Position numbers and translations under genes: made by a program | The notes under the pieces: generated by a model | Told to the model about the DNA's origin: nothing | Seen by the model: only the letters and a program-made list of their open reading frames with translations | Databases searched by the model: none | In this document: positions 1 to 64,000 of the stretch, piece after piece | Layout of the letters: the number at the start of each line of letters is the position of its first letter | How positions within the stretch are numbered: the stretch's first letter is position 1 | Assembly (NCBI GenBank): GCA_035285325.1 | Contig: JAYKJB010000117.1 | Coordinates: 832-64,831 of the forward strand | Direction of reading: 5' to 3' | Source of the DNA: Candidatus Sericytochromatia bacterium | GTDB lineage: Bacteria > Cyanobacteriota > Sericytochromatia > S15B-MN24 > JAQBPE01 | DNA length: 64,000 bases

Positions 1-2478
1 GAAAGCCCGCCAGACCGCACGTCAGCGGTTCAGGCAAACGACGGACTCGCCGTCGGCACGGCCGCGCGGCGGCCTACCGGCGGGGTCACGCTGGCCGGCA
101 GGGCCCTGGCGCCAGCCACCCTGATCGGCGACGCCGGCGGCGCGCTGATTGGCGACGCCGGCGGCTCGCTGGTCGGCAAGCACGGAGGCAGCTATCGTCT
201 GCTTCAAACCAAGCTCTCCCAGGTTCCCGTTCCGCAGGCCCGCGTGACCTTGCTGGACGCGAACGGCAGCCCCTTGCGCGGGCCGGACGGCCAGCCGCTG
301 CTCACGGAGACGGACACCGCCGGGGCCTATGCCTTCACCACGGCCTTGCCCCCGCAGGCCATGATCGTCAATGTGACCCCCAAAGGCCTGTCCGGGGCAC
401 TCTCCCGCGTCGTCGCGCCCGGCGTGAGCCAAGCGGACGTCGATTACGCCTCGACCCTGGTGACCTCGTTCGTGTTGCAACGCTACGTGCGCACGCAGCC
501 GGATCCGCAGGCCACCCTCAACAAGCTGAGCGCCCAGGTGGAAGCCGAGACCGTGGCGATCGCCGCCCGGGCCGCGGGGGAAAGCCCGACGGCCGCCTCG
601 CTGGCCAGCGAGACGATCCTGACGAAAGCGGAAACCCTGCAGCGCAACGACAGCGCGTTCGGCAAGCAACTGGAACTGGTACGCCAGATCCTGATCCCCG
701 CCGGCGCCTCGAACCTCGGCCTCGGGCTGCCGGCCGACCAGGTCTTCATGGGCACCATCCGGGCCAGCGCCGCGGCCAGCGACGGGACGTTGTACCTCCA
801 CGCGGTCAATGACCACCTCTTCTGGCGTGTCACGCCGGATGGGCGCCTGGAGATCGCCGCCGGGAATGGCGAGGTGCCCCGCAATGAGCCGGCTGACCGG
901 CAGGGACAACAGGCCTCGGAGATCAGCCTGGAATACTGCTGGGGGGCCTGGTGCGATGCCCAGGGCCGACTCACGGTTCACGAGGACAAGCACGGCGTGT
1001 GGCGGCTCGAGCCGGATGGCAAGGTCACGACGCTGCACCGTCAGGCGGATCTCGATGCGGCCTTCGCAGGGACCGTGCTCCCCCATGCGCACCTGCGACC
1101 GGACGGGACGCTGGTGGCGCAAGCCGCCGGAGGCCTGTGGGCCCTGCCTCCCGGCGGCAGCAAGGTCAAATTGGCGGACACGGGCAGTGTGTACGCGTCG
1201 GGCGGACTCACCGAGTTGCCCCAAGGCCGCAGCTGGATGGGAATCGCCAACGGTGAGTTGTACGGTTTCAGTCCTGATGCGCCCCCCGAGTTGCTGCTGC
1301 ACAAGAGCTGGATCGCGGAAGGTTCCACGCTGACCAGCCTGGATTCGCGCGGCAATTTCTTCTACGTGTCGGCTGACGACGGGCAGATTCATCAGGTCAA
1401 ACCGGATGGGACGGAGCGGGTGTTGCTGCCGACGAGCGCCCTCCGCCCAGGGGTTTCCTGGATTCGCGAAGGCCTGGATGGCGTGATTTACGCCAGCGAC
1501 ATGACGGACAGCTTCAACGCCGTGGTGCGCCGCATCGAAGCGGATGGCACGGCCCCCATCATCGCGGGCATCGACGGCTTGCCGAAGGGACTCACACGCG
1601 ACGGTCGGATTCCGCTGGCCAACCCGGAAGGCTTGCACGTCGCCCCGGATGGAACGCTGCTGATTGCCGACAATGGGGCCCTGATGAAGGTGCCGCCTCA
1701 GGCAGCGGCGGAAATCATCGCCTCGAAGGGCCTGCAGGTGGAGCCGAACCAGGCCGTGACCTTCACCGGGGTGCATCGGCTGGCGGATGGGCGCTTGCTG
1801 GCGCGCGGCTTCAGCCCGAGCAAGGAGGTCATCCTGCGTCAAAGCAGCGTGGGCGGTGATTGGCGCATCATCCTCTCGGAAACCAGGACGTGGGGCAATG
1901 CCTGGAACATTTCGATGCACGCCTGGGCCGTCGCCCCGGACGGCACGATCGTGGTCTCGCGCCACACGTCGGGAAACGGCGCGGGAGCGGTGCAGGCCCA
2001 GGTGCTGCGTCTGAAAGCCGGGGAGGACACCCCCTCCGTGCTGGTGCCTGCGGCCGCGGGGCTGGAAGACATTGCCAAGCTGGTCTTCTCCCCGGACGGC
2101 GGCCTGCACCTGCGAGGGCGCAAGAGCTTCCAATCCCCCGACAAGACCCGACACTTCCTGGTCGCGGCCGACGGCAGCCTGTCGGCGGCGCCGGCTGGTG
2201 TGCTGGCCGCGGAGGCGCAGGACCAGCAAGGTCGCCTTTACGAAGGCGATGCCACGGCCTACACCCTGGGGAACTACGGCGATCGCCGGATCCGACGCCA
2301 GAAACCCGGAGAAGCCGCCGAAGTCTTCGCCGGGCAAGGCACCTCGCTGCTGGGAGGCAAGACGCTCGATGACTCGGTCGGGGTGGCAGAGGACCTTCAG
2401 TTCGATGCCGCAGGCAACCTGTACCTGCGGGACCGCATTCGTCGACAGGTCCGCCGCATCCCGCGCGAGCGCCTCTGA
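1..2478 (+). CDS. Secreted repeat protein, 5'-truncated by the window edge. It has a carboxypeptidase-regulatory-like Ig fold followed by NHL/SMP-30-like beta-propeller repeats.
   Basis: Frame 1 is open from base 1, so the listed M at 244 is internal. Motifs VTLLDANGSPLRGPDGQPLL...AGAYAF (CarboxypepD_reg-like) and repeated DG(T/R)L..A.NG / NLYLRD blade-like repeats. High GC3 codon usage. Confidence 0.55.
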   Translation, partial: ESPPDRTSAVQANDGLAVGTAARRPTGGVTLAGRALAPATLIGDAGGALIGDAGGSLVGKHGGSYRLLQTKLSQVPVPQARVTLLDANGSPLRGPDGQPLLTETDTAGAYAFTTALPPQAMIVNVTPKGLSGALSRVVAPGVSQADVDYASTLVTSFVLQRYVRTQPDPQATLNKLSAQVEAETVAIAARAAGESPTAASLASETILTKAETLQRNDSAFGKQLELVRQILIPAGASNLGLGLPADQVFMGTIRASAAASDGTLYLHAVNDHLFWRVTPDGRLEIAAGNGEVPRNEPADRQGQQASEISLEYCWGAWCDAQGRLTVHEDKHGVWRLEPDGKVTTLHRQADLDAAFAGTVLPHAHLRPDGTLVAQAAGGLWALPPGGSKVKLADTGSVYASGGLTELPQGRSWMGIANGELYGFSPDAPPELLLHKSWIAEGSTLTSLDSRGNFFYVSADDGQIHQVKPDGTERVLLPTSALRPGVSWIREGLDGVIYASDMTDSFNAVVRRIEADGTAPIIAGIDGLPKGLTRDGRIPLANPEGLHVAPDGTLLIADNGALMKVPPQAAAEIIASKGLQVEPNQAVTFTGVHRLADGRLLARGFSPSKEVILRQSSVGGDWRIILSETRTWGNAWNISMHAWAVAPDGTIVVSRHTSGNGAGAVQAQVLRLKAGEDTPSVLVPAAAGLEDIAKLVFSPDGGLHLRGRKSFQSPDKTRHFLVAADGSLSAAPAGVLAAEAQDQQGRLYEGDATAYTLGNYGDRRIRRQKPGEAAEVFAGQGTSLLGGKTLDDSVGVAEDLQFDAAGNLYLRDRIRRQVRRIPRERL

Positions 2479-2623
2479 TGGCGCGTGTCGGCCGCAAGCC
2501 GGCCCACAATTCCGGAGCCTGATGCTCCGGGCAGGCCGTCGTCGTCCCGGAAGCCCGGGCGAATTTGGGGTAAAGAGTGGGTGCCGCCCTTGTGCGCTGA
2601 CCCGCTGACCACAGGAGATTGTC

Positions 2624-3565
2624 GTGACCGTTCAGGAAAAGCAAACCTATCGCCTTGTCACCCGCTCGGACATGGACGGCCTCGTCTGTGCCGTGCTGCT
2701 GCGGGAACTCGACATGATCGACGACATCCTGTTCGTCCATCCCAAGGACATGCAAGACGGCAAGATTCCGATCACCGAACGTGACATCGTGACCAACCTG
2801 CCCTACGTGGAGCAGGCGCACCTGGTGTTCGACCATCACCTGAGCGAGACCGTGCGCAACCCCAAGGGACTGACCAACCACGTGATCGACGCCGAGGCCC
2901 CTTCGGCGGCCCGGGTGGTCTATCGGCACTTTGGCGGCGCGGACCGCTTCCCGGCCTTCTTCGACGAGATGATGGCGGCCGTCGACAAGGCCGACAGCGC
3001 GCAGTTCACGATGAGCGACGTGCTCGAGCCGCAGGGCTGGGAACTGCTGAGTTTCCTGATGGATGCCCGCACGGGCCTGGGGCGCTTCCGGGAATTCCGG
3101 ATCTCGAACTACAACCTGATGATGGACCTGATCGAAAAATGCCGCACGATGAAGATCGCGGACATCCTCGAATTGCCCGACGTGCGTGAGCGCCGGGACC
3201 TCTACCAGAACCACGCGGCCAAGTTCAAGCAGCAGTTGCAGGAACGCGCGACCGTGCACGGCAATGTGGTGGTGCTCGATCTGCGTGACCAGGACCCGAT
3301 CTGGCCGGGCAACCGCTTCATGATTTACGCGCTGTTCCCGGACTGCAACATCTCGATCCACGTGCTGGATGGCTTCCGCAAGCAGAACACCGCGCTGGCC
3401 ATCGGCAAATCGATCTTCAATCGCAGTTCACGCACCAACGTGGGCGAGATCGCGCTGCACTACGGCGGGGGCGGACACCTGAACGCCGGCACCTGCCAGG
3501 TGGACAACGAGTTGGCCGATCAGATCGTCCAGGCCATCGTCACGCGCCTGAACGCCGACGGCTGA
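2624..3565 (+). CDS. DHH-family phosphoesterase (NrnA-like oligoribonuclease/pAp phosphatase)
   Basis: GTG start preceded by AGGAGA. DMDGLVCAVLL and the VFDHHLSE (DHH) motif. About 313 aa, typical of NrnA. Confidence 0.7.
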   Translation: MTVQEKQTYRLVTRSDMDGLVCAVLLRELDMIDDILFVHPKDMQDGKIPITERDIVTNLPYVEQAHLVFDHHLSETVRNPKGLTNHVIDAEAPSAARVVYRHFGGADRFPAFFDEMMAAVDKADSAQFTMSDVLEPQGWELLSFLMDARTGLGRFREFRISNYNLMMDLIEKCRTMKIADILELPDVRERRDLYQNHAAKFKQQLQERATVHGNVVVLDLRDQDPIWPGNRFMIYALFPDCNISIHVLDGFRKQNTALAIGKSIFNRSSRTNVGEIALHYGGGGHLNAGTCQVDNELADQIVQAIVTRLNADG

Positions 3566-3672
3566 CCCGCCGCCGAGCCAGCCACGGGACGCGGGGACCA
3601 GCCCTGCGTCCCGCCGGCCAAAAGGTGCGCGCCGCCCTGGCTCCGCCCGTCACGATGCGCCGGGTCGGGGGG

Positions 3673-4647
3673 TCACGCGCTCGCCGCTTGTGTGCGGGCC
3701 AGCCCCACCAGATCTCGACTTACCTGGTCGAGGCGCTCCGCCACGGCGTCGTCATGCACCACCGGGTTGGGGGAATGCAGCGGCCAGCCGCCCCGGTTGG
3801 CACTGCGGTCGCGATAGAGCCCCAGCTGGCTGAAATACGCCCCAGGGTGAGCCGGAACCTCGGGCGAGAGCAAGGCGTAGAGCGTCGTCTGGGTGCCTTC
3901 CCAGGGTTCCAGCATGCCGGCCAGGCGCAGGATCGGGCGCAAGGCGATGTCCTGCACCCAGAGCGGAATGGTCCCACTGATCAGGTTGGTGCGCACCCAG
4001 CCCGGATGCACGCTGACGGCGGTGATCCCGCTGCCGGCCAGGCGCCGGGCCAGCTGCCGGGCATGCAGCACGTTGGCCAGCTTCGACTGAGCATAAGCCG
4101 CCCAGCCATCGTAGGGGCGACGGTCGAAATGCAGGTCATCGAAGTCGATGCGGCCCTCACGACCAAAGGCGAGGTCGTGGTAGCAGCTGGCCACGTTGAC
4201 GATGCGCCCGGCCTCCGCCCGTTGCAGAGCCGGCAGCAGCAATTCGGTCAGCAGGTAGTGGCCCAGGTGGTTGGTGCCGAACTGGCTTTCAAAGCCGTCC
4301 GGGGTCTTGCCGTGAGGCGTGTTCATCACCCCCGCATTGTTGACCAGGCCGTGGAGCGGCTGGTTCGCCGCCAGGAATTCCTGCGCGAAGGCGCGCACGG
4401 AGTCGAGCCGGGCCAGGTCGAGCGGCGCGACCGTCACCTCGCCGCGCGCGCGCCCCTGGGCGATTTCCTGGCGCACGCGCTCGCCCTCGGCCGGCCGGCG
4501 ACAGGCCAGGATCACGCGGGCGCCCTGCTTGGCCAGCTGGCGCACCGTCACCAGGCCAATACCGGAATTCCCCCCGGTCACGAGGTAGGTGCGACCGGCC
4601 AGGTCGAGTTGCAACAGGTCGGGGGGACACATCAAGGGGCGGGCCAT
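3673..4647 (-). CDS. Short-chain dehydrogenase/reductase, retinol-dehydrogenase-like
   Basis: TGGNSGIG Rossmann motif, NNAG, and the catalytic YAQSK (YxxxK). The internal ATG at 4647 is preceded by GGAGG; the longer ORF to 4722 is probably an over-extension. Confidence 0.85.
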   Translation of the reverse strand: MARPLMCPPDLLQLDLAGRTYLVTGGNSGIGLVTVRQLAKQGARVILACRRPAEGERVRQEIAQGRARGEVTVAPLDLARLDSVRAFAQEFLAANQPLHGLVNNAGVMNTPHGKTPDGFESQFGTNHLGHYLLTELLLPALQRAEAGRIVNVASCYHDLAFGREGRIDFDDLHFDRRPYDGWAAYAQSKLANVLHARQLARRLAGSGITAVSVHPGWVRTNLISGTIPLWVQDIALRPILRLAGMLEPWEGTQTTLYALLSPEVPAHPGAYFSQLGLYRDRSANRGGWPLHSPNPVVHDDAVAERLDQVSRDLVGLARTQAASA

Positions 4648-4838
4648 CGGAAACCTCCAAGGTCTGGGCACAGGCCGGGCGCCTTCGCTGCGCGCAGGCC
4701 GCCGGGGCGACACCCCGAGCACTCCATTGAACCATCTCCGCGCCGCTTTGAACGCCCCGCTCGCGGGCGTGATACCATCCTCAGCGAGCCAGCCGGACCA
4801 ACGGCTCAGGCTCTGTCGCCCGGAAAGGACCCTGGTCG

Positions 4839-6272
4839 ATGTCTGCTCTGCTCGCCTTGACGCTCCTCGTATGGGGCTGCGCGCCGGTCCTGGCCAGTGC
4901 CGGGCACACCCCTGCGGGCGTCGATCTGACCGGCCACTGGCAGGCGCTCGCCGCGCTGGCGGTGTTCGTGCTCGGCTACGCCCTGGTGATGGCCGAAGAG
5001 CGGCTGCACCTGCGCAAATCCAAGCCCATGCTGGTGGCCGCCGGCCTGATCTGGATCCTGGTGGCCCTGGGTTACACGCAGGCCGGCATGCCGGCCGTCG
5101 CCGAAGCCGCCGTGCGCCACAACATCATGGAGTTCGGCGAGCTGTTCCTGTTCCTGATCGCCGCGATGACCTACGTCAACACGATCGAGGAGCGCGGCGT
5201 GTTCGATGCCCTGCGCGTCCGTCTGGTGCAGGCGGGGCTTTCCTATCGGGCCCTGTTCTGGGTCACCGGGGCCTTTGCCTTCTGCCTCTCCCCGATCGCC
5301 GACAACCTGACCACCGCGCTGGTGGCCGGGGCGGTGGTGCTCTCGGTGGGGGCCACCCAGCCGCGCTTCGTGCCGCTGGCCTGCATCAACATCGTGGTAG
5401 CGGCCAATGCGGGAGGCGCCTTCTCGCCATTTGGCGACATCACCACCCTGATGGTCTGGCAGAAGGGCACGGTCCAGTTTGGCCAGTTCTTTGCGTTGCT
5501 GGGGCCCGCCCTGGTCAACTGGCTGGTGCCGGCGGCCCTGATGGCCTGGGCGATCGGGGCCGGCAAACCGCCGCACGTCGAACAGGCGGCCGAGATTCGC
5601 GAGGGCGCCTGGGTCGTGGTCGGCCTGTTCATCGCCACGATCGCGCTGGCGGTGGTGCTCCACGCCTGGCTGCACCTGCCGCCGGTGGTGGGCATGATGA
5701 CGGGCCTCGGCCTCCTGAAACTCTACGCCTACGGCCTGCAGCGCCGGAATCATCACCCGGCACTGGTGCTGGATGAGCCGGACGACGTGTTCGCCGCCCC
5801 CTCGCTCGACGCCAACCACCCCAAAGCCGGGCCCTTCGACCCCTTCAAGCAAATGGAACGGGCCGAGTGGGACACGCTGATGTTCTTCTACGGCGTGATC
5901 ATGGCCGTCGGCGGGCTGGGCACGCTGGGCTACCTGGCGCTGGCCTCGCAGGCGCTGTATGGCGGTCTGGGCGCCACCGGCGCGAATGTGCTGGTGGGTC
6001 TGCTGTCGGCGGTGGTCGACAACATTCCGGTCATGTTCGCGGTGCTGTCCATGAACCCGGACATGCCGATCGGCCAGTGGTTGCTGGTGACGCTCACGGC
6101 CGGCGTGGGCGGCTCGCTGCTGTCGATCGGCAGCGCCGCCGGGGTGGCCCTGATGGGGCAGGCCCGCGGGCATTATGGCTTCGCGTCGCACCTGCGCTGG
6201 GCCTGGGCGATCGCCCTCGGCTACGCCGCCAGCATCGGCGTCCACCTGCTGCTCAACCGCCACCTGTTCTGA
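4839..6272 (+). CDS. nhaD: NhaD-family Na+/H+ antiporter
   Basis: 477 aa polytopic membrane protein with strong similarity to NhaD antiporters over its length (hydrophobic segments, AANAGGAFSPFGDITTLMVW region). Confidence 0.8.
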   Translation: MSALLALTLLVWGCAPVLASAGHTPAGVDLTGHWQALAALAVFVLGYALVMAEERLHLRKSKPMLVAAGLIWILVALGYTQAGMPAVAEAAVRHNIMEFGELFLFLIAAMTYVNTIEERGVFDALRVRLVQAGLSYRALFWVTGAFAFCLSPIADNLTTALVAGAVVLSVGATQPRFVPLACINIVVAANAGGAFSPFGDITTLMVWQKGTVQFGQFFALLGPALVNWLVPAALMAWAIGAGKPPHVEQAAEIREGAWVVVGLFIATIALAVVLHAWLHLPPVVGMMTGLGLLKLYAYGLQRRNHHPALVLDEPDDVFAAPSLDANHPKAGPFDPFKQMERAEWDTLMFFYGVIMAVGGLGTLGYLALASQALYGGLGATGANVLVGLLSAVVDNIPVMFAVLSMNPDMPIGQWLLVTLTAGVGGSLLSIGSAAGVALMGQARGHYGFASHLRWAWAIALGYAASIGVHLLLNRHLF

Positions 6273-6274
6273 AG

Positions 6275-6997
6275 TCAGTCGCCGCCGGCGTGACCGCGAC
6301 CAGCCTCGCTGGTGAGGTCCGGGGCAAAGAGCAGGGTCACCATCAGGATGTGATCATGGGCCCAGCCCAGCAGCGGGTCGGGCCGCTGCCGCCACATGTA
6401 CTCGGTGGTCAGCCGCGTGGCCCGGTTGATCACCCGCGCAGCCCCCACCGTGAAACGGCTTTGCACCAGCGTGTAAGGCAGCGCGGGGCGAAGGTCCCAG
6501 GCCAGCTCCTGCGACAGCGTCGGCCACCAGTTCCAGGCGGCCGGCTGATAGCTCACGCGCAGCTGATTGCGGTAGCGCCACCAGACGTCGCCCGGCGTGT
6601 GCCGCCACTCCAGACGATTGCGGTCGTTGATCTGCAGGTCGCCGATCGCCCCCTGCAGGTTCGGCTCACATTCGAGGCGCAGCATCTGGTTGAAGGCCCC
6701 ATTGCCGGCCTGCTCGGCATAGGCACTGGCGTGGAGGCCCAGCATCAGCCAGGGCGCCGGCTGCCAGAGCGGCCCAACGCGCAGGCTGGAAACCCCCAGG
6801 CCGCCATAGCGAAAGCCGAAGCGGCTGCTGCTGACGGCGCGCAAGGCCCGCGGACTCCAGGGCACCGGGCGCTCCAGCGGCACGCGCACCTCCAGCACGT
6901 TCCAGAATTCGCTGTCGGCGAGGACCGGGCTGGGCCAGGCCCCCAGGCCCGCGAGGGCGAGGCCCAGCGCCAACCCTGCGCGCGATTTCGTGCCCAT
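6275..6997 (-). CDS. Secreted/outer-membrane protein of unknown function (DUF2490-like)
   Basis: Signal peptide MGTKSRAGLALGLALAGLGAWPSPVLA. About 240 aa, W/Y/R-rich beta-rich composition typical of DUF2490. Confidence 0.5.
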   Translation of the reverse strand: MGTKSRAGLALGLALAGLGAWPSPVLADSEFWNVLEVRVPLERPVPWSPRALRAVSSSRFGFRYGGLGVSSLRVGPLWQPAPWLMLGLHASAYAEQAGNGAFNQMLRLECEPNLQGAIGDLQINDRNRLEWRHTPGDVWWRYRNQLRVSYQPAAWNWWPTLSQELAWDLRPALPYTLVQSRFTVGAARVINRATRLTTEYMWRQRPDPLLGWAHDHILMVTLLFAPDLTSEAGRGHAGGD

Positions 6998-7051
6998 TCG
7001 ATGGCCTCCTCAGCGGGAACCGCAAGCGCCACATACCCCTGCCGCGGGTAC

Positions 7052-8545
7052 ATGTCGCCCATGGCCTCCCAGCAGCTGATGTCTTCCGACCCTCGCGCGC
7101 GGGCCTTCAATCGCGCCATGACCGCGGCCCCCGGCGACATGTCGCTGGTGGTACCAGCCGGCCAGATAGAAGGCCCCCTTCCGCCCGCCCTGCGAGGGGG
7201 GCGCCTGCTTTCGAACGGCCCGGGCTGGACCCGCATCGGCGATCGCCTGGCCCATCCCTTCGACGGCCACGGCTACGTGCGCGCCTTCGAATTCCTGCCG
7301 GATGGCGCGCTGCGCTTGCAGGCCCGTTTCGTCGAGACCCGGGTCTATCGCGACGAACGCAGCGCCGGCCGCCTGCGTCACCGCGGGCTCGCCACCAACC
7401 GCGGCCCACGCTTCTGGCACAACCTCGGTTTCGGCCCGCCCCGCAACGTGGCGAACACCACGATCGTGCCGTGGGGGGGCCAACTGCTGGCCGGCTGGGA
7501 GGGCGGGGTGCCCCACGCCTTGGAGCCGGAAACGCTGGCCACGCGGGGGGAGGAGACCTTCGGCGGCGCGCTGGCCGGCCAGGCCACCCTGGCACACATG
7601 CGCCACGACCATGCCTGCGATCGCCTGGTGACCTGCAGCCTGGCCATGGGACGTCAGACCGGTTTGACCTTTCGCGAGTTCGACCCGGCGGGACGGCTCG
7701 TGCAGAGTCACGCCGCCCAGCTTCCCGGCGCGCGCTTTGTCCATGACTTCGCCCTGACCCCGGGCTGGTTCGTGCTGGGAGACAACCCGCTGCGCGTGCG
7801 GCCTGCGGGCCTGGCGCGCATGCTGCTCGGCCGCGGCACCATGCTGCAGGCCGTCGCCCCGGACGATCGCCCGCCCGGCGCGCTGCATCTGGTCTCGCGC
7901 GACGGCCGTGGCCGCACGCGCCGCGTGCGCCTGCCGGCAGCGGCCCAGATCCTGCACTTCGCCAATGCCTTCGAACGAGACGGCTGGCTGTTCGTGGATG
8001 CCTGCGTGTTCCACCGCTTCACGCTCGGTGAGGAATTCGGTTACCGCGGGCCCGACCAGCCCTTTGACCTCGCCCTGCCCGAGGCGCGCGGGCCGCAACG
8101 CCTGTACCGCATCACGATCCCGCCGGAGGCCACGGAAGCCGGCTGGGAACTGCTGACGCCCCATGGGGTCGACTTCCCGCGCATCCACCCGGCCCATGAG
8201 GGACAAAACACCCGCTGGCTCTTTGGCGCGACCCGAAGAGACCCGCGCTTCAGTGACCCATTCGATTCCCTGATCGCGATCGACCTGCACGATCGCGATC
8301 GCGCAGCCCAGCTGTTCAGCGTGCCGGACGCCTGTACCTTCGTGGGCGAGCCGATCTTCGCGCCGGACCCGGCGGACCCGGGCCAGGGGCACGTGCTGGC
8401 CGTGCTCTCGGATGGCGCGCAGGGGCGCTCGCGGCTGGCCGTTTTCGACGCCACGGACCTCGCGCGGGGACCGCTCGCCCAGGTGCCGCTACCGCTCTTG
8501 CCGCTGGCCTTCCACGGGGCCTGGTTGCCTGGTGCGAAGGTTTGA
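7052..8545 (+). CDS. Carotenoid-cleavage-oxygenase (RPE65/CCO) family dioxygenase
   Basis: 497 aa from the ATG at 7052 (the track ORF over-extends to 5867). Four conserved His regions (HPFDGHGY, HDFALTPGWFVL, HFANAF, HGAWLP) typical of CCO/lignostilbene dioxygenases. Confidence 0.8.
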   Translation: MSPMASQQLMSSDPRARAFNRAMTAAPGDMSLVVPAGQIEGPLPPALRGGRLLSNGPGWTRIGDRLAHPFDGHGYVRAFEFLPDGALRLQARFVETRVYRDERSAGRLRHRGLATNRGPRFWHNLGFGPPRNVANTTIVPWGGQLLAGWEGGVPHALEPETLATRGEETFGGALAGQATLAHMRHDHACDRLVTCSLAMGRQTGLTFREFDPAGRLVQSHAAQLPGARFVHDFALTPGWFVLGDNPLRVRPAGLARMLLGRGTMLQAVAPDDRPPGALHLVSRDGRGRTRRVRLPAAAQILHFANAFERDGWLFVDACVFHRFTLGEEFGYRGPDQPFDLALPEARGPQRLYRITIPPEATEAGWELLTPHGVDFPRIHPAHEGQNTRWLFGATRRDPRFSDPFDSLIAIDLHDRDRAAQLFSVPDACTFVGEPIFAPDPADPGQGHVLAVLSDGAQGRSRLAVFDATDLARGPLAQVPLPLLPLAFHGAWLPGAKV

Positions 8546-8617
8546 CAAGACTTGGCCCCCCGGGGACGATGATGTCGGCGCGCCGCGGCCGCCGGGTCTG
8601 GAGAGGACGCATCCTGG

Positions 8618-9538
8618 ATGAACCTGTCGGTATTGCTGGCCTGGTTTGATGGCAGCACGGGCCGCGAGGCCGCGGGCGAACGCCTGGACTGGCTGCGCGC
8701 CGGCCCCTTTCTGGCCATCCACGCGCTGTGCGGCCTGGCCTGGTACACCGGCGTGAGCCCGACCGCCATCGCGGTGGCGGTGGGCCTTTACCTGGTGCGC
8801 ATGTTCGCCATCACGGCCTTTTACCATCGCTATTTCTCCCACCGCGCCTTCAAGACCTCGCGGGCCTTTCAGTTCCTGATGGCGCTGCTCGGCAACAGTG
8901 CGGTCCAGCGCGGGCCGATCTGGTGGGCCGCGCATCACCGGCATCACCACCGCCATTCAGACCGCCCCGAGGACCTGCACTCGCCCGTCCAGTACGGATT
9001 CTGGCAAAGCCACGTGCGCTGGTTCCTGACGGGCCGTGGCTTTGCGACCCAGAGCCAGTACGTGACGGACCTGCTGGCCTACCCGGAACTGCGCTGGCTC
9101 GACCGCTTCGACTGGGTCGGCCCGGTGGCCCTGCTGGCCGCGCTGGCGGCCAGCGGCGCCGCCCTGCAGACCTGGGCGCCCGACCTCGGCACCAGCGCCG
9201 CGCAGCTGGTGGTCTGGGGCTTCGCCATCTCGACGGTGGCGACGTGGCACGTCACCTACACGATCAACTCGCTCTCGCACCAGTGGGGCACGCGCCGCTA
9301 CCAGACCAACGATGACAGCCGCAACAACTGGCTGCTGGCGCTGCTGACGCTCGGCGAGGGCTGGCACAACAACCACCATCATCACCAGAGTTCGGCCCGC
9401 CAGGGTTTTTTCTGGTGGGAAATTGACCTGGCATACTATGGCCTGCGCCTGCTGGCAGCCTTGCGGCTGGTCTGGGATCTGCGGCCCGTTCCCGCCCACG
9501 TTCTGCTGAAGAACCGATCCGAGGTCCCTGCCGCATGA
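8618..9538 (+). CDS. Membrane fatty-acid desaturase (acyl-CoA/acyl-lipid delta-9 desaturase family)
   Basis: Three histidine boxes HRYFSH, HHRHHH and HNNHHH. RBS GGAGAGGA upstream. Confidence 0.85.
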   Translation: MNLSVLLAWFDGSTGREAAGERLDWLRAGPFLAIHALCGLAWYTGVSPTAIAVAVGLYLVRMFAITAFYHRYFSHRAFKTSRAFQFLMALLGNSAVQRGPIWWAAHHRHHHRHSDRPEDLHSPVQYGFWQSHVRWFLTGRGFATQSQYVTDLLAYPELRWLDRFDWVGPVALLAALAASGAALQTWAPDLGTSAAQLVVWGFAISTVATWHVTYTINSLSHQWGTRRYQTNDDSRNNWLLALLTLGEGWHNNHHHHQSSARQGFFWWEIDLAYYGLRLLAALRLVWDLRPVPAHVLLKNRSEVPAA

Positions 9539-10848
9539 GCCCGACCGGCGCCCCTACCACCCCGGAGACCCCCGCGCGGACAGGCCTCGGACAGGCGTTC
9601 TGCCGCTCCCTGGTGCTGAAAGGCTTCGCGGCCCTTCAGCGTGGCACCCTCACCCTGCACGAGGGAGGTCAGCGCCACACCTTCGGGGGCCGCGAACGGG
9701 CGGACCTGCAAGCCGAACTGACCATTCGGGATGGTGCGGCCTGGCGTCGCATCGCGCTGGGGGGCTCACTCGGCGCGGCTGAGGCCTATCTGCGCGGGGA
9801 ATGGGTCAGCCAGGACCTGCCCAGCCTGATTCGCCTGTTCGCGGCCAACCTGGCGGTTGCCGACGAGATGGAATCGACGCTCTCGCGCCTGCTGAACCTG
9901 CCCCAGGCCCTGGCGCACCGCCTGCGTCGCAACAGCCGGCAGGGGAGCCGCCGCAACATCCGCGACCACTACGACCTGGGCAACGACTTCTTCGCGCTGT
10001 TCCTCGACCCCAGCCTGACCTACTCCTGCGCCTGGTTCGACACGCCCGACACCCCGCTCGAGGCGGCCTCGATCGCCAAGCTTGACCGCGTCTGTCGCAA
10101 GCTGGCCCTGGGACCGAACGACCGCGTGGTCGAGATCGGCAGCGGTTGGGGCAGCTTCGCCCTGCACGCGGCCGGTCACTATGGCTGCCACGTCACGACC
10201 ACGACCATCTCGGACGCCCAGTATGAGGTGGCGTCCCGGCGCATCGCGGAGGCCGGCCTGACGGAGCGCATCACCCTGCTCAAGCAGGATTACCGCACCC
10301 TGACGGGCCAGTTCGACAAGCTCGTCTCGATCGAGATGATCGAGGCCGTGGGCGCGGACTTCATGGACGACTACTTCGCGACCCTGAGCCGCCTGCTGCG
10401 CCCGGATGGCCAGCTGCTGATCCAGGCCATCACCATGCCGGAGCAGCGTTTCGCGGCCTACCTGCGCTCGGTGGATTACATCCAGCACTATGTCTTCCCG
10501 GGCAGTGCCCTGACCTCGATCGGCGCCATGGCGCGCGCGGTCGGCCAGGCCACCGACCTGGGTTTCTTCCACGTGGAGGACATGTCCGCCCACTACGCGC
10601 GCACCCTGCAGTGCTGGCGCGACACCTTTCTGGCCCGCCGCGAGGCGGTGCTGGCGCTCGGCCCTTACGACGAACGCTTCATCCGCCTGTGGGACTACTA
10701 CCTGGCCTACTGCGAGGCCGGGTTCGCCGAACGCTGCACCGGCGTGGTACAGCTGGTGCTGACCAAGCCGGGCTGCCGCCGCGGCCCCATCGAGCTGCCG
10801 CTGCCAGCGGTAGCTTCTCAGGAGACGCCCAGCCTGGCCGTGGTCTAG
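9535..10848 (+). CDS. cfa: Cyclopropane-fatty-acyl-phospholipid synthase family methyltransferase
   Basis: SAM motif VVEIGSGWGSFALHAA, CFA-synthase C-terminal YDERFIRLWDYYLAYCEAGF. A 4-bp ATGA overlap with the desaturase stop implies translational coupling. Confidence 0.85.
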   Translation: MSPTGAPTTPETPARTGLGQAFCRSLVLKGFAALQRGTLTLHEGGQRHTFGGRERADLQAELTIRDGAAWRRIALGGSLGAAEAYLRGEWVSQDLPSLIRLFAANLAVADEMESTLSRLLNLPQALAHRLRRNSRQGSRRNIRDHYDLGNDFFALFLDPSLTYSCAWFDTPDTPLEAASIAKLDRVCRKLALGPNDRVVEIGSGWGSFALHAAGHYGCHVTTTTISDAQYEVASRRIAEAGLTERITLLKQDYRTLTGQFDKLVSIEMIEAVGADFMDDYFATLSRLLRPDGQLLIQAITMPEQRFAAYLRSVDYIQHYVFPGSALTSIGAMARAVGQATDLGFFHVEDMSAHYARTLQCWRDTFLARREAVLALGPYDERFIRLWDYYLAYCEAGFAERCTGVVQLVLTKPGCRRGPIELPLPAVASQETPSLAVV

Positions 10849-11495
10849 GCCCCGCCCAGCATCCGCCAGACGGCCAACTGCACGTCCTGGAAGAAGCGCG
10901 TCTGCCGCAGCCAGGCATCGCCCAGCAGATAGCCCCCGATGCCGAGGGCGGCAGCGGCCAGCACCATCGGCAAGCCCGTGCCCAGCAGGCCGCCCAGCAT
11001 CGCCGTGCCGGCGGCGGAGGCCAGCGCCCCGGTGGTGCCACCGACCACCGAGGCCATCGCGTCGCCCACCACGTTCACGCCGGCCTGAGCCCCCGTGATG
11101 CGACGCTCGGCCAGCGCCCACAGATTCAAGCCGAGGGAGAGGCCCGTGCCCCAGAGCGCCGAGGACCGGATCGCGTTGCCCAGTCGCCCCAGCACGCGCG
11201 AACTGGCTCCCATGCCCACTTCGGCCCCGCCGCGTCGGCTGTAGCTGCTGCGGAACTGGCCGTAGCGATCGTAGCTGCCGCCGTAACCGCCGTAATCCCC
11301 GGCATAGCGGGGACGGCTGCGCCGGCGCGCCGCACTGAGGGCCTTCTGCCAGGCCCGTCCGCTCTGCAAGCCGGCCACCGTGCCCGGCACGAGCTGCGCC
11401 ATCTCGGCGAGCGGCAGGCCGGGCGAGGCTGAGGCCACCGTCGCGGGCGCAGGGCCTGCGGCGGGCGTGCCGGGAAGGGAAGGGCTGACCAACAT
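10845..11495 (-). CDS. Glycine-rich membrane protein, hypothetical
   Basis: GAGGAGA RBS 7 nt upstream of the ATG at 11495. N-terminal Gly/Tyr/Arg-rich region and a C-terminal Gly/Ala-rich hydrophobic segment. High GC3. Confidence 0.5.
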   Translation of the reverse strand: MLVSPSLPGTPAAGPAPATVASASPGLPLAEMAQLVPGTVAGLQSGRAWQKALSAARRRSRPRYAGDYGGYGGSYDRYGQFRSSYSRRGGAEVGMGASSRVLGRLGNAIRSSALWGTGLSLGLNLWALAERRITGAQAGVNVVGDAMASVVGGTTGALASAAGTAMLGGLLGTGLPMVLAAAALGIGGYLLGDAWLRQTRFFQDVQLAVWRMLGGA

Positions 11496-11796
11496 GATGA
11501 TTCTCCTCTGGCTTGTCGCTCATGTCTGGTCGGGCGGTTACAGCCGAGTAACAAGATCGGGAAAATCGTCCTAAGATTCTGTTAAATATCCGTCAAGAGA
11601 GCACCAAAAAACGTTCGCGCGTCAAGACCGTTCCTGCAAGCCCACTCTCCTCGCCTCGCGCCGCTCCCCGCGCAGGGCGCTCCCTGGCAGTCCGATGAAA
11701 AAACGGCATAATGAAAACCCAGGCTCGGCTCACCCTCACAGACCGCGGCCTGCCGCCCGTTTCCTGTCCCTGCTCCTGTTCGAGGAACGCTTCCCG
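11496..11796. promoter_or_regulatory. Low-GC divergent intergenic region upstream of msrB and the Gly-rich membrane protein gene
   Basis: gggaaaatcgtcctaagattctgttaaatatccgtcaagagagcaccaaaaaac. The only other markedly AT-enriched 300 bp in this part of the window. Confidence 0.3.
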
Positions 11797-12384
11797 ATGC
11801 TGCGCGCCCACCGATTCTTCTCCCTGCCCACGGCCAGCCTGCTGCTCGCGATGCTGGTGGCCTGCAGCGGCATCCCGGCCGAAAGTGCCCCCACCCCGGC
11901 CGGCAGCGCCGCCTACTCGGGGGCGCGAGTCAGCCTGAGCCCGGCTGCCTGGCGGGCGCGGCTCTCGCCCGAGGCCTATCGGGTGCTACGCGAGAAGGGC
12001 ACCGAACGAGCCTTCAGCGGCGCCCTCTGGAACGAGCACGGCACGGGCACCTACCAGTGTGCCGGCTGTGACTTGCCGGTGTTCGCTTCCGAGAGCAAGT
12101 TCGAATCCGGTACGGGCTGGCCCAGCTTCTTTCAGCCGCACACCCCCGGCCACGTGCGCGAAGCCCCGGATGACAGCCTCTGGATGAAGCGCACGGAGGT
12201 CTTGTGCGCCCGCTGCGACGGCCACCTGGGACACGTCTTTTCGGATGGGCCTGCGCCCACTGGCCTGCGCTACTGCATCAACTCGGCGGCCTTGCGCTTC
12301 GTGCCAAAGGCGCAGACGGGAGCTCCCAAGCTGTTCAAGCGAGGCGGAACGCCGGCAACCGCCCCCAGGCCAGGGAGCAGATGA
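11797..12384 (+). CDS. msrB: Peptide-methionine (R)-S-oxide reductase MsrB with lipoprotein signal peptide
   Basis: GAGGAA RBS. Lipobox [11 protein letters not shown]. SelR domain with CxxC...CxxC zinc motif ([19 protein letters not shown]) and the GWPSF motif. Confidence 0.85.
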
Positions 12385-12399
12385 CGGCAGAACCTGATC

Positions 12400-13809
12400 T
12401 CAGGCCATTTCGATAGCGCGGCGCTGCATGTCGAGGAAGACGCGCAGTTGCTCGCGGGTGAGCCGCCCCTGAGAGACCAGCACCTGGCCCAGGGGCGTGC
12501 CACTCCGTTCGGCTTCGTCCAGCGCCTGAGCGAGCTGCGAAGGTTTGATCACGCCGTGTTCCACCAGGAACAGCCCCAGCGGGCGCGGGCCACTGCCTTC
12601 CACGCTCAGGCGCGATTGCAGGGCCACGGCAAAATTGAGCTTGGTCTCGTCGATATAGCCCAGTTCCAGCGCCAGCTGGCCGAAGGCGATGTGCTTGCCC
12701 AGCCGCCGACGCCGGATCTGCTCGACCACCACGTGCTGGAGTTGCTCGTGCGAGAGGATATCCTCGCGCTGAAGGATGGCGCCCAGTAGCGATCGCAACC
12801 CCGCGCCGCCCATGGCCGAGCCGATCGCCGGCAACAGGTTCGGATCGCCGGCCGACTCCCCGGGACGCAGGTGCGGTGCCGCAGCCGGACGTCCTTCCGC
12901 TTGCGTCTGGCTGGATCCCGCCTCGCCCCCCGGGACGGGATTGAGTTCGAAGGCCTGCAGCACCCGCGGGCTGGTCAGCCCCTCGGCCACGATCAGCTCC
13001 CGCAGGGGGCCCCCCTCCTTGGCGTGCCGGTCCAGCACCACCAGCATGGAGACGGGAGAGACCAGGTCCAGCTGGAGCAGGTGGTCGACGAACATGCGAT
13101 CCAACGGGTCGAGCCGCTGCATCTGGTGCTGAAACGCCAGCGTGAAGTTCAGCTGGTAGGGCTCGAGCAAGCCGAGCATGACACAGGTTTCGCCCAGCTT
13201 CAGGCGTTTGCCGGCCGCAAGGCTGCGCTGCTGAGCCCGCAAGGCGGCCTCGAGTTCATTGCGGCCGAGCAGCCCCTGGCGGGCCAGAATCAGGCCAAAC
13301 AGTGGCCCCTGGAGCGTCGCCGCCGGGTCGACCGAGGGGTCCGCCGCAGGCAACGGGGCGCAGAACAGTCCAATGCCCTCCTTCACCCCACTCAGCTGGC
13401 GCAATACCAGATCGCCCACCTCCACCGCCACCTCGGCCTCGGGCCACAGCCACCACATGCCATCGCGCAGCGGAATGGGTGCCTCCTCGGACTCATCGAC
13501 GCCCGGCCCGATCCAGGCGCTGGGAATCACCATGGCTCCCCCGTTCGAGAGTTCGAAGGCCCACAGACCGCTCTGCAGCCGCCGCACCTCCAGCGCCCGC
13601 ACGTCCGGAGCCCCGAGCTCGGGGCCCACCGCCGTGGCCCAGACCGCCAGCAGGGTTTCGCGCGCCGCCAGGAAACCCGCGCGCACGCGCGCCTCCTCCT
13701 CGGACGCAGGCTTGCTGTCCTGATTGAAGGAGCTGATGCGAAGCGCCCATTCCCGCCCCGAATGCCACACCGTCGCCTCGGCCGGCATGCGTCCGGGCCT
13801 GAGTACCAT
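12400..13809 (-). CDS. Hypothetical protein with tandem T2SS-GspE-N-terminal-like (MshEN-type) domains
   Basis: Three repeats of the pattern L(S/T)xEQL..AL..Q...G.(R/K)LGE.L...G.I....L..AL. Start taken at the internal ATG at 13809. Confidence 0.45.
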   Translation of the reverse strand: MVLRPGRMPAEATVWHSGREWALRISSFNQDSKPASEEEARVRAGFLAARETLLAVWATAVGPELGAPDVRALEVRRLQSGLWAFELSNGGAMVIPSAWIGPGVDESEEAPIPLRDGMWWLWPEAEVAVEVGDLVLRQLSGVKEGIGLFCAPLPAADPSVDPAATLQGPLFGLILARQGLLGRNELEAALRAQQRSLAAGKRLKLGETCVMLGLLEPYQLNFTLAFQHQMQRLDPLDRMFVDHLLQLDLVSPVSMLVVLDRHAKEGGPLRELIVAEGLTSPRVLQAFELNPVPGGEAGSSQTQAEGRPAAAPHLRPGESAGDPNLLPAIGSAMGGAGLRSLLGAILQREDILSHEQLQHVVVEQIRRRRLGKHIAFGQLALELGYIDETKLNFAVALQSRLSVEGSGPRPLGLFLVEHGVIKPSQLAQALDEAERSGTPLGQVLVSQGRLTREQLRVFLDMQRRAIEMA

Positions 13810-14247
13810 GAGCGAAGGCGTTGCGGTCACGAGGTGGCTCCTCTGGGGTCGGCCCGGCAGCCAGGCGCCCACTGGCGCCGCGCGGGATGACAGGGCCGAA
13901 AGCGGCTGCCTCCAGCATACCCGAAGGCGCGCCGCTTGATTCGCGGCGAGGAGCAGAGGGCCGAATTTGCCCCGCATTCCAAAGAAACCAGGGAGTGAGG
14001 GGAAGCGACTTGCAGTGAAATGGTTTCGAAGCGGGAATGGTGTTGAGGGGCCCCGAGCGAGGGGGGTGCCCTCGCCCCTTCATCCGCAGGAACGACGCCC
14101 TTTTCCGATGACCCCCGACCCGACCACCGCTCCTTGCTGTCACGACCAGCAGTACAACAACCGCGCCCGAGTGCCCCAGGCCGAGGCCCACCTGGCCGAC
14201 CCGGCCCAGCGCCTCCACCGCCTGACCCGCGACTGGTTGACCCAGCC

Positions 14248-15432
14248 CTAGGCCGCGGCCGGCTGCCCCGCCGCCGGGGCCGGGGCGACGCGGAAGGCCC
14301 GCAAGAAGAAGGCCGGCATGCGCCCGCTGGCCAACCAGATCAGCGAAGGAATCATCTCCAGGCCGATGCGCCAGGCCAGCGGCAGCTGCCCGTTGAAGAA
14401 CCAGTACTTGTCGGAGCAGGCAAAGCAGATCACCACCGTCACGGCCAGCACCAGCAGGGCGATCACGTTGTCCTCCCGGTGCCGCTCCCAGTCGTGGGGC
14501 AGCCCCCGGACCTCCGACTTGTAGAGGGCGTAGCCGTTCACCAGGTCGAGCACCGGATAGAACGAGAACAGCACCAGCAACTCCAGGTGATAGCCCCACA
14601 AGAAATGGCCGGGATCGATGGTGAGCAGGCGATGGAAGATGTAGGGCAGCGTGATGAAGCAGCAGGCCAGGCTGAACAGGTGCTGACCGAAAATCAGGCG
14701 CGTGGGCACCCCACGCAGCGCGTTGATGTGACACCCGACGCTGAGAAACGACACGCCGAAGGCGCCGATGAAGCCGAGCGACATGAGCGATTTATCGCCG
14801 TGGGAGCCACCGGCGTGCGCCGCGGTGATCAGGCTCGGAAAGCCGAAATCGCCGGCCAGCTGGGTGAAGAAGAGGATCAAGCCGGTGGCCGCCATCAGGT
14901 AGACGTTGGTGAGCAGCATACGCGACACCGCCAGCCGGATCGAGGCCGCGGCCCGGCTGGTCAGGAACATGGCACACAGCGAGATGCAGGAGATACCGCC
15001 GAACACGTGCATGAAGTCGACCAGCAGGCGGGAAAGCGCATGGTCCCCCGTGAGCGAATGGCGGGTGAAGATGGCGTGGATCGGCGCGGCCTGATAGGCC
15101 GGCAGCAGGTGCTCGCCATCGCCGATCGGGGCCGTGAACAGGGACTCACCCGGCTGGGTGCGGGGCGCGGGGGCGGGGGCGGGCGGCAGTTGCGCCACGC
15201 GCTGGCGCAGCAACTGGGAAAAGGCCGTGCCCTCGGGGCGACCGGCCGCCATGCGCCAGGCCTCGGCGCCAGCCTCGAAGGTGAGCCAGCCGGCCAGGAT
15301 CAGGATCAGGGCCAGCAGGCCCTTGGACAGGTTGGAAAGCGACGCCACGGCAGAACTCCAAGGGAAAGAACGGCACCTCGCGCCGTCCGGACGGTGAGGG
15401 ACGGGCTGTTGCCGCCACCCAGGTGGCGGCAA
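14248..15432 (-). CDS. Polytopic membrane protein of unknown function, last gene of the lipoxygenase cluster
   Basis: Multiple hydrophobic helices (LLALILILAGW, LCAMFLTS, LILFFTQLAG, VLFSFYPVLDLV, VLAVTVVICFACS). Immediately downstream of the lipoxygenase gene on the same strand. Start uncertain. Confidence 0.55.
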   Translation of the reverse strand: MPPPGWRQQPVPHRPDGARCRSFPWSSAVASLSNLSKGLLALILILAGWLTFEAGAEAWRMAAGRPEGTAFSQLLRQRVAQLPPAPAPAPRTQPGESLFTAPIGDGEHLLPAYQAAPIHAIFTRHSLTGDHALSRLLVDFMHVFGGISCISLCAMFLTSRAAASIRLAVSRMLLTNVYLMAATGLILFFTQLAGDFGFPSLITAAHAGGSHGDKSLMSLGFIGAFGVSFLSVGCHINALRGVPTRLIFGQHLFSLACCFITLPYIFHRLLTIDPGHFLWGYHLELLVLFSFYPVLDLVNGYALYKSEVRGLPHDWERHREDNVIALLVLAVTVVICFACSDKYWFFNGQLPLAWRIGLEMIPSLIWLASGRMPAFFLRAFRVAPAPAAGQPAAA

Positions 15433-15441
15433 CAGCTGGGA

Positions 15442-16968
15442 TCAGTAACTGATCGAGGCCTTCCAGCGGTGCGGCTGCAGGCGCAGGAAGGGAATCGCAC
15501 GGGCCTGGTTCTCGGCGGCCAGGGTCTCATCCAGCTGCCCCAGCGCGTGCTGCAGGCCCATCAAGGAGGCCCGCAGCCGCGCGTCGGCCACCTTGGCGTC
15601 GAGGTCCATGGTCATCAGGAAGTTGCCGCCGTTATCGAAGCGTCCGGCATAGGCGCCCTGGTCGAACAGGAACACGTCCACCGCACGCGGCGGGTCCTGG
15701 TTCTCCGTCAGCAGGTTGTTGATGTGGATCAGCTTCTTGTGAGCCGGCACGTTCGACATGGTGAACGGTGAGAAGTCGCCGCAGACCTCATGCGAGACGT
15801 TCAGGTACAGGATCACCGTCAGCACCTCGACCAGCCGGTCGAGCGAGGCCAGCGGCAGGGCCTTCTGGCTGGCATCGGGCAGCAAGGCCACCAGCTGGGT
15901 GTACCAGGCCTGCAGGGCCGCATCGGCCGCCACCGCCGCATCGTCCCGATACACGGGCCCCACGTGGTTGCGCACGAAGGCTTCGAAGGTGTCCCAGATG
16001 CGCGGGGCGATCGCCACGTAGGGGTGATGGGGAATCCCGTCGATGCCCCGCTCGGCGATGTCCTTGCGCGGAATCAGCTGGTTCAGGCGGTAGCTCGGCA
16101 CGAAATTCTCGAAGGCCCGGCCCACCTGCTCGCCGGTGATGAAGTTCGACTGGATGAAGTAGCTGGCCGGCGTGACCAGCAACTTGAAGGCGAAGTCGTT
16201 GACCACCAGCGTGCCGTAGGTGAAGAAGTCCAGAAAGGGCCGCAGCGCGTGCTGAGCGGGCAGGGCCAGGGTCGAGATGGCGTAGGCCTGACCGGTGATC
16301 AGGTGGGTGTGTGCCAGGTGCCGCAAAAAGACGGTGAAGCGGGCGTCCAGCGCGTTGAAGACGAACTTGGCGCGTTCCCAGTCGGCATCGCCCGGGCGGC
16401 TGAGCCGATCGCCCCGGCGGATCGAGGCGACCCGAAACTGCTCGCCCTCGACCACAAAGGTGCCCACCACCGGCTCCATGATGCCGGCGAAGTGGGGTCC
16501 GAAATCGACCTCGTAGCGACCTTCCTGCACCCGCTGCAGCAGGAAGGGATTGGGGCCTTGCAGGCGCATGGCCGCAAAGGCGGCGTCATCGTGAATGTCA
16601 TTCCAGCCCTCGTCATGGGCCGGAAAGGGCGGATAGGGCATGGCGTCAGGCGACCAGGGCACTTCGGCCGACATGGGCGCGAGGCGCAGGGCATTGAACA
16701 CCACGCCGTCGAGGATGTAATAGGGCGCGATGTACTCGATCGACAGATGATTGGGGGCTGGGATGTAGCTGGGCACCTTGAGCGCCTCAGGCAGGATGCT
16801 GGAGCGGTAGTGCGAGCGCGCCGAAACGATCGGCGGCAGGCCCGCCGGTCGCGCGACCGGGTGCCGGAAGGTCTTGCGTGCCCAGATCTGCAAGGCGTTG
16901 CGGTTGACCTTGCGGGTGTCCAGAACCGCCTGGATTTTCAGGCGATCAACGAGGCCGAACGTCTTCAA
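15442..16968 (-). CDS. Lipoxygenase (bacterial mini-LOX, no PLAT domain)
   Basis: MRLQGPNPFLL motif, iron-ligand helix HLAHTHLI (H-x4-H), and a third His region NVSHEV. Start placed at the TTG after the GGGAGGG RBS. About 508 aa. The C-terminus is ...SISY rather than a terminal Ile. Confidence 0.8.
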   Translation of the reverse strand: MKTFGLVDRLKIQAVLDTRKVNRNALQIWARKTFRHPVARPAGLPPIVSARSHYRSSILPEALKVPSYIPAPNHLSIEYIAPYYILDGVVFNALRLAPMSAEVPWSPDAMPYPPFPAHDEGWNDIHDDAAFAAMRLQGPNPFLLQRVQEGRYEVDFGPHFAGIMEPVVGTFVVEGEQFRVASIRRGDRLSRPGDADWERAKFVFNALDARFTVFLRHLAHTHLITGQAYAISTLALPAQHALRPFLDFFTYGTLVVNDFAFKLLVTPASYFIQSNFITGEQVGRAFENFVPSYRLNQLIPRKDIAERGIDGIPHHPYVAIAPRIWDTFEAFVRNHVGPVYRDDAAVAADAALQAWYTQLVALLPDASQKALPLASLDRLVEVLTVILYLNVSHEVCGDFSPFTMSNVPAHKKLIHINNLLTENQDPPRAVDVFLFDQGAYAGRFDNGGNFLMTMDLDAKVADARLRASLMGLQHALGQLDETLAAENQARAIPFLRLQPHRWKASISY

Positions 16969-18256
16969 GGTGTGCCCTCCCAACAGGCAATTCGGGCTTC
17001 GTGGCGATGACGGGAGTGCCCCGCAGCGCCCGGGCCCACTGACCGAACTGATACAGGCGCACCCGCGCCCAGGCCACGGAGCGATAATCCTGTGCGCTCG
17101 TGGCGTGAAAGATCCCCAGGCCCGGCGGCTGGTGCGCCAGGGTGAAGGTGGTGCGGTCCGTTTCCTCGGGCGTCATGGCCGCCTCGAGCCGGATGTGGGC
17201 CAGGTCGCGCCAGGGGTGGCGGGCCTCGTCCCAGGGCCGGTTGAGGTGCAGCAGTTCCTGCGTATCGCCGTCGGCGGGCTCGCGCACCTGAATTTGCAGC
17301 ATGTAGTCGACCGGGCCCTGACGCAGGCGCGTCTGCCACTCCTGGCGCAGGTAGTCGGTGGGCCGATCGTCCTCCGGGTTGCGCTGCATGTTCCAGACCT
17401 GGGCCTGGCGGGCCGCATCGGGCAGGCCGCTTTCCTGGCCCAGGTCCGGCCGGCGCAGGCGGTAGCGGCAGTAGCGCAGGCGCCCGTCACGCCCCTCGTA
17501 GGGAAAGACCACCTGGGAGGTGTAAACCAGGTCGGCGTAGGAATCCGGCGCCTCACGCACCGATTCGATCCAGCTGATGTAATAGGCGGGCAACTCGTCC
17601 ATCAGCCGGCCCTGCGCGGCGAAGTCGCCCACTTCGGGCCGGCTGGCCAGGCGCGACTTGGAGAAGCGCACGAAGCTGTCCACGCTCCAGAGCGGGCCCT
17701 GGGTGCCGCTGTTGAAGATCATATCGAACGGGCTTTCCATGTCGCGGTCGCTGAACTTGAGGGCACACCCGCGCAGGGTGCAGGCCGCGTCGTCGTTGAA
17801 GGAACCGTTGGCATGGCGCAAGCGGCAAGCAAAGCGCCGTCCGGGCTGGAAGAAGGGGTGCTCGGGGATGTCCAGCTGCGACACGATGGTGGCCGTGCCA
17901 CGCGCGCCCACCCCCACCGGATGGGTGCCGCGGGTGCCGGTCTTGAGCCCGTGCAGCGCGAAGGCGGCAGCCAGGCCGTAGGTCTCGACGCGCAGGTTGA
18001 GCGCCCCCGCCAGGTTGCCGTCGGCCACCGGACCGTAGCAGCGAGCGGCCGCTGCGGCCCAGTTGGCCTCGCCGTTGCGCGCCTTCCAGAGTTCCACGCC
18101 CAGGTTACGCCAGGCGCCCTGGGTCGCGGCCAGCGGACTGGGCTCGACCGGCAACGGGCCGGCGTGGGGCGGCAGATCGATGCGATAGACCTTCAATGCG
18201 AGCCTCCCACGAACGGAGCAAGGTGGAACCAGGCCTTGGGCAAGAGCGTCAACCAC
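16946..18256 (-). CDS. Catalase-related heme protein (allene-oxide-synthase/hydroperoxide-lyase-like)
   Basis: Catalase distal-His core TH-PVGVGARGTATIV aligns with catalase VVHAKGAGAFGYFEV. R-L-R-Y-C-R-Y-R-L resembles the proximal-Tyr segment RLFSY.DT.R.RLG. About 430 aa, shorter than true catalases. Overlaps the LOX gene start by about 23 bp. Confidence 0.6.
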   Translation of the reverse strand: MVDALAQGLVPPCSVRGRLALKVYRIDLPPHAGPLPVEPSPLAATQGAWRNLGVELWKARNGEANWAAAAARCYGPVADGNLAGALNLRVETYGLAAAFALHGLKTGTRGTHPVGVGARGTATIVSQLDIPEHPFFQPGRRFACRLRHANGSFNDDAACTLRGCALKFSDRDMESPFDMIFNSGTQGPLWSVDSFVRFSKSRLASRPEVGDFAAQGRLMDELPAYYISWIESVREAPDSYADLVYTSQVVFPYEGRDGRLRYCRYRLRRPDLGQESGLPDAARQAQVWNMQRNPEDDRPTDYLRQEWQTRLRQGPVDYMLQIQVREPADGDTQELLHLNRPWDEARHPWRDLAHIRLEAAMTPEETDRTTFTLAHQPPGLGIFHATSAQDYRSVAWARVRLYQFGQWARALRGTPVIATKPELPVGRAHLEDVRPR

Positions 18257-19785
18257 CAGCCGAGCCCGACGGCCAGGCTGGCCAGCTGCGGCTGGGTCTC
18301 CTCCTCCGTCGCCATGAACAGGCCGGCGGCGATCAGGCCCATGCCGATGATCAGGTCACGCACGTGGATGTTCACGGCGGTGACCGGGTCATGGCCGGGC
18401 AGGAACGGGGGAATGCTGCCCTGGGCGGCCAACGCCTCGAGCGGCGCCGGCAAGCCGCTGCTGCTGGCGATCATCCACAACGCGGACACCAGGATCACCC
18501 CGGTGCCGTGCCAGGCCAGCCGCTTCCAGCCCGTGCGCGGCAGGTACTTCAGCAACACCACGGCCGCGTAGGTGGTCGAGATGGCCGTCATGAACAGCGT
18601 GGCCAGCCAGAAAGTAAGGTCCACCACGGGCGAGCCGCCCCACAGCGGTCCCAGGCCTCGCGCCGGCCAGGAGGGATGCAGCGGCGACCCCACCCCCAGG
18701 TTGGCCAGCAGCTTGGTCTCCAGGGTGAACCACACGGCGCTGAAGGGCAGCAGCCAGGCCACGATGGTGGCGTGCAAGCGGGCCTTGGGCCAGACGTCTC
18801 GCAGCAACAAGGCCACCAGCACCGCGAACCCTCCGATGATCAGGTCCTGGCGATGGATGTTGACGGCCAGCTCGCGGGCGTGCGGCGCGAAACTCGGCGA
18901 CACGCTGTACCAGGCGGCCGACAGCGCCATCACACCGACCGCCCCGGTGACCACCCAGCGCGTCAGCGACCAGGCCAGCCGCTGCACCTGGCGCTCCCAC
19001 AAGAGGTTGTAAGCGTGCAGGTACAGGCCCAGGCCCGCAAAGGCCGCATAACCGGCCATCAGCATCGGGTGGAAGCCCTGGTGGGCCAGCAGCGCGAAGA
19101 CGGCGATCGCCGTTGCTCGCACCGCCAGCGCAAGGGGCGCGGCCACCGGGGCATCCGAGCGAGCCGCCCAGAGCAGGGCCACGGCGTAGCAACCCGCTAT
19201 GGAGGTGGCAAAGCTGGTCACGTAGCCACTCGCCGCATCCAGCAACAGCGGCACGGAGGCCACCAGCACCAGCAGTATGGCCAGCTTGCCCTCCAGCATC
19301 ATCAGGCGCCGGGCCAGCGACTGGCTCCAGGTGTCGAAGTGGTTGCGCAGGCGCGGCCAGAGGGCCCGCGCGTCGGCGGACAAGGCCAGCATGGCGAGGG
19401 GCAGGCCGACGTCCACCGAGGCGATGAACAGGAACGCCCCGTTCTCCAGGTGGCCGAAGGCCCAGTTGGCCACCAGCCAGGGCCCCACCCAGACCAGCCG
19501 CCAGACCAAACTCAGGTCCATCAGGCTCTTTTGGCGCGACCACAAGGCGAACAAGTGGACCAGGCCCATCGGCGTGACCGCCACGAGCAAGCTGCGCAGG
19601 TGCAGCAAGCGATCGCCCTCGTAGGCCGGCACCTGCCCCGCCAGCGCAAACAGGGACGGCTGGAGGATGAACAGCGGCAGCGACAGGTAGATGAGGGCCC
19701 CAACCAGCATCAGCCACTCGTATATTCCCCAGGCGCGAGCATCGGGGGCAGCAGCGGGGGCGAGCGCGGGAGCGGGCGTGGTCAT
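18193..19785 (-). CDS. Polytopic membrane protein with an internal tandem duplication, first gene of the LOX cluster
   Basis: At least 12 hydrophobic segments. Two homologous halves (…ELAVNIHRQDLIIGGFAVLVALL… and …VTAVNIHVRDLIIGMGLIAAGLF…). Overlaps the catalase-related gene start. Confidence 0.55.
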   Translation of the reverse strand: MTTPAPALAPAAAPDARAWGIYEWLMLVGALIYLSLPLFILQPSLFALAGQVPAYEGDRLLHLRSLLVAVTPMGLVHLFALWSRQKSLMDLSLVWRLVWVGPWLVANWAFGHLENGAFLFIASVDVGLPLAMLALSADARALWPRLRNHFDTWSQSLARRLMMLEGKLAILLVLVASVPLLLDAASGYVTSFATSIAGCYAVALLWAARSDAPVAAPLALAVRATAIAVFALLAHQGFHPMLMAGYAAFAGLGLYLHAYNLLWERQVQRLAWSLTRWVVTGAVGVMALSAAWYSVSPSFAPHARELAVNIHRQDLIIGGFAVLVALLLRDVWPKARLHATIVAWLLPFSAVWFTLETKLLANLGVGSPLHPSWPARGLGPLWGGSPVVDLTFWLATLFMTAISTTYAAVVLLKYLPRTGWKRLAWHGTGVILVSALWMIASSSGLPAPLEALAAQGSIPPFLPGHDPVTAVNIHVRDLIIGMGLIAAGLFMATEEETQPQLASLAVGLGWWLTLLPKAWFHLAPFVGGSH

Positions 19786-20003
19786 GGCGAGCGATGCTTC
19801 CTCGGAAAAAGACGGGAAAACGGTGGCGTGTCATTGTGACTGATCCCCACCAAGCGAGGGAACCCTGTTAACAAAATGTTACAACACCACCGATCAGGCG
19901 CCTCCTGCGGCCCCGGGGCGTGGCAGCGCCTGCTCGGCTCCGGTGTGCCGACGAGCCTGCCTGTGCCGGGCCGTGGATGGCCGGGCCCCCTTGACCACCG
20001 CCG

Positions 20004-21272
20004 TCAGGTAGCCCGGAGCAAGCCCGGAAGCTGGAGGCCGGCGGGCGCCAGGCCAGGAAACAGACGGGCCAGCGTGGCCGTCTCCAGACCCGTGGGGCCG
20101 CCCAGCAGCGTGGCCACCACGCGGCGCCAGTCGGTCGTGACCGCCAGATCGCGCCCATCGAGACGCGCCGCAGGCGCCAGGCCCGGCCAGCGCCCGAGCA
20201 CCTGACCACCGGCCACCGGCCCACCGAGCAGCCAGAGCACGTTGCCGGCCCCGTGGTCGGTGCCGCCGTTGCCGTTCTCCGCCACTGTCCGGCCGAACTC
20301 CGACATGACCAGCACGGTGGTGCGCGTCAGCTCATCGCCCAGCCCAGCGGCCAGGGCGGCCAGACCGGACGCCAGCGGCCGCAGGCGGTTGGCCAGCTGC
20401 CCCTGGGCCCCGCCCTGGTTGATGTGGGTGTCCCAGCCCCCCACCGGCAGGAAGGCGCCGCGTATCTCGGGGTGGCGGCGCAGCAGGCGGGCCAGCACCT
20501 CGGCGTCCTGCACCAGCCCGACCGCCGAGGGCGCACCGGCATCCGCCTGGTTGGCCTCCGCCTCCAAGGCCGTCAGATCGGCCAGCAACCGCTCGCGCTG
20601 GGCACGCCCCTGGCGATAGGCCAGCGCCAGCGGATCATCCCCGCTGTAGAGGCGGTCGAAGGCCGTCTGCACCGCCGGGCGATCGAGCGCCATCGGGGCC
20701 TGGCGGCCCCGGCCCGGCGTCACCACCTGCACCCCTGGACTGCCACGCAGGATCGCGGGAATGCCGGTATCGAGGGCGATCGCCCCGGCCGGCGCGCCCG
20801 CCTCGAACAGCGCCAGCCAGCGCGCCAACCAGCCGCCCGCCGCCGCACCGCGCCCGAGCGTGCCGGCCTCCATGGCGGCCTGCGCCTCGAAATGCGAGCG
20901 GGCCCCGGCGGGATCGCCACAGGCATGCACGAAGGCCAGCCGGCGCCCCTCCCAGAAAGGCAACAGCGGCGCCAGCGCAGGATGCAGCCCGAATTCCGCC
21001 GTCAGCGGCAGCACCCCATCGGTCTCGCCGGGGGCACCGAGGGCGATCTGAGGCCGCGCCTCGGCGTAGTGCGGATCGCGATACGGCACAACCACACTGA
21101 GGCCATCCACCGCGCCGCGCAGGAAGACCACCACCAGCCGTTGCGAGGCAGGCTGAGAGCCGGCCCAGGCCCAGCCGGCCCGGCCCACCGGCCACAAGCA
21201 GGCCCCAGCCGCCAGGCCCAGGCCCTGCAGGAATTGCCGTCGGTCGATCCGGAGGTCTGGCACGCGATTCAA
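20004..21272 (-). CDS. DUF1501 family protein (sulfatase-like fold) with Tat signal
   Basis: Twin-arginine motif RRQFLQGLGLAAGA. DUF1501 hallmark C-terminal GGTDHG. Confidence 0.85.
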   Translation of the reverse strand: MNRVPDLRIDRRQFLQGLGLAAGACLWPVGRAGWAWAGSQPASQRLVVVFLRGAVDGLSVVVPYRDPHYAEARPQIALGAPGETDGVLPLTAEFGLHPALAPLLPFWEGRRLAFVHACGDPAGARSHFEAQAAMEAGTLGRGAAAGGWLARWLALFEAGAPAGAIALDTGIPAILRGSPGVQVVTPGRGRQAPMALDRPAVQTAFDRLYSGDDPLALAYRQGRAQRERLLADLTALEAEANQADAGAPSAVGLVQDAEVLARLLRRHPEIRGAFLPVGGWDTHINQGGAQGQLANRLRPLASGLAALAAGLGDELTRTTVLVMSEFGRTVAENGNGGTDHGAGNVLWLLGGPVAGGQVLGRWPGLAPAARLDGRDLAVTTDWRRVVATLLGGPTGLETATLARLFPGLAPAGLQLPGLLRAT

Positions 21273-22801
21273 TGCTCCTGAAATTCGGGAGCGCCCAGCA
21301 TGAGGGCCAGGCGCAGCGCGGGGGGCGCCGCGGCGATCGCCAGGCGGCTGCGCTCGCCGAAGGGCGACCCCAGGGTCTCGGCCAGTTCGTCCGGACGAAC
21401 GGTCGCCTGGCGGGCCGCCTGGGCCGCGAAACTCACCCGCCGGGCCATGGCCTCCGGGTTCAGCCAGGCCGTGCGTGCCACCGGCCAGCCATCCGGGGTG
21501 GCGCAGCCGTGGAGCGGTTGCCCCAGCCGGGCCATGGCCTGCAGGGCAGGATCGACCGAGTCGGGAAACTGCCCGCTGGCGCGCAAGGTCGAGATCACCA
21601 GGCGATAGGGCGTCTTGAAGCGCGCCTGACGAGCCTGTGGCGCCCAGAAGTCCGGATGGCTCAGCAGGCAGCGCAAGGTCGCATCCAGGCGGCCGTCGCT
21701 GGCCTGAAAGGCGGCCGCCGTCGCGTCGATCAGGGCGGCGGGCGGATCGTCCGCCACGAAACGGCAGGCCAGCTTGCGCGCCAGAAAGCGGGCCGTGGCC
21801 GGGTGCCGGGCCAGCAAGTCGAGGGCCTGCTCGCCCTCGGCCTGGCCGCCTTCAGGAATGGTCACGCCCAGCAGGCGCTTGGAGCCTGGGAGGTGGCGGC
21901 GGGCATCGAAATAAAAACCCTCGTCAAGCGCGCCACGGCTAGCGGATTGCGCCCCGCGCGGTTCCGGCCAGCCGCGCGGAAAGCCCCAGCCCGTCAGGAT
22001 CGCGGTCAGAGCCACCACGTCGCCCTGGTCGTAGCCGCCGTGGACGCCCAGCGTGTGCAGTTCCAGCAGCTCCCGCGCGTAGTTTTCGTTGACCCCGCTG
22101 AAGCGTCGGTTTTGCGGGTTGGGACGCGAATTGCGCCAGTTGTCGAGGTAATCGAGCATGGCCGGATGCCGGGCCACGGCCCCGAGCAGGTCGCGAAAGC
22201 GCCCGAAGGCCTGCGGGCGCAGCACCCGCTCTTCCATGTCGCCCAGCATCGCGCCGACCGCGCGCTTGCGGGCATGCACGTTGAAGTGGTCGGCCCAGAA
22301 CTCCACCATCACTTCCTGCAACTGGCGCGGGCTGGCCAGCGCGCGCCAGACCCGGGCCGCCTGGGCCTCGCGCAGCAGTTGCCGCTCGACCCGCCGGGCG
22401 GCGGCCAGGGCCGAACGGTCCTGCGCTTTCTGCCGCTTGGCCGCCTGCAGGGGCGCCCGGTACTGGCGGGCGCGCGCCAATGGCGAGAGCGTCAGCGTGC
22501 CGAGAGCGGCCAGGCGTTCGCGCAGGCGCGCCGGCTCCTCCAGACCTTCCGGCGCCAGCTGCTGGGCGATCCAGGCGGTGGCGCCCTGCGCCTGCAAGCG
22601 CGCCAGGTCTCCAGGAGCAGGCCCGTAGGCAGCTCGCTCGAGCAGGTGACGGGCCTCGGCGGCCGTCAGCAATTCAGGCGGGGCCGCGGCGGCGGGATTG
22701 GCCCAGCCAGTCGCAAGCAGCCCGGCCGCCAGGCCCAGCGCCCTCGCCGCAACGCACGTGCCGGCACTGGCAGCGCCCTCAGCCAAGGGCCTCGTCCGCA
22801 T
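21269..22801 (-). CDS. DUF1800 family protein
   Basis: Characteristic EFWADHFNV and LELHTLGV motifs. 4-bp overlap with the downstream DUF1501 gene, the classic pairing. Confidence 0.85.
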   Translation of the reverse strand: MRTRPLAEGAASAGTCVAARALGLAAGLLATGWANPAAAAPPELLTAAEARHLLERAAYGPAPGDLARLQAQGATAWIAQQLAPEGLEEPARLRERLAALGTLTLSPLARARQYRAPLQAAKRQKAQDRSALAAARRVERQLLREAQAARVWRALASPRQLQEVMVEFWADHFNVHARKRAVGAMLGDMEERVLRPQAFGRFRDLLGAVARHPAMLDYLDNWRNSRPNPQNRRFSGVNENYARELLELHTLGVHGGYDQGDVVALTAILTGWGFPRGWPEPRGAQSASRGALDEGFYFDARRHLPGSKRLLGVTIPEGGQAEGEQALDLLARHPATARFLARKLACRFVADDPPAALIDATAAAFQASDGRLDATLRCLLSHPDFWAPQARQARFKTPYRLVISTLRASGQFPDSVDPALQAMARLGQPLHGCATPDGWPVARTAWLNPEAMARRVSFAAQAARQATVRPDELAETLGSPFGERSRLAIAAAPPALRLALMLGAPEFQEH

Positions 22802-23117
22802 CGGCGTAGTGTTCCGGCTTCACATGGGTGCGCACGGTCTGCAACGCCAGGGCGATCGCCGCGGCGTCGTCGGTGAAGCCGAGCATGGGCAGCACATCCG
22901 GCACCATGTCGGCCGGCAGCACGAAATAGGCCAGCGCGCCGACGATCGTGGCTTTGACCCAGACCGGCGTCTCGCGGTCCTGCATGCAGTAGTACAGCGC
23001 CACCATGTCCTTGGCGAAGGGCAGGTGCTTGGCGACCCGTTTGAGCTTCTGCCAGAAAGCCCCGGCATCGAAAGCGGACGCGGAAAACGAGGATTGAGGG
23101 TCAGGCACGTCGGGCAC
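22779..23117 (-). CDS. DUF1232/YkvA-family small membrane protein
   Basis: LPADMVPDVLPMLGFTDDAAAI motif typical of YkvA/DUF1232. 112 aa. Confidence 0.65.
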   Translation of the reverse strand: MPDVPDPQSSFSASAFDAGAFWQKLKRVAKHLPFAKDMVALYYCMQDRETPVWVKATIVGALAYFVLPADMVPDVLPMLGFTDDAAAIALALQTVRTHVKPEHYADADEALG

Positions 23118-23177
23118 GGGGGCCTCCGCTCGCGGGTGAATTCAACACCTCCCAGATACCCGAATGAACGCCGGGAG

Positions 23178-25904
23178 TCACGCGTCGTGAGAGGACGCGA
23201 AGGAAGGGGGCGGCAGGCTCACGCTGGCGGCGCCCAGCGCGGCGTAATCACGGGGCGTGCAGGTCAGCACGATCACCTGCAGGCCCTGCGCCGCAGCCAG
23301 GTCGAGCATGCCCTGCAGCCGGGCCACGCGCACCGGATCGGCGTTGGTGAAGGCATCATCGAGCACCACCGGAAGCCCTTCCCCCTGCGCCTCGGCCAGC
23401 ACCTCGGCGATCGCCAGCCGCACCGCCACGGCCAGTTGCTCCTTGGCGCCGTCGCTGAGCTCCGCGAAGGCGAACGAGAGGCCCCGGTTGAGCTTGATGC
23501 TGCCGATCGCCCCGCGCGTGGCATCGCTCTCCAGCACCAGCTGCAGTTCCGGGCCGAAGACACAGCGGGCATAGCGTTCGATGCGGGCCGTCAAGGGCGC
23601 CGTGTAGCGGGTCACCAGCTGGTGACGCTGGTCGCGAAAGTGGGCCTGGAGACATTCCAGCGCGCGCACGCGTTGCTCGAGTCGGGCCAGCTGGGCCGTG
23701 GCCCGCGCCAGTTCGGCCTCGGCCAAGTCCACCTCGGCAGCGGGGTCCAGGCTGCCGTCCGAGCGCAGCGTGTGTTCGTGCTGAATGGCCGCCTCCTCGG
23801 CGGCCCGACGCCGCTCGGCCTGCAGGCGCGACGCCCGCTGCAGGCGCTCGGTGTCTTGCCGCAAGGTTTCGGGCGCGAGCGCGGCCAGCTCCGCGCGCAG
23901 CTGGGCAAGCGCCTGCTCGACCTCGTCCCGGGCTCGCTGCGCGTCGTTCAGGGCCTGCTGGCGCAAGGCGTCATCGCCATGCTGACCGAGGCGGTCCGTC
24001 AGCAAGGCCTTCAGCCGCTGGAGCTCTTGCTGCTCCTCGCGCAGGCCCTGCTCCGCGTCGCTGACGTCCTGTCGCAGGCGCTCCCGCGCCGCCTCGCGCG
24101 TGGTCTTGAGCTGCTCGGCCGCGCGCCAGGCGCCCTCGGCCTGGGCACTGGCCTCGGCGGCTTCCCGGGTCCAGCGCTGCGCTGCCGCGAGCGTCTCGGG
24201 CAGGGCGATCGCCTCGCCCTGCAGCGCCACCCGCCGCTCCCACTCTCCCAAGGCAGTTTCATGGGCTGCTTGCGCGGCCGCCAGCCGCTCGGGCAGGCTG
24301 TCGGCCTGCGAGGCCTTCAGTTCGGCGTCGAGCGCCGCCAGCGCGCGTTCCAGCTGCTGGCGCGCTTCGGCCACCTGAACGGCGGCCTCGCGCGAGCCGA
24401 CCGTGAGGTCCGCCAGCGCCGCCTGAAGCTCGCCGTCGCTGCGGACGGCGGCCTCGCGCGCCTGACGCAACGCGTCGCCCCCTCCCGGCTGGATGCGCAG
24501 GCGCGTGCCGTCCGGCAGGCTGAGTTCCGTCGGCTCGCTGACCACCCGCGCGTCGCCAGCCTGGAGCGCTTCCCCGCCCAGGGTCACGCCCGCTGGAGCA
24601 GCCAGCACCTCGACGCCCGCCGCCATGGCAGCCAGGCCGGCGGCCGCCTGGTCGCGCAGGCGCTCCAGGCGCGTCAGCCGCTCCAGCTCGGCCGAACCGA
24701 TCGCGGGCAGGCGATGGAGCGCCTGCGCCTGAGTCAGCCGCTCGGCTTGCCGCGCCGCCAGCGCTTCCTGCTGCTGCACCAGGGCCTGCCAGGCCTCCCA
24801 GCGCTCCAGCCGGCGCTGGGCGGCCTCCGCCAGGGCAGCCGTTGCGCGGGCCGCCGACAAGCGGGTCTGCCCCTCGGCCAGCTCCGCCTGGGCCTCGCGA
24901 TAGCCCGAGGTGGCGGCATCCAGGGCCGCGTGCTTCTCGGCGATCGCCTGCTCCCGCGGAGCCAGCGCCTGCAGCGTGGTGGTGTATGCGTCGCGCAGAC
25001 CCTGGATTTCGGTCTCCACGGCCTGCAGCACGGCCAGTCGGTCCTGACGCTGCTGGGCCTGGGTCAGCAGGCTTTGTTCTTGCGCCTGCAAAGGCTGCAA
25101 GGCCGCTTCCCTGCGGGTCAGCTCGGCCAGCTGAGGCGCCAGCGTCTGTTCGGCCTCGGCAACTTCCTGCAGCGCCCCGCGCGCCTGTTCAAGACCCGTC
25201 ACGGCCTGCTGCAGGGCCCCCAGCCGCGCCTTCCGCTCGTTCAGGCTGGCCTCGGCCTGAGCCCTGGCCTGCAGCGCGAGGTCGAGCGGGCCGTGCGCGC
25301 GCGGCCTACCCGTGCCCGGCGTCTTGTAATCCGCCAGTTCGCTGCTCAGGCCGGCCACCACCCGCTCATCCCGCCAGGATTGTCCGACCACCGCACCGGC
25401 CTGCGCCTGCAGCCGTGCCAGCAAGGTCGGATGCTGGGCGCGCGTCGCGTCCAGCGGGTCGTCCTGGCTGTCGCCCTGGCGCACCCACAGGTGCGCCCAT
25501 TGCTCGCGCACGCCCTTGCCGGCGCGGCCGGCTTCCTGCACCCCGAGCAAACCCGCAAGCTGGCTTTCGGCCTCGTCGTTGTGCCACGTCGCCCCGTTCT
25601 CCTGTCGCAGGCTGGCCTGGCTCTGCGCGCCCCCGGCAAAGCGCTTGTGCAGCGTGTAGCGACGCCCGCCCCGCTCGAACATCAGCTCGACCTCGGGATG
25701 GCCGCCCCCCTGACGCGGCTGCATCGCACGGTGCATCTCGCCGGAAACCTTGTAGCGCAGGAACAGGGCATGGTGAATCGCCTCGACCAGCGTGCTCTTG
25801 CCCGCCTCGTTGGGCCCGCCGATCAAGGTGCGGGCCGGGTCAAAGGCCAGCGCGAGTTCCCGGTGGCCGCGATAATTCCGCAAGGTGGCATGCAGGATCC
25901 GCAC
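23178..25904 (-). CDS. sbcC: SbcC/Rad50-like ATPase with long coiled-coil
   Basis: The GTG at 25904 follows GAGGAGGG. Walker A GGPNEAGKST. About 650 aa of Ala/Glu/Gln/Arg-rich coiled coil. C-terminal signature-like ELSDGAKEQ and D-loop VVLDDAFTNAD. Starts 5 bp downstream of the sbcD stop. Confidence 0.8.
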   Translation of the reverse strand: MRILHATLRNYRGHRELALAFDPARTLIGGPNEAGKSTLVEAIHHALFLRYKVSGEMHRAMQPRQGGGHPEVELMFERGGRRYTLHKRFAGGAQSQASLRQENGATWHNDEAESQLAGLLGVQEAGRAGKGVREQWAHLWVRQGDSQDDPLDATRAQHPTLLARLQAQAGAVVGQSWRDERVVAGLSSELADYKTPGTGRPRAHGPLDLALQARAQAEASLNERKARLGALQQAVTGLEQARGALQEVAEAEQTLAPQLAELTRREAALQPLQAQEQSLLTQAQQRQDRLAVLQAVETEIQGLRDAYTTTLQALAPREQAIAEKHAALDAATSGYREAQAELAEGQTRLSAARATAALAEAAQRRLERWEAWQALVQQQEALAARQAERLTQAQALHRLPAIGSAELERLTRLERLRDQAAAGLAAMAAGVEVLAAPAGVTLGGEALQAGDARVVSEPTELSLPDGTRLRIQPGGGDALRQAREAAVRSDGELQAALADLTVGSREAAVQVAEARQQLERALAALDAELKASQADSLPERLAAAQAAHETALGEWERRVALQGEAIALPETLAAAQRWTREAAEASAQAEGAWRAAEQLKTTREAARERLRQDVSDAEQGLREEQQELQRLKALLTDRLGQHGDDALRQQALNDAQRARDEVEQALAQLRAELAALAPETLRQDTERLQRASRLQAERRRAAEEAAIQHEHTLRSDGSLDPAAEVDLAEAELARATAQLARLEQRVRALECLQAHFRDQRHQLVTRYTAPLTARIERYARCVFGPELQLVLESDATRGAIGSIKLNRGLSFAFAELSDGAKEQLAVAVRLAIAEVLAEAQGEGLPVVLDDAFTNADPVRVARLQGMLDLAAAQGLQVIVLTCTPRDYAALGAASVSLPPPSFASSHDA

Positions 25905-25908
25905 CGTT

Positions 25909-27081
25909 TCAGCCCTCCTCGGCCAGCGACACCAGCCGATGCAGTTCAAGCAGGGCCAGGCGGGCCGTCTCCGCCTCCGCGCCGGGCTGCGCCAGCTGAG
26001 CCACCAAGGTCTGGGCCACCGCGGCGATGGTCGGGTCATCCGGGCGCTCACAGAGCCGGGCCAGGTCTTCGGGGCTCGGCTGGAGCGTCAGCTGCTGGTC
26101 GAGTTCCAGCCGCACCAGCCGGGCCTCCAGGCGCGTGATGAGAGTCTCGAGCTGCGCCATGCCGGCCACGCCCAGGCTGCCCGTCAGGGTCAAGGTCAGC
26201 AGGTGACAATCGACCTCCTCGCCCAGCAAGGCCCCCACGGCCGCTTCCAGGGCAGGCAACTCGGCATCCCCATGGACCGCGTGGGCCAGGGCGTGCCAGC
26301 GCAGGCGGGCCGTTTTGCGCGCTTGCACGGCCGGCGGGGTGCCGCGGGCGACCTCCACCACCAGCGCGTTGCCGGCGTCGTAGGCTTCACCACGCGGGAA
26401 GCGGTCCGGCTCGTGGGTGCCGGCATACCAGGCCTTGGGGCCCACCTGCTTGGTGCCGTGCCAGTCCCCCAGCGCCACGTAGTCATATGCCTCCGTGGGC
26501 AGGCGCCCCAGGTCGATGAAGTTGCTGGCCTGAGGCCCCTCCGGATCGCGCTCGCCCGCGCCGAACAGCTGGGTTGCCCCGTGGGCCAGCACCAGGCGCG
26601 GCTGCCCCGCCGGCGCGGCCGCCAGGGCCTCGCCGTCGCGCAGCCAGGCGGTGGTGTCGAACGACTCGGCGCGACGCTGCAGTGGGCAGGCAAAGATGCT
26701 GGCGCCGGCCAGCTCGAGCACGCCCGGCGCGAGCACGACGTGTACGTTGGGAGCGAGGTCGGCGCGCTCGGCCTCGAAGAAGCGCTGATGCCAGACGCTG
26801 CCGGCGCCGGCGTGGTCGTGGTTACCCGGCAGCAGCACCACCGGCACCTGAAAGGCACCCAGCGCGCGACAGGCCCGCGAGACGGTGGCCTTGTCGACGG
26901 TCGGGGCGTCGAAGACGTCGCCGGCCACCAGCACCAGCGAGACGGCCTCCTCACGGGCGATCGCCACCAGCGCATCGAGCGCCTCGAAGCGCGCCGCACG
27001 GGCCCTGGCGCGCTTGTCGGGGTCCTCGATGCGGGCATAGGGGCGCCCCAGTTGCCAATCGGCCGTGTGCAGCAGTTTCAT
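25909..27081 (-). CDS. sbcD: SbcD/Mre11-like nuclease (metallophosphoesterase)
   Basis: MKLLHTADWQLG phosphoesterase motif I, LVAGDVFD, GNHD. The ATG at 27081 follows GAGGGA. Confidence 0.85.
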   Translation of the reverse strand: MKLLHTADWQLGRPYARIEDPDKRARARAARFEALDALVAIAREEAVSLVLVAGDVFDAPTVDKATVSRACRALGAFQVPVVLLPGNHDHAGAGSVWHQRFFEAERADLAPNVHVVLAPGVLELAGASIFACPLQRRAESFDTTAWLRDGEALAAAPAGQPRLVLAHGATQLFGAGERDPEGPQASNFIDLGRLPTEAYDYVALGDWHGTKQVGPKAWYAGTHEPDRFPRGEAYDAGNALVVEVARGTPPAVQARKTARLRWHALAHAVHGDAELPALEAAVGALLGEEVDCHLLTLTLTGSLGVAGMAQLETLITRLEARLVRLELDQQLTLQPSPEDLARLCERPDDPTIAAVAQTLVAQLAQPGAEAETARLALLELHRLVSLAEEG

Positions 27082-27182
27082 GATCCCTCGTGGCCTCGCC
27101 CCGGATGACCCCTTGAATGTACCCTGGGGAACCCTTTTGGCAAAGGGGACACCGACCACAGCGCCCGTCAGGAGACCCTGCC
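27082..27182. promoter_or_regulatory. Divergent promoter region between sbcD (minus) and the secreted nuclease (plus)
   Basis: 101-bp intergenic spacer with RBSs facing outward on both sides. No promoter elements were positively identified. Confidence 0.3.
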
Positions 27183-28325
27183 ATGCCCTTGCCTCGCCTG
27201 CCTGAAGCGGCGCCGACCGGCCGCCCCGTGGCGCGCGCCGGCCGCCAGCCCGCTTGCCGCGCAGCCCTCGTCATCAGCAGCGTGGCCGCCCTGGCGGCCT
27301 GCCTGCCGCTGCCCAGCGGCCCCGAGAGACTCGCCGACGGCTGGGCGGGGGCCCTGGGCCTGAGTGCGGGCGTGGCCTCCGGCACCTCGCCGCTGGCCAC
27401 GGCCGAGCCGAGCGTATCGGGCAGCGCCCGGCCGCTCGGGGATGCCTCTGGCGCGCCCGCGAACGCGTTCACGCCCGCAGCACCCGATGTAACGCCATTG
27501 GCGACGCCGGCGCGACCGGCATCGCCCGACCTCGCGTCGGCCGGGCTGGTCCTGCCGCCGAAGGCCAGCCCGTCGCGGGCCCTCCCCGCTGCCAGCCTCG
27601 GCAGCCCGCCGGCCGCCGGGCCTCCCTCAGGGGCAGGCGGAACGACCGCGGGGCGCGCCTGGCCCGCCGAAGCGCTGGGGCCGCTGCCGGTGCTGCGCGC
27701 GGTGGACGGCGACACGCTGCGCGTGGAAGGCCCGCAAGGCCCCGAGTCCGTGCGCCTGATCGGCGTGGACACGCCGGAGGTGGTGGATCCGCGTGAAGGC
27801 GTGGGCTGCGGTGGGCCCGAGGCCAGCGCCTACACCAAGGCCAGTCTGACGGGTCAGCGCATCTGGATGGCCGGCGACCCCACCCAGGACGAGCGGGACC
27901 GCTATGGCCGCCGCCTGGTCTACGTCTGGCAAGAAGACGGGGTGCTCTTCAACGAAGCCCTGATCGCGGCGGGGCATGCGCGCGAGTACACCTACAGCCG
28001 CCCTTACCGCTTCCAGGCGCGCTTTCGAGAAGCCCAGGGCCAGGCCTGCCGCGGCGGCCTGGGGCTATGGGCACACTGCGTCACGGACTCGGCCTGCAGC
28101 GGCCTGCCCTCCCCGTTGGCGCGTCCCGCGTCCACGGCGCCATCGACGTCTGCTGCCGTCTCGCCCGGGCCGGCCCCCGCCTCGCCGCCCCTGACGCCGG
28201 CACCGGCCGCGAGCCCGGGCGCTCCCGGCAGCCCGCAACCGTCCTGTGCGGCGGACCAGATCTGGGTCAACCCCTACACGCGCAGCGACGGCACGCGCGT
28301 CAGCGGCTATTGCCGCAAGCGCTGA
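27183..28325 (+). CDS. Secreted thermonuclease (staphylococcal-nuclease/SNase family) with Pro/Ala-rich linkers
   Basis: AGGAGA RBS. Signal-like N-terminus. SNase motifs VDGDTLRV, RLIGVDTPE and DRYGRRLVYV. Confidence 0.8.
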   Translation: MPLPRLPEAAPTGRPVARAGRQPACRAALVISSVAALAACLPLPSGPERLADGWAGALGLSAGVASGTSPLATAEPSVSGSARPLGDASGAPANAFTPAAPDVTPLATPARPASPDLASAGLVLPPKASPSRALPAASLGSPPAAGPPSGAGGTTAGRAWPAEALGPLPVLRAVDGDTLRVEGPQGPESVRLIGVDTPEVVDPREGVGCGGPEASAYTKASLTGQRIWMAGDPTQDERDRYGRRLVYVWQEDGVLFNEALIAAGHAREYTYSRPYRFQARFREAQGQACRGGLGLWAHCVTDSACSGLPSPLARPASTAPSTSAAVSPGPAPASPPLTPAPAASPGAPGSPQPSCAADQIWVNPYTRSDGTRVSGYCRKR

Positions 28326-28351
28326 GGGAGGAAGGAGCGGGCGGGCCGTGC

Positions 28352-29074
28352 TCAGCGGGTAAAGACGCGGCGTAACAGGCGATCGACCGCCTGGGGAATG
28401 CCCGTGTGCGAGAACAGCCGCAGGCCCCAGTCATAGCCGAGCAGGCCCCCCAGCGCGCCGACCACCGTGGCCATGACCCCACTGACCGGGAACAGAGCCA
28501 GCAAGCCACTCGCGACCATGGCCGCGCCGGCGCCCCCGACCAGGCCGTTCAGGGTGTCTTTCGAGACCCGCACGACCAGCTCCCCCGGGCCAATCCGACC
28601 CTCGATCAGCTGCAAGCCGTTGTCGATGCCGGAAAGCACCGCCTCGAACACCGCGGAGCGCTGCATCAAGGGCAAGGCGCCCTGAAAGGCGCCATTCAGG
28701 CTGCGGCCCTTATCGGCCTCCAAGCCCGTCCGCAACACGTTGACCAGGTGGGCGATCGGGCGGATCTCCCCCATCATGCCGGAGGCCGACTGGCTGCCGA
28801 ACCGACCTGCCAAGCCGGCCTGGCGGGGCCCGCCGGCCGGCCCCGCGAGCGGCGCGGGCGATGGCGCTCCGGGCACGAGTGCCCCAGGCGGCGCCGGGGG
28901 CAAGGACGGTCCAACCGCAGGCACAGGCGGCGGCACTGGCGCCGGCAGGGCAGCGGGACCGGCCACGAAAAAGTCGGCGCGATCGGGCGCGGCCCCCGGC
29001 GCCGGCGGCAAGGAGGGAGCAGCCGGTGGCGAAGGCGGCGTGAGCGGGGGAAAGGTTCCGCCAGCAACGAGCAT
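28352..29074 (-). CDS. Proline-rich hypothetical protein with C-terminal hydrophobic anchor
   Basis: GGAGG 8 nt upstream of the ATG at 29074. PxxP-rich N-terminus. C-terminal VGGAGAAMVASGLLALFPVSGVMATVVGALGG hydrophobic region. Low-complexity, so coding status is less certain. Confidence 0.4.
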   Translation of the reverse strand: MLVAGGTFPPLTPPSPPAAPSLPPAPGAAPDRADFFVAGPAALPAPVPPPVPAVGPSLPPAPPGALVPGAPSPAPLAGPAGGPRQAGLAGRFGSQSASGMMGEIRPIAHLVNVLRTGLEADKGRSLNGAFQGALPLMQRSAVFEAVLSGIDNGLQLIEGRIGPGELVVRVSKDTLNGLVGGAGAAMVASGLLALFPVSGVMATVVGALGGLLGYDWGLRLFSHTGIPQAVDRLLRRVFTR

Positions 29075-29245
29075 CGAAAGCCTCCAGTCAGCCGCGGCCG
29101 CGGCAGCGGGGATCCTCACCGGGTCGCAGCGGGAGCCGCTGCTCCCACCCACTGCCCTAAGCATCGATGAAGTCGAGGCAGAGCTTTCGTTAAGTTTCGG
29201 CGAAGGTCGAGCTGAGAGGGGGGCGCAGGGCCCAAAGCCCAGACC

Positions 29246-30288
29246 TCAAGTCGCCGGATGCAGCAGGCTGCGCAGTTCCGGCTGCTCGCGGAAGCGCCAG
29301 ATGCGGCCATCGATGTAGTAGTGGAACAGCGTCAGCATGCCAAGCGGCGCAAAGACCCAGTAAAACAGGTCCTGGGTGTAGCCCAGCACCTCGATCGTGC
29401 CGGCCAGCAGACCGTATGCCAGGGCCGCGCCACCCCACTTGAGCACGATCCGGGCGTGCGCCGGGAAGCGCCGCCGCTGGTAATGCATCATCCAGCCGTG
29501 ATACTGGGCATCGTGATAGGCCGTCTCGATCGCCTCGGCCACCAGAAACGGCACCGACGCGACCAGGAAGACCACGTAATGGGTCGACAGCGCCGCCAGC
29601 ATCAGGGCGATTTTCGGCCCATTCAGGCGTTCCCCCAGCGCAGCGCGATACAGCTGCCGCAGCAGCCAGGCCCCCAGCACCAGGGCCGCCAGCTGGGTCA
29701 GGCCCTCGACCAGCGCGGCCGGCACGGTGGGGTAAGTGGCCACCCACTTGCCGTAGACCGGCACGGTGCGCGTCCAGGCATCGCCGAACTCGGCGGCATA
29801 CTCGTGCAGCACGCAGGCATACAGGCCCAGCTCGAAGGCGAGCCGGTCAAGCCCCTGGTCCAGCGTCGGCACAGGCTCGTTCAGGCCCTGGTAGACCCGC
29901 AGGAATCCGACGTGCTGACGGATGATGTGGTGGCTCCCATACAGCGCCAGGAAGGCCGTGAAAGGCGCCTCCAGGCCCAGCGCCGGCACCAGCAGCCCCG
30001 CCGCCATGACCAGGGGCAGGCCCCAGGTGTACAGGGGCCGGCGCCGGGCGAATTCGACCGGATCGGCGTGCGTGCGCGCGAAGGTCTGGAAGATGTGCGG
30101 CAGGTCGAGCAGGGCCGTGAAGGCGAAGTAGGTCAGCAGCGCGGCCGGGCCGCTCGGGGCGAGGCCCCAGGCTTTCAGGGCCTCATACAGGCCCAAAAAG
30201 ACGAAGGTCAGCGCGGCTGCCCCGATGAAGAAGGTCCCGTCGTAGCCGGGGCCGACGATCCAGCGCGGCGGGGCAGGCGCGGCGGGGT

Positions 30289-30313
<25 letters not shown>
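29246..30313 (-). CDS. Integral membrane protein of unknown function
   Basis: 355 aa with 7-8 hydrophobic helices and a conserved-looking HHIIRQH segment. High GC3. Confidence 0.55.
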
Positions 30314-31110
<797 letters not shown>

Positions 31111-31135
31111 GGGAAGCAGGCTCCTGGTGGCAGGA

Positions 31136-31558
31136 TCAGGCGAGCGGATGGCCGTCGGCATCGGTGCCGAGGCGGCTCTCCCAGGCATTCCAGGCCAGCG
31201 CCAGCCAGGTGGCGATCCAGGTGAGGCCGCCCAAGGGCGTCACGGCCCCCAGCACGGCCTGGTCGCTGAGCACGAGCGCGTACAGGCTCCCCGAGAACAG
31301 GACGGTGCCGGCCAGAAAGCCGATCAGCAGGCCCGAGCCGGGTCGCAGGACGCGCAGGTGCAGGGCGATCGCCACCAGGATGATCGCCAGCGCGTGCCAC
31401 ATCTGATACTGGGCCGCCGTGTGCCAGGTCTCCAGGCGTTCCGGCGCGAGCAGGCCGGCCGTGACCTTGGCTTTCAGGGCGTGCGCCCCGAAGGCGCCGC
31501 ACCCCACGGCCAAGGCGGCGCTGACGGCGCCCATTCCCAGATACAGCCTATCCCACAT
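31136..31558 (-). CDS. DUF423 (YgdD-like) small membrane protein
   Basis: The ATG at 31558 follows GGGAGG. MWDRLYLGMGAVSAALAVGCGAFGAHAL is typical of DUF423. Confidence 0.75.
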   Translation of the reverse strand: MWDRLYLGMGAVSAALAVGCGAFGAHALKAKVTAGLLAPERLETWHTAAQYQMWHALAIILVAIALHLRVLRPGSGLLIGFLAGTVLFSGSLYALVLSDQAVLGAVTPLGGLTWIATWLALAWNAWESRLGTDADGHPLA

Positions 31559-32240
31559 CTTGGCCTCCCTGACCGTCGGGTCGCTTGACCGCCAGCGACA
31601 GCCCGTCGCCGATCGGCAGCAAGCAAAAATCGATGCGTGCGTCCGCCTGCATGCGCGCATTCAGCGAGCGGATCGCGCAGGTCTCCGGATCCTGGCAGCT
31701 CGGATCGGCCACCCGTCCCGACCACAGCGTGTTGTCGATCGCCACGAGGCCTCCGGGGCGCACCAGCCGCAGGGCCCGCTCGTAATAGGCCTCGTAATTC
31801 GCCTTGTCGGCATCGATGAAGGCCAGATCAAAGGTATCGGCCTGCCCCGCCGCAATCAAGGCGTCCAGCGTGTCGAGGGCGGGGCCCAGGCGCAGCTCGA
31901 CCCGCTCGGCCACCCCGGCCGCTTCCCAGTGGCGGCGCGCCACCTGGGTGTAGGTATCGCTGATGTCGCAAGCCAGCAGGCGACCGTCCGGCGGCAAGGC
32001 CAGCGCGGTCACCAGGCTGCTGTAGCCGGTGAAAACGCCCACTTCCAGGGCTCGCCGCACGCCGAGCAGCTTGACCAGCAGATGCAGGAATTGCCCCTGC
32101 TCCGGACTGATTTGCATGCGCGCCTCGGGCAGGAGCGCGGTCTCCGCGCGCAGGCGGGCCAGGCACTCCGGTTCGCGGGAGACGGCTCCCGTGAGGTAGG
32201 CGTGCAAGGCATCGGAGAGGTTGAGCGTGCGCAGCGACAT
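31548..32240 (-). CDS. Class I SAM-dependent O-methyltransferase (caffeoyl-CoA OMT family)
   Basis: Start at the internal ATG at 32240; the track ORF over-extends to 32768 through a Gly run. Motifs LEVGVFTGYSSL and DLAFIDADKANY. Confidence 0.85.
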   Translation of the reverse strand: MSLRTLNLSDALHAYLTGAVSREPECLARLRAETALLPEARMQISPEQGQFLHLLVKLLGVRRALEVGVFTGYSSLVTALALPPDGRLLACDISDTYTQVARRHWEAAGVAERVELRLGPALDTLDALIAAGQADTFDLAFIDADKANYEAYYERALRLVRPGGLVAIDNTLWSGRVADPSCQDPETCAIRSLNARMQADARIDFCLLPIGDGLSLAVKRPDGQGGQDVG

Positions 32241-32433
32241 CGAGACTCCAGGCGCGGAACGCTGCCATTGTAGCGTGTCGCCGACCGCTGCGTCGGAAGA
32301 AAAGATTAATTGAAGCTTAGTGCTTCCTTTACCACTTCCTCGCTGGCTGGCCGCGATAAGCCCAGTGGGAGTTTGGGAGTCTGACTCGGATGTCTGGCGA
32401 CATCCGAGTCCCCACTGGCATGGGAGTGTACCG

Positions 32434-33501
32434 ATGACCCGACTGATCGCCACGGCCAACGGCTGGATACCGGTGCCGTCGTTTCTCCTCTCGGCCCTGC
32501 CGAGCACGCCTGGGCCGACCCGCCCCGCGTGGCCCAGCCCGCCCACGCCGCCACCGCCGCCGCCCCCACCGCCGCCTCCGCCGCCTCCGCCACCGCCACC
32601 TCCGCTGGCGCCCCCCTCACCTTTCCTGTCGCCCAGCACCACCCAGCTGGGCCCGCCGCCTGCCCCCGCGGCATTTCCTGGCGTGGCCTGGCCAGCCGCG
32701 CTTCCGACACCGCCCGGCGTCGTCCCCGCGGGGCCGCTTCCTACGCCGACGCTGGACCAGCTGGCCACTCAGCTGTCCCAGCTGCACAGCCAGCTGACGG
32801 GCCTGATGGCCCAGCTGAGCGGGCCAGCCGCCACGACCCTGACCAGCCCCGCCCCACCCGCATCCACCCGTTCGGGCACGCCGGCGCCCAGCGGACCAGG
32901 CCCTTCTGCCCTCGCTATCCCTGCAAGCTCTGAGCGCCCCACGGCGCCCGCGCCCCCCACCGGCCATCCTCACCAGCGGCGTCACGCGTGGTTTCTGAGC
33001 CAGGGCCGCAGCCCGTCCAATCCCAATGAGGACGCGCCCGGAAACGGCAACTGCGGACCGGCTTCGGCCACCATGGTGGCGCGCGCCTTCGGGCAGTTGC
33101 CGATCAGCGCCAAGGAAGTCGACGCCGCCGTCGAAACGATGCGCCGACGCATGGGGGAGTCGTCCAACGAGTACCGCGGTACCAGCGTCGCGGGCATCGT
33201 GAAGGGGCTGCGCAGCTACGGGCTCGAGGCCCAGGCGATCTGGAGTATCGACTCGGTCGAGCCGATCCGCGCCGAGCTGGCCAAGGGACGTCTGGTGATC
33301 GCCCACGTGGTGCCCACCTACCTCTGGGCAGGCGCCGAGACGGGTCATTACACCGTGGTGACGGCGATCGAGAACGGCAAGGTCTACCTGAACGACCCGG
33401 CCAGCCGATCCGGGCCCGTGATCGTGTCGGTGTCGGACTTCTGGCGGGCCGTCCGAAAACGTGGCACTTACGCGATCGTGTCGGCGGGACCGAAGGCTTA
33501 A
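32434..33501 (+). CDS. Peptidase-C39-like (papain-fold) domain protein with N-terminal polyproline linker
   Basis: The ATG at 32434 follows GGGAG. Candidate catalytic Cys in GNGNCGPASATMVARAFG and His in GHYTVVTAIENGKVYLNDPA. A run of about 20 Pro at 32548..32604. Confidence 0.6.
   Translation: MTRLIATANGWIPVPSFLLSALPSTPGPTRPAWPSPPTPPPPPPPPPPPPPPPPPPPLAPPSPFLSPSTTQLGPPPAPAAFPGVAWPAALPTPPGVVPAGPLPTPTLDQLATQLSQLHSQLTGLMAQLSGPAATTLTSPAPPASTRSGTPAPSGPGPSALAIPASSERPTAPAPPTGHPHQRRHAWFLSQGRSPSNPNEDAPGNGNCGPASATMVARAFGQLPISAKEVDAAVETMRRRMGESSNEYRGTSVAGIVKGLRSYGLEAQAIWSIDSVEPIRAELAKGRLVIAHVVPTYLWAGAETGHYTVVTAIENGKVYLNDPASRSGPVIVSVSDFWRAVRKRGTYAIVSAGPKA
32548..32604 (+). repeat. CCG/CCA/CCT codon microsatellite encoding about 20 consecutive prolines (in-frame, within a CDS)
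   Basis: ccg cca ccg ccg ccg ccc cca ccg ccg cct ccg ccg cct ccg cca ccg cca cct ccg, read directly from the sequence. Confidence 0.9.
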
Positions 33502-33596
33502 TGAAAACTTTACCTGATGAGTCTCACTTGTAACCGTCTTGCAACCTGCGGGTCGCATAAGACCCTTGTGAGCGGCGCGCCCCGCGCCCCCGAAAG

Positions 33597-33703
33597 TTTT
33601 CCACTCCCCATCCCACACTCCTCCAAAAACTCCAAACTCCTCCAATTCCAAAAAACTCCCAAATTCCATTCCCAAACTCCAAATTCCTCTCCAAACTCCA
33701 CTG
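33597..33703 (+). ncRNA. Candidate small RNA or structured 3' region: low-GC, CT-rich tract with about 12 ACUCC/CCUCC-like motifs, ending in an intrinsic terminator
   Basis: ccactccccatcccacactcctccaaaaactccaaactcctccaattccaaaaaactcccaaattccattcccaaactccaaattcctctccaaactcca. GC far below the local 70% and no ORF. Immediately followed by the hairpin plus T-run at 33707..33738. Confidence 0.3.
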
Positions 33704-33706
33704 AAC

Positions 33707-33738
33707 GAGCGGCCCTCTGGGGCCGCTCATTCAGTTTT
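33707..33738 (+). terminator. Rho-independent terminator
   Basis: GAGCGGCCC-TCTG-GGGCCGCTC perfect 9-bp stem followed by ATTCAGTTTT. Confidence 0.75.
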
Positions 33739-34085
33739 GGCGTGGCCGTGCCGAATCAGCGCCGCCTCGCGCGCGAGTTCACGTTCAAGCCGTCAAGCCG
33801 CCCTCTTCGCGACGCTGCCACCCACCGGCCCGCTGCGCCCCTGAACATCGGAGCAGATCACGCGGGTCATCTCGTTGGAATCCGGCATGTTGTGCCGCGA
33901 CACGAATTCGATGCGGCCAGCGCTGGGCGCGGGATCGAAGTCTTGATGAGCACTCGCTGAGACAAGGTCCAGGCAGCCCGCCGGACCCGCCCAAATCGAT
34001 TTAACCTTTTCTTGAGGTCGCTCGGCTGGGTTGTTGGTGGTTTGTCAGCCAGGTGTCCCATAACCATCCTGTAAGCGGTTCGAGT

Positions 34086-34354
34086 CCCACCCACTTCGCA
34101 GCCTCATCGCAGCCCACACCTCACCCACGTCGCAGCCTCGTCGCAGCCCACACCTCAACCCCTTCGCAGCCTCGTCGCAGCCCACACCTCACCCCCTTCG
34201 CAGCCTCGTCGCAGCTCACACCTCACCCCCTTCGCAACCTCGTCGCAGCCCACACCTCACCCACTTCGCAGCCTCGTCGCAGCCCACACCTCACCCACTT
34301 CGCAGCCTCGTCGCAGCCCACACCTCACCCACTTCGCAGCCTCATCGCAGCCCA
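34086..34354. repeat. Tandem array of about 8 copies of a 34-bp unit (consensus cacttcgcagcctcgtcgcagcccacacctcacc)
   Basis: Units read directly from the sequence with 1-3 substitutions per copy. The period is not a multiple of 3, so it is non-coding. Confidence 0.9.
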
Positions 34355-34487
34355 TCTCTCTCCAACACCCATCTCTCTCTCCAACACCCATCTCTCTCTC
34401 TCCAACACCCATCTCTCTCTCCAACACCCATCTCTCTCTCCAACTTCCATCTCTCTCTCCAACATCCATCTCTCTCTCCAACACCCA
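34355..34487. repeat. Tandem array of about 7 copies of a 17-21-bp unit (catctctctctccaacaccca), directly abutting the 34-bp array
   Basis: Copies vary by the length of the (tc)n run (3-5) and by single substitutions (caacttcca, caacatcca). Confidence 0.9.
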
Positions 34488-34529
34488 ACGCATCAAACAT
34501 CGCAGTCTCAACGCAGCACCATCTTCAAA

Positions 34530-34566
34530 GCACGCAGGGCAGTCCGCTTGGACTGCCCTGCGTGCT
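34530..34566. other. Perfect 16-bp inverted repeat (stem-loop) between the repeat arrays and the His-rich protein gene
   Basis: GCACGCAGGGCAGTCC-GCTT-GGACTGCCCTGCGTGC. Only a 3-nt T-run follows on either strand, so it is a weak terminator or a protein-binding site. Confidence 0.6.
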
Positions 34567-34586
34567 TTGGGAGGCTGTGACATCGC

Positions 34587-34618
34587 AAATAAAAACCCCC
34601 GGGGAAATTCCCCGGGGG
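34587..34618 (-). terminator. Rho-independent terminator of the His-rich protein gene
   Basis: On the minus strand, CCCCCGGGG-AATTT-CCCCGGGGG followed by TTTTTATTT, lying 15 bp past the stop at 34634. Confidence 0.8.
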
Positions 34619-34633
34619 CGCGGCGTTTGTAGA

Positions 34634-34894
34634 CTAGTGGCCGCCGTGGCCGTGGCCGTCCTTGTGGTCGTGACCATGGTCCGCGGGCTTCGCGTGCGCG
34701 TCGCCGTGGGCCGGCTTGGCAGCCTTGGCCTTGGGAGCGGGCGTGGGGGTCGCCTTGGGCTTGGCGTGCGCATCGCCATGGGCGGCCGCCGGCTTGGCAT
34801 GCGCGCCACCTTCATGATGATTCGCCAGCGCGGGCAGGTTGGCCGAGCTCGCAACGGCGATGCAAAGGGCGGCACCAAGCATTTTGATGTTCAT
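34634..34894 (-). CDS. Small secreted histidine-rich protein (putative periplasmic metal-binding protein)
   Basis: Signal peptide MNIKMLGAALCIAVASSANLPALA. The mature 62 aa contain 14 His in HxxxH / HGHDHKDGHGHGGH patterns. Has its own RBS and a strong terminator. Confidence 0.7.
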   Translation of the reverse strand: MNIKMLGAALCIAVASSANLPALANHHEGGAHAKPAAAHGDAHAKPKATPTPAPKAKAAKPAHGDAHAKPADHGHDHKDGHGHGGH

Positions 34895-35156
34895 GATGGT
34901 TCCTTTCGAGAATCAAGAGAGATGAAAACCGGATGCACTCCGTCCATACCCGAACTTGCCCGTTCCTTAAACCCGTTTCGCGAGCGAGCAAAAATAATTC
35001 GATCTGACACCTTCGTCAAAAGCCCCCATCTGGCCGCCAGGGCAGCCCCACGAGGCTGCCGATTCACGCCCTGCCCGCCCCAGATCTGGCCCGTCCCTAT
35101 CGGAGCGAGTGGTTCATTCCGACAAAGCGTATAGAGGCCCCCGTCAACGGGGAATC

Positions 35157-36527
35157 ATGTCGGTGCGCGCTGCCTTTCGGCGGTGTCGCCAAGCGGGCAG
35201 TTCAGGAGTCGCCGTGGCGCAAAAATGTTTCTATCACCCCAAAAGTGAGGCCGTCGCGACCTGCGAAGGCTGTCGCCTCTCGATTTGTGCGAACTGTGAC
35301 GAAGAGGGCCTGTGCCGCGATTGCCGGAACAAGCGCAAGGCGGTGGCCGACCGCAAACGGCGGATGGGGGGCGAGGAAGGGGGCGACGCGAGCGGGGACG
35401 ACCACGGCGATGCGGGGCAACCCGAAGAAAAGCCGCACGTTTATGACCCGGACAGGTACGCCTATCGTCGGCCGGCCTCCCAGATCATCGTCTCCAAGAA
35501 ACAGCCAGCGAGGGGCAGCGGGCTGATGAATCCGCGCATCGCCCTGTTTCTCGGGGCGATGATGGGCGTGGCGATCTTCGTCACCGGACCGAACGTGCTC
35601 GGTCTCTGGAACAGTGAATTGCTTGCCTCCTTCAGCGAGTCGGAGGTTGCCCCGCCGGCCGGCGGAGGCGACCTGCCCCCAGGCGAGTTGGGCGCCCCCC
35701 CGCCGGAGGCAGCGCCGGGCACGGCAAGCGAACCCTCGTCAGGAGGCGCAGCTGCGGCTGCGCCGGCGCCTGCTGGGCCCTCCGCCTCGCCCACGCCCGA
35801 TCTGAGTGCGCAGCGACAGAATGCGGCCCTGTGGGCGTCGGTTCATTCCGAAGCGATGCAAGTGGAGACCAGAACCCGCGAACATGCGCTGACCGATCAA
35901 GCCGCGTTACAAAAGGCGGTACAAGAAGGCAAGCTTCCAGCGGAAGTCGTCCTGGCCTTGGCCTCCAGCCCTCCGGCGGCCCCACCGCTCCCAGCGAACG
36001 TCCGCACGCAGCCAGGTGGCGCGCCCCCGCCTCAGGGGGGGGCAGTGGCAGCCTCCGGAGCCAGCGCAAGCGCTCCCGGGGTGGGTGGTCCCCCGGCAGT
36101 CGCCGCCACGCGCCCATCCGCTGCCGCCCCTGCAGGGGCCGTCAATCCCGCCCCGATCGCCGCAGCTCAACCGACGCGAACCACCTCCACCACGCCCGTC
36201 GCCGCAGCACCTCAAGCGCTGCCCGCCAACCAGTCGGTGGCGACACCGCGAACGCCCCAGGCTGCGCCGCCCCCGGCGCAAACGGCCGGACGAGCGCAGC
36301 CTGCCAGCGCCGCGGCAACCCCTCCTGGGGCCTCGGCGATCGCCACGGCCCTGCGCAACCGCTATGCCGGCACGCGGCTGGCCCGCAGCGTGCGGGCAGC
36401 CCGGCGCGAGCTGCGCCGCCGCTGGGTCCCACCCGCCTTCGCCAGCCGCCCTCGCAACGACGTCCTGGCCCGCGGCCCCGGCGGCGACAGCGAACAACTC
36501 AAGCCGCCCCTGGTCACGCGCTGGTGA
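35157..36527 (+). CDS. Membrane protein with N-terminal B-box/anti-sigma-like zinc finger, single TM helix and a long Pro/Ala-rich extracytoplasmic region
   Basis: GGGGAA RBS. Cys cluster CFYHPKSEAVATCEGCRLSICANCDEEGLCRDCRNKR. TM segment IALFLGAMMGVAIFVTGP. The Pro/Ala tail could be over-called. Confidence 0.5.
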   Translation: MSVRAAFRRCRQAGSSGVAVAQKCFYHPKSEAVATCEGCRLSICANCDEEGLCRDCRNKRKAVADRKRRMGGEEGGDASGDDHGDAGQPEEKPHVYDPDRYAYRRPASQIIVSKKQPARGSGLMNPRIALFLGAMMGVAIFVTGPNVLGLWNSELLASFSESEVAPPAGGGDLPPGELGAPPPEAAPGTASEPSSGGAAAAAPAPAGPSASPTPDLSAQRQNAALWASVHSEAMQVETRTREHALTDQAALQKAVQEGKLPAEVVLALASSPPAAPPLPANVRTQPGGAPPPQGGAVAASGASASAPGVGGPPAVAATRPSAAAPAGAVNPAPIAAAQPTRTTSTTPVAAAPQALPANQSVATPRTPQAAPPPAQTAGRAQPASAAATPPGASAIATALRNRYAGTRLARSVRAARRELRRRWVPPAFASRPRNDVLARGPGGDSEQLKPPLVTRW

Positions 36528-36604
36528 CGAGGTAGCATCGGCCAGGGCGTCGGCCCCGCTGGCGCGTCACGATGAGCCTCAACGGGTCAGGCGAGCGGCT
36601 CAGG

Positions 36605-38554
36605 CTATCGGGCCTCCCCCTCGGCCCGAGACTCCAACTCAGCCCAGCGGGCGTACAGGCGCTCGACCTCCGCCTGGACCGCAGCGGCCTCGGCCAGCAG
36701 ATTCGGCACCTCCGAGCCCCGTTCGACATAGAGGGAAGGGTCGGCGAGCTCGGCATCCAGTTGGGTCTTGCGGCCCTCCGCGGCCTCCACGGCGGCCTCC
36801 ATGCCGGCCAGTTCCTGCTTTTCCTTGAAGGTCAGTTTTCTGGCGCCTGCGGAGGGTGCCGCCGGGGTCACCGGCGCTGCCTGCAAGGGCTTTTGCGCAG
36901 CCACCGCCAACGTCGACGGTCCATCCTGACCCTTGCGGGCCACATAGTCGTCGTAGGAGCCCTCCGTCAGACTCACCCGCCCATCGCCTTCAAAGGCCAG
37001 CACGCGCGTCGCCACCCGATTGAGAAAATAGCGATCGTGACTGACGATCAGGGCCGCACCGGGAAAGACCAGCAAGGCCTCTTCCAGGGCGCGCAGGGTC
37101 GGCAGGTCCAGGTCGTTGGTGGGCTCGTCGAGAATCAGGGTGTTTCCGCCGACGGCCAGCAACTTGGCCAGCTGGGCCCGGTTCTGTTCCCCACCGGAAA
37201 ACTTGGCGAGTGGCTGCTGGTGCTGATCATCGTCGAACAAAAAGCGCCGCAGGTAATTGCGCACGGTGATGGTGCGATCCTCCAGCTGAAGGTGGCTCGC
37301 CTCTCCTGCCACCTCGGCCAGCAGGGTCTTGCTCAGGTCCAGCTGGTCACGGCCCTGATCGGCATAGACGAAGCGGGTGTTGGGACCGTGATCCACGCTG
37401 CCCTCATCCGGCGGCAACAAGCCCTGCAAGACCCGCATGAGGGTGGTCTTGCCGAGGCCATTGGCACCCACCACGCCGATCCGGTCGCCCGGTTGCAGCG
37501 ACAGATTCAGCTGCCGGAACAACCAGCGATCGCCCTGACGCTTGCCGACCTCGGCCAGTTCCACGATCTTCTTGCCCGGGCGCACGGGTCCGAGCGGGAT
37601 GCGCAAGGCAATCTCATCCAGCGCGGGCGGCGGGGTGTCGTCCGCCAGCGCATAATAGGCGTCCTCTCTGGCCTTGCTCTTGGCCTGACGGGCCTTGGGT
37701 TGTTTGCGCACCCAGGCCAACTCCCGGCGCAGGGTGTTCTGGCGCACCTGTTCCTGCTGGGCGGACACCTCGGCCTCGTGTGCCTTGGCCTCCAGGTAAT
37801 CGCTGTAATTGCCATTGTAGGTGCGCACCTGCCCCCGCTCGAGTTCCAGCATGCGCGTGACGATCCGGTCGAGGAAATAGCGGTCGTGCGTGACCAGCAC
37901 GCAGGTGCGCTCCCCGCTCGCGAGGTAATCCTCCAGCCAGGCAATGCTGCTGGCGTCCAGGTGATTGGTCGGTTCATCCAGAATCAGCAGGTCCGGCTGG
38001 GCCACCAGGGTTCGGGCCAGCGACACGCGCCGGCGTTCGCCCCCGGACAGCGTGCCGATCAGGCGGTCGGCAGCGGGCACCCGCAGGTGCTGCATCACGG
38101 TCTCGACCAGACGGTCCAGATGCCAGGCGTCGCGCAGCTCGAGCCGCTCGGCCAGGGCGGTCTGCTCCGTCAGCAGCCCTTCGAGCTCATGTCCCTGGGC
38201 GCTGGCAAGACGCGCACTGAGTTGTTCGAAGTCTCGCAGCATGGCACGGGTGGCCTCGGCCCCAGCTTCGATGCTCTGGCGGACGGTCTGCGCATCCTCG
38301 AGCGCAAATTCCTGGGGCAGGTAACCGACAGACAGGCCACGGCGACGCACCAGCTGGCCGCCGTCCGGCTTTTCGACCCCCGCCATCAGACGCATCAGGG
38401 TCGTCTTGCCGGCCCCGTTGACGCCCAGAATGCCCAGGCGATCGCCGTGGTGAAGCGTGAAGGAGACATCCGTCAGGATTTCCCGAGCGCTATGACGGTG
38501 GCGCAGGTTCTGAACCGTGAAGACCGAATCGCCAGAGCGCGGTGCGTCGTCCAT
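36605..38554 (-). CDS. ABC-F family ATPase (EttA/Uup/YbiT-like translation factor)
   Basis: Two ABC cassettes: Walker A GVNGAGKTT and GANGLGKTT, signatures LSGGERRRV and FSGGEQNRA, and an inter-domain linker. No TM domain. Confidence 0.9.
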   Translation of the reverse strand: MDDAPRSGDSVFTVQNLRHRHSAREILTDVSFTLHHGDRLGILGVNGAGKTTLMRLMAGVEKPDGGQLVRRRGLSVGYLPQEFALEDAQTVRQSIEAGAEATRAMLRDFEQLSARLASAQGHELEGLLTEQTALAERLELRDAWHLDRLVETVMQHLRVPAADRLIGTLSGGERRRVSLARTLVAQPDLLILDEPTNHLDASSIAWLEDYLASGERTCVLVTHDRYFLDRIVTRMLELERGQVRTYNGNYSDYLEAKAHEAEVSAQQEQVRQNTLRRELAWVRKQPKARQAKSKAREDAYYALADDTPPPALDEIALRIPLGPVRPGKKIVELAEVGKRQGDRWLFRQLNLSLQPGDRIGVVGANGLGKTTLMRVLQGLLPPDEGSVDHGPNTRFVYADQGRDQLDLSKTLLAEVAGEASHLQLEDRTITVRNYLRRFLFDDDQHQQPLAKFSGGEQNRAQLAKLLAVGGNTLILDEPTNDLDLPTLRALEEALLVFPGAALIVSHDRYFLNRVATRVLAFEGDGRVSLTEGSYDDYVARKGQDGPSTLAVAAQKPLQAAPVTPAAPSAGARKLTFKEKQELAGMEAAVEAAEGRKTQLDAELADPSLYVERGSEVPNLLAEAAAVQAEVERLYARWAELESRAEGEAR

Positions 38555-38586
38555 ACCGGCCAGTGTATCACGCGCACGCCGAGGGC

Positions 38587-39783
38587 TCAGCGCGGTGAGG
38601 GCGACGGGCTGGCCACCGGAGGCCCCAGCAAAGCAGCAGGCAGGATCGGCGGCGGGGTCTGGCTGCAGGTCGGCAAGAAGCGGTAGGGCACGCCCCAGCC
38701 CGCAAGGCCATTGCGCGTCCCGGTCAGGCGGACCTTCTCGGCATCATAGGACAACACGTAGGTGACCTCTTCGACGAAGACGGTCTGGCGGCCAGCCTCA
38801 TCGATATGGCGCCGCTGCCCCCGGGCCTGCAGGCGGGTGCCCTCCACGAAGCCCAGCACCACTTCCTCCCAGTAGGTGCGCGGGAAGTAGGGCGCGGACG
38901 CGTCGTTATAGCCGCTGACCCGGCCCATGACCTGCTGTCCCACCTGGCTGACGAACCAGACCTGACCCTGGCCACAGCCCTGCATCGGGTAAAGCGGTGG
39001 CTCACCCTCGGGACTGACGAACCAGTATCCCGTGATGTTGTAGGGTTCCACCTTGGCATCCTCGAAGGTCACCACCGGCATCACGCCAGTGCCTTCGCCG
39101 GAAGGCGAAGGACTCGCGTCCTTGCGCCCGAGCTTGACCGTCAGGGGCACCCGCGTGAGCGTGGCCTTGGCCACCTGGAAGCCCTGCTCGGCAGCCCCGA
39201 TCTCCGCGCCGGCCGCATCGAGCACCCGGACGAACAGACGGGCGCTCCCCACCGGGACGTTCGCGAAGAAGCAGGACACGAGCGGTTGCAGCAGTTCGGC
39301 CCGACTGAGCGTCTGCGCCTGACTGTGGCCCCCCGCAGCACTCAGGCGCAACTCCACCCGCGCGATGTCACGCGTGGTCTGGGCCAAGCTGTAAGGTTTG
39401 GTCTTGCTCAGCAGGGGGTCTGCGGCAAGCGGTCCGGCCGCCTCCGGCGGCGGCGCCAGGCCCTGGAAGGCCACCTGAACGCGCCCACTGCTCTGCAAAC
39501 CGCGCAAGGTCTCGGCGTCACCGTTCTGCGGTTTACTTCCGAGTCCGAGGCGCTCCAGTTGCGGAGACCAACCCGAACTGTCCTCCCCCAGAATGCGACC
39601 GGCATCCGGCCCGATCGCCATGCCCGTGGGGTCTGCGCCCACGACGCGGTTGGCATCCAGGCTCGGGCTGGGGCGAACCAGGCTTCCCGCTCTGCCGGAG
39701 GCACGCATCTGGTCATTCTGACAGCTGGCCAGCGCGGCAGCCAGCGTGGTGGCAACCAGACAACGGAAATAGAGAACAGGCAC
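38587..39783 (-). CDS. Lipoprotein of unknown function (paralog of 41870..43516)
   Basis: The GTG at 39783 follows AAGGAAG. Lipobox LAAALASC. Shared motifs GYWFVSPEG, YPMQGCGQGQVWFVSQVGQQV, RVSGYND and TGTRNGL.GW.VPYRFLP.C..TPPPILP. Confidence 0.6.
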   Translation of the reverse strand: MPVLYFRCLVATTLAAALASCQNDQMRASGRAGSLVRPSPSLDANRVVGADPTGMAIGPDAGRILGEDSSGWSPQLERLGLGSKPQNGDAETLRGLQSSGRVQVAFQGLAPPPEAAGPLAADPLLSKTKPYSLAQTTRDIARVELRLSAAGGHSQAQTLSRAELLQPLVSCFFANVPVGSARLFVRVLDAAGAEIGAAEQGFQVAKATLTRVPLTVKLGRKDASPSPSGEGTGVMPVVTFEDAKVEPYNITGYWFVSPEGEPPLYPMQGCGQGQVWFVSQVGQQVMGRVSGYNDASAPYFPRTYWEEVVLGFVEGTRLQARGQRRHIDEAGRQTVFVEEVTYVLSYDAEKVRLTGTRNGLAGWGVPYRFLPTCSQTPPPILPAALLGPPVASPSPSPR

Positions 39784-39909
39784 GGTGGTCCACTTCCTTG
39801 CCCGCCCAGTATACCCGCCGGACAGCGGCAAGAAGCGACCTTCGGAGGGGGCCCCACTCATCCGCAGCGGTCGCGATCGGGGTCGTTTGGGCCGTGGCCT
39901 CGCGCGGTT

Positions 39910-41778
39910 TCAATCCGCACGGCGCCTGGCCGCCACCACCCAGCCCACCCCGAAGTCCCCTCCGGTAAAGGGAGCCTGTAATGCCTTGAGCGGCCAAGCG
40001 AGCAGCGACACGACGAGGGCCATCATTCCACTCGCCGGTTGAAAGACACGCCCACTGGCCGCGCTTCTGGCGGCGACGTCGGACGCCCCGCGCAGACGCC
40101 AGGGGATGAGCCAATGACGCAACTGCTCGACCAGGTGGCCGCCCAGGGCGCCGTAGCAGCGTCGCGCGACGATCGTGAATCCGGCGGCATGCAGCACGGC
40201 CTCCAGATCTGCGGCATCGTAGCGCCGCCAATGCCCCACGGCCGCATCCGCGGGGCCGAATCGACGCCGGTGAGCCGGAACGCTCAGGAGCAGGGTGCCA
40301 CCAGGGCTCAGATGCTCGCCCCAGCGGCGCAGCGCGCCCACGTCGTCCTCCAGATGCTCCAGCACCTCGAAGGCGCAAACCAGGTCGAAGCGTTCCTCCG
40401 GCGCCAGGGACTCGATGTCGCCGTGGCGAAGCTGAGCCCCCGGGCTGGCGGCCAGACGCTGAGCGGCCACAGCAGCCGAGCGGGCATCGGGTTCCAGCCC
40501 AAGATAGCGACTCCACCTGGCCAGGCGAACCCCGACGGCCCCCTGCCCGGCCCCCACCTCCAGAATCGAGGCAGGCGCCGCCTCCCGGAGCAAGGCGGCG
40601 ATCAGGGGCCAGCGCAGGTGGCCTCCCAGGCTCAGGGGCGCCTGGCCCGGGCGGTCCGCGGCGAGTGCGAGGGCCTCGGCCAGCGAAGGCGCCAGGGCCT
40701 CGTCGCTGAAGCGGGCCTGCACCAGCACGAGCCCCGTCTGCAACTGATGGGCGCGGCGAGGGGCATCCGCCATCAAGGCGTGAATGGCGGCCGCCAGCCG
40801 CACGGGATCGGCCGCCGCGACCCGCGTGACCGCCTCGCCCAGACAGGCCACCGCAGGTGTCTCCGCGGTGATCACGGGGCGTCCGACCGCCAGGCATTGC
40901 AACACCTTGTTGGGAATCACGCGTTGGGCCTTCGGGCCCTCGCCGAAAATGCCCAGACAGACTTGCGCCTGCGCGATCCGGTCCGCCAGCTGCGTCTCCG
41001 GAACCGCTGCCAACATTTCCACAGGGGCTGACAGCTCTCGCACGAGGGCCTCGATGGCCGGGCGTTGCTGGCCGTCGCCCAACAGCTGTACCCGATAGTG
41101 GGGCGGCAACAGGCAGGCGGCGCGCACGATCGTCTCGATGCCGTGGAGGGGAATGTACGTGCCGTAAAAGAGCACCGTGGCGGGCATCGAATCTCGCTCA
41201 GGGCGCGGCGCGAAATGCGCGGCATCGACCCCGATCGGCAGCACCCGCCAGCGCCGGCGAGGCGTTCCAGTGCAAGCGGAAAAATGGTCGGCGTTTTCCG
41301 GGGTGTCGGCCAGCAGGACGTCCGCCAAGCGAGCAGCCGCGCTATCGGCCCACTGCAGCCCCAACGCGAGCGGGGAGCCTGGCCGGATCAGGCGACGGTC
41401 CAGCACCACCGTCTCGTGCAAGGAGACGAAAAAATCGACCACCAAGGGCACCCTCAGCAGGCGGCACAGCAGGCCGATCACGCCGGCATCCAGCTGAGCA
41501 GGATGCGGCACCAGCACCCAATCGGGTCGCCGGTGGTGGCGCCAGATGAAGCCAAGCAAGCGCATGGGCAAGCGCCAGGCCAGCGTCACGCTGGCCGCCA
41601 CCCTCTGCCAACGCCGCTGGGTTAGATCCGCTACCCGGTCGGCGCCCCAGAGCGGCAGCGCGCAACACTCGACCTGGCAGCCGAGCTGGGCCAGCAAACG
41701 CAGAAGTTGCCGATTGCGGGGGAATTCCGGGTCGAAGGTGCCGAGCATCAGGACCCGCCGCCCCCGGAAGTCTGACAC
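39910..41778 (-). CDS. Fusion of a GT4-like glycosyltransferase (N-terminal) and a class I SAM-dependent methyltransferase (C-terminal)
   Basis: GT-B C-terminal motif FGEGPKAQRVIPNKVLQCLAVGRPVIT. MT motifs ILEVGAGQGAVG and FDLVCAFEVLEHLEDD. Confidence 0.7.
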   Translation of the reverse strand: MSDFRGRRVLMLGTFDPEFPRNRQLLRLLAQLGCQVECCALPLWGADRVADLTQRRWQRVAASVTLAWRLPMRLLGFIWRHHRRPDWVLVPHPAQLDAGVIGLLCRLLRVPLVVDFFVSLHETVVLDRRLIRPGSPLALGLQWADSAAARLADVLLADTPENADHFSACTGTPRRRWRVLPIGVDAAHFAPRPERDSMPATVLFYGTYIPLHGIETIVRAACLLPPHYRVQLLGDGQQRPAIEALVRELSAPVEMLAAVPETQLADRIAQAQVCLGIFGEGPKAQRVIPNKVLQCLAVGRPVITAETPAVACLGEAVTRVAAADPVRLAAAIHALMADAPRRAHQLQTGLVLVQARFSDEALAPSLAEALALAADRPGQAPLSLGGHLRWPLIAALLREAAPASILEVGAGQGAVGVRLARWSRYLGLEPDARSAAVAAQRLAASPGAQLRHGDIESLAPEERFDLVCAFEVLEHLEDDVGALRRWGEHLSPGGTLLLSVPAHRRRFGPADAAVGHWRRYDAADLEAVLHAAGFTIVARRCYGALGGHLVEQLRHWLIPWRLRGASDVAARSAASGRVFQPASGMMALVVSLLAWPLKALQAPFTGGDFGVGWVVAARRRAD

Positions 41779-41869
41779 GATGGCGTGCTCCTCAAGGCGA
41801 CACGCCCGTTATACCATCCGGGCAGCGCCTGGCATCACCCGCGGGATGGTTCGCCAGGCCAAGGCGTGC

Positions 41870-43516
41870 TCAGCGCCCCGCGATGGTCGGTGTGGGGCCG
41901 GGCGTCGGCGTGGCGCTGGGAAGGGGCGTGGCCGGCGCGGGCGTGGCGCTGGGACGGGGGGGGGCCGTGGGCGTGCTCAAGGCCGCGGGCGTGGCGGAAG
42001 GCGCGGGCAGCGGTGGCGAGGTCGGTCCAGCGGTGGCGCAGGAAGCGGGACGAGGCAGCCAGGGCCGCGGGCGATAGCAGCCGGCGTGCGGGAAGCCGGG
42101 CGGCGACAACCAGAGCGACCGGGCATCGCCGTCCAGCATGTCGTCGGTGCGAACATAGTGGAATGGGCTGGTGCGCCCCTCCGCCTCCGCCAGCATTTCC
42201 AGGCCCGGTTCCGCCGGGACATCCGTCAACGGTCCGAGCGTGTAACTGCCATCCGCGCTCGTGGTGGTGACCCGCAACCAGGAGGTTTCCAGCGAGGCCA
42301 GCGACACCCGCGCCCCGGCAAGCGGACGCCCATCGTGATCGAAGACCCGGCCCTGCACCACGCGAGGACTCGGCGCTGCCACGGGCACGCCGCTGGGGGG
42401 CGTCGTGGGAAGCCAGCTGGGCGGCGTGGTGGGGCGCAGCGCGGCCACCGGCAGGATCGGCGGCGGGGTCTCCCCGCAATTCGGCAAGAAGCGATAGGGC
42501 ACGGCCCAGCCGCCCAGTCCGTTGCGCGTGCCGGTCATGCGAATCTTGTCCGGGTCATAGGTGAGGACATAGAAGGAATCTTCCGTGCGCGTGGGCGCCA
42601 GGCCGGCCTCATCGACGTAGCGGACCTGCCCGCGCGCCAGCAGGCGCGCGCCGTCCAGAACGCCCCGCACCTCCTCTTCCCAGTAGGTGTTGGGCCACAA
42701 CCGAGCCGCGCTGTCGTTGTAGCCGCTGACGCGCGCATAGACCTGCTGGCCAACCTGACTGACGAACCAGACGTAGCCTTGGCCACAGCCCTGCATGGGA
42801 TAGGCGGGCGCCTGGCCCTCCCCGCTGACGAACCAGTACCCCGTGATGTTGAAGCGCTCCTGCGTCGCCGACTGAAACGACACCACCGCCGCCACGCCGC
42901 CGGTCTCGCCCGGCTTGCCGGCCACCGCCGGACGGCGTCCCAGCGTCACCGCAAGCGGAACGCGCGTCAGGATTCCCTTGGCCACCACGAACGCCTGCTG
43001 GGCCGCCCCGATCTCGGCGCCCGCGGCGTCCAGCACCCGGACCGCCAGCGTGGCGTTGCCGACGGGCACATTGGCAAAATAGGACGCGACCAGCGGTTGC
43101 AGCATTTCCGCACGCGTCAGCGATTGCACCTGCCGATAGCCCCCGGGGCCGGTGAGGGTCAGCGTGACCCGGGCAATGTCGCGGGTGCTCTGGGCCAGAC
43201 GATAGGGCTTGGTCTTGCTGAGCAACCCGCCCGGGTCGACGCCCACGAGGGAGGCGCCCGCGTTACTGACCAGGCCGGCAGCGTCATCCGCCGATGGGTC
43301 GAGCCCCTCGAACGCCACCTGCACCCGACCACTGCCCTGCACCTGGCTGAGCGTTGCCTCGTCGCCGAGTTGTGGCTTGGCCTTGAGGTCAGGGCGCTTG
43401 ACCACCCGCGCCACCGAAGCGGCGGGAACGCTGGGTTCCGAGGGCTTGGGGGCACAAGCCAACGCCCCGAACAGGACCGCCAGGCCCAGCGAACCAAGAG
43501 ACAGACGCGTGCGCAA
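41870..43516 (-). CDS. Lipoprotein paralog with extra C-terminal carboxypeptidase-regulatory-like domain and a Pro/Thr-rich tail
   Basis: TTG start (MRTRLSLGSLGLAVLFGALAC lipobox) after GGAG. Same conserved motifs as 38587..39783. Extra VVQGRVFDHDGRPLAGARVSL...SADGSYTLGPL domain. Confidence 0.6.
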   Translation of the reverse strand: MRTRLSLGSLGLAVLFGALACAPKPSEPSVPAASVARVVKRPDLKAKPQLGDEATLSQVQGSGRVQVAFEGLDPSADDAAGLVSNAGASLVGVDPGGLLSKTKPYRLAQSTRDIARVTLTLTGPGGYRQVQSLTRAEMLQPLVASYFANVPVGNATLAVRVLDAAGAEIGAAQQAFVVAKGILTRVPLAVTLGRRPAVAGKPGETGGVAAVVSFQSATQERFNITGYWFVSGEGQAPAYPMQGCGQGYVWFVSQVGQQVYARVSGYNDSAARLWPNTYWEEEVRGVLDGARLLARGQVRYVDEAGLAPTRTEDSFYVLTYDPDKIRMTGTRNGLGGWAVPYRFLPNCGETPPPILPVAALRPTTPPSWLPTTPPSGVPVAAPSPRVVQGRVFDHDGRPLAGARVSLASLETSWLRVTTTSADGSYTLGPLTDVPAEPGLEMLAEAEGRTSPFHYVRTDDMLDGDARSLWLSPPGFPHAGCYRPRPWLPRPASCATAGPTSPPLPAPSATPAALSTPTAPPRPSATPAPATPLPSATPTPGPTPTIAGR

Positions 43517-43634
43517 GCTTCGAACTCCAGCCGGGGCGGGGGACAGGTCTTCCGGACAGCAGCCGGGCACCCCGCCCCCATGTACCCCACCCGTCACCCC
43601 CGCAAACGCCTTGGGGGGGCGCTGGCAGGCCCGC

Positions 43635-46334
43635 TCATGAAAGCCGGTCGAGGGCCTCGTCGTCTGCGCGCCAGGCTTGTCCCCAGGCCGCCGGGTCGAA
43701 GCGGATGGGGGGCGCACCAGGTCCCAGGGCCCAGTCGGCCGCGCGCGTGATGGCGGAAGCGCGCGGGGGGCTTGGCGCCTCCGGCGGGGGCGCAAAGGGC
43801 ACCCACGTCGGCACGATGCCGGCCGACGCCAGCGCGGGCGCCAGATCATCGAGCCAGCCGCCGGCACGGGCAGCGGCGGAGAGCATCAGGTGGTCGCGCG
43901 CCCGCGTCATCCCGACATAGAGCAAGCGCCGTCGCTCGGCCCGCTCCAGCAGGGCCTGCTCCCTGGCAAGCCAGCGATAGAGCAGCGGCGGAGGCGCCTC
44001 TTCGCTGGAGGCGGAGGCCACGATGCGCAGGGCCACCCCCAGCTGCGCGTCCGCGCGCACCGTGGGCGTATGGACCGGAGGCCGCCGCGCCAGGTCGACC
44101 AGGGCCACCAACGGCCACTCCAGCCCCTTCGACGCGTGAAGGGTCATCAAGCTGACGGCCTCCCCCGTCTCCAGCGCGGGGCGCTCGAAGCTCACGCCGC
44201 TGGCCCGCAGGCGGCGCAGGCGCAGCACCACGCTCTCCAGATCCTGGCCCCCACGCTCGAACTCCCGCACCAGCGTCACCAGGCCCTGCCAGTCGGCCAG
44301 GCGCCGGGCGGCACCGGGCAAATGAGCCAGCACCGCAGTGTAACCGCTGAGGTGGTCGGCGCGAACCAGCAGGTCGGACGGCGCGTCGCCCCGGCGCGCC
44401 GCCCGCAGCGCCGTGAGCCATTGCGCGGCGTGCCGGATGTCAGGCTGGGAGGCCTCCGCCAGAGCCGCCGACCAGTCTCGGGTGTCGCCCAGCGTGGCCG
44501 CCAGCTCCGCCAGCGCACCGTCCGGCACGTGCCCCATCGGGCTGCGCAGCACCGCCACCAGCGAGAGCGCATCGGCGGGGTCGGCCAGCCATTGCAGCAG
44601 GCTCAGACCATCCAGCGCTTCCTGCGTGTCGAACAGGTCTCCCCCCTTGGTCTGCACGGCCGCGATGCCACGCGCCCGCAAGGCCTCCTCGAAGGCCGGC
44701 AAGGCGGCCCAGGTGCGGGCCAGCACCGCCACATCGGTGGGAGCCAGCGGGCGGATGGCCCCGGTGCGTCGGTCGTGAACGGGACGCCCCTCAGCCAGGT
44801 CGCGCGCGATCCGCTCGGCCACGTCAAAGGCCTCCGCCCGCTGCCTGTCCCCACTCGTCACGCGGCGGTCATGAGGGTCCACATCCAACCAGGCCGCCGT
44901 CAGGTGAGGCCCGTCGGCGGGGGCGGCGCGCCGCGCGTCCATGTCGCGATGCAAGGCCCCCAGCAAGGGGGCACAAACCCGGTTCAAGACCGCCACCAGC
45001 GGGACGTGAGTGCGGTAACTGGTCAGCAGCGAGCGTTCTTCGCCGCGGGCCGCGATCGCCTCGCGAAACCGGTGAAACACGCTGACATCCGCGCGCCGGA
45101 AGCCAAAAATCGCCTGCTTGTCATCGCCCACGATGGTGAGCCGGGCGTCCGCCGTCAGCCAGGTCAACAACTCGGCCTGGGTCGGGTTGGTGTCCTGAAA
45201 TTCGTCGACGATGAAGGCCTTCCAGCGCGCCTGGTAGAACGCCCGCACCTCAGGCTGACGCAAGGCCCGCAGCGCCCCCAGTTCCAGGTCGGCGTAATCG
45301 AGGCAACGCGCCTGGCGCTTGGCGACGGCCAGCTGGGCTTGCACCTGCTCCCAGGCCTCCCGCAGCAACGGCTGCACGGCCGGCCAGGCCTGGTCGGCGG
45401 GACCAGGCTGCACGCTGACCTCTGGTTCCAGCGCCTTGAGCGCCTCGCGGACCACTCGAATGGCCTCCTTGAGCGCCTCCACCTCGCTGTCTCGCCCCGG
45501 CCAGCCGAGCTTGCCGCGCAGGGCCAGCCCACTCATCGCCGCACAGGCGGCCGCCGGGTCAGCCGCCCCTGCCGCCGCGGCCTCGAGCAGGGTGACGGCC
45601 TGCAGCGTTTGCGCGCGCAGGGCCTCGATGCGAGCTTCGGGGGGGAAGGCGATCGCCCGCAAGCTTTCCACCGCGTGCTGCCACGTCGGGTCGGCCAGAC
45701 AGTCGGCCAGGGCGGCATCGCGAAGCCAGGCCGCAAGCTCGGTCGGCTCGGGCAGGGGCGCGGCCAGCGCCTGGGCCGCCAGGTGGGGCTCTCGCCCCAG
45801 TTCCTCGAGCGCCTGCCGCATATGACTCCAGGCGAGGCCTTCGAAGCTGCGCGCAGGCAGACGGGCGATCGCCGCGTCCAGTTGTTCCGCCTGCCAGAGG
45901 CGCCCCTCGCGCTCATCCAGCACGCGAAACCCCCGCGGCACCTCGGCCGCGTCCGGATGCTCCCGACAGATGCGGGCGGCCAGGGCGTGCAGCGTGCAGA
46001 TGGGAGCGGCCTCCAGCGCGCCGAGCGTGTCGGGCGTGGCGCCCGGCTGCGCCTGCACCAGGGCCCGCACCCGGGCCCGCAATTCGGTGGCGGCCAGTTC
46101 CGTGAAGGTCACCGCCACCACGGCAAGCGGGCTGAGGCCTTCCACCTGCACGTGATGGAGGAAGCGCCGCGAGAGCAGGGTGGTCTTGCCGGCGCCCGCG
46201 CCGGCCATGACGACGAGGTCCGCATCGACGGCCTCGGGCGGGCTCGAATGTTCAGCGGCAGCAGACACGCCCCATGGTGTCCGCGAGCCGGGTCGATTCG
46301 TCAAGCTGGCACGGCACCCGCCCGCGTCGCCCAC
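43635..46334 (-). CDS. UvrD/PcrA-family (AddA-like) SF1 helicase without a C-terminal nuclease domain
   Basis: Walker A GAGAGKTT, DEFQDTN (motif II), helicase C-terminal VGMTRAR. No PD-(D/E)XK motif in the last 150 aa. The exact start is uncertain. Confidence 0.8.
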   Translation of the reverse strand: MGDAGGCRASLTNRPGSRTPWGVSAAAEHSSPPEAVDADLVVMAGAGAGKTTLLSRRFLHHVQVEGLSPLAVVAVTFTELAATELRARVRALVQAQPGATPDTLGALEAAPICTLHALAARICREHPDAAEVPRGFRVLDEREGRLWQAEQLDAAIARLPARSFEGLAWSHMRQALEELGREPHLAAQALAAPLPEPTELAAWLRDAALADCLADPTWQHAVESLRAIAFPPEARIEALRAQTLQAVTLLEAAAAGAADPAAACAAMSGLALRGKLGWPGRDSEVEALKEAIRVVREALKALEPEVSVQPGPADQAWPAVQPLLREAWEQVQAQLAVAKRQARCLDYADLELGALRALRQPEVRAFYQARWKAFIVDEFQDTNPTQAELLTWLTADARLTIVGDDKQAIFGFRRADVSVFHRFREAIAARGEERSLLTSYRTHVPLVAVLNRVCAPLLGALHRDMDARRAAPADGPHLTAAWLDVDPHDRRVTSGDRQRAEAFDVAERIARDLAEGRPVHDRRTGAIRPLAPTDVAVLARTWAALPAFEEALRARGIAAVQTKGGDLFDTQEALDGLSLLQWLADPADALSLVAVLRSPMGHVPDGALAELAATLGDTRDWSAALAEASQPDIRHAAQWLTALRAARRGDAPSDLLVRADHLSGYTAVLAHLPGAARRLADWQGLVTLVREFERGGQDLESVVLRLRRLRASGVSFERPALETGEAVSLMTLHASKGLEWPLVALVDLARRPPVHTPTVRADAQLGVALRIVASASSEEAPPPLLYRWLAREQALLERAERRRLLYVGMTRARDHLMLSAAARAGGWLDDLAPALASAGIVPTWVPFAPPPEAPSPPRASAITRAADWALGPGAPPIRFDPAAWGQAWRADDEALDRLS

Positions 46335-46455
46335 GCACTCTAAATTTGTTGTTTTCTTGGGTAACTCTTAACCTTTCCTCCCCCTTTCCGACGTCGGACG
46401 GGGCGATCGCCCCCGATAAGCATGATGAGGTTCCCGTCGCGCCGAGGAGAAGATC
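46335..46455. promoter_or_regulatory. AT-enriched divergent promoter region between the AddA-like helicase (minus) and the lipoprotein gene (plus)
   Basis: ctctaaatttgttgttttcttgggtaactcttaacctttcc is markedly lower in GC than the flanks. Confidence 0.3.
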
Positions 46456-47430
46456 GTGACGCATTCATCCGCCCAACACCCCTGGCCGCTCCTGCGCCAC
46501 GCCGCGGCGTTTGGCGTGGCCCTGCTGCTGCTCGCGGGTTGTGGACGAGGAGCCTTCAACACGCCGGCGCGGCCCCTGCGGACTGTCCCGGCGCCAGCCC
46601 GTCTCACCGAGGCGATGCCAGCCGCGCCGGCCGGCCAACCGCCTGCCAATCCGATGCAGCGCCCGACGCCCTCGCTGACCCTGGTCCCGGAGGGCAGTCC
46701 TGGCGCCGGCAGCCCAGGCCTGCCGGCGGGAGCGCGCCCGGCCGCCCCATTGCCTGCACAGGTGACGGGTCCCGCCGCCGGGATCGCCGTGGCCTCACCG
46801 GGCCTCACCGAAGGTGCTCAGTTGCTCGCCGCCGTGCGGCAACGCAACCAATCCGCCAAGGCCTTTCAGGCCTACATCCGCACCTATTCCGAAGGTCACT
46901 TCAATGGGGGCAAGCAAGTCGCCGAACTGCGCAAGGTCAGCAGCGAGATGAAGCTGCTGTGGGCCTCTCCTGCCAGGTTGCGGGTCGAGATGATCAAGAC
47001 CTCCAACCCGCTGGCGGAGGGCGCGTTGCTCACCACCCAGGACACCGTCACCTGCCGGGTGCGGGCCAAGGGGCTGCTCAGCTTCTTGCCCATCACCATG
47101 CCGGCCGATGACCCGCGCCTGGCCAACAACCGCAATCACAGCCTGCCGGAGACCGATCCGAAATCGATGATGGATCGCCTGACCGCCGAGGGGGCCGTCT
47201 GGACCTTTCTGGGTGATGCTGAGGAAGACGGTCGCCCGGTCAAGCGGGTCCAGGTCGACCAGATTCGCTATCTCGATGGCGCGATCACGCGCGAGGTGAT
47301 CGCGGTCGATCCCGCCCTGATGGCCCTGCTGCGCATCACCATGTATGCCGGCAGCGGACGCGTGTTCGACGTGAGGCTGACCGACTTCACCTGGACGCCC
47401 ACCGTCGCCCCTGACGCCTTCTCCTCGTAG
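46456..47430 (+). CDS. Lipoprotein of unknown function
   Basis: GAGGAG RBS. Lipobox LLLAGCG. Pro/Ala-rich linker, then a globular domain. Confidence 0.55.
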   Translation: MTHSSAQHPWPLLRHAAAFGVALLLLAGCGRGAFNTPARPLRTVPAPARLTEAMPAAPAGQPPANPMQRPTPSLTLVPEGSPGAGSPGLPAGARPAAPLPAQVTGPAAGIAVASPGLTEGAQLLAAVRQRNQSAKAFQAYIRTYSEGHFNGGKQVAELRKVSSEMKLLWASPARLRVEMIKTSNPLAEGALLTTQDTVTCRVRAKGLLSFLPITMPADDPRLANNRNHSLPETDPKSMMDRLTAEGAVWTFLGDAEEDGRPVKRVQVDQIRYLDGAITREVIAVDPALMALLRITMYAGSGRVFDVRLTDFTWTPTVAPDAFSS

Positions 47431-47520
47431 CCACACGGGGGGCGTGCTCAGCCACTCGGCCACGTCCAGCAGGATGACGGCGCCCCCTGATCGACCGCTG
47501 GCTTCCCGAGGGCCACTGGC

Positions 47521-50136
47521 TCAGGGGGCTGGCGCCTCCGAGGTGCCGTCCGCCGGCGCCTGGCGCTTGCGCTCCAGCCCGATGCCCACCCGACAGACCG
47601 GCCGCATGTCGCAGCGGCTGCAAGCCTCCCGGCGAAGGTCCGGCTGAACGGCAAAGGTCCCACTCTCGAACGTGCGTCGCACCCGTGCGACGAAGTCCTC
47701 CAGGTCGCTGGCCTCCGGCCGTTTAGAACTCAGAACCCGGGCCTTTTTCAGCGAAAAATAGCGGGTCTGCGCCACGAGGGTATCAGGGCCGCGCGCCTGC
47801 ACGGCTGCCTGTTCGTAGATCGGCAGCTGAAGATCGAGCCCCAGGCGTCCGTGCGCGTCACACACGCCGGCAGGCGGCGAAGCCCCCAGCTTGTAGTCCA
47901 CCAGTTCCAGCGTGCCATCCGCCCGTCGGTCGATGCGATCGATCCGTCCCGTCAACCGCAGCCCCGCCCAGGTGGTGGTGAACGCATCTTCCAGGGCCTC
48001 CGGGCGGGCGCCTGCGCTCAAGAAGTCGTCGGCAGCGATTGCGCGCCGCAGGGTGGCCAGATGTTCCAGGCGCTGACGCTCCCAGCGTGCGTCGGCGGGC
48101 AGTTCCAGCGCCTCCCGGGCCTCCTCCAACGCCGCCGGCAAGGCCTCGCCCAGCCCGGCGCGCCAGTCGAGCTGGTCCAGCGCGGCCTGGCCGGCCTGGA
48201 ACAGGGCCAGATGGTATAAATTGCCGCGTTCCGCGGGCGTCAATTCGTCCTCCGGGACGCGCCGAGGCACCAGCTTGAGCGCATGCGAGGCGAACCAGCG
48301 GAACGGACACTGGCCCAGGGCGGTCAGCTGGGTCACGCTGAACATCTGGGCCGCCGGGTCCCAGCGGCGTCCGGTCTGGCCCTCGTAGGGGCCCGGCGGC
48401 GCGGCGCCTTCCCGGGCCGCCTCGATCGCCAGGGCCGCCTGCAAGCGGGGCGCGAGCGGCTCTTGCTCGGGCGTCAACGCGTCGAGGCAGTGCTGGCGCA
48501 GCATGCGCCGGCTGGCCAGCACCAGCGGCGCCGGCGCTGCCTCCGGCGTGATGCCGCGCTGCGCCCAGTAAGGGCTCGGCAGCGTCGCCCGACCGGCGAG
48601 GCCGCGCGCATGGCTGAGGGTCAGGGCCTCGGTGGCGGCGGCACACGCCGCCTGGAACTCGGCCCACTCCCTTTCGAGCCGGTCGCGGGGAGACGGAAAT
48701 TCAGCCCCCAGCGCCGCGGCGGCGGCCCCATCGTGAAAGTCGCAGGCGGGATTTTCGCGCAACGGCGGCGGCCAATGCCCTTCCGCCAGACCCACGGCGT
48801 AGACCTCCTGAAAGCGCACACCGACGAGCTCCCCGGGTGATAGCAAGGCCACGCCCCCCTCGCCGGGCACCGCCGGCACGCGCAGCAGCGAACTCACGGC
48901 GTTCAGGGCCTCCAGAAAGCCGCGCAGGCTGAGCGCGGTCTCCGCCCGCAGCCAGGCCCGCAGATCCTCCCGCAGCAGGGCCAGTCCGACGTAGGACACC
49001 GGATCCTCTCCGACCCGCTGCAGCAGGCCCAGACGCTGGCAGGCGGCCTCGAACCAGTCGCACCAGGCCACGCCGCTCTGCCCAGCGGGCGGAGTGAAGG
49101 CCTGGCAGAAGTCCGTGGGAAGCGCGGGAGCCGCCGCGTCGCTCGACGCGCCGACCTCGGCGTCAGGCGGGCGTTCGGTCAACCGGTGGCGCCACAGCGC
49201 GGCGCAGGCCCTGTCCCGAAACCCGCCACGGAGCGCTTCCTCCCAGGCCAGCAACCAGGAGCCCAGCCAGGTCTCGGAGAGCGGAATGCGGTGGGTGGGG
49301 CGCAGCGGCAACTCGAACTCGCGGGCGATCGCCAGGGCCAGCGGGGCCTGGGCGGCCGGATCGCGCACGACGATCGCCACGCCTGCGGCGGGCACCCCCG
49401 CCCCCAGCCGCTGCTTGACCAGCCCCAAGACCCCGCGCCATTCCGACTCTTCATCCGCAAAACTGTAGCCGTTCACCCGACGCCCGGCCGCCTCCCGGAA
49501 GACAGGCGGGGCCTCTCGAACGGTCCAGCCATCGTCGCGCAGCCGCTGCATCAGGCGTTGCTGCGCCGCACTGGGGCCCTCGGGCGGCACGGGCAGGCAG
49601 ATGACGCTGCCTGGAGCGGCGATCGCCCCCAGGTAGGTCGACTCGCCCGCATCCAGGCCGAGATACCCCGTCAGCAGGACGGGAAGCGGCCGGAGCGAAG
49701 CCGAGCGGGCGGCCTCCCAGGCCAGTTCCGCCGGATGCAGCAGACCTCGCGCTCGCAGGGACGCTTGCAGAGCGGCCGCCAGGCGGGCCAGGCGTCGGAC
49801 GCGCGGAGGGGCCTCTGTGCCCAGCCGCGTGAGGTCAGCCCCGCCCCGCAACAAGCCGGCCAGCAGAGGCGCCAGGCTGCGGGCTTCCGGCATCACCTCG
49901 CCGGCGGGCAATTCATCCGCAAGCAAGACGAGCAAGTGGCGCTGCCAGTCCAAGGCGGAAGCAACCCGCCACTCGCCTTGCCCGGCCAGCGTCGCGCGGG
50001 CGTGCTGGGCCAACGACTGAAAGGGAACGCCGAGGGCGGCTGCCACACCGGCGTGAGGAACCAGGGCAGTCCGGTCGGCCAGCCACTGCCCCGCGGACTC
50101 CCCATCCAGCGGGGCCAGAACGACGTCTCGCATCAA
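47521..50136 (-). CDS. addB: AddB-like helicase-nuclease subunit (inactive helicase fold plus RecB-family nuclease with Fe-S cluster)
   Basis: TTG start. C-terminal nuclease motif GRIDRIDRRADGTLELVDYKLG. Four-Cys cluster, GVCDAH plus CSRCDMRPVC (C-x2-C-x5-C), exactly as in AddB Fe-S nuclease domains. Confidence 0.75.
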   Translation of the reverse strand: MMRDVVLAPLDGESAGQWLADRTALVPHAGVAAALGVPFQSLAQHARATLAGQGEWRVASALDWQRHLLVLLADELPAGEVMPEARSLAPLLAGLLRGGADLTRLGTEAPPRVRRLARLAAALQASLRARGLLHPAELAWEAARSASLRPLPVLLTGYLGLDAGESTYLGAIAAPGSVICLPVPPEGPSAAQQRLMQRLRDDGWTVREAPPVFREAAGRRVNGYSFADEESEWRGVLGLVKQRLGAGVPAAGVAIVVRDPAAQAPLALAIAREFELPLRPTHRIPLSETWLGSWLLAWEEALRGGFRDRACAALWRHRLTERPPDAEVGASSDAAAPALPTDFCQAFTPPAGQSGVAWCDWFEAACQRLGLLQRVGEDPVSYVGLALLREDLRAWLRAETALSLRGFLEALNAVSSLLRVPAVPGEGGVALLSPGELVGVRFQEVYAVGLAEGHWPPPLRENPACDFHDGAAAAALGAEFPSPRDRLEREWAEFQAACAAATEALTLSHARGLAGRATLPSPYWAQRGITPEAAPAPLVLASRRMLRQHCLDALTPEQEPLAPRLQAALAIEAAREGAAPPGPYEGQTGRRWDPAAQMFSVTQLTALGQCPFRWFASHALKLVPRRVPEDELTPAERGNLYHLALFQAGQAALDQLDWRAGLGEALPAALEEAREALELPADARWERQRLEHLATLRRAIAADDFLSAGARPEALEDAFTTTWAGLRLTGRIDRIDRRADGTLELVDYKLGASPPAGVCDAHGRLGLDLQLPIYEQAAVQARGPDTLVAQTRYFSLKKARVLSSKRPEASDLEDFVARVRRTFESGTFAVQPDLRREACSRCDMRPVCRVGIGLERKRQAPADGTSEAPAP

Positions 50137-50179
50137 GGGCCTTCCTACCCGGCCCAGGCTGCGCCGGAATGAAAGGCGC

Positions 50180-52747
50180 CTACTTCGGCGCCACGAAGGT
50201 GGGGGAGAGTTCCACCGGATACTGGAAGCTTCCGCCGCGGTGCAGCCCGGTCACGGATGGGTAATCCGTCAGGCCACTGACAGCAGGCAAATTCATCCGG
50301 GTGGTCCCGTCCGCCGACAGGATGCTGGTGAGGCGGAAGGTATGCTTGCCAGGCTGATTCAAGGGATCCTCGACCGGCAGCGTCAGGACCAACTGAGAAC
50401 CTTGCCCCTGCACGGTGGTGCTGCGGGTGGTCACGCTGCCATTGGGGGCCTCCAAGTCGTAATTGACCACCCAGGACCCGGAGACCGGGCCGATCGCCCG
50501 AATCGTCAGGCTGGGCAGGTTGGCGGAAACCGGCACGCTCACCACCGAGCCATCGACGACGCCCGTCGCGCTTCCGGACAGCGTGATGCCGTTGCTGCTG
50601 CGTTCCGCCGTGATGTTCGAGGTCGCGCCCCGGATGCCCCACGTGGCGGCGCTGCCGTTCACATTGGCGAAGGTGAGCGGCTCCTGCCGCGTCTTGTTCG
50701 GATAGGCCGATTGCGCGTGCGCGAAGGTCAGGCTGGCCCCACCGACGGGTTGCCCGTCCCAGACGCTGGCGGGACGACCGTCAGCCGCCAAGGACGCGTC
50801 GTTGGACTGGTAGACCAGCGACGCGGAGAGCGGCCGGGAGACCCAGAAGGTGGTGGGCAGCGAGCGGGTGGTGTTCCAGCCGGCGTCCAGCGCGTCCGAG
50901 ACCATCTCGACCCACTCGTTGGGGGCGGTCTGATGGCTGCCGTTCACCCGGAACGAGGCCGAGGGAGCATCCAGCGGAATGGTCGGCTTGACGGTGGCAT
51001 TCGCCAGCGACGGCAGGGTGAAATCTCCCAGGGTCGTCTTGAGCACCACGGGCGCGGAGGGCGTGCCGTAAGCGGTGGATTGGAGGGTCACCCGCGGCAT
51101 GTTCTTGTAGATGCGCAGATTGACGGTCCGGCAATCCACCCGATAGCCGCTGGTGTTGCTGAAGGTGTAGCCGGCTTGCCCTGGCACGGAGGCCGAAGCA
51201 GACCCTGCCGACCCGTCGAGCCCCAGGGTCGAAGCGTAGCCGTCCGAGGCCGCGATGACGGTCAAGGGCGTGTTGGCGCGCAGAGGGGAGAGCGAATGGC
51301 TGAAGTTGACCTGGGCCCCCGGCACGACCCCGCTCAGGCGCGGGTCGTCCGAACTCCAGTTGACCAGCGCGTTGATCGACTTGGAGATCCACGTCGTGTA
51401 GGTGGTTTGCCACTCGCCGCCCGGGTCCTTGACCTTGATCCGGCCTTTCTCGCAATAGTACTGATTCGGGTCGAACTGGTAGTAGACGCAACGCCCGCCG
51501 TTCACCTTGGAATTGTGCGTCACCAGCGTGATCCAGCCGGGAATCGTACTGCCCTTGGCCATGTTCCAGGAATTCTTTTCGTACTGCGCCGCAGTCTGCC
51601 AGGTGGTGCAACCGCCGCCCGACACCGCCGCGTACTGATTGACCCAGTCCACGCTGATGTTGTCGCTGGTGCGGTAGCCGTTCTTCCAGATGGGAATCTG
51701 AATCCCCGGTGTCATCGAGGCCCAGGTTTTCGCGACCCAGAAGGTCTTGGCTTCCTGGTCGTTGAAGGTCTGACACTCGGCGGCCATCAAGCGCCGCTGC
51801 AGCGGTGCCACCCGGGCACCGCCGGTCGTGGCCCCCTGAAGCACAGGCCCCACCACCTGCATGGCCAGCCAGAAGTGGCCCTCCGAATCGCGCGTCACCG
51901 ACTCGGCTTGTTCGGAAAAGGTGTCGCCCGCGGCGTAGCGGTCGGCCAGCAGGGCCTCCATCGGGCCCTCGGCCTTGAAGCGCACCACCGCCTGCGCCCC
52001 CGGCGCCAGCGAGACGCCCTCGCCCAGGTCGAGGCTGTAGTGATAGGTGCCCAGGGGCACGTTGTCGGCCAGTTTATAGCCGGCGTCCGCAAAGGACTGT
52101 TGCGGCCCGTCTTTCTCGCTGCTGTTGGTGAAGGGCATCTGTTCCGGGAGGCGCTGGCCGGGCAAGCCCCATTGGCCATACACGCGGGTCACCGCCACCT
52201 TGGCATCCCCCGTCAGCGAACCGGGCGGGAAAATCACTTCCATATTCCCCGCCGAATTGAGCGCCTTGCCACCGGCCGCCGCCGTGATGGTGGTGCGCTG
52301 CGCATCCACCTGGGGCAGCCGCGCCGCAAAGCCCGGTACGATGTCCATTTCCATCGGGACGTACCCGGGCGCCCGAATGATGGCCGGTTGGCGTCCCAGG
52401 TTGGCGGTCGCAATCGGCATGGTGACCATGCCTTTCGCGTCGGTGAAGCCACGGAAATCACCCACGACCACTTCAGCGCGAGAAATGAAGGCGCCGTCCG
52501 CGCCCACCAGCTGGAATTGGTTCTTTTTGACCTCGCCGACTGGTGCCACCAGACCGAGATTGCGGGCCAGGGTTTCCTCGGCCTGGTAGGCCGGATCGTC
52601 GTTCGTCGCGACGGCACCCGCCGCACCCGACGTGCTGCTGCTCCCTCGGGTTTCGGGTTCCATCACTTGCGGCGCCCGCGTCTGACAGGCCGCCAAGGCC
52701 AGCATCACGGCGATCGCCGCCGGCGCACCCAAACGAACACGACGCAT
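50180..52747 (-). CDS. Large lipoprotein of unknown function (tandem paralog A)
   Basis: Lipobox AAIAVMLALAACQ. About 855 aa, Asn/Ser/Thr/Trp/Tyr/Gly-rich. Co-linear similarity of about 65-70% with the next gene. Confidence 0.7.
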   Translation of the reverse strand: MRRVRLGAPAAIAVMLALAACQTRAPQVMEPETRGSSSTSGAAGAVATNDDPAYQAEETLARNLGLVAPVGEVKKNQFQLVGADGAFISRAEVVVGDFRGFTDAKGMVTMPIATANLGRQPAIIRAPGYVPMEMDIVPGFAARLPQVDAQRTTITAAAGGKALNSAGNMEVIFPPGSLTGDAKVAVTRVYGQWGLPGQRLPEQMPFTNSSEKDGPQQSFADAGYKLADNVPLGTYHYSLDLGEGVSLAPGAQAVVRFKAEGPMEALLADRYAAGDTFSEQAESVTRDSEGHFWLAMQVVGPVLQGATTGGARVAPLQRRLMAAECQTFNDQEAKTFWVAKTWASMTPGIQIPIWKNGYRTSDNISVDWVNQYAAVSGGGCTTWQTAAQYEKNSWNMAKGSTIPGWITLVTHNSKVNGGRCVYYQFDPNQYYCEKGRIKVKDPGGEWQTTYTTWISKSINALVNWSSDDPRLSGVVPGAQVNFSHSLSPLRANTPLTVIAASDGYASTLGLDGSAGSASASVPGQAGYTFSNTSGYRVDCRTVNLRIYKNMPRVTLQSTAYGTPSAPVVLKTTLGDFTLPSLANATVKPTIPLDAPSASFRVNGSHQTAPNEWVEMVSDALDAGWNTTRSLPTTFWVSRPLSASLVYQSNDASLAADGRPASVWDGQPVGGASLTFAHAQSAYPNKTRQEPLTFANVNGSAATWGIRGATSNITAERSSNGITLSGSATGVVDGSVVSVPVSANLPSLTIRAIGPVSGSWVVNYDLEAPNGSVTTRSTTVQGQGSQLVLTLPVEDPLNQPGKHTFRLTSILSADGTTRMNLPAVSGLTDYPSVTGLHRGGSFQYPVELSPTFVAPK

Positions 52748-52894
52748 GGTCACTGACACTGGTGGTCCTCCCCCAATTTCCACCTGAGTCGCCTGAAGCG
52801 GGCTTCAAGCGACTCCCCCAGTTGTCCCGTACCCAACCCGGGAGCCTTTAAACAAGGGTCCTCGCTGTCAGATCCAGGGGGCCGCCGTGGAGCC

Positions 52895-55471
52895 TCACTT
52901 GGGCGCCACGAAGGTGGACTTCAACTCCACCGGATAAAGGAACAGGGCCCCTCGGTAGACCCCGGTGACCTCCGGGTAATTCATTCCGCCATCGGGCATC
53001 AGCAGGCGGTTGGCGCCGTCCTCCGAGGCCACGCTCTTCAACCGAAAGGTGTGCTTGCCTGGCTGGTTCAAGGGGTCCTCCACCGGCAGGTTGAAGACCA
53101 GGGTCGTGCCCTGAGGCTGAAGCGTCACGCGCTTGCTGACCAGCGAGCCGTCGCCTGCCACCAGATCGTATTCGGCCTCCCATTTGCCACTCAGGTTCCC
53201 CGAGGCACGCAGGGTCAGGCGTGGCAGGTTGGCGTTGAGCGGCAGGTTCACCGTGGTCCCGTTCACGCTGGCCGAAGCAGTGCCGGACAGCGTCACCCCG
53301 TTGGCGCTGCGCTGCGCCGTGATGCTCGAGGCGGCCCCGCTGAGCCCCCACGTCGTCGCGTTCCCCGTCAGGTTGGTGAAGCTGAGTGGTTCCTGGCGCG
53401 TCTTGCCCGCATAAGCGGATTGAGGGTGGCTGAAGGTCAGGTCCGCCCCACTGACCGCCTGCCCGTTCCAGACGCTGGCCGGGCGGCTCTCAGCCGGTTG
53501 GGACGCATCGTTCGACTCGTAGACGAGGGACGCGGTGATGCTGCGCGAGAACCAGAACGTGGTGGGCAGGTTCTTGGTCGTGTTCCAACCCGCATCCACG
53601 GCCGCGGAAGACATCTCGACCCACTCGCTGGCCGAGGGCTGATAGGCCCCGTTCACGCTGAAAGAGGCGGAGGGGGAGTTGAGCGGGATGCTCGGCTTGA
53701 CGGTGGTGTTCACCACCGCCGACAGCGGAAAATCACCCAGGCTGGTTTTCAGCGTCACCGCGCCGGGAGAGGCCCCATTGACCGTGGGTTGTAGCTCCAC
53801 CCGTGGCATGTTCTTGTGAATTCGCAGATCGACCGTGCGGCAATCGACCAGATAGCCACTGGTGCTGCCGAAGGTGAAGCCCGCTTGCCCGGGCAGGGAG
53901 GCCGACACCGACCCGTTGCTCCCCTCGACGCCGGTGGTCGACGCGTAGCCGTCACTGCCCGAGTCGAGCGACAGAGCGGTGCCGGCGCGCATCGGCGAGA
54001 CCGAGTGGTTGAAGTTCACCCGGGCACCGGCCACCGGGCCACTGATCCGCGGGTCGTCCGAATTCCAGTTCACCAGGGCGTTGATCGATTTCGAGTTCCA
54101 CTGCGTGTAAGTCGTCTGCCACTCGCCACCCGGGTCCTTGACCTTGATGCGGCCGCCCTCGCAATAGTACTGATTCGGGTCGAACTGGTAGTAGACGCAG
54201 CGGCCGCCATTGACGCCCGGGTTGTGGGTGACCAGGGTGACCCATCCCGGAATGGAACTGCCGGTGGCCATGTTGTAGGTGCCGCCGCCTTCATACTGGG
54301 CCGCCGTGCCGGAGGTCGTGCATCCCCCTCCGGAGCTGGCCGCGTACTGGTTGACCCAGTCAGCGCTGACGTTATTGCTCGTTCTGTAACCGTTGACCCA
54401 GATGGGAATCTCGATGCCGGGCGTCATGGAGGCCCACTGCTTTTTGACCCAGAAGGTCTTGGGTTCCTGGTCGGTGAAGGACTGACATTGCGCCGCCATC
54501 AGGCGCCGCCGCAGGGGCGGTGCCGCGCCGGCCCCCCCGGTCGCAATGACACTGGCCGTGTTCGGGCCCACCATCTGCATGGCCAGCCAGTAGTGGCCTG
54601 CGGCATCCCGCGTGACGGACTCGGTCTGCTGGGCAAAGGTGTCCCCCGCCTTGTAGCGCGCATCCAGAAGCGCCGCCATCGGACCTTCGGCCTTGAACCG
54701 CACAACCACCTTGGCGCCCGGCGCCACGGACACCCCCTCACCCAGATCGAGACCGTACTGATACGTCCCCAGCGGCACGTTGTCCGCCAGTTTGTAGCCC
54801 GCATCCGTGAAGGAGAAGGGCTTGCCGTCCTTCTCCGTGCTCATGGTGAAGGGCATCTGCTGCGGCAGGCGTTGACCAGGCAGGCCCCACTGACCGTACG
54901 CGCGCGTCACCGCCACGCGCGTATCGCCGCTGAGGGAGCCCGGTGGGAATACCACCTCCAGGTTTCCGGCCGCATTCATGGCCGTGCCGCCGGCCGCCGC
55001 CGTGATGGTGGTGCGCTGCGCATCGACCGGGCTCAGTTGCACCGCGAAGCCCGGAATCACATCCTGCTCGACGGCCATGTAGCCCGGGGCGCGGATCACG
55101 GCCGGTTGGCGCCCCAGCTTGGCGACCTCGGGCGGCAGATTGACCAACCCCTGGGCGTCCGTGAGGGCGCGCAAATCTCCCACAATGATCTCCGCCCCGG
55201 CCACCGGCTGCCCGCCGGCCGTGACGGTCTGGATCTGAGCCGGGGTGACCGCCCCCACCGGCGCCAGCAAGCCCAGGTTTCGCGCCAGGGTCGCCTGCGG
55301 GTCCTCGGGCGCCTTGGCGGGCGGGGCTCCCGCGCCACGGGCGCCCCCGGAGCGGGTGATCACGTCCGGCGCCGAGGCCTGTGGCGCCTGGCTTTGACAG
55401 GCGGCCATGGCCAGCATCACGGCGATCGCCGCGGGCGCATCCAGCCGAATCCGACGAGCAGGCGCGGTCAC
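52895..55471 (-). CDS. Large lipoprotein of unknown function (tandem paralog B)
   Basis: GTG start, lipobox AAIAVMLAMAACQ. Blocks shared with paralog A: AVTRVYGQWGLPGQRLPEQMPFT, RCVYYQFDPNQYYCE.GRIKVKDPGGEWQTTYT, LPVEDPLNQPGKHTFRL. Confidence 0.7.
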   Translation of the reverse strand: MTAPARRIRLDAPAAIAVMLAMAACQSQAPQASAPDVITRSGGARGAGAPPAKAPEDPQATLARNLGLLAPVGAVTPAQIQTVTAGGQPVAGAEIIVGDLRALTDAQGLVNLPPEVAKLGRQPAVIRAPGYMAVEQDVIPGFAVQLSPVDAQRTTITAAAGGTAMNAAGNLEVVFPPGSLSGDTRVAVTRAYGQWGLPGQRLPQQMPFTMSTEKDGKPFSFTDAGYKLADNVPLGTYQYGLDLGEGVSVAPGAKVVVRFKAEGPMAALLDARYKAGDTFAQQTESVTRDAAGHYWLAMQMVGPNTASVIATGGAGAAPPLRRRLMAAQCQSFTDQEPKTFWVKKQWASMTPGIEIPIWVNGYRTSNNVSADWVNQYAASSGGGCTTSGTAAQYEGGGTYNMATGSSIPGWVTLVTHNPGVNGGRCVYYQFDPNQYYCEGGRIKVKDPGGEWQTTYTQWNSKSINALVNWNSDDPRISGPVAGARVNFNHSVSPMRAGTALSLDSGSDGYASTTGVEGSNGSVSASLPGQAGFTFGSTSGYLVDCRTVDLRIHKNMPRVELQPTVNGASPGAVTLKTSLGDFPLSAVVNTTVKPSIPLNSPSASFSVNGAYQPSASEWVEMSSAAVDAGWNTTKNLPTTFWFSRSITASLVYESNDASQPAESRPASVWNGQAVSGADLTFSHPQSAYAGKTRQEPLSFTNLTGNATTWGLSGAASSITAQRSANGVTLSGTASASVNGTTVNLPLNANLPRLTLRASGNLSGKWEAEYDLVAGDGSLVSKRVTLQPQGTTLVFNLPVEDPLNQPGKHTFRLKSVASEDGANRLLMPDGGMNYPEVTGVYRGALFLYPVELKSTFVAPK

Positions 55472-55594
55472 GTGTTTCCCTCCCCCTTGCTTCCCTATCG
55501 AGACACGCCGGCACGGCCGCCGTCTCCGACGGTCGATCCGAACGATCCGCCGACTGGCCGGCGACGTTCGGTCGGAGCGACGTCAACCTGGCAC

Positions 55595-56656
55595 TCAGCG
55601 GGCGTAAAACGAGGCTGGGAAGCACCACAGCGGACCTTCCTCGGCCGCGCACCAGAGGTCGTGGCTGCCCGGGCGAAAGGTGACGGCCTCGACCTGCCAG
55701 GCCCGCTGATCCGAGGCGTAGGGACAAGACCAGCGAGGCGGTTGCGCCACCACGGCGGCCATGGCCGCCGGCGTGGTGGGCGCGAGGGCGGATTCGTAGA
55801 CGTACAGGCGCCGCCGCCCGGCCGCCACGGCGAGGCGCGTGCCGTCCGAGGCGATCGCCGCCCCCGTCACCAGGCCCTCGAAACCGCGAGCCGGCGGCGT
55901 CAAGGCGCCGAGGCGGGTCAGCGTGACCGGGCTGCCGTCCAGCGCCGGAAAGTGGTACAGCCCGTGGCCGGCCGTCTTGGTGATCACGTAGGCCTCGCCC
56001 TGCCAGAACCAGAGCGCCTCGGCGTCGAACGAGCGCCCCCACGGCGGGGCATCCGGATAGCGAAAGGGCACCCGCAGGCTGGCGGTGGCCTGTCGCGCGC
56101 GGTAGGGATCGGGTTCCGGCACGCGCCACAGGCTCAGGTCGGTGCGATCTTCATCATTGTTGCCGCTATCGGCAATCCAGAGGTTCCCCGACGCATCGGC
56201 CGCCACTTCTTCCCAGTCTCGATTGGGGGCGCCCGCAACGGGCACGCTCCGCACCCGGCTACCATCCGGCCAGGCGACCAGCCGACCGGCCTGCTCGCGA
56301 AACGCCAGCAGCACCGCCCGCTGGCCAGGGCCGGAGTCCTGGATCGCCCAGCACACGCCGGGGTAGCGCCGTGAAGCGGCCAGCCCGCTGACCTCGTCCT
56401 GGGTGAACCGCCAGAGCGGCACGTGCGGGTCACGCTCGGCCCAGGCAGGCGGCCCTGCCAGGCAGGCCAGCAGGATGCCCCCCAGGAGCGTTCCAACCAA
56501 CGTCCCCCCGTCCTGCCTCCCTGGGATTCGGCCAGCCGTGCGCTCCGTGAGCGAGGCCGGCGATGGCGTGCCACGCGCGGAAATGTGGCGTTTCGCGGAT
56601 CCTCCGCGCGCCGGAAGCTTCTCGCCGTCACCGTCGCGCAGCCAGCAGCGGGTCAC
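55595..56656 (-). CDS. Secreted hypothetical protein (beta-propeller-like)
   Basis: Signal-like LVGTLLGGILLACLAGPPAWA. The start is probably downstream of the listed M. No confident family assignment. Confidence 0.45.
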   Translation of the reverse strand: MTRCWLRDGDGEKLPARGGSAKRHISARGTPSPASLTERTAGRIPGRQDGGTLVGTLLGGILLACLAGPPAWAERDPHVPLWRFTQDEVSGLAASRRYPGVCWAIQDSGPGQRAVLLAFREQAGRLVAWPDGSRVRSVPVAGAPNRDWEEVAADASGNLWIADSGNNDEDRTDLSLWRVPEPDPYRARQATASLRVPFRYPDAPPWGRSFDAEALWFWQGEAYVITKTAGHGLYHFPALDGSPVTLTRLGALTPPARGFEGLVTGAAIASDGTRLAVAAGRRRLYVYESALAPTTPAAMAAVVAQPPRWSCPYASDQRAWQVEAVTFRPGSHDLWCAAEEGPLWCFPASFYAR

Positions 56657-56669
56657 GGGAGCTGCCCCT

Positions 56670-57662
56670 TCACAGGCCGGCCCGCAACTTGGCCAGGCCC
56701 GGCAGCGAGAAGGCGCTGGAGCCGCCTTTCCAGGCCATGTGGGCCTTGCCGTCGCGCCAGGTCAACGAGGCAAACTCGCCGTCTTCCGCTTCACTGCAGC
56801 GCAGCGACACGCGCGGCCCCTCCGCCGCCGTCGTGACCGCCCCCCAAAATCGCACCGGCCCGTGCTGAGCTTCGAACAAGTAGTCTCCCTGCGGCGTGAC
56901 CGCGCCGTCGTCGAGCGAGACGGTCACGCCGAAGCGCTTGATGCCGAGCTTGAAACCGCGGCCCACGTGCGTCATGGCAGTGTCTTCCAGGCTCAAGGGA
57001 AGCCGTCGTGACGCGATCTGGCGCGCCAAGGCGCCCAGCGTCTGACGGGTGGAGCCGAGCGCCAGTTGCAGCGTGAAGCCCTGAGTGGTGGTCTTCAAGA
57101 CGGTGCCCACGTCGAGTCGCAAGGCCTCGTCCCGAAAGCCCCAGCCCCCGCCCGGCAAGGGCGTCGGCTGCAACAGCGGGAACAAGGGGCCACGGACCCC
57201 GGCCGGATTGATCAGGGCGAGCAGGTCTGGCACGTAGCTGTCGAGCCGGGTCAACTCGGCTTCCAACGGTTGGTCCACCGCCTTGCCCGCGTGCCCTTCC
57301 CCCCAGTACAGGCGCAGGCGATAAACCCGGTCGTCGGCGGCTTCGCGCTGATAGGTGCCCTGACCTTGCCAGGCATAGGGACCAAGGGCCTCGAAGACCT
57401 GTCCGTCGAGGCGCACGCCCCCTTGCAGCGCGCTCGACAGCTGGCGTGTCTGGCGGGCCACTTCAGCCGTCAGGACCCGCACGGCATCCACGAACAAGGC
57501 AGGCCCCTCGCCCAGGCGAGCCATCTCCTGCGGCAGCACGGGGGCCCCGCACACCAGCAACTCAGGCAACAGCGGGGCGAGGGCCTGCAGGCGATCGCAG
57601 GCGCTGCTGGCGAACATGGCGCTCAGCGTGGCGGAAAAGAGCAGGACGCGGGTCATTCGCAT
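56670..57662 (-). CDS. Hypothetical lipoprotein/secreted protein
   Basis: The ATG at 57662 follows GGAGG. Signal MRMTRVLLFSATLSAMFASSAC. Confidence 0.5.
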   Translation of the reverse strand: MRMTRVLLFSATLSAMFASSACDRLQALAPLLPELLVCGAPVLPQEMARLGEGPALFVDAVRVLTAEVARQTRQLSSALQGGVRLDGQVFEALGPYAWQGQGTYQREAADDRVYRLRLYWGEGHAGKAVDQPLEAELTRLDSYVPDLLALINPAGVRGPLFPLLQPTPLPGGGWGFRDEALRLDVGTVLKTTTQGFTLQLALGSTRQTLGALARQIASRRLPLSLEDTAMTHVGRGFKLGIKRFGVTVSLDDGAVTPQGDYLFEAQHGPVRFWGAVTTAAEGPRVSLRCSEAEDGEFASLTWRDGKAHMAWKGGSSAFSLPGLAKLRAGL

Positions 57663-57783
57663 GGGGGCAGGCCTCCGGTGGACCCGCCGTTCATACCCGA
57701 CCAGCAGACGAGCGGCACGCAGCCCCTGACAGCAGGGCTGCCCCATGGACCGAGCCCCCTTCAGCAGGCTACACTGGGCGGGT

Positions 57784-58980
57784 ATGGTCACCCGCCGACT
57801 CGATTCCAAAATTCGCATCACGGTGGACGTGCTGGCCCCGTCCACCCCTGCCCGGGCGCGCCTCTATCTGGCCAGCACGCTGAATGACTGGCGCACGGAC
57901 GACCCGGCCTACCGCTTCGAAGAACTGGAACCGGGACGCTACCGTCTGGGACTCGACGTGCCGCGTGGCACGACCATGGAATACAAGATCACGCGCGGCA
58001 CCTGGCGCACCGTCGAGGTCGATGAACGGGGCCAGGAACTGGAGAACCGCCGCCTGGCGGCCCTGGGCACCACCACGGTGCGCCTCGACATTCCACACTG
58101 GCGCGACCAGGCCAGTGCCCGGCGCCCGGCCCGGCCGCGCAGCACCGATGTGAGCGTGGTGGGCCCCCTGCCGATTCCGGTGCTGGGGCGGGAACGAGAG
58201 GTGGTGGTGTACCTGCCACCCGGTTACCATCAAGAGCCGAACCGACGCTTCCCCGTTCTTTATATGTTCGACGGCCAGAACCTGTTCGATCCCGCCACCG
58301 CCTTCAACGTGGAGTGGGGGGTCGATGAAACCTGCGATCGCCTCGTCCGCTCCGGTGAGTTGGCGCCCTTGATCGTGGTGGGCATCTACAACGGCGGTGA
58401 AAAGCGCCTGAGCGAACAATCCCCCTGGAAAGACGCGCGCCTCGGCGCCGACGGCGAGGGCCACGCTTTTTTGCGCTGGGTGGTCGGAGGGCTGAAGGAC
58501 CACATCGACGCTCACTACCGCACGCTGACGGGCCCTGAGCACACCGGGGTGGCAGGGTCCTCCATGGGGGGCCTGACCGCCCTGTTCGCCGCCTATCGCT
58601 ACCCGCTGGTGTTCGGGCGCGTGGCGGCGCTGTCCCCAGCCTTCTGGTTCGCCCGCAGCCAGATCTTCCGCTACATCGCCGGCATGCCGCCGCCCCTCGG
58701 CGCCCGGATTTACCTGGATTGCGGCGAACTGGAAACCGCCCGGGTCCACCCCAAACGCGACTTCTACCGGGTCGCCCACTCGATGGTGGATCTGCTGACC
58801 CTGCAAGGCTTCAAGGCCGAAGACAACATGCGCTGGGTCAGTGATCCCCGAGGCACCCACAGTGAGGCTTGCTGGGCCCGTCGGGTGGGCCCAGCGCTCA
58901 GCTGGCTATTCCCGGGCGAGGGCAAACCGAAAATCGCGCCGCGCGGCACGCGCCGCCTGCAGCGCCCGGGGTCGGTTTAG
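57784..58980 (+). CDS. Esterase-family alpha/beta hydrolase (enterochelin-esterase-like) with N-terminal beta-sandwich domain
   Basis: Nucleophile elbow GSSMGG. Putative-esterase motifs FPVLYMFDGQNLF and LIVVGIYNGGEKR. Confidence 0.8.
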   Translation: MVTRRLDSKIRITVDVLAPSTPARARLYLASTLNDWRTDDPAYRFEELEPGRYRLGLDVPRGTTMEYKITRGTWRTVEVDERGQELENRRLAALGTTTVRLDIPHWRDQASARRPARPRSTDVSVVGPLPIPVLGREREVVVYLPPGYHQEPNRRFPVLYMFDGQNLFDPATAFNVEWGVDETCDRLVRSGELAPLIVVGIYNGGEKRLSEQSPWKDARLGADGEGHAFLRWVVGGLKDHIDAHYRTLTGPEHTGVAGSSMGGLTALFAAYRYPLVFGRVAALSPAFWFARSQIFRYIAGMPPPLGARIYLDCGELETARVHPKRDFYRVAHSMVDLLTLQGFKAEDNMRWVSDPRGTHSEACWARRVGPALSWLFPGEGKPKIAPRGTRRLQRPGSV

Positions 58981-59225
58981 CCGCTCAGGAGCAGGCAATG
59001 CGCCGCACCGAGGGGCCGCCAGCCGGCTGGTGCGGCCCTGATTTTCAGGCCGGCCGGACGAGGCAGGAGACTTGCCCTGCCTGCCCGACTTGATTGTTCG
59101 TGTGTAACAGCCGACAATCTAGTACAACGTTGTTCGCGTGAGAAGGATCCGCGCACCTTGGGGTATGTAACTGACGACCTGAAATTCGATCACCGACGCA
59201 CGTTCTCTCATGGAGGAGGAACGCC

Positions 59226-59825
59226 ATGTCAGCGCATCGTGGCACGGAGGCCCGCTGCTTGAACGCGACGGAACTGAGGCAGGACGCCTCGCTGGATGCC
59301 AGCCTGCCCTTGACCTTGAACCTGGGGGCCTACACCCGCCCGCAGAGCGGCCTGGAGCCGCTCCGCCTCGAGGAAGTGCCCGCCTTGATCCTGGCCCTGC
59401 TGGGTCGTACCGAGCCGGAGCTGGCGCCCTACGAGGAACGCGTGCTGCGCGCTTGCCTGTGCCTGGCCGGGGAGGAACTGACGCCAGCCGGCGGCTTCGA
59501 TGCGGACTTCTACGAGGCGTTGCTGGCCTTCAAGCATCGGCACCGGCTGCAACCGGTGGATGCCCGGTTGGACCTGCCGACCCTGACCCAGATCGTGCAG
59601 CGGGCCTCGATCGCCGTCGGAGCGCCGAGTGGCTCTCCGTGGACGCGCCTGCGAGGCGTCTGGTTCGACGTCATGCGCGCCCCCGCCTTGATTGCGGAGG
59701 CACCGGGGATTGTGAACCTCGTGCGCGAATTGAAGGGGGGGCGAACCCGCATGCCCACCCTGACGCCGCTCCACCAGGGACAGGCCGGGGAGCCCGCCGC
59801 GCCGCCTGTTTCCCCGCGCCGCTGA
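59226..59825 (+). CDS. Hypothetical protein with peptidoglycan-binding-like domain
   Basis: GGAGGAGG RBS. DADFYEALLAFKHRHRLQPVDARLDLPTLTQIV resembles PG_binding_1. Confidence 0.45.
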   Translation: MSAHRGTEARCLNATELRQDASLDASLPLTLNLGAYTRPQSGLEPLRLEEVPALILALLGRTEPELAPYEERVLRACLCLAGEELTPAGGFDADFYEALLAFKHRHRLQPVDARLDLPTLTQIVQRASIAVGAPSGSPWTRLRGVWFDVMRAPALIAEAPGIVNLVRELKGGRTRMPTLTPLHQGQAGEPAAPPVSPRR

Positions 59826-59840
59826 GCGGGGCGAGGAACG

Positions 59841-60677
59841 ATGGACAAGCTGGTCATCACGTGCGCGCCCGTCGGGGCGGAAGTCATGAAAACCGACAAC
59901 CCGGCTGTGCCCTACGGGCCCCGGGAAATCGCCGACGCCTCACTCGCCGCGGTGGCCGCCGGAGCCAGCCTGATCCACCTGCACGCGCGCGATGAAGCGG
60001 GCCGCCCCAGCCAGGAGCCGGCCCTCTTTCGGGAGATCTTCACGCGCATTCGCGCGGGGGCGAATCCGATCCTGCAAATTTCCACCGGCGGTGCCGTCAC
60101 GGCCACCACAGCTGAACGCCTGGCGCCCTTGGATGATGCGGCCTGCGTGGCGGCCCTCGAGATGGCGTCCTTCACCTGCGGCACGGTCAATTTCGGGGAC
60201 GAGGTCTTCATGAACAGCCCCGAGTTCCTGCTGGCGCTGGCGCACAAGCTCAAGGCCACCGGCATCAAGCCGGAAATCGAGGTGTTCGAAGCCGGCATGA
60301 TCGCCAACGCGATGCGGCTGGCCAAGCGCGGGGAAATTTCGCATCCGCTGCATTTCGACTTCGTGCTGGGCGTGCCGGGCGGCATGCCGGGCGGCGTGCG
60401 GGCCCTGCAATTTCTGGTGGACGCGTTGCCGGCCATGTGCACCTGGTCGGTGGCCGGCGTCGGTTCTCAGCAGCTGCCGATGGCGACGCTGGCGATTCTG
60501 ATGGGGGGACACGTGCGCGTCGGCTTGGAGGACAACCTGTTTTACCGCAAGGGTGAACTCGCCGAGAGCAACGCCCAGCTGGTCGCTCGCGTGGTGCGTC
60601 TGGCCCACGAACTCGGCCGCGAGGTCGCCAGCCCGGACGAGGCGCGCGAGATTCTCGGCCTGCCCCCGCACCCCTGA
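59841..60677 (+). CDS. kce: 3-keto-5-aminohexanoate cleavage enzyme (BKACE/DUF849 family)
   Basis: MDKLVITCAPVGAEV...LIHLHARDE...ILQISTGG and C-terminal GGHVRVGLEDNLFYRKGELAESNAQLV are hallmark BKACE motifs. Confidence 0.85.
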   Translation: MDKLVITCAPVGAEVMKTDNPAVPYGPREIADASLAAVAAGASLIHLHARDEAGRPSQEPALFREIFTRIRAGANPILQISTGGAVTATTAERLAPLDDAACVAALEMASFTCGTVNFGDEVFMNSPEFLLALAHKLKATGIKPEIEVFEAGMIANAMRLAKRGEISHPLHFDFVLGVPGGMPGGVRALQFLVDALPAMCTWSVAGVGSQQLPMATLAILMGGHVRVGLEDNLFYRKGELAESNAQLVARVVRLAHELGREVASPDEAREILGLPPHP

Positions 60678-60678
60678 C

Positions 60679-61719
60679 ATGGAGCGACATGTGACCTTGA
60701 CCACCCTCGATGAAAGCCCCTTCGGCGTCCACCGGGTGGTGGCTCCCGCAGGCGTTCTGCCCTATCAGGCCCAGCGCCTGGAACTCGATTCGCCGCTGCG
60801 CCCGGGAGAGGTGCGCCTGGCCGTCGAGAAGCTGAATCTGGATTCGGCCAGCTTTTACCAGCTCAAGCAGGAAACGAATGGCGACCTGGAAGCCCTGAAA
60901 AGCCGCGTGGCGGCGATCGTGGCCGAGCGGGGCAAGATGCACAACCCGGTCACGGGCTCGGGCGGCGTGTTGATCGGGCGCGTGGCGGAAGTGGGCGCGG
61001 CGCGTTCGGACGTGCAACCGGGCGATCGCCTGATCACCCTCGTCTCGCTGACCACCACCCCCTTGCGCCTGACCTCGCTGGGCGAGGTGATTCCGGCCGC
61101 CCACCAGCTCGTGGCCTCAGGGGAAGCGATCCTGTTCGCGCGCAGCCCCTACGGCGCTTTGCCTCCCGACATGGACGAGGATCTGGTGCTGTCGGTGCTG
61201 GATGTCTGCGGCGCCCCGGCCCAAGCGCACCGACTCAGTCAGCCAGGCATGACCGTGGTGGTGCTGGGCGCCGGCGGCCGCAGCGGGCTGCTCTGCACCT
61301 GGATCGCCGCCAGCCAGGTGGGCCCAGGTGGCCGCGTGCTCGCGCTGGAATACGGCGAGGCGGGGCTGGCCAAGCTCGCGCAGGTGCCGGGCCCCGTGAC
61401 CATCCGCCGGGTGGACGCCACCGATGCGGTGGCCGTGCGGCAGGCCGTGGAAGAGGCCACCGGCGGCGCACTGGCGGACCTGGCGATCAACTGCGTGAAC
61501 GTGCCTGGCACGGAAATGGCCAGCATTCTGGCCGTGCGGCCGCGGGGGATGGTCTATTTCTTCAGCATGGCCACGTCGTTCCAGGCGGCTGCGCTGGGCG
61601 CTGAAGCGGTCGGGCAGGACGTGGATCTGCTGATGGGCAACGGCTTTGCCGAGGGCCACGCGGCCTACGCGCTGCAGGTGGTGCGCGAGAACCCGGTGCT
61701 GGCGGATCTGGTGCGCTGA
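60679..61719 (+). CDS. kdd: L-erythro-3,5-diaminohexanoate dehydrogenase-like
   Basis: Begins 1 bp after the kce stop (tgacATG). About 346 aa. Rossmann motif VVLGAGGRSGLL. Similarity to Kdd throughout. Confidence 0.75.
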   Translation: MERHVTLTTLDESPFGVHRVVAPAGVLPYQAQRLELDSPLRPGEVRLAVEKLNLDSASFYQLKQETNGDLEALKSRVAAIVAERGKMHNPVTGSGGVLIGRVAEVGAARSDVQPGDRLITLVSLTTTPLRLTSLGEVIPAAHQLVASGEAILFARSPYGALPPDMDEDLVLSVLDVCGAPAQAHRLSQPGMTVVVLGAGGRSGLLCTWIAASQVGPGGRVLALEYGEAGLAKLAQVPGPVTIRRVDATDAVAVRQAVEEATGGALADLAINCVNVPGTEMASILAVRPRGMVYFFSMATSFQAAALGAEAVGQDVDLLMGNGFAEGHAAYALQVVRENPVLADLVR

Positions 61720-61870
61720 TTCGCGGTCCGCTCTCCGGCGGCGGAGGGCGTCAATCCTGCGTGAAATCAATGTTAAATCCATGTTTCGAGTCACAGGAAG
61801 CCGGCCGTAGCGGGTGAAAATGACCTGGCGGGGGAGGCCTGACGGACGTGCAGCGCCCCGCAGGGGAGTG

Positions 61871-62815
61871 ACCACCGTGACCGAATTGAACCGCACCGTG
61901 CCCGCGACACGATCCGCGGCCACCTCGCCGACGGCGCCCGCCAAGTCCGAAGGGGCCCCGCGGGCTGCTGACTCGGCCACATCGCGAGCCGGCGACACCA
62001 ACACGGCCCGTGCGACGGTCAGGCCACAGGCGGAACCCAGGCCGCTCGATCTCGATCGCGTTCTGGCCAACGCGGGCCTCACGATGAAGGCACTTGGCGA
62101 CCTTGCGGAGCCCACGCAAACCGTCTCGGATGCAGCCGCCAACGCCGCCGACGTGGTGCTCAATGCCGAGGAGGCCGCCAAGGTGGTCAAATCCTTGCCG
62201 CAGGTCAGCCCCGCGCAGAGTGCGCGCTTCGCCAAAGCCCTGGAAGGGGCGCAAAAGGCAGGCAAGGTGGCCGGTGCCGCGGGTGCCGTGGTCGCGGCCC
62301 ACGCCCTGTTCCAGGCGGTGCATCCGACGCTCGACCTCAAGGCCGCCGGCGAGGCGCTCGCGAACCTGGCCCTCGGCCTGGCCACCGCTTTCGAAGATCT
62401 GGCGCCGAATGCCCTCGGGGCAGCCGGATTCGGTCTGGGTGCGGTCTCGAGCCTGTTCGCGCTCGCCAACGATCTCCAGGACGCCCAGGCGAACGGCCTG
62501 AGTACCTCCAACGCGATGGGCGTGCTCGGCAATGCCCTGACGGCGGCCGGCAGCGTGGCCTCGCTCCTGCCGGCCGGCCAGCCCGTGGGCGCCGCGCTGC
62601 TGATGGCGGGGGCCGCCGTCAACCTGGCCCGGCTGGCCTACGACAACCGCGAGGCCATCGCGACGGCAGGCGGCAAGGCGCTCACGGCCGTTCGGGAGGC
62701 TGGTGGCAAGGCGCTCACCGCCATGGGCAGCTGGTTCAGCCCCCCCCAGCTGGCGCAGAGCGCTCCCCGCCCGTCCGTCCCGATCGCCCGCCGCACGGCC
62801 CCCGCTCCCGGCTGA
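61871..62815 (+). CDS. Ala-rich hypothetical protein
   Basis: GTG start after GGGGAG. Ala/Gly/Leu-rich helical composition. No recognised domain. Coding status moderately uncertain. Confidence 0.35.
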   Translation, partial: TTVTELNRTVPATRSAATSPTAPAKSEGAPRAADSATSRAGDTNTARATVRPQAEPRPLDLDRVLANAGLTMKALGDLAEPTQTVSDAAANAADVVLNAEEAAKVVKSLPQVSPAQSARFAKALEGAQKAGKVAGAAGAVVAAHALFQAVHPTLDLKAAGEALANLALGLATAFEDLAPNALGAAGFGLGAVSSLFALANDLQDAQANGLSTSNAMGVLGNALTAAGSVASLLPAGQPVGAALLMAGAAVNLARLAYDNREAIATAGGKALTAVREAGGKALTAMGSWFSPPQLAQSAPRPSVPIARRTAPAPG

Positions 62816-62872
62816 TGCGCGGCGTGCCGCCCTCCGCTCCATCCCTGTCCTTGCAGGAGCCATGAACCGCCC

Positions 62873-63115
62873 GTGCCACTGATCGCCCGTCGCCAGATCC
62901 TGACCAACCTGCAAGCCAGTCTTGCCGCCCTGCCCGGCCAACCCCCGGAGGCCGTGCTCAAGGCGGCGATCGCCGCCGCCGGCCTGAAGGACAAGGCCAG
63001 CTACAGCCCCGAGGAGACGGCCCAGATTGCCCGCGCGGTCATGGCGCGCGCCGTGAACGCGGGCGAGCGCGCGCTGACTGGCTGGCAGGCGGAGGTCAAG
63101 CCAGAAGAGGGCTGA
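62873..63115 (+). CDS. Small hypothetical protein
   Basis: 80-aa ORF with high GC3. No RBS or domain support. Confidence 0.25.
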   Translation: MPLIARRQILTNLQASLAALPGQPPEAVLKAAIAAAGLKDKASYSPEETAQIARAVMARAVNAGERALTGWQAEVKPEEG

Positions 63116-63156
63116 CGCCCGCTTCCGCGACGGACAGACGAACAGGAGACCCGGGG

Positions 63157-63651
63157 ATGGCCCCCTTGATGCGCTATGATGAGGGCGCATCGCCTTGCCC
63201 CGGAACCTGCCCCATGCCTCAGCCGCTCCTGCGCGAATCCCAGCAATGGCTGGACCGAGCCCTGGTTCATCTGGCCTACAGTCAGCGCAAGCTGGCGGAC
63301 AGCGTTCCCCGCGTGGCGGAGATGGACGAGGAGACGCTGGAGGCCTGGGAAGGGTTCGTGGCCCGGTTTGCCCGCGCCAGCGATCTTTTCTTGCAAAAAT
63401 ACCTGCGCACGCGCGTCCTGTATGACGACCCGGCCTTCCGGGGCTCGCTGCGAGACCTGCTCCACGCCGCGGAAAAGGCCGGCTACATCGCCGATGCCGA
63501 AACCTGGCTGCAGATTCGCGAACTGCGCAATCTGGCGGTTCACGAATACGGGGGCGAGGCGATCGATGCGGCCCTCGCGCAGATGATGCGCCTGACGCCC
63601 CATTTGCTGGCCACGCGACGGCTCTTCGACGATGCGCCTGACGCCCGCTGA
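63157..63651 (+). CDS. HEPN-domain protein (HepT/DUF86-like toxin candidate)
   Basis: AGGAGA RBS. R-x4-H HEPN motif in IRELRNLAVHEYGG. Confidence 0.6.
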   Translation: MAPLMRYDEGASPCPGTCPMPQPLLRESQQWLDRALVHLAYSQRKLADSVPRVAEMDEETLEAWEGFVARFARASDLFLQKYLRTRVLYDDPAFRGSLRDLLHAAEKAGYIADAETWLQIRELRNLAVHEYGGEAIDAALAQMMRLTPHLLATRRLFDDAPDAR

Positions 63652-63988
63652 AGTGGCCGCCCTGCTGGCCTGTGCCCGCGCGCTGTTCACCGGTGCCTGG
63701 ACCATGGAACTGTTCGGCAGTCGGGTCGATGACCAGCTGCGCGGCGGGGACGTGGACCTGCTGGTGACCTTCGAACAGGACGCGGACTGGCGGCAGGCGC
63801 TCGCCCAAAAGGCCCTCTATCTGGCCCGCGTGAAGGGTCAGCTGGGCGAACAGCGCCTGGATCTGCTACTGACCACGCGGCAACGGGCGGCCGAGGATCC
63901 GTTCATCCAGGCGCTCGGCGATCGCCGGATTCGCCTGGGCGAGGGAACGGACGCATCCCCCGCAGAATCGCCCTGCACCGAGGCGTGA
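63632..63988 (+). CDS. Minimal nucleotidyltransferase (MNT antitoxin candidate)
   Basis: GS-x9-DxD motif LFGSRVDDQLRGGDVDLLV. 20-bp overlap with the HEPN gene. Confidence 0.65.
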   Translation: MRLTPAEVAALLACARALFTGAWTMELFGSRVDDQLRGGDVDLLVTFEQDADWRQALAQKALYLARVKGQLGEQRLDLLLTTRQRAAEDPFIQALGDRRIRLGEGTDASPAESPCTEA

Positions 63989-64000
63989 CAGCAGGGTGAA

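What the first reader, a model, noticed from the sequence alone, without database searches (positions are those of the whole stretch)
7052..10848. Operon coupling a carotenoid-cleavage-oxygenase-family dioxygenase to a fatty-acid desaturase and a CFA synthase
Three same-strand genes. The desaturase stop and the cfa start overlap in ATGA at 9535..9538. The CCO family normally acts on carotenoids or stilbenes. Its co-transcription with two acyl-chain-modifying enzymes suggests either a lipid-linked polyene substrate or a membrane-remodelling stress module. The nearby SDR at 3673..4647 is retinol-dehydrogenase-like, which would fit retinal formation by the CCO enzyme followed by reduction; this retinoid link is speculative.
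Basis: partly seen in the sequence, partly recalled or inferred. Interest (0 to 1): 0.55.

Follow-up and report, generated by a model that had tools for sequence, protein, structure and literature searches.

The report
Carotenoid oxygenase beside desaturase–methylase lipid pair
Three same-strand genes are really there, but they look like two units: a stand-alone carotenoid-cleaving oxygenase, and a coupled desaturase–methyltransferase pair that is a cut-down furan-fatty-acid (light and oxygen stress) lipid cluster; the oxygenase's link to that cluster is confined to one uncultured lineage and is unexplained.

Summary
CCO 7052-8545, acyl-CoA desaturase 8618-9538 and a CFA-synthase-family methyltransferase 9535-10848 lie on the + strand, with a real ATGA overlap at 9535-9538.

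- **Desaturase–methyltransferase pair:** it is a conserved, translationally coupled unit. It is a reduced form of the widespread cluster desaturase–UfaD-like–UfaO-like(DUF1365)–CFA-like, which is of the furan-fatty-acid type. The two middle genes are absent from all 64 kb of the window.
- **Own promoter:** a TTGACA-N17-GACGAT element overlaps the CCO stop codon and is conserved upstream of the desaturase in all 7 related loci. The pair therefore probably has its own promoter.
- **The CCO:** it is closest to Synechocystis apocarotenoid oxygenase ACO (37% identity) and is not a lignostilbene dioxygenase.
- **CCO neighbours elsewhere:** about 70 orthologues, mostly in Myxococcota MAGs, have no lipid-gene neighbours. 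A third have a MarR-like gene directly upstream.
- **CCO neighbours in this lineage:** the CCO sits next to the desaturase in 7 of 9 loci, plus one contig holding only the CCO 3' end. Two contigs show UfaD-like–DUF1365–CCO–desaturase–CFA.
- **No shift in the CCO:** its sequence gives no sign of a change of function.

Best reading: a lineage-specific photo-oxidative-stress neighbourhood, not a shared-substrate pathway. The retinoid/SDR link is weak.

The parts
7033..7050 (+). Imperfect palindrome ATACCCCTGCCGCGGGTA directly upstream of the CCO start; candidate operator or 5'-UTR hairpin
   Evidence: It occurs once in the window, against 0.03 expected. It is conserved at the same place in L154 and L159, where it is a perfect 10+10 palindrome in L159, and is degenerate in L059. 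It is not found upstream of the desaturase.
7052..8545 (+). Carotenoid-cleavage-oxygenase family gene, ACO-like; alternative starts at 7061 and 7079
   Evidence: Pfam RPE65 scores 312 bits. The four iron-binding His (H182, H231, H302, H488) and second-shell E150 and E433 are invariant in 30 orthologues and align with those of ACO. It is 37% identical to Synechocystis ACO 2BIW over 439 positions.
8542..8570 (+). Promoter-like element TTGACA (8542-8547), 17-nt spacer, GACGAT (8565-8570); the -35 hexamer overlaps the CCO stop codon (8543-8545)
   Evidence: TTGACA and the A..AT of the -10-like hexamer are invariant at fixed spacing upstream of the desaturase in 7 loci, whatever gene lies upstream. 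The consensus scan did not report it because the -10 hexamer matches only 3 of 6.
8618..9538 (+). Acyl-CoA (stearoyl-CoA type) delta-9 fatty-acid desaturase
   Evidence: Pfam FA_desaturase. The three His boxes HRYFSH, HHRHHHRH and HNNHHHH are visible in the translation and are invariant in 25 homologues. The only solved relatives are the SCD1 structures 4YMK and 4ZYO. Sources name the homologues acyl-CoA or stearoyl-CoA delta-9 desaturase.
9535..9538 (+). ATGA stop/start overlap between desaturase and CFA gene (translational coupling)
   Evidence: Read directly in the window. The same junction occurs in L160, L161, L163 and L157.
9535..10848 (+). CFA-synthase-family SAM-dependent fatty-acyl methyltransferase, of the type found after DUF1365 in UfaD/UfaO clusters
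   Evidence: Pfam CMAS scores 273 bits. It falls below the NCBIfam equivalog cut-offs for true Cfa, at 255 against 400 and 282 against 600. It is 68-69% identical to the methyltransferase that follows UfaD-like and DUF1365 genes in L156, L164, L165 and L166. E. coli Cfa residues C139, E239 and Y317 are kept and H266 is Gln.
11695..12384 (+). MsrB methionine-sulfoxide reductase; context gene, possibly part of the same oxidative-stress neighbourhood
   Evidence: Pfam SelR and NCBIfam MsrB match. A methionine sulfoxide reductase is co-induced with CFA and DUF1365 genes in the Chlamydomonas singlet-oxygen response (PMC4067076). The association with the cluster is inferred only.

Best explanation
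The region holds two adjacent expression units, not one three-enzyme pathway.

**Unit 1: the oxygenase.** It is an ACO-like, four-histidine non-haem-iron oxygenase. It most probably uses O2 to cleave a double bond of a carotenoid or apocarotenoid-type conjugated polyene into two carbonyl products. It has its own upstream palindrome.

**Unit 2: the lipid pair.** It is a translationally coupled pair with its own conserved promoter-like element (TTGACA-N17-GACGAT), which overlaps the CCO stop codon. The acyl-CoA delta-9 desaturase introduces a cis double bond. The CFA-family SAM methyltransferase then adds one carbon at that bond in membrane lipid. The product would be a cyclopropane ring or, as with UfaM, a methyl-branched trans-olefin.

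**Origin of unit 2.** It is a cut-down form of the widespread cluster desaturase-UfaD-like-UfaO-like(DUF1365)-CFA-like, which is of the furan-fatty-acid type. The two middle genes are missing, so at this locus the pathway would stop at the methylated or cyclopropanated acyl chain.

**Origin of the adjacency.** The CCO neighbourhood is inherited within one uncultured lineage. Its most divergent sampled members carry UfaD-like-DUF1365-CCO-desaturase-CFA.

**Likely common theme.** The two units are probably linked by protection against light and singlet-oxygen damage of membranes, through co-regulation or co-selection rather than a shared substrate.

**Shown:** gene identities, junctions, comparative architecture.
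**Inferred:** promoter function, enzyme products, the stress theme.
For: **Identities.**

**Desaturase-CFA link.**
- Of 65 metagenomic desaturase loci with at least 1.3 kb downstream, 39 have an Amino_oxidase gene directly next and none has a CFA gene directly next.
- Of 46 loci with at least 3.6 kb downstream, 28 show Amino_oxidase-DUF1365-CMAS.
- Related organisms (CFA 68-69%, desaturase 66-71% identical) carry the full cluster (L155/L156, L166/L167).
- The window holds no Amino_oxidase, DUF1365 or DUF1295 homologue.
- UfaD, UfaO (DUF1365) and UfaM are necessary and sufficient for furan fatty acid synthesis in R. palustris, with gene numbers RPA2571-2570-2569 (PMC7380195).

**Separate units.**
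- The promoter-like element is invariant in 7 loci.
- The desaturase is inverted relative to the CCO in L059, L154 and L159.
- The palindrome is specific to the CCO upstream region.

**CCO independent of lipid genes.**
- None of 71 non-lineage CCO loci has a lipid gene next to it.
- A MarR-like gene lies directly upstream in 23 of 69 loci.
- Only 1 clade-specific substitution occurs among 159 positions conserved in the other orthologues.

**Stress theme.**
- MerR+B12-binding (CarH-like) regulators lie next to the canonical cluster in L155/L156 and L099.
- The Chlamydomonas singlet-oxygen regulon contains CFA, DUF1365 and methionine sulfoxide reductase genes.
- MsrB lies next to the pair in the window.
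Against: - In L161 the CCO start lies 1 nt after the DUF1365 stop, and all five genes are tightly packed on one strand. That looks like an operon that includes the CCO.
- CCO-desaturase adjacency persists through three different arrangements in 7 of 9 lineage loci, and the direct desaturase-CFA junction is seen only where a CCO is upstream. This could reflect selection for a functional link.
- No terminator separates the CCO from the desaturase, so read-through co-transcription is possible.
- Promoter function is inferred only from conservation, and its -10 hexamer is weak.
- No carotenoid-synthesis gene is in the window, so the CCO substrate is not supported by context.
- In R. sphaeroides the CFA-like gene after ufaO (RSP1089) is dispensable and UfaM lies elsewhere, so reading the CFA gene as UfaM-like from its position is ambiguous.
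Confidence: 0.55

Rival explanations
1. True functional coupling: the CCO is a working component of a variant furan-fatty-acid pathway. It would act on a lipid-linked conjugated system made by the neighbouring enzymes, for example by cleaving the methylated 10,12-diene or the furan ring of acyl chains, or by removing their oxidised products. All three window genes would be co-transcribed.
For: UfaD-like-DUF1365-CCO-desaturase-CFA clusters occur in L160 and L161, with a 1-nt DUF1365/CCO spacer in L161. The CCO is adjacent to the desaturase in 7 of 9 lineage loci. The three-gene order is shared by sub-lineages about 25-30% diverged in protein sequence. There is no terminator between the CCO and the desaturase. 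The UfaD product is a conjugated diene and UfaO is O2-dependent, so the chemistry is adjacent to CCO chemistry (PMC7380195).
Against: No CCO is known to cleave fatty-acyl substrates (own knowledge, and nothing was found). The CCO has only one clade-specific change relative to about 110 orthologues that have no lipid-gene neighbours. The desaturase keeps its own promoter-like element and is inverted in three genomes, where the CFA gene sits with UfaD-like and DUF1365 genes on another contig of the same MAG (L059 versus L164). The window lacks UfaD and UfaO, so the proposed substrate would not be made from this locus.
Confidence: 0.12
2. Retinoid route: the CCO makes retinal from apocarotenoids, as ACO does, and the nearby SDR (3673-4722, minus strand) reduces it to retinol. 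The lipid genes would be bystanders.
For: The best solved relative by far is the retinal-forming ACO, at 235 bits against 113 for the next match, with 37% identity. JGI sources annotate orthologues as apo-beta-carotenal 15,15'-oxygenase. The SDR belongs to the PRK06197/LPOR-like branch of SDRs and is syntenic in the sister MAG L059. An SDR homologue lies next to MarR-CCO in L007 and next to the CCO in L054.
Against: The SDR is on the opposite strand, behind NhaD and DUF2490. Its best solved matches are a mycobacterial SDR and protochlorophyllide reductases, not retinol dehydrogenases. The 64 kb contain no rhodopsin, carotenoid-synthesis or blh gene. An SDR is adjacent in only 2-3 of 73 CCO loci. 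At 37% identity, cleavage position cannot be inferred; characterised bacterial CCOs, including one from the myxobacterium Plesiocystis, are non-retinal-forming (PMC5133782).
Confidence: 0.08
3. Neutral neighbourhood: the CCO and the desaturase-CFA pair are functionally and regulatorily unrelated. The adjacency is inherited synteny in a small, closely related group of genomes.
For: The association is confined to one lineage with CCO at least 65% identical. Contexts inside the lineage are fluid, with arrangement types A, B and a type C without the desaturase in L001 and L162. The two units have separate cis-elements.
Against: Adjacency survives at least three rearrangements, and the CCO is embedded between cluster genes in L160 and L161. 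Both units have a plausible link to photo-oxidative stress.
Confidence: 0.25

Closest known systems
Synechocystis sp. PCC 6803 apocarotenoid-15,15'-oxygenase (ACO/Diox1; PDB 2BIW)
   Same: Same fold family (RPE65/CCO) and similar length. The four iron-binding His and two of the three second-shell acidic residues align. It is the best solved match by a wide margin, at 235 bits.
   Different: Identity is only 37%. The third second-shell residue is Asp, not Glu. No NCBIfam equivalog is reached. Substrate and cleavage position are untested. The genomic partners (MarR-like gene, or desaturase and furan-fatty-acid-type genes) are not those of cyanobacterial ACO.
Furan fatty acid gene sets ufaD-ufaO-ufaM (R. 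palustris RPA2571-2569) and the RSP1091-1087 operon of R. sphaeroides (Lemke et al. 2020, PMC7380195)
   Same: The window's CFA-family gene is 68-69% identical to the methyltransferase that follows Amino_oxidase (UfaD-like) and DUF1365 (UfaO family) genes in related organisms. The same gene order UfaD-like-DUF1365-CMAS is seen in L164 and L165.
   Different: The window lacks UfaD-like and DUF1365 genes altogether. It has a desaturase fused by ATGA to the methyltransferase and a CCO upstream. No reference UfaM, RSP1089 or UfaD sequence was available, so UfaD-like/UfaO-like calls rest on Pfam domains and orthology to UfaM rather than RSP1089 is undecided.
E. coli cyclopropane fatty acyl phospholipid synthase Cfa (PDB 6BQC)
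   Same: Same two-domain architecture. It is the best solved match at 179 bits. Bicarbonate-site residues C139, E239 and Y317 are conserved.
   Different: Identity is 33%. H266 is replaced by Gln in this and all cluster-type homologues. The NCBIfam PRK11705 score of 255 is below the cut-off of 400.
Stearoyl-CoA desaturase type acyl-CoA delta-9 desaturases (SCD1, PDB 4YMK/4ZYO; bacterial 'acyl-CoA desaturase')
   Same: Three His boxes, similar size, and a sequence match to SCD1. It is 60-68% identical to homologues across several phyla.
   Different: Here it is translationally coupled to a methyltransferase, and in this lineage it lies next to a CCO. Regiospecificity is untested.
MarR-like gene plus CCO bicistron of Myxococcota MAGs (uncharacterised)
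   Same: The CCO is orthologous at 51-65% identity, and nearly all conserved positions are shared.
   Different: The window has no MarR-like gene anywhere. Upstream is a divergent DUF2490 gene, and a palindrome takes the place of the regulator gene.

Membership tests
Carotenoid cleavage oxygenase superfamily (Pfam PF03055 RPE65) | Full-length match to the family profile | tested here: met
   312 bits, covering residues 38-493 against profile positions 15-469 of 469.
Carotenoid cleavage oxygenase superfamily (Pfam PF03055 RPE65) | Four iron-ligating histidines and second-shell acidic residues | tested here: met
   H182, H231, H302 and H488 are invariant in 30 orthologues and align with the ACO histidines. 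E150 and E433 are kept. The third acidic position is D374.
Apocarotenoid-15,15'-oxygenase (ACO/Diox1) subfamily | Close sequence relationship to characterised ACO and C15-C15' cleavage of apocarotenals | tested here: inconclusive
   It is the best solved relative (235 bits) but only 37% identical. Activity cannot be tested with these tools.
Lignostilbene-alpha,beta-dioxygenase clade (LsdA, NOV1/NOV2) | Score above the NCBIfam equivalog cut-off, with aromatic-catabolic neighbours | tested here: not met
   NF053778 scores 103.8 against a cut-off of 800, and NF053780 scores 103.3 against 650. PDB lignostilbene and NOV matches score 81-97 bits against 235 for ACO. No aromatic-catabolic genes were found nearby.
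Acyl-CoA delta-9 desaturase (SCD type) | Three histidine boxes HxxxxH, HxxHH, HxxHH in a membrane FA_desaturase domain | tested here: met
   HRYFSH (70-75), HHRHHHRH (106-113) and HNNHHHH (250-256) are present and invariant in 25 homologues. The only PDB hits are SCD1.
Cyclopropane fatty acyl phospholipid synthase (true Cfa equivalog) | NCBIfam equivalog score and the full bicarbonate-site residue set (C139, E239, H266, Y317 of E. coli Cfa) | tested here: not met
   PRK11705 scores 255 against a cut-off of 400, and CPFASynBruc scores 282 against 600. H266 is replaced by Gln, and the other three residues checked are kept. It is a member of the wider CMAS family (273 bits).
UfaM (unsaturated fatty acid methylase of the furan fatty acid pathway) | Orthology to RSP2144/RPA2569 and formation of a methyl-branched trans-olefin | not testable with these tools
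   No reference UfaM sequence was obtainable. There is only indirect evidence: 68-69% identity to the CMAS gene that follows UfaD-like and DUF1365 genes. This is the position of ufaM in R. palustris, but also of the dispensable RSP1089 in R. sphaeroides.
Furan fatty acid biosynthetic cluster (UfaM + UfaD + UfaO) | Presence of an FAD desaturase (UfaD, Amino_oxidase-type domain) and a DUF1365 oxygenase (UfaO) with the methylase | tested here: not met
   No Amino_oxidase, DUF1365 or DUF1295 homologue occurs in the 64-kb window (tblastn). They are present next to the CCO in L160 and L161, and on another contig in the sister MAG.
Single three-gene operon (CCO-desaturase-CFA) | One promoter, no internal promoter or terminator, conserved co-orientation | tested here: inconclusive
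   The genes share a strand, the gaps are 72 bp and -4 bp, and there is no terminator. However, a conserved promoter-like element lies in the 72-bp gap, and the desaturase is inverted in 3 of 7 related loci. Transcripts cannot be tested here.

The most novel reading that the evidence does not exclude
In this uncultured lineage an ACO-type carotenoid cleavage oxygenase has been recruited into the furan-fatty-acid gene cluster (UfaD-like-DUF1365-CCO-desaturase-CFA). It would act on a membrane-lipid-linked conjugated system, such as the methylated diene, the furan ring or their singlet-oxygen products. That would make it the first CCO working on fatty-acyl rather than isoprenoid or stilbenoid substrates. 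The window would hold a reduced form of that pathway.
Probability: 0.1. Interest if true: 0.8.

Novelty: new variant of a known kind. Interest (0 to 1): 0.45.

Why it matters
Furan fatty acids and related methylated acyl chains are membrane scavengers of singlet oxygen. Their bacterial pathway was worked out only in 2020, and the DUF1365 oxygenase step is still poorly understood.

- **A testable lead.** A lineage that places a carotenoid-type dioxygenase inside or beside this cluster, and reshuffles the cluster in several ways, links carotenoid breakdown to acyl-chain modification in photo-oxidative defence. This can be tested.
- **Natural variants.** The lineage supplies reduced versions of the cluster: a desaturase + methylase pair only, and a UfaD-like + DUF1365 + methylase set only. 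These could help assign the role of each enzyme.
- **Annotation.** If the link is only regulatory or neutral, the result is still useful. The 'cfa' gene here is probably not a plain cyclopropane synthase, and the 'operon' is probably two units.

Tried and rejected
- **Lignostilbene dioxygenase placement:** rejected on NCBIfam and PDB scores.
- **General synteny of the CCO with lipid genes:** rejected for the family at large, with 71 loci and none adjacent. My first conclusion, 'not syntenic anywhere', was itself wrong. It was corrected after context look-ups of the closest homologues.
- **Conserved neighbours of the CCO, by all-against-all ORF clustering:** only a MarR-like gene emerged.
- **Carotenoid, retinal or rhodopsin genes in the window:** none among 43 predicted genes scanned.
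- **Intrinsic terminator between the CCO and the desaturase:** none.
- **The CCO palindrome as a shared operator:** rejected, because it occurs only upstream of the CCO.
- **MerR-B12, MarR, Amino_oxidase, DUF1365 and DUF1295 homologues in the window:** none.
- **Neofunctionalisation of the CCO subclade:** not supported.
- **Look-up of the window's own CCO protein for contig context:** not on record.
- **Literature on a CCO/DUF1365 link:** none found.
- **The Halomonas ufaM paper:** it gave no distinguishing residues.
- **Rfam scan of the window:** no hit.
- **Separating UfaM from Cfa from RSP1089 by sequence:** not possible without reference sequences.

Full report
**1. Observation**

The window is GC-rich, about 69%. 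ORF listing and translation confirm three + strand genes:
- 7052-8545, 497 aa. Alternative starts are 7061 and 7079, and the NCBI protein P0001 corresponds to 7079.
- 8618-9538, 306 aa.
- 9535-10848, 437 aa.

Pfam gives RPE65 (312 bits), FA_desaturase (72.6 bits) and CMAS (272.7 bits). The ATGA at 9535-9538 is real. The CCO-desaturase gap is 72 bp and has no terminator-like structure.

**2. Surroundings**

| Coordinates | Strand | Gene |
|---|---|---|
| 3673-4722 | - | SDR (PRK06197/LPOR-like) |
| 4839-6272 | + | NhaD antiporter |
| 6275-6997 | - | DUF2490 |
| 10845-11495 | - | Conserved ORF without a family, convergent with the CFA gene |
| 11695-12384 | + | MsrB |
| 12400-13977 | - | Protein with a c-di-GMP-binding domain |

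A scan of the remaining predicted genes found no carotenoid-synthesis, rhodopsin, Amino_oxidase or DUF1365 gene. It did find a lipoxygenase-domain protein at 15442-16983. Rfam finds nothing.

**3. The CCO**

Thirty orthologues share invariant H182, H231, H302 and H488 and acidic E150 and E433. Against solved structures:
- Synechocystis ACO is far ahead at 235 bits, with 37% identity over 439 positions.
- The next match scores 113 bits, and lignostilbene, NOV and CAO1 enzymes score 75-97 bits.
- NCBIfam lignostilbene and 13,14-cleaving models score 85-104 bits against cut-offs of 650-800.

So this is an uncharacterised clade nearest to ACO, and it is not a lignostilbene dioxygenase. Characterised bacterial CCOs vary in cleavage site, and the one from the myxobacterium Plesiocystis does not form retinal (PMC5133782). 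Substrate and cleavage position therefore remain open.

**4. CCO context across genomes**

A scan of species-representative genomes returned 73 loci, nearly all MAGs and mostly labelled Myxococcota.
- tblastn with the window's proteins found no CFA homologue in any locus. A desaturase was adjacent only in L059, the sister MAG, and there it is on the opposite strand.
- ORF clustering found a single recurrent neighbour. It is a gene of about 150 aa that looks like a MarR-type winged-helix regulator by its sequence (no family search was run). It lies directly upstream on the same strand in 23 of 69 loci with enough flank.
- That gene is absent from the window.

**5. Desaturase-CFA context**

The desaturase is a highly conserved acyl-CoA delta-9 type. 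It is 60-68% identical to homologues in several phyla, has three His boxes, and SCD1 is its only solved relative.

In 80 metagenomic desaturase loci:
- Of 65 loci with at least 1.3 kb downstream, 39 carry an Amino_oxidase-type FAD enzyme directly next.
- Of 46 loci with at least 3.6 kb downstream, 28 carry Amino_oxidase-DUF1365-CMAS, often followed by DUF1295 and a second CMAS.
- None of the 65 has a CFA gene directly after the desaturase.

This is the furan-fatty-acid type of cluster.
- In R. sphaeroides, RSP1091 (UfaD) and RSP1090 (UfaO) are followed by a dispensable CFA-like gene, RSP1089 (PMC7380195).

The window's CFA protein is 68-69% identical to the CMAS that follows DUF1365 in related organisms (L156, L164, L165, L166). 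It keeps E. coli Cfa residues C139, E239 and Y317 but, like all cluster-type homologues, has Gln at H266. It scores below the true-Cfa equivalog cut-offs.

The window pair is therefore the canonical cluster minus its two middle genes. The canonical gene junctions are also 4-bp overlaps (gene coordinates), so a clean deletion between them could regenerate the ATGA overlap seen here. That step is inference.

**6. Revision: the lineage of the window**

Context look-ups of the closest homologues changed the picture. CCOs at least 65% identical to the window's form one cluster of 8 sequences. The arrangements are:

| Type | Loci | Arrangement |
|---|---|---|
| A | window | DUF2490(-), then CCO-desaturase-CFA |
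| A | L157 | Last 18 codons of a CCO (FPLLPLAFHGSW...), then desaturase-CFA |
| A | L160 | DUF1365 (cut by the contig end)-CCO-desaturase-CFA |
| A | L161 | Amino_oxidase-DUF1365-CCO-desaturase-CFA; 1 nt between the DUF1365 stop and the CCO start |
| A (probable) | L163 | Desaturase 3' end + CFA, same downstream genes as L161; the contig does not reach upstream of the desaturase, so no CCO is visible |
| B | L059, L154, L159 | DUF2490(-), CCO(+), desaturase(-), no CFA |
| C | L001, L162 | CCO followed by a secreted or NHL-like protein, no desaturase |

For type B, the methyltransferase sits in an Amino_oxidase-DUF1365-CMAS operon on another contig of the same MAG as L059 (L164, JAYKHR010000174). 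The same operon is found in the same sample as L154 and L159 (L165).

The CFA and desaturase identity matrices show that the window is a sub-lineage of its own. It is about equally distant from the other type A contigs and from the type B group.

**7. One operon or two units**

Upstream of the desaturase, all 7 loci share an invariant TTGACA, a 17-18-nt spacer and a (G/C)A(C/G)(G/C)AT hexamer, 64-76 nt before the start codon. This holds regardless of what lies upstream. In the window the TTGACA (8542-8547) overlaps the CCO stop codon. The rest of the intergenic sequence is poorly conserved. This footprint is best read as the desaturase's own promoter, and that is an inference.

The CCO has a different element. 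A palindrome at 7033-7050 is unique in the window and conserved in L154 and L159.

The desaturase-CFA ATGA junction is conserved in all five contigs that hold this pair. The most likely structure is therefore [CCO] + [promoter-desaturase-CFA], with read-through from the CCO still possible.

**8. Does the CCO work on the lipid pathway?**

Against:
- Among 159 alignment positions at least 90% conserved in the roughly 110 orthologues outside the lineage, 126 are identical in all 8 lineage members.
- Only one position (F325L) is a clade-specific change. A change of substrate class is therefore unlikely.

For:
- The CCO is embedded in the cluster in L160 and L161.
- The adjacency persists through three rearrangements.

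A unifying but unproven theme is photo-oxidative stress:
- In R. sphaeroides, singlet oxygen induces CFA-type gene expression through a sigma-E factor (as summarised in PMC4067076), and loss of the anti-sigma factor ChrR raises furan fatty acid levels (PMC7380195).
- CarH-like MerR+B12-binding regulators flank the canonical cluster in L155/L156 and L099.
- The Chlamydomonas singlet-oxygen regulon contains CFA1/2, a DUF1365 gene, a methionine sulfoxide reductase and a fasciclin gene (PMC4067076).
- The window has MsrB next door, and L164 has a fasciclin gene.
- Carotenoids quench singlet oxygen, and their oxidative breakdown yields apocarotenoids such as beta-cyclocitral (PMC4067076); ACO cleaves apocarotenals (PMC5133782).

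**9. The retinoid/SDR idea**

Only the ACO resemblance supports it. The counter-evidence is:
- The SDR is on the other strand behind two unrelated genes.
- Its best solved relatives are a mycobacterial SDR and protochlorophyllide reductases.
- SDR homologues are adjacent to the CCO in only 2-3 of 73 loci.
- No retinal-using protein is in the window.

**10. Comparison, novelty and verdict**

All three proteins are members of known families. The desaturase-CFA pair is a reduced variant of a known cluster type. Placement of an ACO-like CCO inside or beside that cluster is not mentioned in any paper of the searched library, and I class it as a new variant of a known kind.

| Explanation | Confidence |
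|---|---|
| Two adjacent units in a lineage-specific stress neighbourhood (main reading) | 0.55 |
| Neutral synteny | 0.25 |
| True shared-substrate coupling | 0.12 |
| Retinoid route with the SDR | 0.08 |

Interest is 0.45. The window itself holds the less informative, reduced form. It does point to the UfaD-like-DUF1365-CCO-desaturase-CFA clusters, which are worth an experiment.

Noticed in passing
window 15442-16983 (-), with flanking same-strand ORFs 14248-15432, 16946-18256 and 18193-19785: A 513-aa protein carries a lipoxygenase-domain match (37 bits, E 1.7e-9), 4.6 kb from the CFA gene. Its three neighbours have no Pfam hit. It may be another lipid-oxidising function in the neighbourhood.
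   Followed up: no
L003, L005, L007, L008, L010, L012, L016 and others (23 of 69 loci), directly upstream of the CCO match: A gene of about 150 aa that looks like a MarR-type regulator by its sequence is co-oriented with the CCO and often overlaps its start in Myxococcota MAGs. This bicistron is uncharacterised, and the gene is absent from the window.
   Followed up: partly
L155 6997-7980 (-), L156 2235-3218 (-), L099: A MerR + B12-binding (CarH/LitR-like light-sensing) regulator lies next to the canonical desaturase-Amino_oxidase-DUF1365-CMAS cluster. This suggests light control of furan-fatty-acid-type clusters.
   Followed up: partly
L059 (JAYKHR010000167) versus L164 (JAYKHR010000174): Within one MAG the genes are split. 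CCO and an inverted desaturase are on one contig, and Amino_oxidase-DUF1365-CMAS, followed by a fasciclin-domain gene, is on another. The same pattern is seen in sample 3300035703 (L154/L159 versus L165, which also has a BLUF gene 7 kb upstream).
   Followed up: partly
L059 6100-6304 versus window 5338-6126: The sister MAG keeps only short remnants of the NhaD antiporter gene between the SDR and DUF2490, which indicates a recent deletion.
   Followed up: no
window 7033-7050; L154 10426-10444; L159 1041-1060: A conserved palindrome (ATACCCC...GGGGTAT) lies immediately upstream of the CCO start codon. It is unique in the window. The factor that binds it, or any RNA role, is unknown.
   Followed up: partly
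window 9535-10848, residue aligned with E. coli Cfa H266: All cluster-type CMAS proteins (window, L157, L156, L079, L111) have Gln where E. coli Cfa has His266, which I recall from the literature as a bicarbonate-site residue. The second CMAS of the clusters keeps His. This may be a marker separating UfaM-like enzymes from true cyclopropane synthases.
   Followed up: partly
whole window / contig label: NCBI labels the source MAG and its relatives 'Candidatus Sericytochromatia'. The nearest CCO relatives outside the lineage are Myxococcota MAGs, and the nearest named desaturase and CFA relatives include Acidobacteriota and Planctomycetota MAGs. This points to horizontal transfer or uncertain binning, and it was not resolved.
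   Followed up: no
window 12400-13977 (-): A 525-aa protein ends in an MshE-type c-di-GMP-binding motif (NCBIfam NF053729, 97.5 bits) and has a weak DUF4388 match.
   Followed up: no
window 32800-36600: This stretch has lower GC (0.64-0.67 against about 0.69-0.74 elsewhere). It has no confident gene call by GC3 and no Rfam hit.
   Followed up: no
window 39910-41778 (-): A single ORF combines glycosyltransferase family 4/1 domains with a C-terminal class I methyltransferase domain.
   Followed up: no

Follow-up and report, generated by a model that had tools for sequence, protein, structure and literature searches.

A lipoxygenase, a catalase-related hemoprotein and two orphan membrane proteins: a putative mobile oxylipin cassette in Candidatus Sericytochromatia and other bacteria

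The physiological roles of bacterial lipoxygenases (LOX) are, to our knowledge, largely unknown, and work on catalase-related enzymes of the allene oxide synthase (AOS) type has so far dealt with isolated fusions or gene pairs from corals and a few cyanobacteria. Within bacteria, lipoxygenases are found in less than 0.5% of species (PMC6612559). The window analysed here, a stretch of 64,000 nucleotides from a Candidatus Sericytochromatia MAG, contains four close-packed minus-strand ORFs, encoding a membrane protein (M1), a hemoprotein resembling coral AOS (cAOS), a LOX and a second membrane protein (M2), and the question is whether they form one system and what such a system could do. All four ORFs had been proposed in an earlier sequence-only reading and were found where it had placed them, with three starts (those of the cAOS-like, LOX and M2 genes) refined. 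No earlier description of the cassette was found in the literature.

The hemoprotein gene (16946..18196, minus strand) encodes 416 aa from the NCBI start, the longest ORF extending to 18256, and the TTG start and the stop of M1 share nucleotides in the sequence TTGA, an overlap by which the gene is predicted to be translationally coupled to M1. The proposal that its product is catalase-related is confirmed by a full-length PDB match to the Plexaura cAOS (1u5u; E=3.1e-76, query residues 48-412 against 2-363, ~38% identity); MAP_2744c (3e4w, E=1e-4) is a weaker relative, and the ORF gives no Pfam hit, the Catalase family included. Residues T91, H92 and N162, corresponding to Thr66, His67 and Asn137 in Plexaura numbering, are invariant in 19 sequences, and R378 and Y382 (Arg349 and the proximal Tyr353) are present in 18 of them, the exception being a truncated sequence. 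In regard to specificity, the chemistry turns to that of a lyase when Phe and Tyr-Ser take the places of Leu150 and Asn176-Leu177 (Teder et al. 2017, PMC5617202). Unlike coral AOS, the window hemoprotein has Phe in the position of Leu150 and Ser-Trp in that of Asn176-Leu177, and thus lacks the AOS-specificity determinants. The same Phe occurs in 17/17 bacterial members, with Leu and Asn-Leu found only in two octocoral sequences. Because of this lyase-type Phe the product is uncertain and "allene oxide synthase" can serve as a family label only, so that the earlier assignment to the AOS type holds for family membership and does not extend to the product.

The LOX gene (15442..16968, minus strand) starts with TTG, with a GGGAGGG ribosome-binding site 6 nt upstream, and overlaps the end of the cAOS-like gene by 23 nt. 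It encodes an atypical mini-LOX of 508 aa without a PLAT domain, whose proposed identity is confirmed by the PF00305 profile (37.2 bits against a gathering cutoff of 23.6, E=1.7e-9, residues 201-417) and by matches to 34 LOX sequences in the PDB (best E=7e-17). The first two iron ligands, H222 and H227 ("RHLAHTHL"), do not vary within the subfamily or in two canonical LOXs, and this region aligns with the PA-LOX ligand motif "HLAQTH". In helix 18, "SHE(V/I)xGDF" replaces the HxxxN motif ("HAAVNF"), with the His one position off register and Asp403 opposite the canonical Asn, which implies a one-residue insertion. The C-terminus reads "…ASISY" in the window, L001 and L010, ending in Tyr where canonical neighbours end in Ile. 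The variant motifs are kept in L001 and L010, and the helix-18 motif also in L011, where the contig breaks off after it. The LOX metal ligand is the C-terminal main-chain carboxylate, usually that of Ile and rarely of Val, and since the main chain provides the ligand, a terminal Tyr may retain function; LOX activity is not assured, given the non-canonical helix-18 motif and this Tyr. Signal peptides are absent from both the LOX and the cAOS-like protein.

The two flanking proteins, also taken to be membrane proteins in the sequence-only reading, are indeed polytopic, M1 (18193..19785, minus strand, 530 aa) having ~15 transmembrane helices in its AF2 model and M2 (14248..15348, minus strand, 366 aa from the NCBI start) ~8 predicted ones. 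Both are previously undescribed, tiny orphan families, with no Pfam family at E<=0.1 (MAPEG included) apart from a spurious CrgA hit and no PDB sequence relatives, and a Foldseek search with the M1 structure returned no match. The M1 model is confident and non-transporter-like. It contains a duplicated two-helix hairpin with invariant polar residues, in which H311/D314/W344/K358 matches H474/D477/W510/K517, and the family shares the invariant block "WLLPFSxxWFTxETK…GxGSP(L/F)HPSW". Only H474 is invariant among the M1 histidines, with H370 and H311 nearly so, and the strict conservation of H311 is lost in the wider family. In the predicted topology, the conserved site lies close to the outer face, with the best-conserved residues on the periplasmic side. 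For M2 the AF2 model is unusable (pLDDT 45), and the alignment shows H97, H114, H207 and H290 to be invariant, together with an "HRxDN" motif at a helix start.

Two candidate identities of these proteins were rejected. A resemblance of M1 to subunit I of a heme-copper oxidase or NO reductase is not borne out in sequence, as deep profiles show no relationship, and the six canonical His ligands of heme-copper oxidase subunit I are absent. A MAPEG/FLAP identity of M1 or M2 lacks a Pfam match, and ~15 and ~8 helices stand against the four-TM MAPEG fold.

Whether the four genes belong together can be judged from other genomes. The M1 family is tiny, with 78 representatives among 1.84 billion; it was found in 6 of 185,579 species genomes and has no homologue among 72,556 plasmids. 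The cassette genes are co-conserved, in shuffled order, in Sericytochromatia, Gemmatimonadota, Neomarinimicrobiota and other MAGs. Next to M1 lies a catalase-related partner in 8 of the 9 M1 lineages, a count that takes in the "RATH" homologue of L016 at roughly 20% identity. One or two lipoxygenases are encoded in six of the nine, M2 in six and a patatin phospholipase in five, and in L001 a Patatin::M1 fusion lies directly upstream of cAOS–LOX. M2 homologues show 31-36% identity in L007, L010, L012, L015, L016 and L025, and ~85% in the sister MAG L013. In several loci, cNMP-binding domains and a nucleotide cyclase come in addition, L015 and L025 combining a class III cyclase with a cNMP-binding patatin and a cNMP-binding LOX, and EF-hand domains occur in some loci. 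The earlier suggestion that the membrane proteins are dedicated partners is thus upheld by M1/M2 homologues accompanying cAOS/LOX genes in other phyla and by the fusion of M1 with a phospholipase. Since the same families recur, reordered, in at least eight other distantly related lineages, the gene arrangement is far beyond chance. M2 is dispensable, being replaced in the sister MAG L014 and absent near the Patatin::M1 locus; it is accessory, and some lineages have no M2.

The sequence-only reading had also assigned roughly 13 kb of the neighbourhood to lipid oxidation, modification and repair. The RPE65-type oxygenase, desaturase, CFA synthase and MsrB genes of this region are real, but the idea that they form one system with the cassette is not supported, as none of them recurs in any related locus. 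The sister MAG L013 has only the four-gene block in common with the window, and the block therefore moves as a unit. Related to this, the patchy distribution suggests horizontal transfer, and a rare, horizontally mobile cassette is part of the explanation we consider probable.

According to that explanation, the genes form a self-contained, horizontally mobile oxylipin cassette with M1 as obligate partner and M2 as accessory, which is probably correct, with considerable room for doubt. The cytoplasmic mini-LOX, its activity being predicted from homology, would convert a polyunsaturated fatty acid into a hydroperoxide, and the cAOS-family hemoprotein, again by homology, would rearrange it through an epoxy-allylic intermediate into an allene oxide or perhaps, in view of the lyase-type Phe, aldehydes. 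Gene coupling, fusion and co-occurrence suggest that the hemoprotein has its obligate membrane partner in M1, which may anchor the soluble enzymes at the cytoplasmic membrane face, in other lineages together with the patatin phospholipase that would release the fatty acid. Through its conserved His/Asp/Trp/Lys site, located in the half of the membrane that forms the outer leaflet, M1 may pass on the lipid substrate or a short-lived product, and would so couple oxylipin synthesis to its conversion or export. M2, with its four invariant histidines, could be an accessory subunit, possibly cofactor-binding, and no cofactor site has been verified. In Gemmatimonadota and Neomarinimicrobiota, cyclic-nucleotide control may be exerted via an adjacent cyclase and via patatin and LOX proteins fused to cNMP-binding domains. 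The cassette of the window has no cyclase and no cNMP domains, and neither a patatin gene nor an evident PUFA source is present in the window. The roles given to M1 and M2 are inferred entirely from gene context, without biochemical evidence.

As a point against this explanation, a simple docking model leaves unexplained that the soluble enzymes have no signal peptides while the best-conserved M1 residues are predicted to be periplasmic. The lack of a recognisable LOX in L016 and L012 also speaks against it, as does the absence of a catalase-related neighbour of M1 in L023/L024. In its favour, M1 in L023/L024 stands beside an RND efflux pump and an OYE-family reductase, a context in keeping with a lipid electrophile that is exported or processed.

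It is also conceivable, though unlikely, that the cassette serves the repair or detoxification of peroxidised membrane lipid and has protection from oxidative damage, rather than synthesis of a signal, as its main function; M1/M2 would recognise or extract peroxidised acyl chains, patatin, if present, would cleave them, and the hemoprotein would destroy the hydroperoxide. The reaction of cAOS and related proteins with hydroperoxides is established, which suits such a role, as do L012 and L016, where M1, M2, patatin and a catalase-related protein occur with no recognisable LOX, and the methionine-sulfoxide reductases nearby (MsrB in the window, PMSR in L001). However, the Msr genes are not conserved together with the cassette, six of the nine lineages have a LOX, which makes hydroperoxides rather than removing them, and cAOS-type enzymes yield reactive epoxides or aldehydes, which is not detoxification, while the cNMP, EF-hand and cyclase components point to signalling. 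It is rather improbable that M1, with or without M2, is itself a membrane enzyme, possibly binding heme or a metal, that converts the unstable hemoprotein product, for instance in the manner of an allene-oxide cyclase, isomerase or hydrolase, and is no anchor or conduit. Such an enzyme would be hard to reconcile with the lack of any sequence-level link between M1 and a heme protein, the variability of H311 in the wider family, the occurrence of M1 without a catalase-related neighbour, and a conserved site predicted on the membrane face opposite the soluble enzymes.

A cyclic-nucleotide abortive-infection system, similar to Pycsar or CBASS, in which a phospholipase, lipid-oxidising effectors and proteins that disrupt the membrane would be switched on by a cyclase signal, is brought to mind by the cyclase, patatin and LOX combination in L015 and L025, by the patchy distribution, and by PADLOC models (PycC, PycTIR, phospholipase effectors) that match generic domains. 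Such an anti-phage function is very improbable, as the PADLOC hits (L015, L016) are limited to ubiquitous cNMP-binding, cyclase and patatin domains, with no match for M1, cAOS or LOX and only a chance-level one for M2 (E2, E=0.0038). Moreover, the cyclase is of the HAMP/TPR sensor type, the window cassette has no cyclase, cNMP domains or patatin, and no neighbouring defence genes were seen.

Returning to the oxylipin cassette, one of its closest known counterparts is the octocoral AOS-LOX fusion protein (Plexaura homomalla cAOS-8R-LOX, 1u5u and 3dy5, and its Capnella cHPL-LOX paralogue), whose hemoprotein is homologous over its full length and likewise functionally paired with a lipoxygenase. 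The bacterial LOX and hemoprotein are, however, encoded by separate overlapping genes and do not form a single polypeptide, the mini-LOX is distant from the coral 8R-LOX (E about 1e-8), and M1, M2 and, elsewhere, the patatin and cNMP modules belong to the bacterial cassette and are undescribed for corals. In cyanobacteria, a catalase-related hemoprotein is paired with a mini-LOX lacking the N-terminal beta-barrel (PMC11719350). Examples are the catalase–mini-LOX fusion "linolenate 9R-lipoxygenase" of Nostoc sp. PCC 7120 and the catalase-related AOS of Acaryochloris marina, which occurs with a LOX; the Nostoc catalase-related domain, only 28% identical (E=1e-24), is far more distant than coral cAOS, and its gene is isolated between transposases, without M1 or M2.

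The mammalian 5-LOX pathway comprises cPLA2, 5-LOX, the membrane protein FLAP and LTC4 synthase/LTA4 hydrolase, under Ca2+ control. Its resemblance to the bacterial cassette is one of functional analogy only, without homology: both include a phospholipase, a lipoxygenase, an epoxide-forming step, integral membrane partners and second-messenger control, but the epoxide is formed by LOX itself in mammals and by a heme catalase-related enzyme in the cassette, and the messenger is Ca2+ in mammals, with cNMP-binding and EF-hand domains in some bacterial loci. Since in other phyla the gene set includes phospholipases under cyclic-nucleotide control, the cassette resembles a prokaryotic version of the oxylipin pathway of animals and corals.

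A more far-reaching proposal, which is possible but tentative, is that M1/M2 are new cofactor-bearing membrane families completing a prokaryotic eicosanoid-like cascade, running from cNMP/Ca2+ through patatin, LOX and the Thr-His hemoprotein to membrane conversion or export by M1/M2, and that the cassette represents the evolutionary pool from which octocoral AOS-LOX arose. In a quick tree, the coral domains fall inside the radiation of bacterial hemoproteins, with their placement unresolved, and it can be stated as a concrete hypothesis that the coral AOS-LOX pathway is of bacterial ancestry or was exchanged with bacteria. M1 homologues are present in protist transcriptomes (choanoflagellate, diatom) and are therefore candidate missing components of eukaryotic oxylipin pathways; if the cascade proposal is true, they would indicate membrane steps missing in eukaryotes, such as the handling of allene oxide or lyase products. 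Close relatives of the coral enzyme in several bacterial phyla are, in any case, part of a larger conserved gene set that includes two uncharacterised membrane families, phospholipases and second-messenger sensors. The set would provide a genetically compact system in which to study the handling of an unstable oxylipin intermediate at the membrane, and it adds two new protein families whose conserved residues are clear and testable.

As for expression, it is inferred that the operon may have its promoter and 5′ UTR in the 218-bp intergenic region upstream of M1 (19786..20003, minus strand). No other gap of any size lies ahead of the close-packed M1–cAOS–LOX genes, and the region includes a locally AT-richer stretch, with no consensus sigma-70 hit and no Rfam match. 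Between LOX and M2, the spacer (15349..15441, minus strand) folds into two strong hairpins (-44.3 kcal/mol, z=-3.5; 0/200 shuffles as stable). The second is followed by a U-rich tract and could serve as an attenuator or terminator, and the spacer gives a terminator-like hit at 15388-15368. In the sister MAG L014, M2 is replaced, and the replacement occurs at this same spacer.

All four open reading frames (ORFs) that the sequence-only reading had placed on the minus strand are present in this high-GC window (~69%), with three of their starts refined; three deposited proteins of a Candidatus Sericytochromatia MAG (VKP62_14405, VKP62_14415 and VKP62_14420) match window ORFs at 100% identity. The cassette leads from the gene of the membrane protein M1 (18193..19785), through that of a hemoprotein resembling coral allene oxide synthase (cAOS; 16946..18196), whose TTG start and the M1 stop share the sequence TTGA, and that of a lipoxygenase (LOX; 15442..16968), which has a TTG start with GGGAGGG upstream and a 23-nt overlap with the end of the hemoprotein gene, to that of a second membrane protein, M2 (14248..15348, refined start). 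The deposited hemoprotein begins 20 residues later than the 436-aa ORF. The only real gap within the cassette is the 93-nt spacer between LOX and M2 (15349-15441), which holds two strong hairpins (-44.3 kcal/mol, z=-3.5), one with a perfect 14-bp stem immediately 3′ of the LOX stop and the other with a 9-bp stem and a U-rich tract downstream of it. These hairpins could form an attenuator between the M1–cAOS–LOX core and M2. Promoter and terminator consensus scans of the window remained at background level, and no Rfam element was found in it.

The hemoprotein ORF has no Pfam match, and its proposed relation to catalases was borne out by a full-length alignment to the cAOS domain of Plexaura homomalla (PDB 1u5u; E=3e-76, ~38% identity). 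Across 19 family members, the distal Thr-His pair and Asn show no variation, while the proximal Arg…Tyr is retained in every complete family sequence, so that, as far as sequence can tell, the assignment to the cAOS family is secure. In regard to the reaction catalyzed, Leu150 with Asn176-Leu177 favours allene oxide synthesis, and Phe150 with Tyr176-Ser177 gives lyase chemistry (Teder et al. 2017, PMC5617202). Since all bacterial members (17/17) have Phe at the equivalent of position 150 and S/G plus W/S at the second site, the product of the hemoprotein is not predictable. A quick neighbour-joining tree placed the coral cAOS domains inside the bacterial radiation, with a bootstrap value of only 7%, and therefore no claim on the direction of transfer can be made.

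Distant or differently accompanied relatives of this gene were also observed. On plasmid pNGR234a of Sinorhizobium fredii NGR234 (410107-416160), a catalase-related gene with ~31% identity, apparently split over two CDSs, adjoins a di-heme cytochrome c peroxidase and a patatin-like phospholipase, which is a further link between catalase-related proteins and patatins. In two related loci without a recognisable LOX, L005 (3267-4754) and L012 (5798-7258), flavoproteins of the amine-oxidase or NAD_binding_8 type lie beside the catalase-related gene and could be an alternative fatty-acid-modifying partner; no mutual similarity of these two flavoproteins was detectable by blastp.

The lipoxygenase identity of the third gene was likewise confirmed, by a Pfam score of 37.2 bits against a threshold of 23.6 and by matches to solved LOX structures (up to E=7e-17). 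The protein is a mini-LOX of 508 aa, consisting of the catalytic domain only, and by its motifs it is assigned to a distinct subfamily, found at 15442-16968 in the window and at 9249-10757, 9217-10743 and 6489-7742 in the related loci L001, L010 and L011. Members of this subfamily keep the first two iron histidines without exception, while the 'HxxxN' of helix 18 in canonical LOX is changed to 'SHE(V/I)xGDF' (in its longer form 'SHE(V/I)xGDFSP'), and the C-terminus reads '…ASISY', ending with Tyr versus Ile in canonical LOX. Both variant features are kept in the complete homologues of L001 and L010 (50-59% identical), and such conservation suggests an altered metal site under selection.

The sequence-only reading had also regarded the two membrane proteins as dedicated to the LOX/catalase-related pair, and this is supported by comparison among genomes. 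Mapping of the four cassette proteins by blastp and tblastn onto the loci recovered with their homologues resolved nine M1 lineages. The first comprises the window and two sister Sericytochromatia MAGs, L013 and L014, with the order M1–cAOS–LOX(–M2), and the second, L011, has M1–cAOS–LOX. In the third (L007-9), M1–cAOS is convergent with a C2-domain LOX and M2, while the fourth (L010) is arranged as M2 / M1–cAOS–LOX / patatin. The fifth, from a 'Pseudomonadota' MAG (L001/L017), has a Patatin::M1 fusion followed by cAOS and LOX, and the sixth, from Gemmatimonadales (L012/L018), has M1–cAOS–cNMP/NTE-patatin–flavoprotein–Lnb_N–M2. The seventh, from Gemmatimonas (L015/L025), reads HAMP-cyclase / cNMP-binding::LOX – cNMP/NTE-patatin – LOX – cAOS – M1 / M2. 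The eighth, from Neomarinimicrobiota (L016), presents cNMP/NTE-patatin … M2 … a divergent catalase-related protein / M1, where the divergent protein retains 'RATH' and R…Y (hhalign E=3e-5). In the ninth (L023, 43-8665; L024, 2283-11189), M1 neighbours a membrane protein that combines EF-hand with two cNMP-binding domains, an RND efflux pump encoded by three genes, and a reductase of the Old-Yellow-Enzyme (OYE) family, which includes the OPR of the jasmonate pathway; neither a catalase-related gene nor a LOX is present in the available flank of these two loci. In total, a catalase-related partner adjoins M1 in 8 of the 9 lineages, LOX and M2 are each found in six, and patatin in five. As gene order and orientation vary among the lineages, this co-occurrence speaks for functional linkage and against inherited synteny.

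In L001 (5126-7990), a 954-aa protein joins an N-terminal patatin phospholipase to a full-length M1 (residues 449-952, 50% identity to the M1 of the window), and its gene is immediately followed by cAOS and LOX. In L015 (467-6959) and L025 (1365-6031), a cNMP-binding::LOX fusion of ~807 aa stands beside a phospholipase composed of two cNMP-binding domains, an NTE-type P-loop and patatin, and L015 additionally has an adjoining, divergent gene of HAMP–class III cyclase–TPR type; taken together, these genes of the Gemmatimonas-type loci form a complete set for lipid oxidation under second-messenger control. The cassette of the window has no cNMP, EF-hand or cyclase modules, and no patatin was found in the window. 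In L016, two proteins without a Pfam match (5259-6743 and 7875-8684, both on the minus strand) are encoded between the catalase-related gene, M2 and patatin. One of them, of 494 aa, has a TM segment at its N-terminus and two copies of an 'HLHPT' motif; the two proteins might replace LOX there.

Regarding the limits of the cassette, the window resembles L013 at the nucleotide level only within the four-gene block, and no other neighbour from the window was found to recur at related loci; on these grounds, the block is a mobile unit. L013 and L014 are collinear (86% nucleotide identity) and differ exactly at the position of M2, which is present in L013 (14344-15587) and replaced by ~730 bp of unrelated sequence in L014 (8032-8760), so M2 is dispensable. 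The wider neighbourhood of ~13 kb, earlier read as devoted to lipid oxidation and repair, does contain the proposed genes according to Pfam, namely a tight plus-strand row in which genes for a fatty-acid desaturase and a cyclopropane-fatty-acid synthase accompany one of the RPE65/carotenoid-oxygenase type (7052-10848), and, after it, an MsrB whose N-terminal part includes a hydrophobic segment (11797-12384, plus strand). That they belong to the same system could not be upheld, as none recurs at related loci. For the same reason we rejected as cassette parts a minus-strand gene directly downstream of M2 (12400-13977), whose 525-aa product carries MshEN-type c-di-GMP-binding domains, three in number (NCBIfam NF053729, E=2.8e-28), and the DUF1501 (TAT-signal) and DUF1800 pair immediately upstream (20004-22801, minus strand). 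The former was not found at any related locus, although the contigs of the sister MAGs hold little downstream of M2, and the latter is not kept beside the cassette in a sister MAG.

M1 (530 aa) and M2 (366 aa) apparently represent two novel protein families, with no relatives in Pfam, NCBIfam, PADLOC or PDB sequence searches. An exhaustive HMMER profile search among 1.84 billion representatives gave 78 members of the M1 family, with no Pfam domain in those checked, while six M1 loci were found among 185,579 species genomes and no plasmid homologue in PLSDB. The AF2 model of M1 is confident (pLDDT 87.7, pTM 0.85), with ~15 TM helices and no significant Foldseek match in the PDB. The positive-inside rule predicts an N-in topology, which fits the cytoplasmic patatin domain fused at the N-terminus in L001. 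M1 is internally duplicated (~297-364 matching ~459-527; hhalign 95%, E=3e-8), pairing H311/D314/W344/K358 with H474/D477/W510/K517. In a 31-sequence alignment reaching down to 21% identity, H474, D477, W510, K517, R96 and the 'G-x-P…HPSW' loop are invariant or nearly so, and the predicted position of these conserved residues is close to the outer face of the membrane. A relation to heme-copper oxidases was discarded, as the single-sequence hhalign match to helix III/loop/helix IV of CyoB was lost with deeper profiles. M2 has ~8 predicted helices, four invariant histidines and, at a helix start, an 'HRxDN' motif reminiscent of 'HRQDL' in M1; apart from this short common 'HRxD(L/N)' motif, no homology between M1 and M2 is detectable. 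Structure prediction for M2 from three sequences was unusable (pLDDT 45), and a metagenome scan with M2 added just one new, short contig. Among the M1 homologues (P0048, P0063, P0058, P0074), some also occur in transcriptomes of the choanoflagellate Diaphanoeca grandis and the diatom Trieres chinensis, where contamination is not excluded, and long forms of 907 and 1238 aa carry tandem copies of the M1 repeat unit.

In regard to the mechanism, homology shows LOX and the Thr-His hemoprotein to be a putative pair in which one enzyme produces and the other transforms a hydroperoxide, while roles of M1 and M2 are inferred from gene coupling, fusion and co-occurrence. M1 would be the obligate membrane partner of the hemoprotein, probably tethering the soluble enzymes, plus the phospholipase where present, to the membrane. 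Its conserved outer-leaflet His/Asp/Trp/Lys site suggests that it may bind, convert or translocate lipid and is not a passive anchor, and the RND pump and OYE reductase of the ninth lineage would be in keeping with a reactive lipid being exported or processed. M2 may be an accessory subunit, possibly cofactor-binding. Alternatively, M1 and M2 could both be true enzymes acting on an unstable product.

A role of the cassette in signalling is suggested by the cNMP, EF-hand or cyclase modules that would control it in four or five lineages. It is also possible that the cassette serves the repair of lipid peroxides, as the lineages without LOX would favour, but the frequent presence of LOX speaks against it. 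The cyclic-nucleotide modules could likewise be expected of a defence system, yet no PADLOC model matches the core proteins.

No description of the cassette was found in the literature, including targeted full-text searches, and a 2026 review of bacterial LOX and a phylogenomic preprint make no mention of a catalase-related partner, of membrane partners or of an operon context. Nearest among known systems are the AOS-LOX and HPL-LOX fusions of octocorals and the catalase-related/LOX proteins of cyanobacteria, and the cassette is classified as a new version of a known kind of pathway. The hemoprotein of the window is much nearer to coral cAOS than to the catalase–LOX fusion of Nostoc PCC 7120 (28% identity, E=1e-24), whose gene, unlike the cassette, stands isolated between transposases and without membrane partners.

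Follow-up and report, generated by a model that had tools for sequence, protein, structure and literature searches.

A coral cAOS-like, catalase-related protein encoded next to a lipoxygenase gene in a bacterium of the Sericytochromatia

Introduction

The rearrangement of fatty-acid hydroperoxides by catalase-related enzymes has been described in octocorals, in a small number of cyanobacteria and in one fungus, and these enzymes illustrate how a detoxifying fold was recruited for the synthesis of lipid signals. In the AOS-8R-LOX protein of the coral Plexaura homomalla (PDB 1u5u, 3dy5), the allene oxide synthase domain, here called cAOS, is fused to a lipoxygenase (LOX) and consists of the catalase core without the catalase C-terminal domain. 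The heme residues listed for cAOS are R64, T66, H67, R102, N137, Y353 and R360, and the enzyme cannot scavenge H2O2 (PMC5617202). The coral hydroperoxide lyase cHPL, which is part of the HPL-LOX protein of Capnella imbricata, is highly identical to cAOS and has identical catalytic residues, yet it is a lyase, and the substitutions F150L and YS176-177NL switch its specificity toward that of AOS (PMC5617202).

The bacterial systems that resemble these most, here compared by description only, are cyanobacterial pairs in which a catalase-related enzyme is located beside, or is fused with, the dioxygenase that makes its substrate. They include the cAOS of Acaryochloris marina and the 10S-hydroperoxide lyase of Nostoc punctiforme, which is located beside a 10S-DOX, and the hemoprotein-LOX fusion of Anabaena is also a bacterial catalase-related enzyme. 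The characterised cyanobacterial relatives differ in product, and their products include an allene oxide and the aldehydes of the 10S-HPL.

Here, we describe a gene for a cAOS-like protein in a 64-kb stretch of DNA from an uncultured Sericytochromatia bacterium, a relative of the cyanobacteria, the whole of which is referred to as the window. An earlier note on this DNA had proposed an allene oxide synthase or fatty-acid-hydroperoxide-converting enzyme; our analysis supported only the broader of the two statements. Based on the sequence, the predicted fold, the active-site residues and the gene context, we consider it probable that the protein is a LOX-coupled hemoprotein that converts fatty-acid hydroperoxides supplied by the adjacent LOX. 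It would belong to the coral cAOS branch of the catalase superfamily. Its gene is part of a four-gene module, in which the genes for the cAOS-like protein and LOX are flanked by the genes for two membrane proteins, A and B (A-cAOS-LOX-B).

Gene structure and translational coupling

The open reading frame of the cAOS-like protein is a real gene, with a codon-position GC content (GC3 of 0.83) that is typical for real genes of the window. In its maximal form, it extends from the stop end at position 16946 to a GTG codon at position 18256 on the minus strand, corresponding to 436 amino acids. The likely start is the TTG codon at position 18196, which yields a protein of 416 amino acids (16946..18196, minus strand) and not the approximately 430 previously suggested for this otherwise correctly identified frame. 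This start was favoured because the sequence GGGAGG is located 6 nucleotides upstream, because the codon overlaps with the end of gene A in a TTGA sequence, and because the public record contains an identical call of 416 amino acids. The ribosome binding site (18203-18208) and the start codon (18194-18196) together span 18194..18208 on the minus strand. The TGA stop codon of gene A (18193-18195) and the TTG start codon share the sequence TTGA, in agreement with the gene calls. With the start at 18196, the overlap with the upstream membrane protein gene is therefore 4 nucleotides, and the earlier estimate of about 64 bp was abandoned.

At the other end, the LOX gene starts at a TTG codon (16966-16968, minus strand) preceded by GGGAGGG (16975-16981), and overlaps the 3' end of the cAOS-like gene by 23 nucleotides, just as noted earlier. 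The GGGAGG sequence was located 6 nucleotides before the TTG start in both genes. The cAOS-like gene and the LOX gene are translationally coupled, and the two proteins are made from one mRNA with overlapping reading frames. The coral system differs in that cAOS and LOX are parts of a single fusion protein.

Homology and predicted fold

No family was assigned to the cAOS-like protein in a Pfam scan at E ≤ 0.01, including Catalase (PF00199), or in an NCBIfam scan, and homology was therefore taken from a sequence search of PDB and a fold search. The coral cAOS domain 1u5u was matched by phmmer with an E-value of 3e-76 and 38% identity over 357 amino acids. The AlphaFold2 (AF2) model, in which residues 399-416 were disordered, had a pLDDT of 90.8, and its top PDB match in Foldseek was 1u5u_A with a TM-score of 0.92 and an rmsd of 2.1 Å over 369 columns. 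By comparison, true catalases reached TM-scores of only about 0.5 and identities of 15% to 20%. Thus, the nearest solved structure in both searches was coral cAOS and not a catalase, and the membership in the catalase superfamily that had been proposed earlier is far beyond chance.

The model corresponds to the small catalase core fold (the class of about 320-420 amino acids) without the catalase C-terminal domain. It shares the core β-barrel, the distal His/Asn and the proximal Tyr with the monofunctional heme catalases (PF00199), but lacks their C-terminal helical/NADPH region. An N-terminal extension was common to the cAOS-like protein and coral cAOS, whereas it was absent from family members of 320-370 amino acids, and also from the fusion-length representatives (about 750-830 amino acids), which begin at approximately profile position 65. 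Compared to coral cAOS, the cAOS-like protein contained about 25 extra N-terminal residues, about 20 disordered C-terminal residues and an insert at the channel entrance that was 8 residues longer.

The second-best structural match was MAP-2744c, a 33-kDa catalase-fold hemoprotein of Mycobacterium avium subsp. paratuberculosis (3e4w, 3e4y), which is another small bacterial protein but is about 100 amino acids shorter and only about 20% identical in sequence (E-value of 1e-4, TM-scores of 0.53-0.75). In a crude NJ tree, coral cAOS was not nested inside the bacterial clade, and a direct transfer from a bacterium to corals is therefore not claimed. It was also noted that one homologue of the cAOS-like protein has been auto-annotated as 'catalase'.

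Active-site residues

All of the heme residues listed for cAOS were recovered in the cAOS-like protein (codon positions on the minus strand). These are R89 (17930-17932), T91 (17924-17926), the distal His H92 (17921-17923), R127 (17816-17818), the distal Asn N162 (17711-17713), the proximal Tyr heme ligand Y382 (17051-17053) and R389 (17030-17032), which align with R64, T66, H67, R102, N137, Y353 and R360 of cAOS, respectively. In an alignment of 20 homologues, these 7 residues were invariant or nearly so, with full invariance of T91, H92, N162 and Y382, while R378 (17063-17065), the Arg partner of the proximal Tyr that aligns with R349 of cAOS, was conserved in at least 90% of the sequences. 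The likeness to cAOS thus covers the Thr-His pair, the Asn, the proximal Tyr/Arg and the 3 heme-coordinating propionate Arg residues (R89, R127 and R389).

The distal catalase core that had been recognised earlier, a His followed by G.GA.G....V, was found as HPVGVGARGTATIV at residues 92-105 of the 416-aa form (17882..17923). The RxxY.RYRLR segment, which had been taken for the proximal Tyr region, also exists (RLRYCRYRLR, residues 239-248, 17453..17482), but it aligns with V-R-Y-C-R-Y-R-A-L of cAOS, which is a strand of the β-barrel, and the proximal ligand is instead Y382 within A-R-V-R-L-Y-Q-F. The catalytic His and Tyr are both present, and the conclusion of a cAOS-type enzyme is unaffected by this reassignment and by the revised overlap with gene A.

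The residue adjacent to the distal His discriminates between cAOS and catalases. A hydrophobic residue, typically Val, precedes this His in catalases, and Val-His is the typical pair. In our alignments to the family profile, catalases had P-H or M-H, and MAP-2744c had L-H, whereas the cAOS-like protein has T91-H92, as in cAOS. Among 161 family representatives, the pair was T-H in 95 and S-H in 50. The Thr before the distal His sets the hydroperoxide-converting enzymes apart from catalases, and coral cAOS is reported to turn over H2O2 only once T66 has been mutated to Val.

The fold, the His/Asn/Tyr triad and the 'catalase' label of one homologue are the features that an ordinary, truncated catalase that dismutates H2O2 would also explain. 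Against this stand the lack of a Pfam Catalase match at the threshold used, the T-H pair in place of the catalase pattern, the TM-scores of only about 0.5 to catalases, and the missing C-terminal helical region in a protein of 416 amino acids, compared to about 480-700 in the matched catalases. We consider a truncated catalase to be extremely improbable.

On the preferred reading, the protein would be cytoplasmic, would carry heme and would have a mass of about 47 kDa. The LOX would supply a hydroperoxide by dioxygenating a polyunsaturated fatty acid, and the Tyr-ligated ferric heme (Y382, R378) would cleave the O-O bond beneath the distal H92/N162 pair. T91 would hold the distal His in such a way that the reaction with H2O2 is disfavoured. 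An epoxy-allylic intermediate would then collapse, and either an allene oxide or something related to it, for example aldehydes from chain cleavage or an epoxide, would be formed. The homology, the fold, the conserved active site, the gene coupling and the synteny were observed here, and heme binding, the substrate, the product and the roles of A and B are inferred.

Product specificity

The sites that switch specificity between coral HPL and AOS are occupied by F175 (17672-17674, minus strand) and S208-W209 in the cAOS-like protein, compared to L150 and N-L (176-177 in the numbering of PMC5617202) in cAOS. The cHPL protein has Phe at the first site and Y-S at the second, so that the cAOS-like protein fits the combination of residues of neither enzyme. 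Judged from the sequence, the product may be an allene oxide, an aldehyde or some other compound. The residues lower the case for a cAOS orthologue, but not for a protein that can make an allene oxide.

Two readings of the product were weighed. As a strict allene oxide synthase, the protein would, like coral cAOS, dehydrate the hydroperoxide made by the LOX, and the unstable allene epoxide formed in this way would give α-ketols and cyclopentenones. Coral cAOS is its closest solved and characterised relative, every catalytic residue is identical, and the two proteins have in common the N-terminal extension that is missing in family members of 320-370 amino acids. However, the same catalytic residues are found in cHPL, which is a lyase (PMC5617202), 38% identity does not allow transfer of product specificity, and the cyanobacterial relatives, going by the titles of the references, yield differing products. 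Nor does the Phe at the 150 site or the S-W at the second site match cAOS, although neither site is diagnostic since Phe is the family default. A strict allene oxide synthase is in our view a reasonable possibility, which we nevertheless tend to doubt.

We see a somewhat better prospect, though still short of even, for a hydroperoxide lyase, an epoxyalcohol synthase or another isomerase of the cAOS/cHPL family, which would share the first step and differ in product. Product diversity is documented in this family, the channel-entrance insert exceeds that of cAOS by 8 residues, and the residue at the L150 position is Phe, as in coral cHPL, where F150L shifts the lyase toward AOS (PMC5617202). 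The latter carries little information because Phe was found at this site in 140 of the 161 family representatives, and the second determinant of cHPL, Y-S, is missing. The idea, derived from the F150L substitution, that Phe175 is a lyase signature was dropped for the same reason.

The lipoxygenase partner

The partner LOX (15442..16968, minus strand) consists of 508 amino acids and, in contrast to the LOX of the coral system, has no PLAT/C2 domain. It was identified by matches to LOX structures in PDB and to Pfam Lipoxygenase (PF00305), with a score of 37.2 bits compared to a cutoff of 23.6, and the LOX profile aligned full-length to ALOX15B with an E-value of 2e-31. The His ligands H217 and H222 (HLAHTH, 16303-16320) and H393 were invariant in the LOX alignment and coincided with the metal-ligand positions of lipoxygenases. 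An early reading of pairwise and MAFFT alignments, in which the third His was replaced by Glu, was discarded when the ALOX15B profile alignment placed the invariant H393 at this site.

The remaining ligands were non-canonical. In the region of the fourth ligand, SHEVCGDF (15772-15795), the His is followed by Gly at +4 and Asp at +5, rather than by the canonical Asn, His or Ser at +4, and the C-terminus (...SISY) ends with Tyr rather than with the Ile (or Val) that provides the carboxylate ligand. Both the Gly+4/Asp+5 residues and the C-terminal Tyr were retained in the 5 closest LOX sequences. Because of the missing canonical fourth ligand and the C-terminal Tyr, the activity of the LOX is not assured. 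It also counts against our preferred reading that only one membrane desaturase, with no assigned specificity, is encoded near the locus in the 64-kb window.

Distribution and synteny in other bacteria

The cAOS-like family is rare: when 5.8 billion proteins were searched with a word index, about 20 clusters were recovered, and a profile search gave about 300 strong representatives. The cAOS gene was located next to a LOX gene in Sericytochromatia, Pseudomonadota, Planctomycetota and Plesiocystis pacifica (loci L001, L003, L011, L012-14, L018, L021-23 and L027-29), and the adjacency to LOX is therefore retained in several phyla. Genes A and/or B accompanied the cAOS gene in Sericytochromatia, Pseudomonadota, Gemmatimonadales and several metagenome contigs. 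The A-cAOS-LOX-B module recurred in different phyla and was frequently accompanied by a patatin phospholipase, which was encoded alongside or fused to A; in these relatives, the patatin would release the fatty acid. No literature on LOX/cAOS operons in Sericytochromatia or Plesiocystis was found. Full-length coral-like versions, which have both the Thr-His pair and the extended N-terminus, are present as free-standing genes in bacteria that are related to cyanobacteria but do not photosynthesise, and at least 4 further bacterial phyla also contain them. Plesiocystis pacifica SIR-1 is a cultured carrier of the cAOS and LOX pair and offers an experimental entry point.

The pairing with LOX is not universal, since no LOX was detectable beside the gene in the relatives at L005/L017, L016, L020 and L024. 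FAD oxidoreductases adjoining the cAOS gene at the LOX-less loci L016 and L005 were compared with each other as possible orthologues that might substitute for LOX, but the idea was dropped since only the Rossmann motif matched.

These LOX-less relatives would suit a lipid-hydroperoxide peroxidase outside any biosynthetic oxylipin pathway. Such an enzyme would clear lipid peroxides that arise non-enzymatically in the membrane, with A and B as its partners and, in relatives, with a patatin that cuts out damaged acyl chains. The membrane proteins and patatin as neighbours, a methionine-sulfoxide reductase gene near the locus in both the window and L001, and the reported peroxidase activity of MAP-2744c (PDB title of 3e4w), a bacterial catalase-related protein, point in the same direction. 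However, a dedicated, translationally coupled LOX would produce peroxides rather than clear them, and the protein is far nearer to cAOS (TM-score of 0.92) than to MAP-2744c, which differs in both fold and sequence scores and has L-H instead of T-H. A role in detoxification is accordingly judged improbable, and we retain the reading of a LOX-coupled hydroperoxide-converting enzyme.

Membrane proteins and other elements of the operon

Gene A (18193..19785, minus strand) encodes an orphan polytopic membrane protein of 530 amino acids with about 14-16 helices, for which Pfam and NCBIfam scans gave no match. Its relatives were limited to 18 clusters among the 5.8 billion proteins. The AF2 model had a pLDDT of 87.7 and gave no fold match in PDB. 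The protein contains an internal repeat, NIH(R)QDLIIG and NIHVRDLIIG, which represents a duplicated NIHxxDLIIG helix pair, and in one Pseudomonadota MAG a homologue was fused to a patatin phospholipase (patatin::A, L001). There was no phospholipase or patatin gene in the whole 64-kb window, which counts against the preferred reading.

Gene B (14248..15348, minus strand) encodes another orphan polytopic membrane protein, of 366 amino acids from a GTG codon at 15348, with a maximal reading frame to a TTG codon at 15432, and was likewise without a match in Pfam and NCBIfam scans. Three close clusters were identified, and more distant homologues adjoined LOX or A at other loci. The residues H97, H114, C206-H207, E256, D268, N271 and H290-R291 were invariant in the alignment, and the 4 His and the Cys could serve as ligands of a metal or a heme. 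Giant cAOS-LOX fusions (P0058 and P0088) carry N-terminal membrane domains, which were compared with A and B and found to be unrelated.

Two membrane proteins in the operon and a bacterial host are further differences from the coral system, and for the cyanobacterial pairs no report of membrane partners like A and B or of a patatin fusion was found in the literature. A and B probably anchor the pathway at the membrane lipid that serves as its substrate, or deal with the products. A bolder proposal is that the 4 genes, with patatin in relatives, encode a bacterial machine for oxylipins that is embedded in the membrane and has not been described before; catalysis or channelling would then depend on A and B, which would be more than bystanders. 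We regard this proposal as unlikely but worth stating. In a possible division of labour, A would present acyl chains of the bilayer to LOX or extract them for it, while B would convert or export the unstable product of the cAOS-like protein, and the result would be a bacterial lipid signal. The link between the LOX/cAOS pair, 2 conserved orphan membrane proteins and patatin phospholipases provides a testable gene set for studying which oxylipins bacteria make, which lipids they come from and what purpose they serve.

Inspection of the sequence also revealed 2 elements outside the genes, both on the minus strand. Upstream of gene A, a gap of 218 bp contained an AT-rich near-palindrome, TTGTAACATTTTGTTAACA (19866..19884), which is a candidate for the promoter or the operator of the operon; a consensus scan gave no sigma-70 match there. 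The spacer between LOX and B contained a perfect 11-bp hairpin, GTTGCCGCCAC-CTGG-GTGGCGGCAAC (15408..15433), with no T-run, which may be an element for mRNA processing or stability.

A catalase-like protein related to coral allene oxide synthase

The protein encoded by the catalase-like gene, which we refer to as the cAOS-like protein and number according to its 416-amino acid form, had no match in scans against Pfam and NCBIfam. In a sequence search of the PDB, it retrieved the allene oxide synthase domain of the coral Plexaura homomalla (cAOS; 1u5u) with an E-value of 3e-76, as well as 3dy5, and the mycobacterial catalase-related protein 3e4w with an E-value of 1e-4. The alignment to 1u5u covered positions 48 to 412 of the longest open reading frame of 436 amino acids and chain residues 2 to 363; of the 357 residues aligned, 38% were identical. 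An AlphaFold2 model built from 20 homologues had a mean pLDDT of 90.8 and a pTM of 0.90, with disorder only in residues 399 to 416. Foldseek ranked 1u5u first among the PDB structures (TM-score of 0.92 on the target, rmsd of 2.1 Å, 369 columns), followed by 3e4w/3e4y and dozens of true catalases with TM-scores of about 0.5 and identities of 15% to 20%. With 1u5u as the top structural match, the predicted fold is thus a catalase fold, and the catalytic His and Tyr are both present (H92 and Y382), in line with the earlier note, which had taken the protein for a catalase relative.

Active-site residues of cAOS were taken from the literature (PMC5617202) and mapped through a HMMER alignment to the published numbering, with which the chain numbering agreed (G56, LK59-60, A65, T66 and H67). 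Each of the 8 mapped residues was invariant or at least 90% conserved in the 20 homologues, namely the distal His H92 (cAOS H67) and the preceding T91 (T66), the distal Asn N162 (N137), the proximal ligand Y382 (Y353) with its partner R378 (R349), and the heme-coordinating Arg residues R89, R127, and R389 (R64, R102, and R360). The residue beside the distal His, which had been proposed to discriminate cAOS from catalase, is accordingly Thr, as in cAOS. When the family profile was aligned to solved catalases, Pro-His or Met-His was found where the cAOS-like family has Thr-His, and MAP-2744c, the catalase-related protein of Mycobacterium avium subsp. paratuberculosis (3e4w/3e4y), differs from the cAOS-like protein in having Leu-His at this position. 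The usual state in catalases is Val-His. The Thr-His pair, the missing C-terminal region, the lack of a Pfam match and the far better match to cAOS make it very unlikely that the protein is a true catalase. The distal motif pointed out in the earlier note was recovered as HPVGVGARGTATIV at residues 92 to 105. The RxxY.RYRLR segment was also found (RLRYCRYRLR, residues 239 to 248), but it aligns to a β-strand of cAOS (VRYCRYRAL) and is not the proximal ligand segment that it had been taken for.

Translational coupling to a divergent lipoxygenase gene

The open reading frame of the cAOS-like protein is located on the minus strand with its end at 16946, and can be extended to a GTG codon at 18256. 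Its GC content at third and second codon positions (0.83 and 0.53) follows the profile of real genes in this window of 69% GC. A long plus-strand frame over the same gene failed the codon-position GC filter. We consider the TTG codon at 18196 the more likely start, since it is preceded six nucleotides upstream by GGGAGG, overlaps the stop codon (TGA) of gene A, located upstream, in the sequence TTGA, and corresponds to the 416-amino acid products with 4-nucleotide overlaps in both the public contig record (a Candidatus Sericytochromatia MAG; locus VKP62_14415, "hypothetical protein") and an independent assembly. From this start, the overlap with the upstream gene shrinks from the previously noted 64 nucleotides to 4, whereas the overlap of 23 nucleotides with the lipoxygenase (LOX) gene stands, because the most likely LOX start, a TTG at 16968 located six nucleotides after GGGAGGG, lies 23 nucleotides before the cAOS-like stop.

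The LOX gene (15442-16968, minus strand) encodes 508 amino acids and matched the Pfam Lipoxygenase family with 37.2 bits (threshold 23.6); no PLAT/C2 domain was found in the Pfam scan. The best solved relative was the Pseudomonas aeruginosa LOX (E=7e-17), and a profile of the subclade aligned end-to-end to human ALOX15B (E=2e-31). H217, H222 (HLAHTH), and H393 are invariant and occupy the 3 His-ligand positions. The fourth-ligand site (15772-15795) reads H-E-V-C-G-D-F, with Gly at +4, where Asn, His, or Ser is usual, followed by Asp at +5 (D398). At the C-terminus, the residue whose carboxylate normally binds the metal in lipoxygenases is Tyr (…SISY) and not Ile. Both features are kept in the 5 closest LOX sequences, and an intermediate form (T-H-E-H-V-G-N, C-terminal Ile) was identified in 2 of the fetched homologous loci, L011 and L029. 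The partner is thus a divergent LOX for which activity is plausible; its atypical metal site was not described in the literature searched.

Two orphan membrane proteins in a recurrent gene module

The cAOS-like gene and the LOX gene are flanked by genes for 2 polytopic membrane proteins, here called A (18193..19785, 530 amino acids) and B (14248..15348 or ..15432), and all 4 genes are tightly packed on the minus strand. Neither A nor B matched Pfam or NCBIfam, and relatives were few (18 clusters for A, 3 close clusters for B). The AlphaFold2 model of A (pLDDT 87.7) was almost all helix, and a Foldseek search of the PDB returned no significant match to its fold. Protein A contains an internal repeat of a helix pair (residues about 289-354 and 455-524, 34% identity, E=1e-6) with the motifs NIH(R)QDLIIG and NIHVRDLIIG, and residues H311, Q313, D314, H370, H474, and D477 vary hardly or not at all. 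In B, H97, H114, H207, H290, Cys206, and E256/D268/N271 were invariant among 6 homologues with identities down to 32%, which suggests a membrane-located metal or heme site.

The 4 proteins were searched with tblastn against all fetched loci. The order A-cAOS-LOX-B was found in 3 other Sericytochromatia contigs. A Pseudomonadota MAG (JAUXQH010000090.1; L001/L015, 5126-7990) instead encoded a fusion of 954 amino acids, consisting of an N-terminal patatin phospholipase and a full-length A homologue (49.5% identity over 507 amino acids), directly 5' of the cAOS-like and LOX genes; such a fusion was not described in the literature searched. Other arrangements were a cNMP-binding patatin followed by LOX-cAOS-A with B convergent (L011, L027, and L028), A-cAOS together with an oppositely oriented LOX(C2)-B pair (L006, L026, and L033), A-cAOS followed by a cNMP/NTE/patatin gene and farther on by B in Gemmatimonadales, and LOX-A with a convergent cAOS gene (L029). 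Only cAOS and LOX were kept in Planctomycetota, Plesiocystis pacifica, and others. Two marine loci, L030 (CEOP01457811.1) and L010 (a TARA scaffold), contained a cNMP-binding patatin together with B and A, and neither cAOS nor LOX was detectable in them; the open reading frames in between (494, 269, and 345 amino acids, without Pfam match) might encode a different oxygenase set. Across these loci, A and B thus recur together with the LOX/cAOS pair and with a phospholipase, although not in every case.

Diversity of the family and relationship to the coral proteins

A word-indexed search of 5.8 billion clusters yielded only 20 relatives of the cAOS-like protein, about 17 of which were bacterial or metagenomic proteins of 400 to 416 amino acids, while the others were octocoral AOS-LOX proteins with identities of 34% to 35%. 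When 1.84 billion representatives were searched exhaustively with a profile, 958 passed E<=1e-3, of which 308 also passed E<=1e-30. Many were LOX fusions of 750 to 1250 amino acids, and many others were stand-alone proteins of 320 to 370 amino acids that started at profile position about 65. One representative (P0025, 1255 amino acids) had an N-terminal segment that by eye resembled an acyl-CoA-binding domain, followed by cAOS and LOX. In another (P0058, 1955 amino acids), cAOS and LOX were preceded by a multi-pass membrane domain (about 880 amino acids) that is unrelated to A and B.

The cAOS-like protein was placed in a "long" bacterial clade, whose roughly 26 representatives have an N-terminal extension that is partly common to coral cAOS. 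The coral sequences joined at a more inclusive node in a crude neighbor-joining tree, and no direct transfer scenario is therefore supported. In a genome scan, relatives were identified in 3 Sericytochromatia MAGs, a Pseudomonadota MAG, Gemmatimonadales, several Planctomycetota, an Alcaligenaceae MAG, a Polyangia MAG, and the cultured marine myxobacterium P. pacifica SIR-1. In the latter (L022, NZ_ABCS01000010.1, ~5950-8170), the LOX gene (C-terminus SINA) is located directly 5' of the gene for a cAOS-like protein with 43% to 46% identity to the protein in the window. This strain lacks A and B and is a possible experimental model.

The pairing of a catalase-related hemoprotein with a fatty-acid dioxygenase is established in corals, cyanobacteria, and a fungus, and the cAOS-like enzyme itself belongs to this known kind. 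The literature searched contained no description of a free-standing, coral-length cAOS-like protein in Sericytochromatia and several other phyla, nor of a cAOS/LOX operon with 2 conserved orphan membrane proteins.

Product specificity and a possible pathway

The coral hydroperoxide lyase (cHPL) shares its catalytic residues with cAOS; the substitutions F150L and YS176-177NL turn it from a lyase towards an AOS (PMC5617202). The corresponding sites in the cAOS-like protein are F175 and S208-W209. Phe is the default at the first site (140 of the 161 family representatives) and Leu is found mostly in octocorals, so that these sites weigh neither for nor against AOS activity. The sequence does not predict the product, which may be that of an AOS, a lyase, or another isomerase of the family.

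The observations made here concern homology, fold, conserved residues, translational coupling, and synteny; beyond them, a pathway can be sketched by analogy with the coral and cyanobacterial enzymes. A polyunsaturated acyl chain would first be made available, in the relatives by the patatin. No patatin gene was found within the 64-kb window, so the scheme has to assume either a lipase encoded elsewhere or direct action on the esterified lipid. LOX would then form the hydroperoxide, and the Tyr-ligated heme of the cAOS-like protein would cleave the O-O bond and rearrange the intermediate. Both enzymes are taken as cytoplasmic, since neither has a hydrophobic N-terminal signal-like segment, and the membrane-embedded A and B might tether, supply, or remove lipids. 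A less likely role, as a peroxidase that detoxifies lipid peroxides from non-enzymatic damage, is suggested by MAP-2744c, by the relatives without LOX, and by the methionine-sulfoxide reductase genes close to the cluster in 2 genomes, but would leave the translationally coupled LOX unexplained.

Neighboring elements and genes

A hairpin with a perfect 11-bp stem and a 4-nucleotide loop (GTTGCCGCCAC CTGG GTGGCGGCAAC; 15408-15433, minus strand), which lacks a T-run, is located directly 3' of the LOX stop in the LOX-B spacer and extends over the farthest upstream of the candidate starts of B. The 218-bp gap 5' of gene A contains an AT-rich near-palindrome, TTGTAACATTTTGTTAACA (19866-19884, minus strand), which is unusual in a genome of 69% GC and may represent the promoter or operator of the operon. 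Directly upstream of the cluster is a DUF1501/DUF1800 gene pair (20004-22801, minus strand), and farther upstream are genes for a DUF1232 protein (22779-23117) and SbcC/SbcD-like proteins (23178-27159).

Two lipid-modifying enzymes, a membrane fatty-acid desaturase (8618-9538; a weak DesA-family match, well under the curated cutoff) and a cyclopropane-fatty-acyl-phospholipid synthase (9535-10848), are encoded by plus-strand genes that overlap by 4 nucleotides and lie about 3.4 kb away from where gene B ends. A methionine-sulfoxide reductase of the MsrB (SelR) type with a lipoprotein-like N-terminus is encoded at 11695-12384 (plus strand), and in the Pseudomonadota MAG a gene for MsrA (PMSR; L001, 242-892) is located close to the homologous cluster. 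The gene directly downstream of B (12400-13977, minus strand) encodes a protein of 525 amino acids with 2 MshEN-type cyclic-di-GMP-binding motifs, and the associated patatins in other genomes contain cyclic-nucleotide-binding domains, which together hint at second-messenger control.
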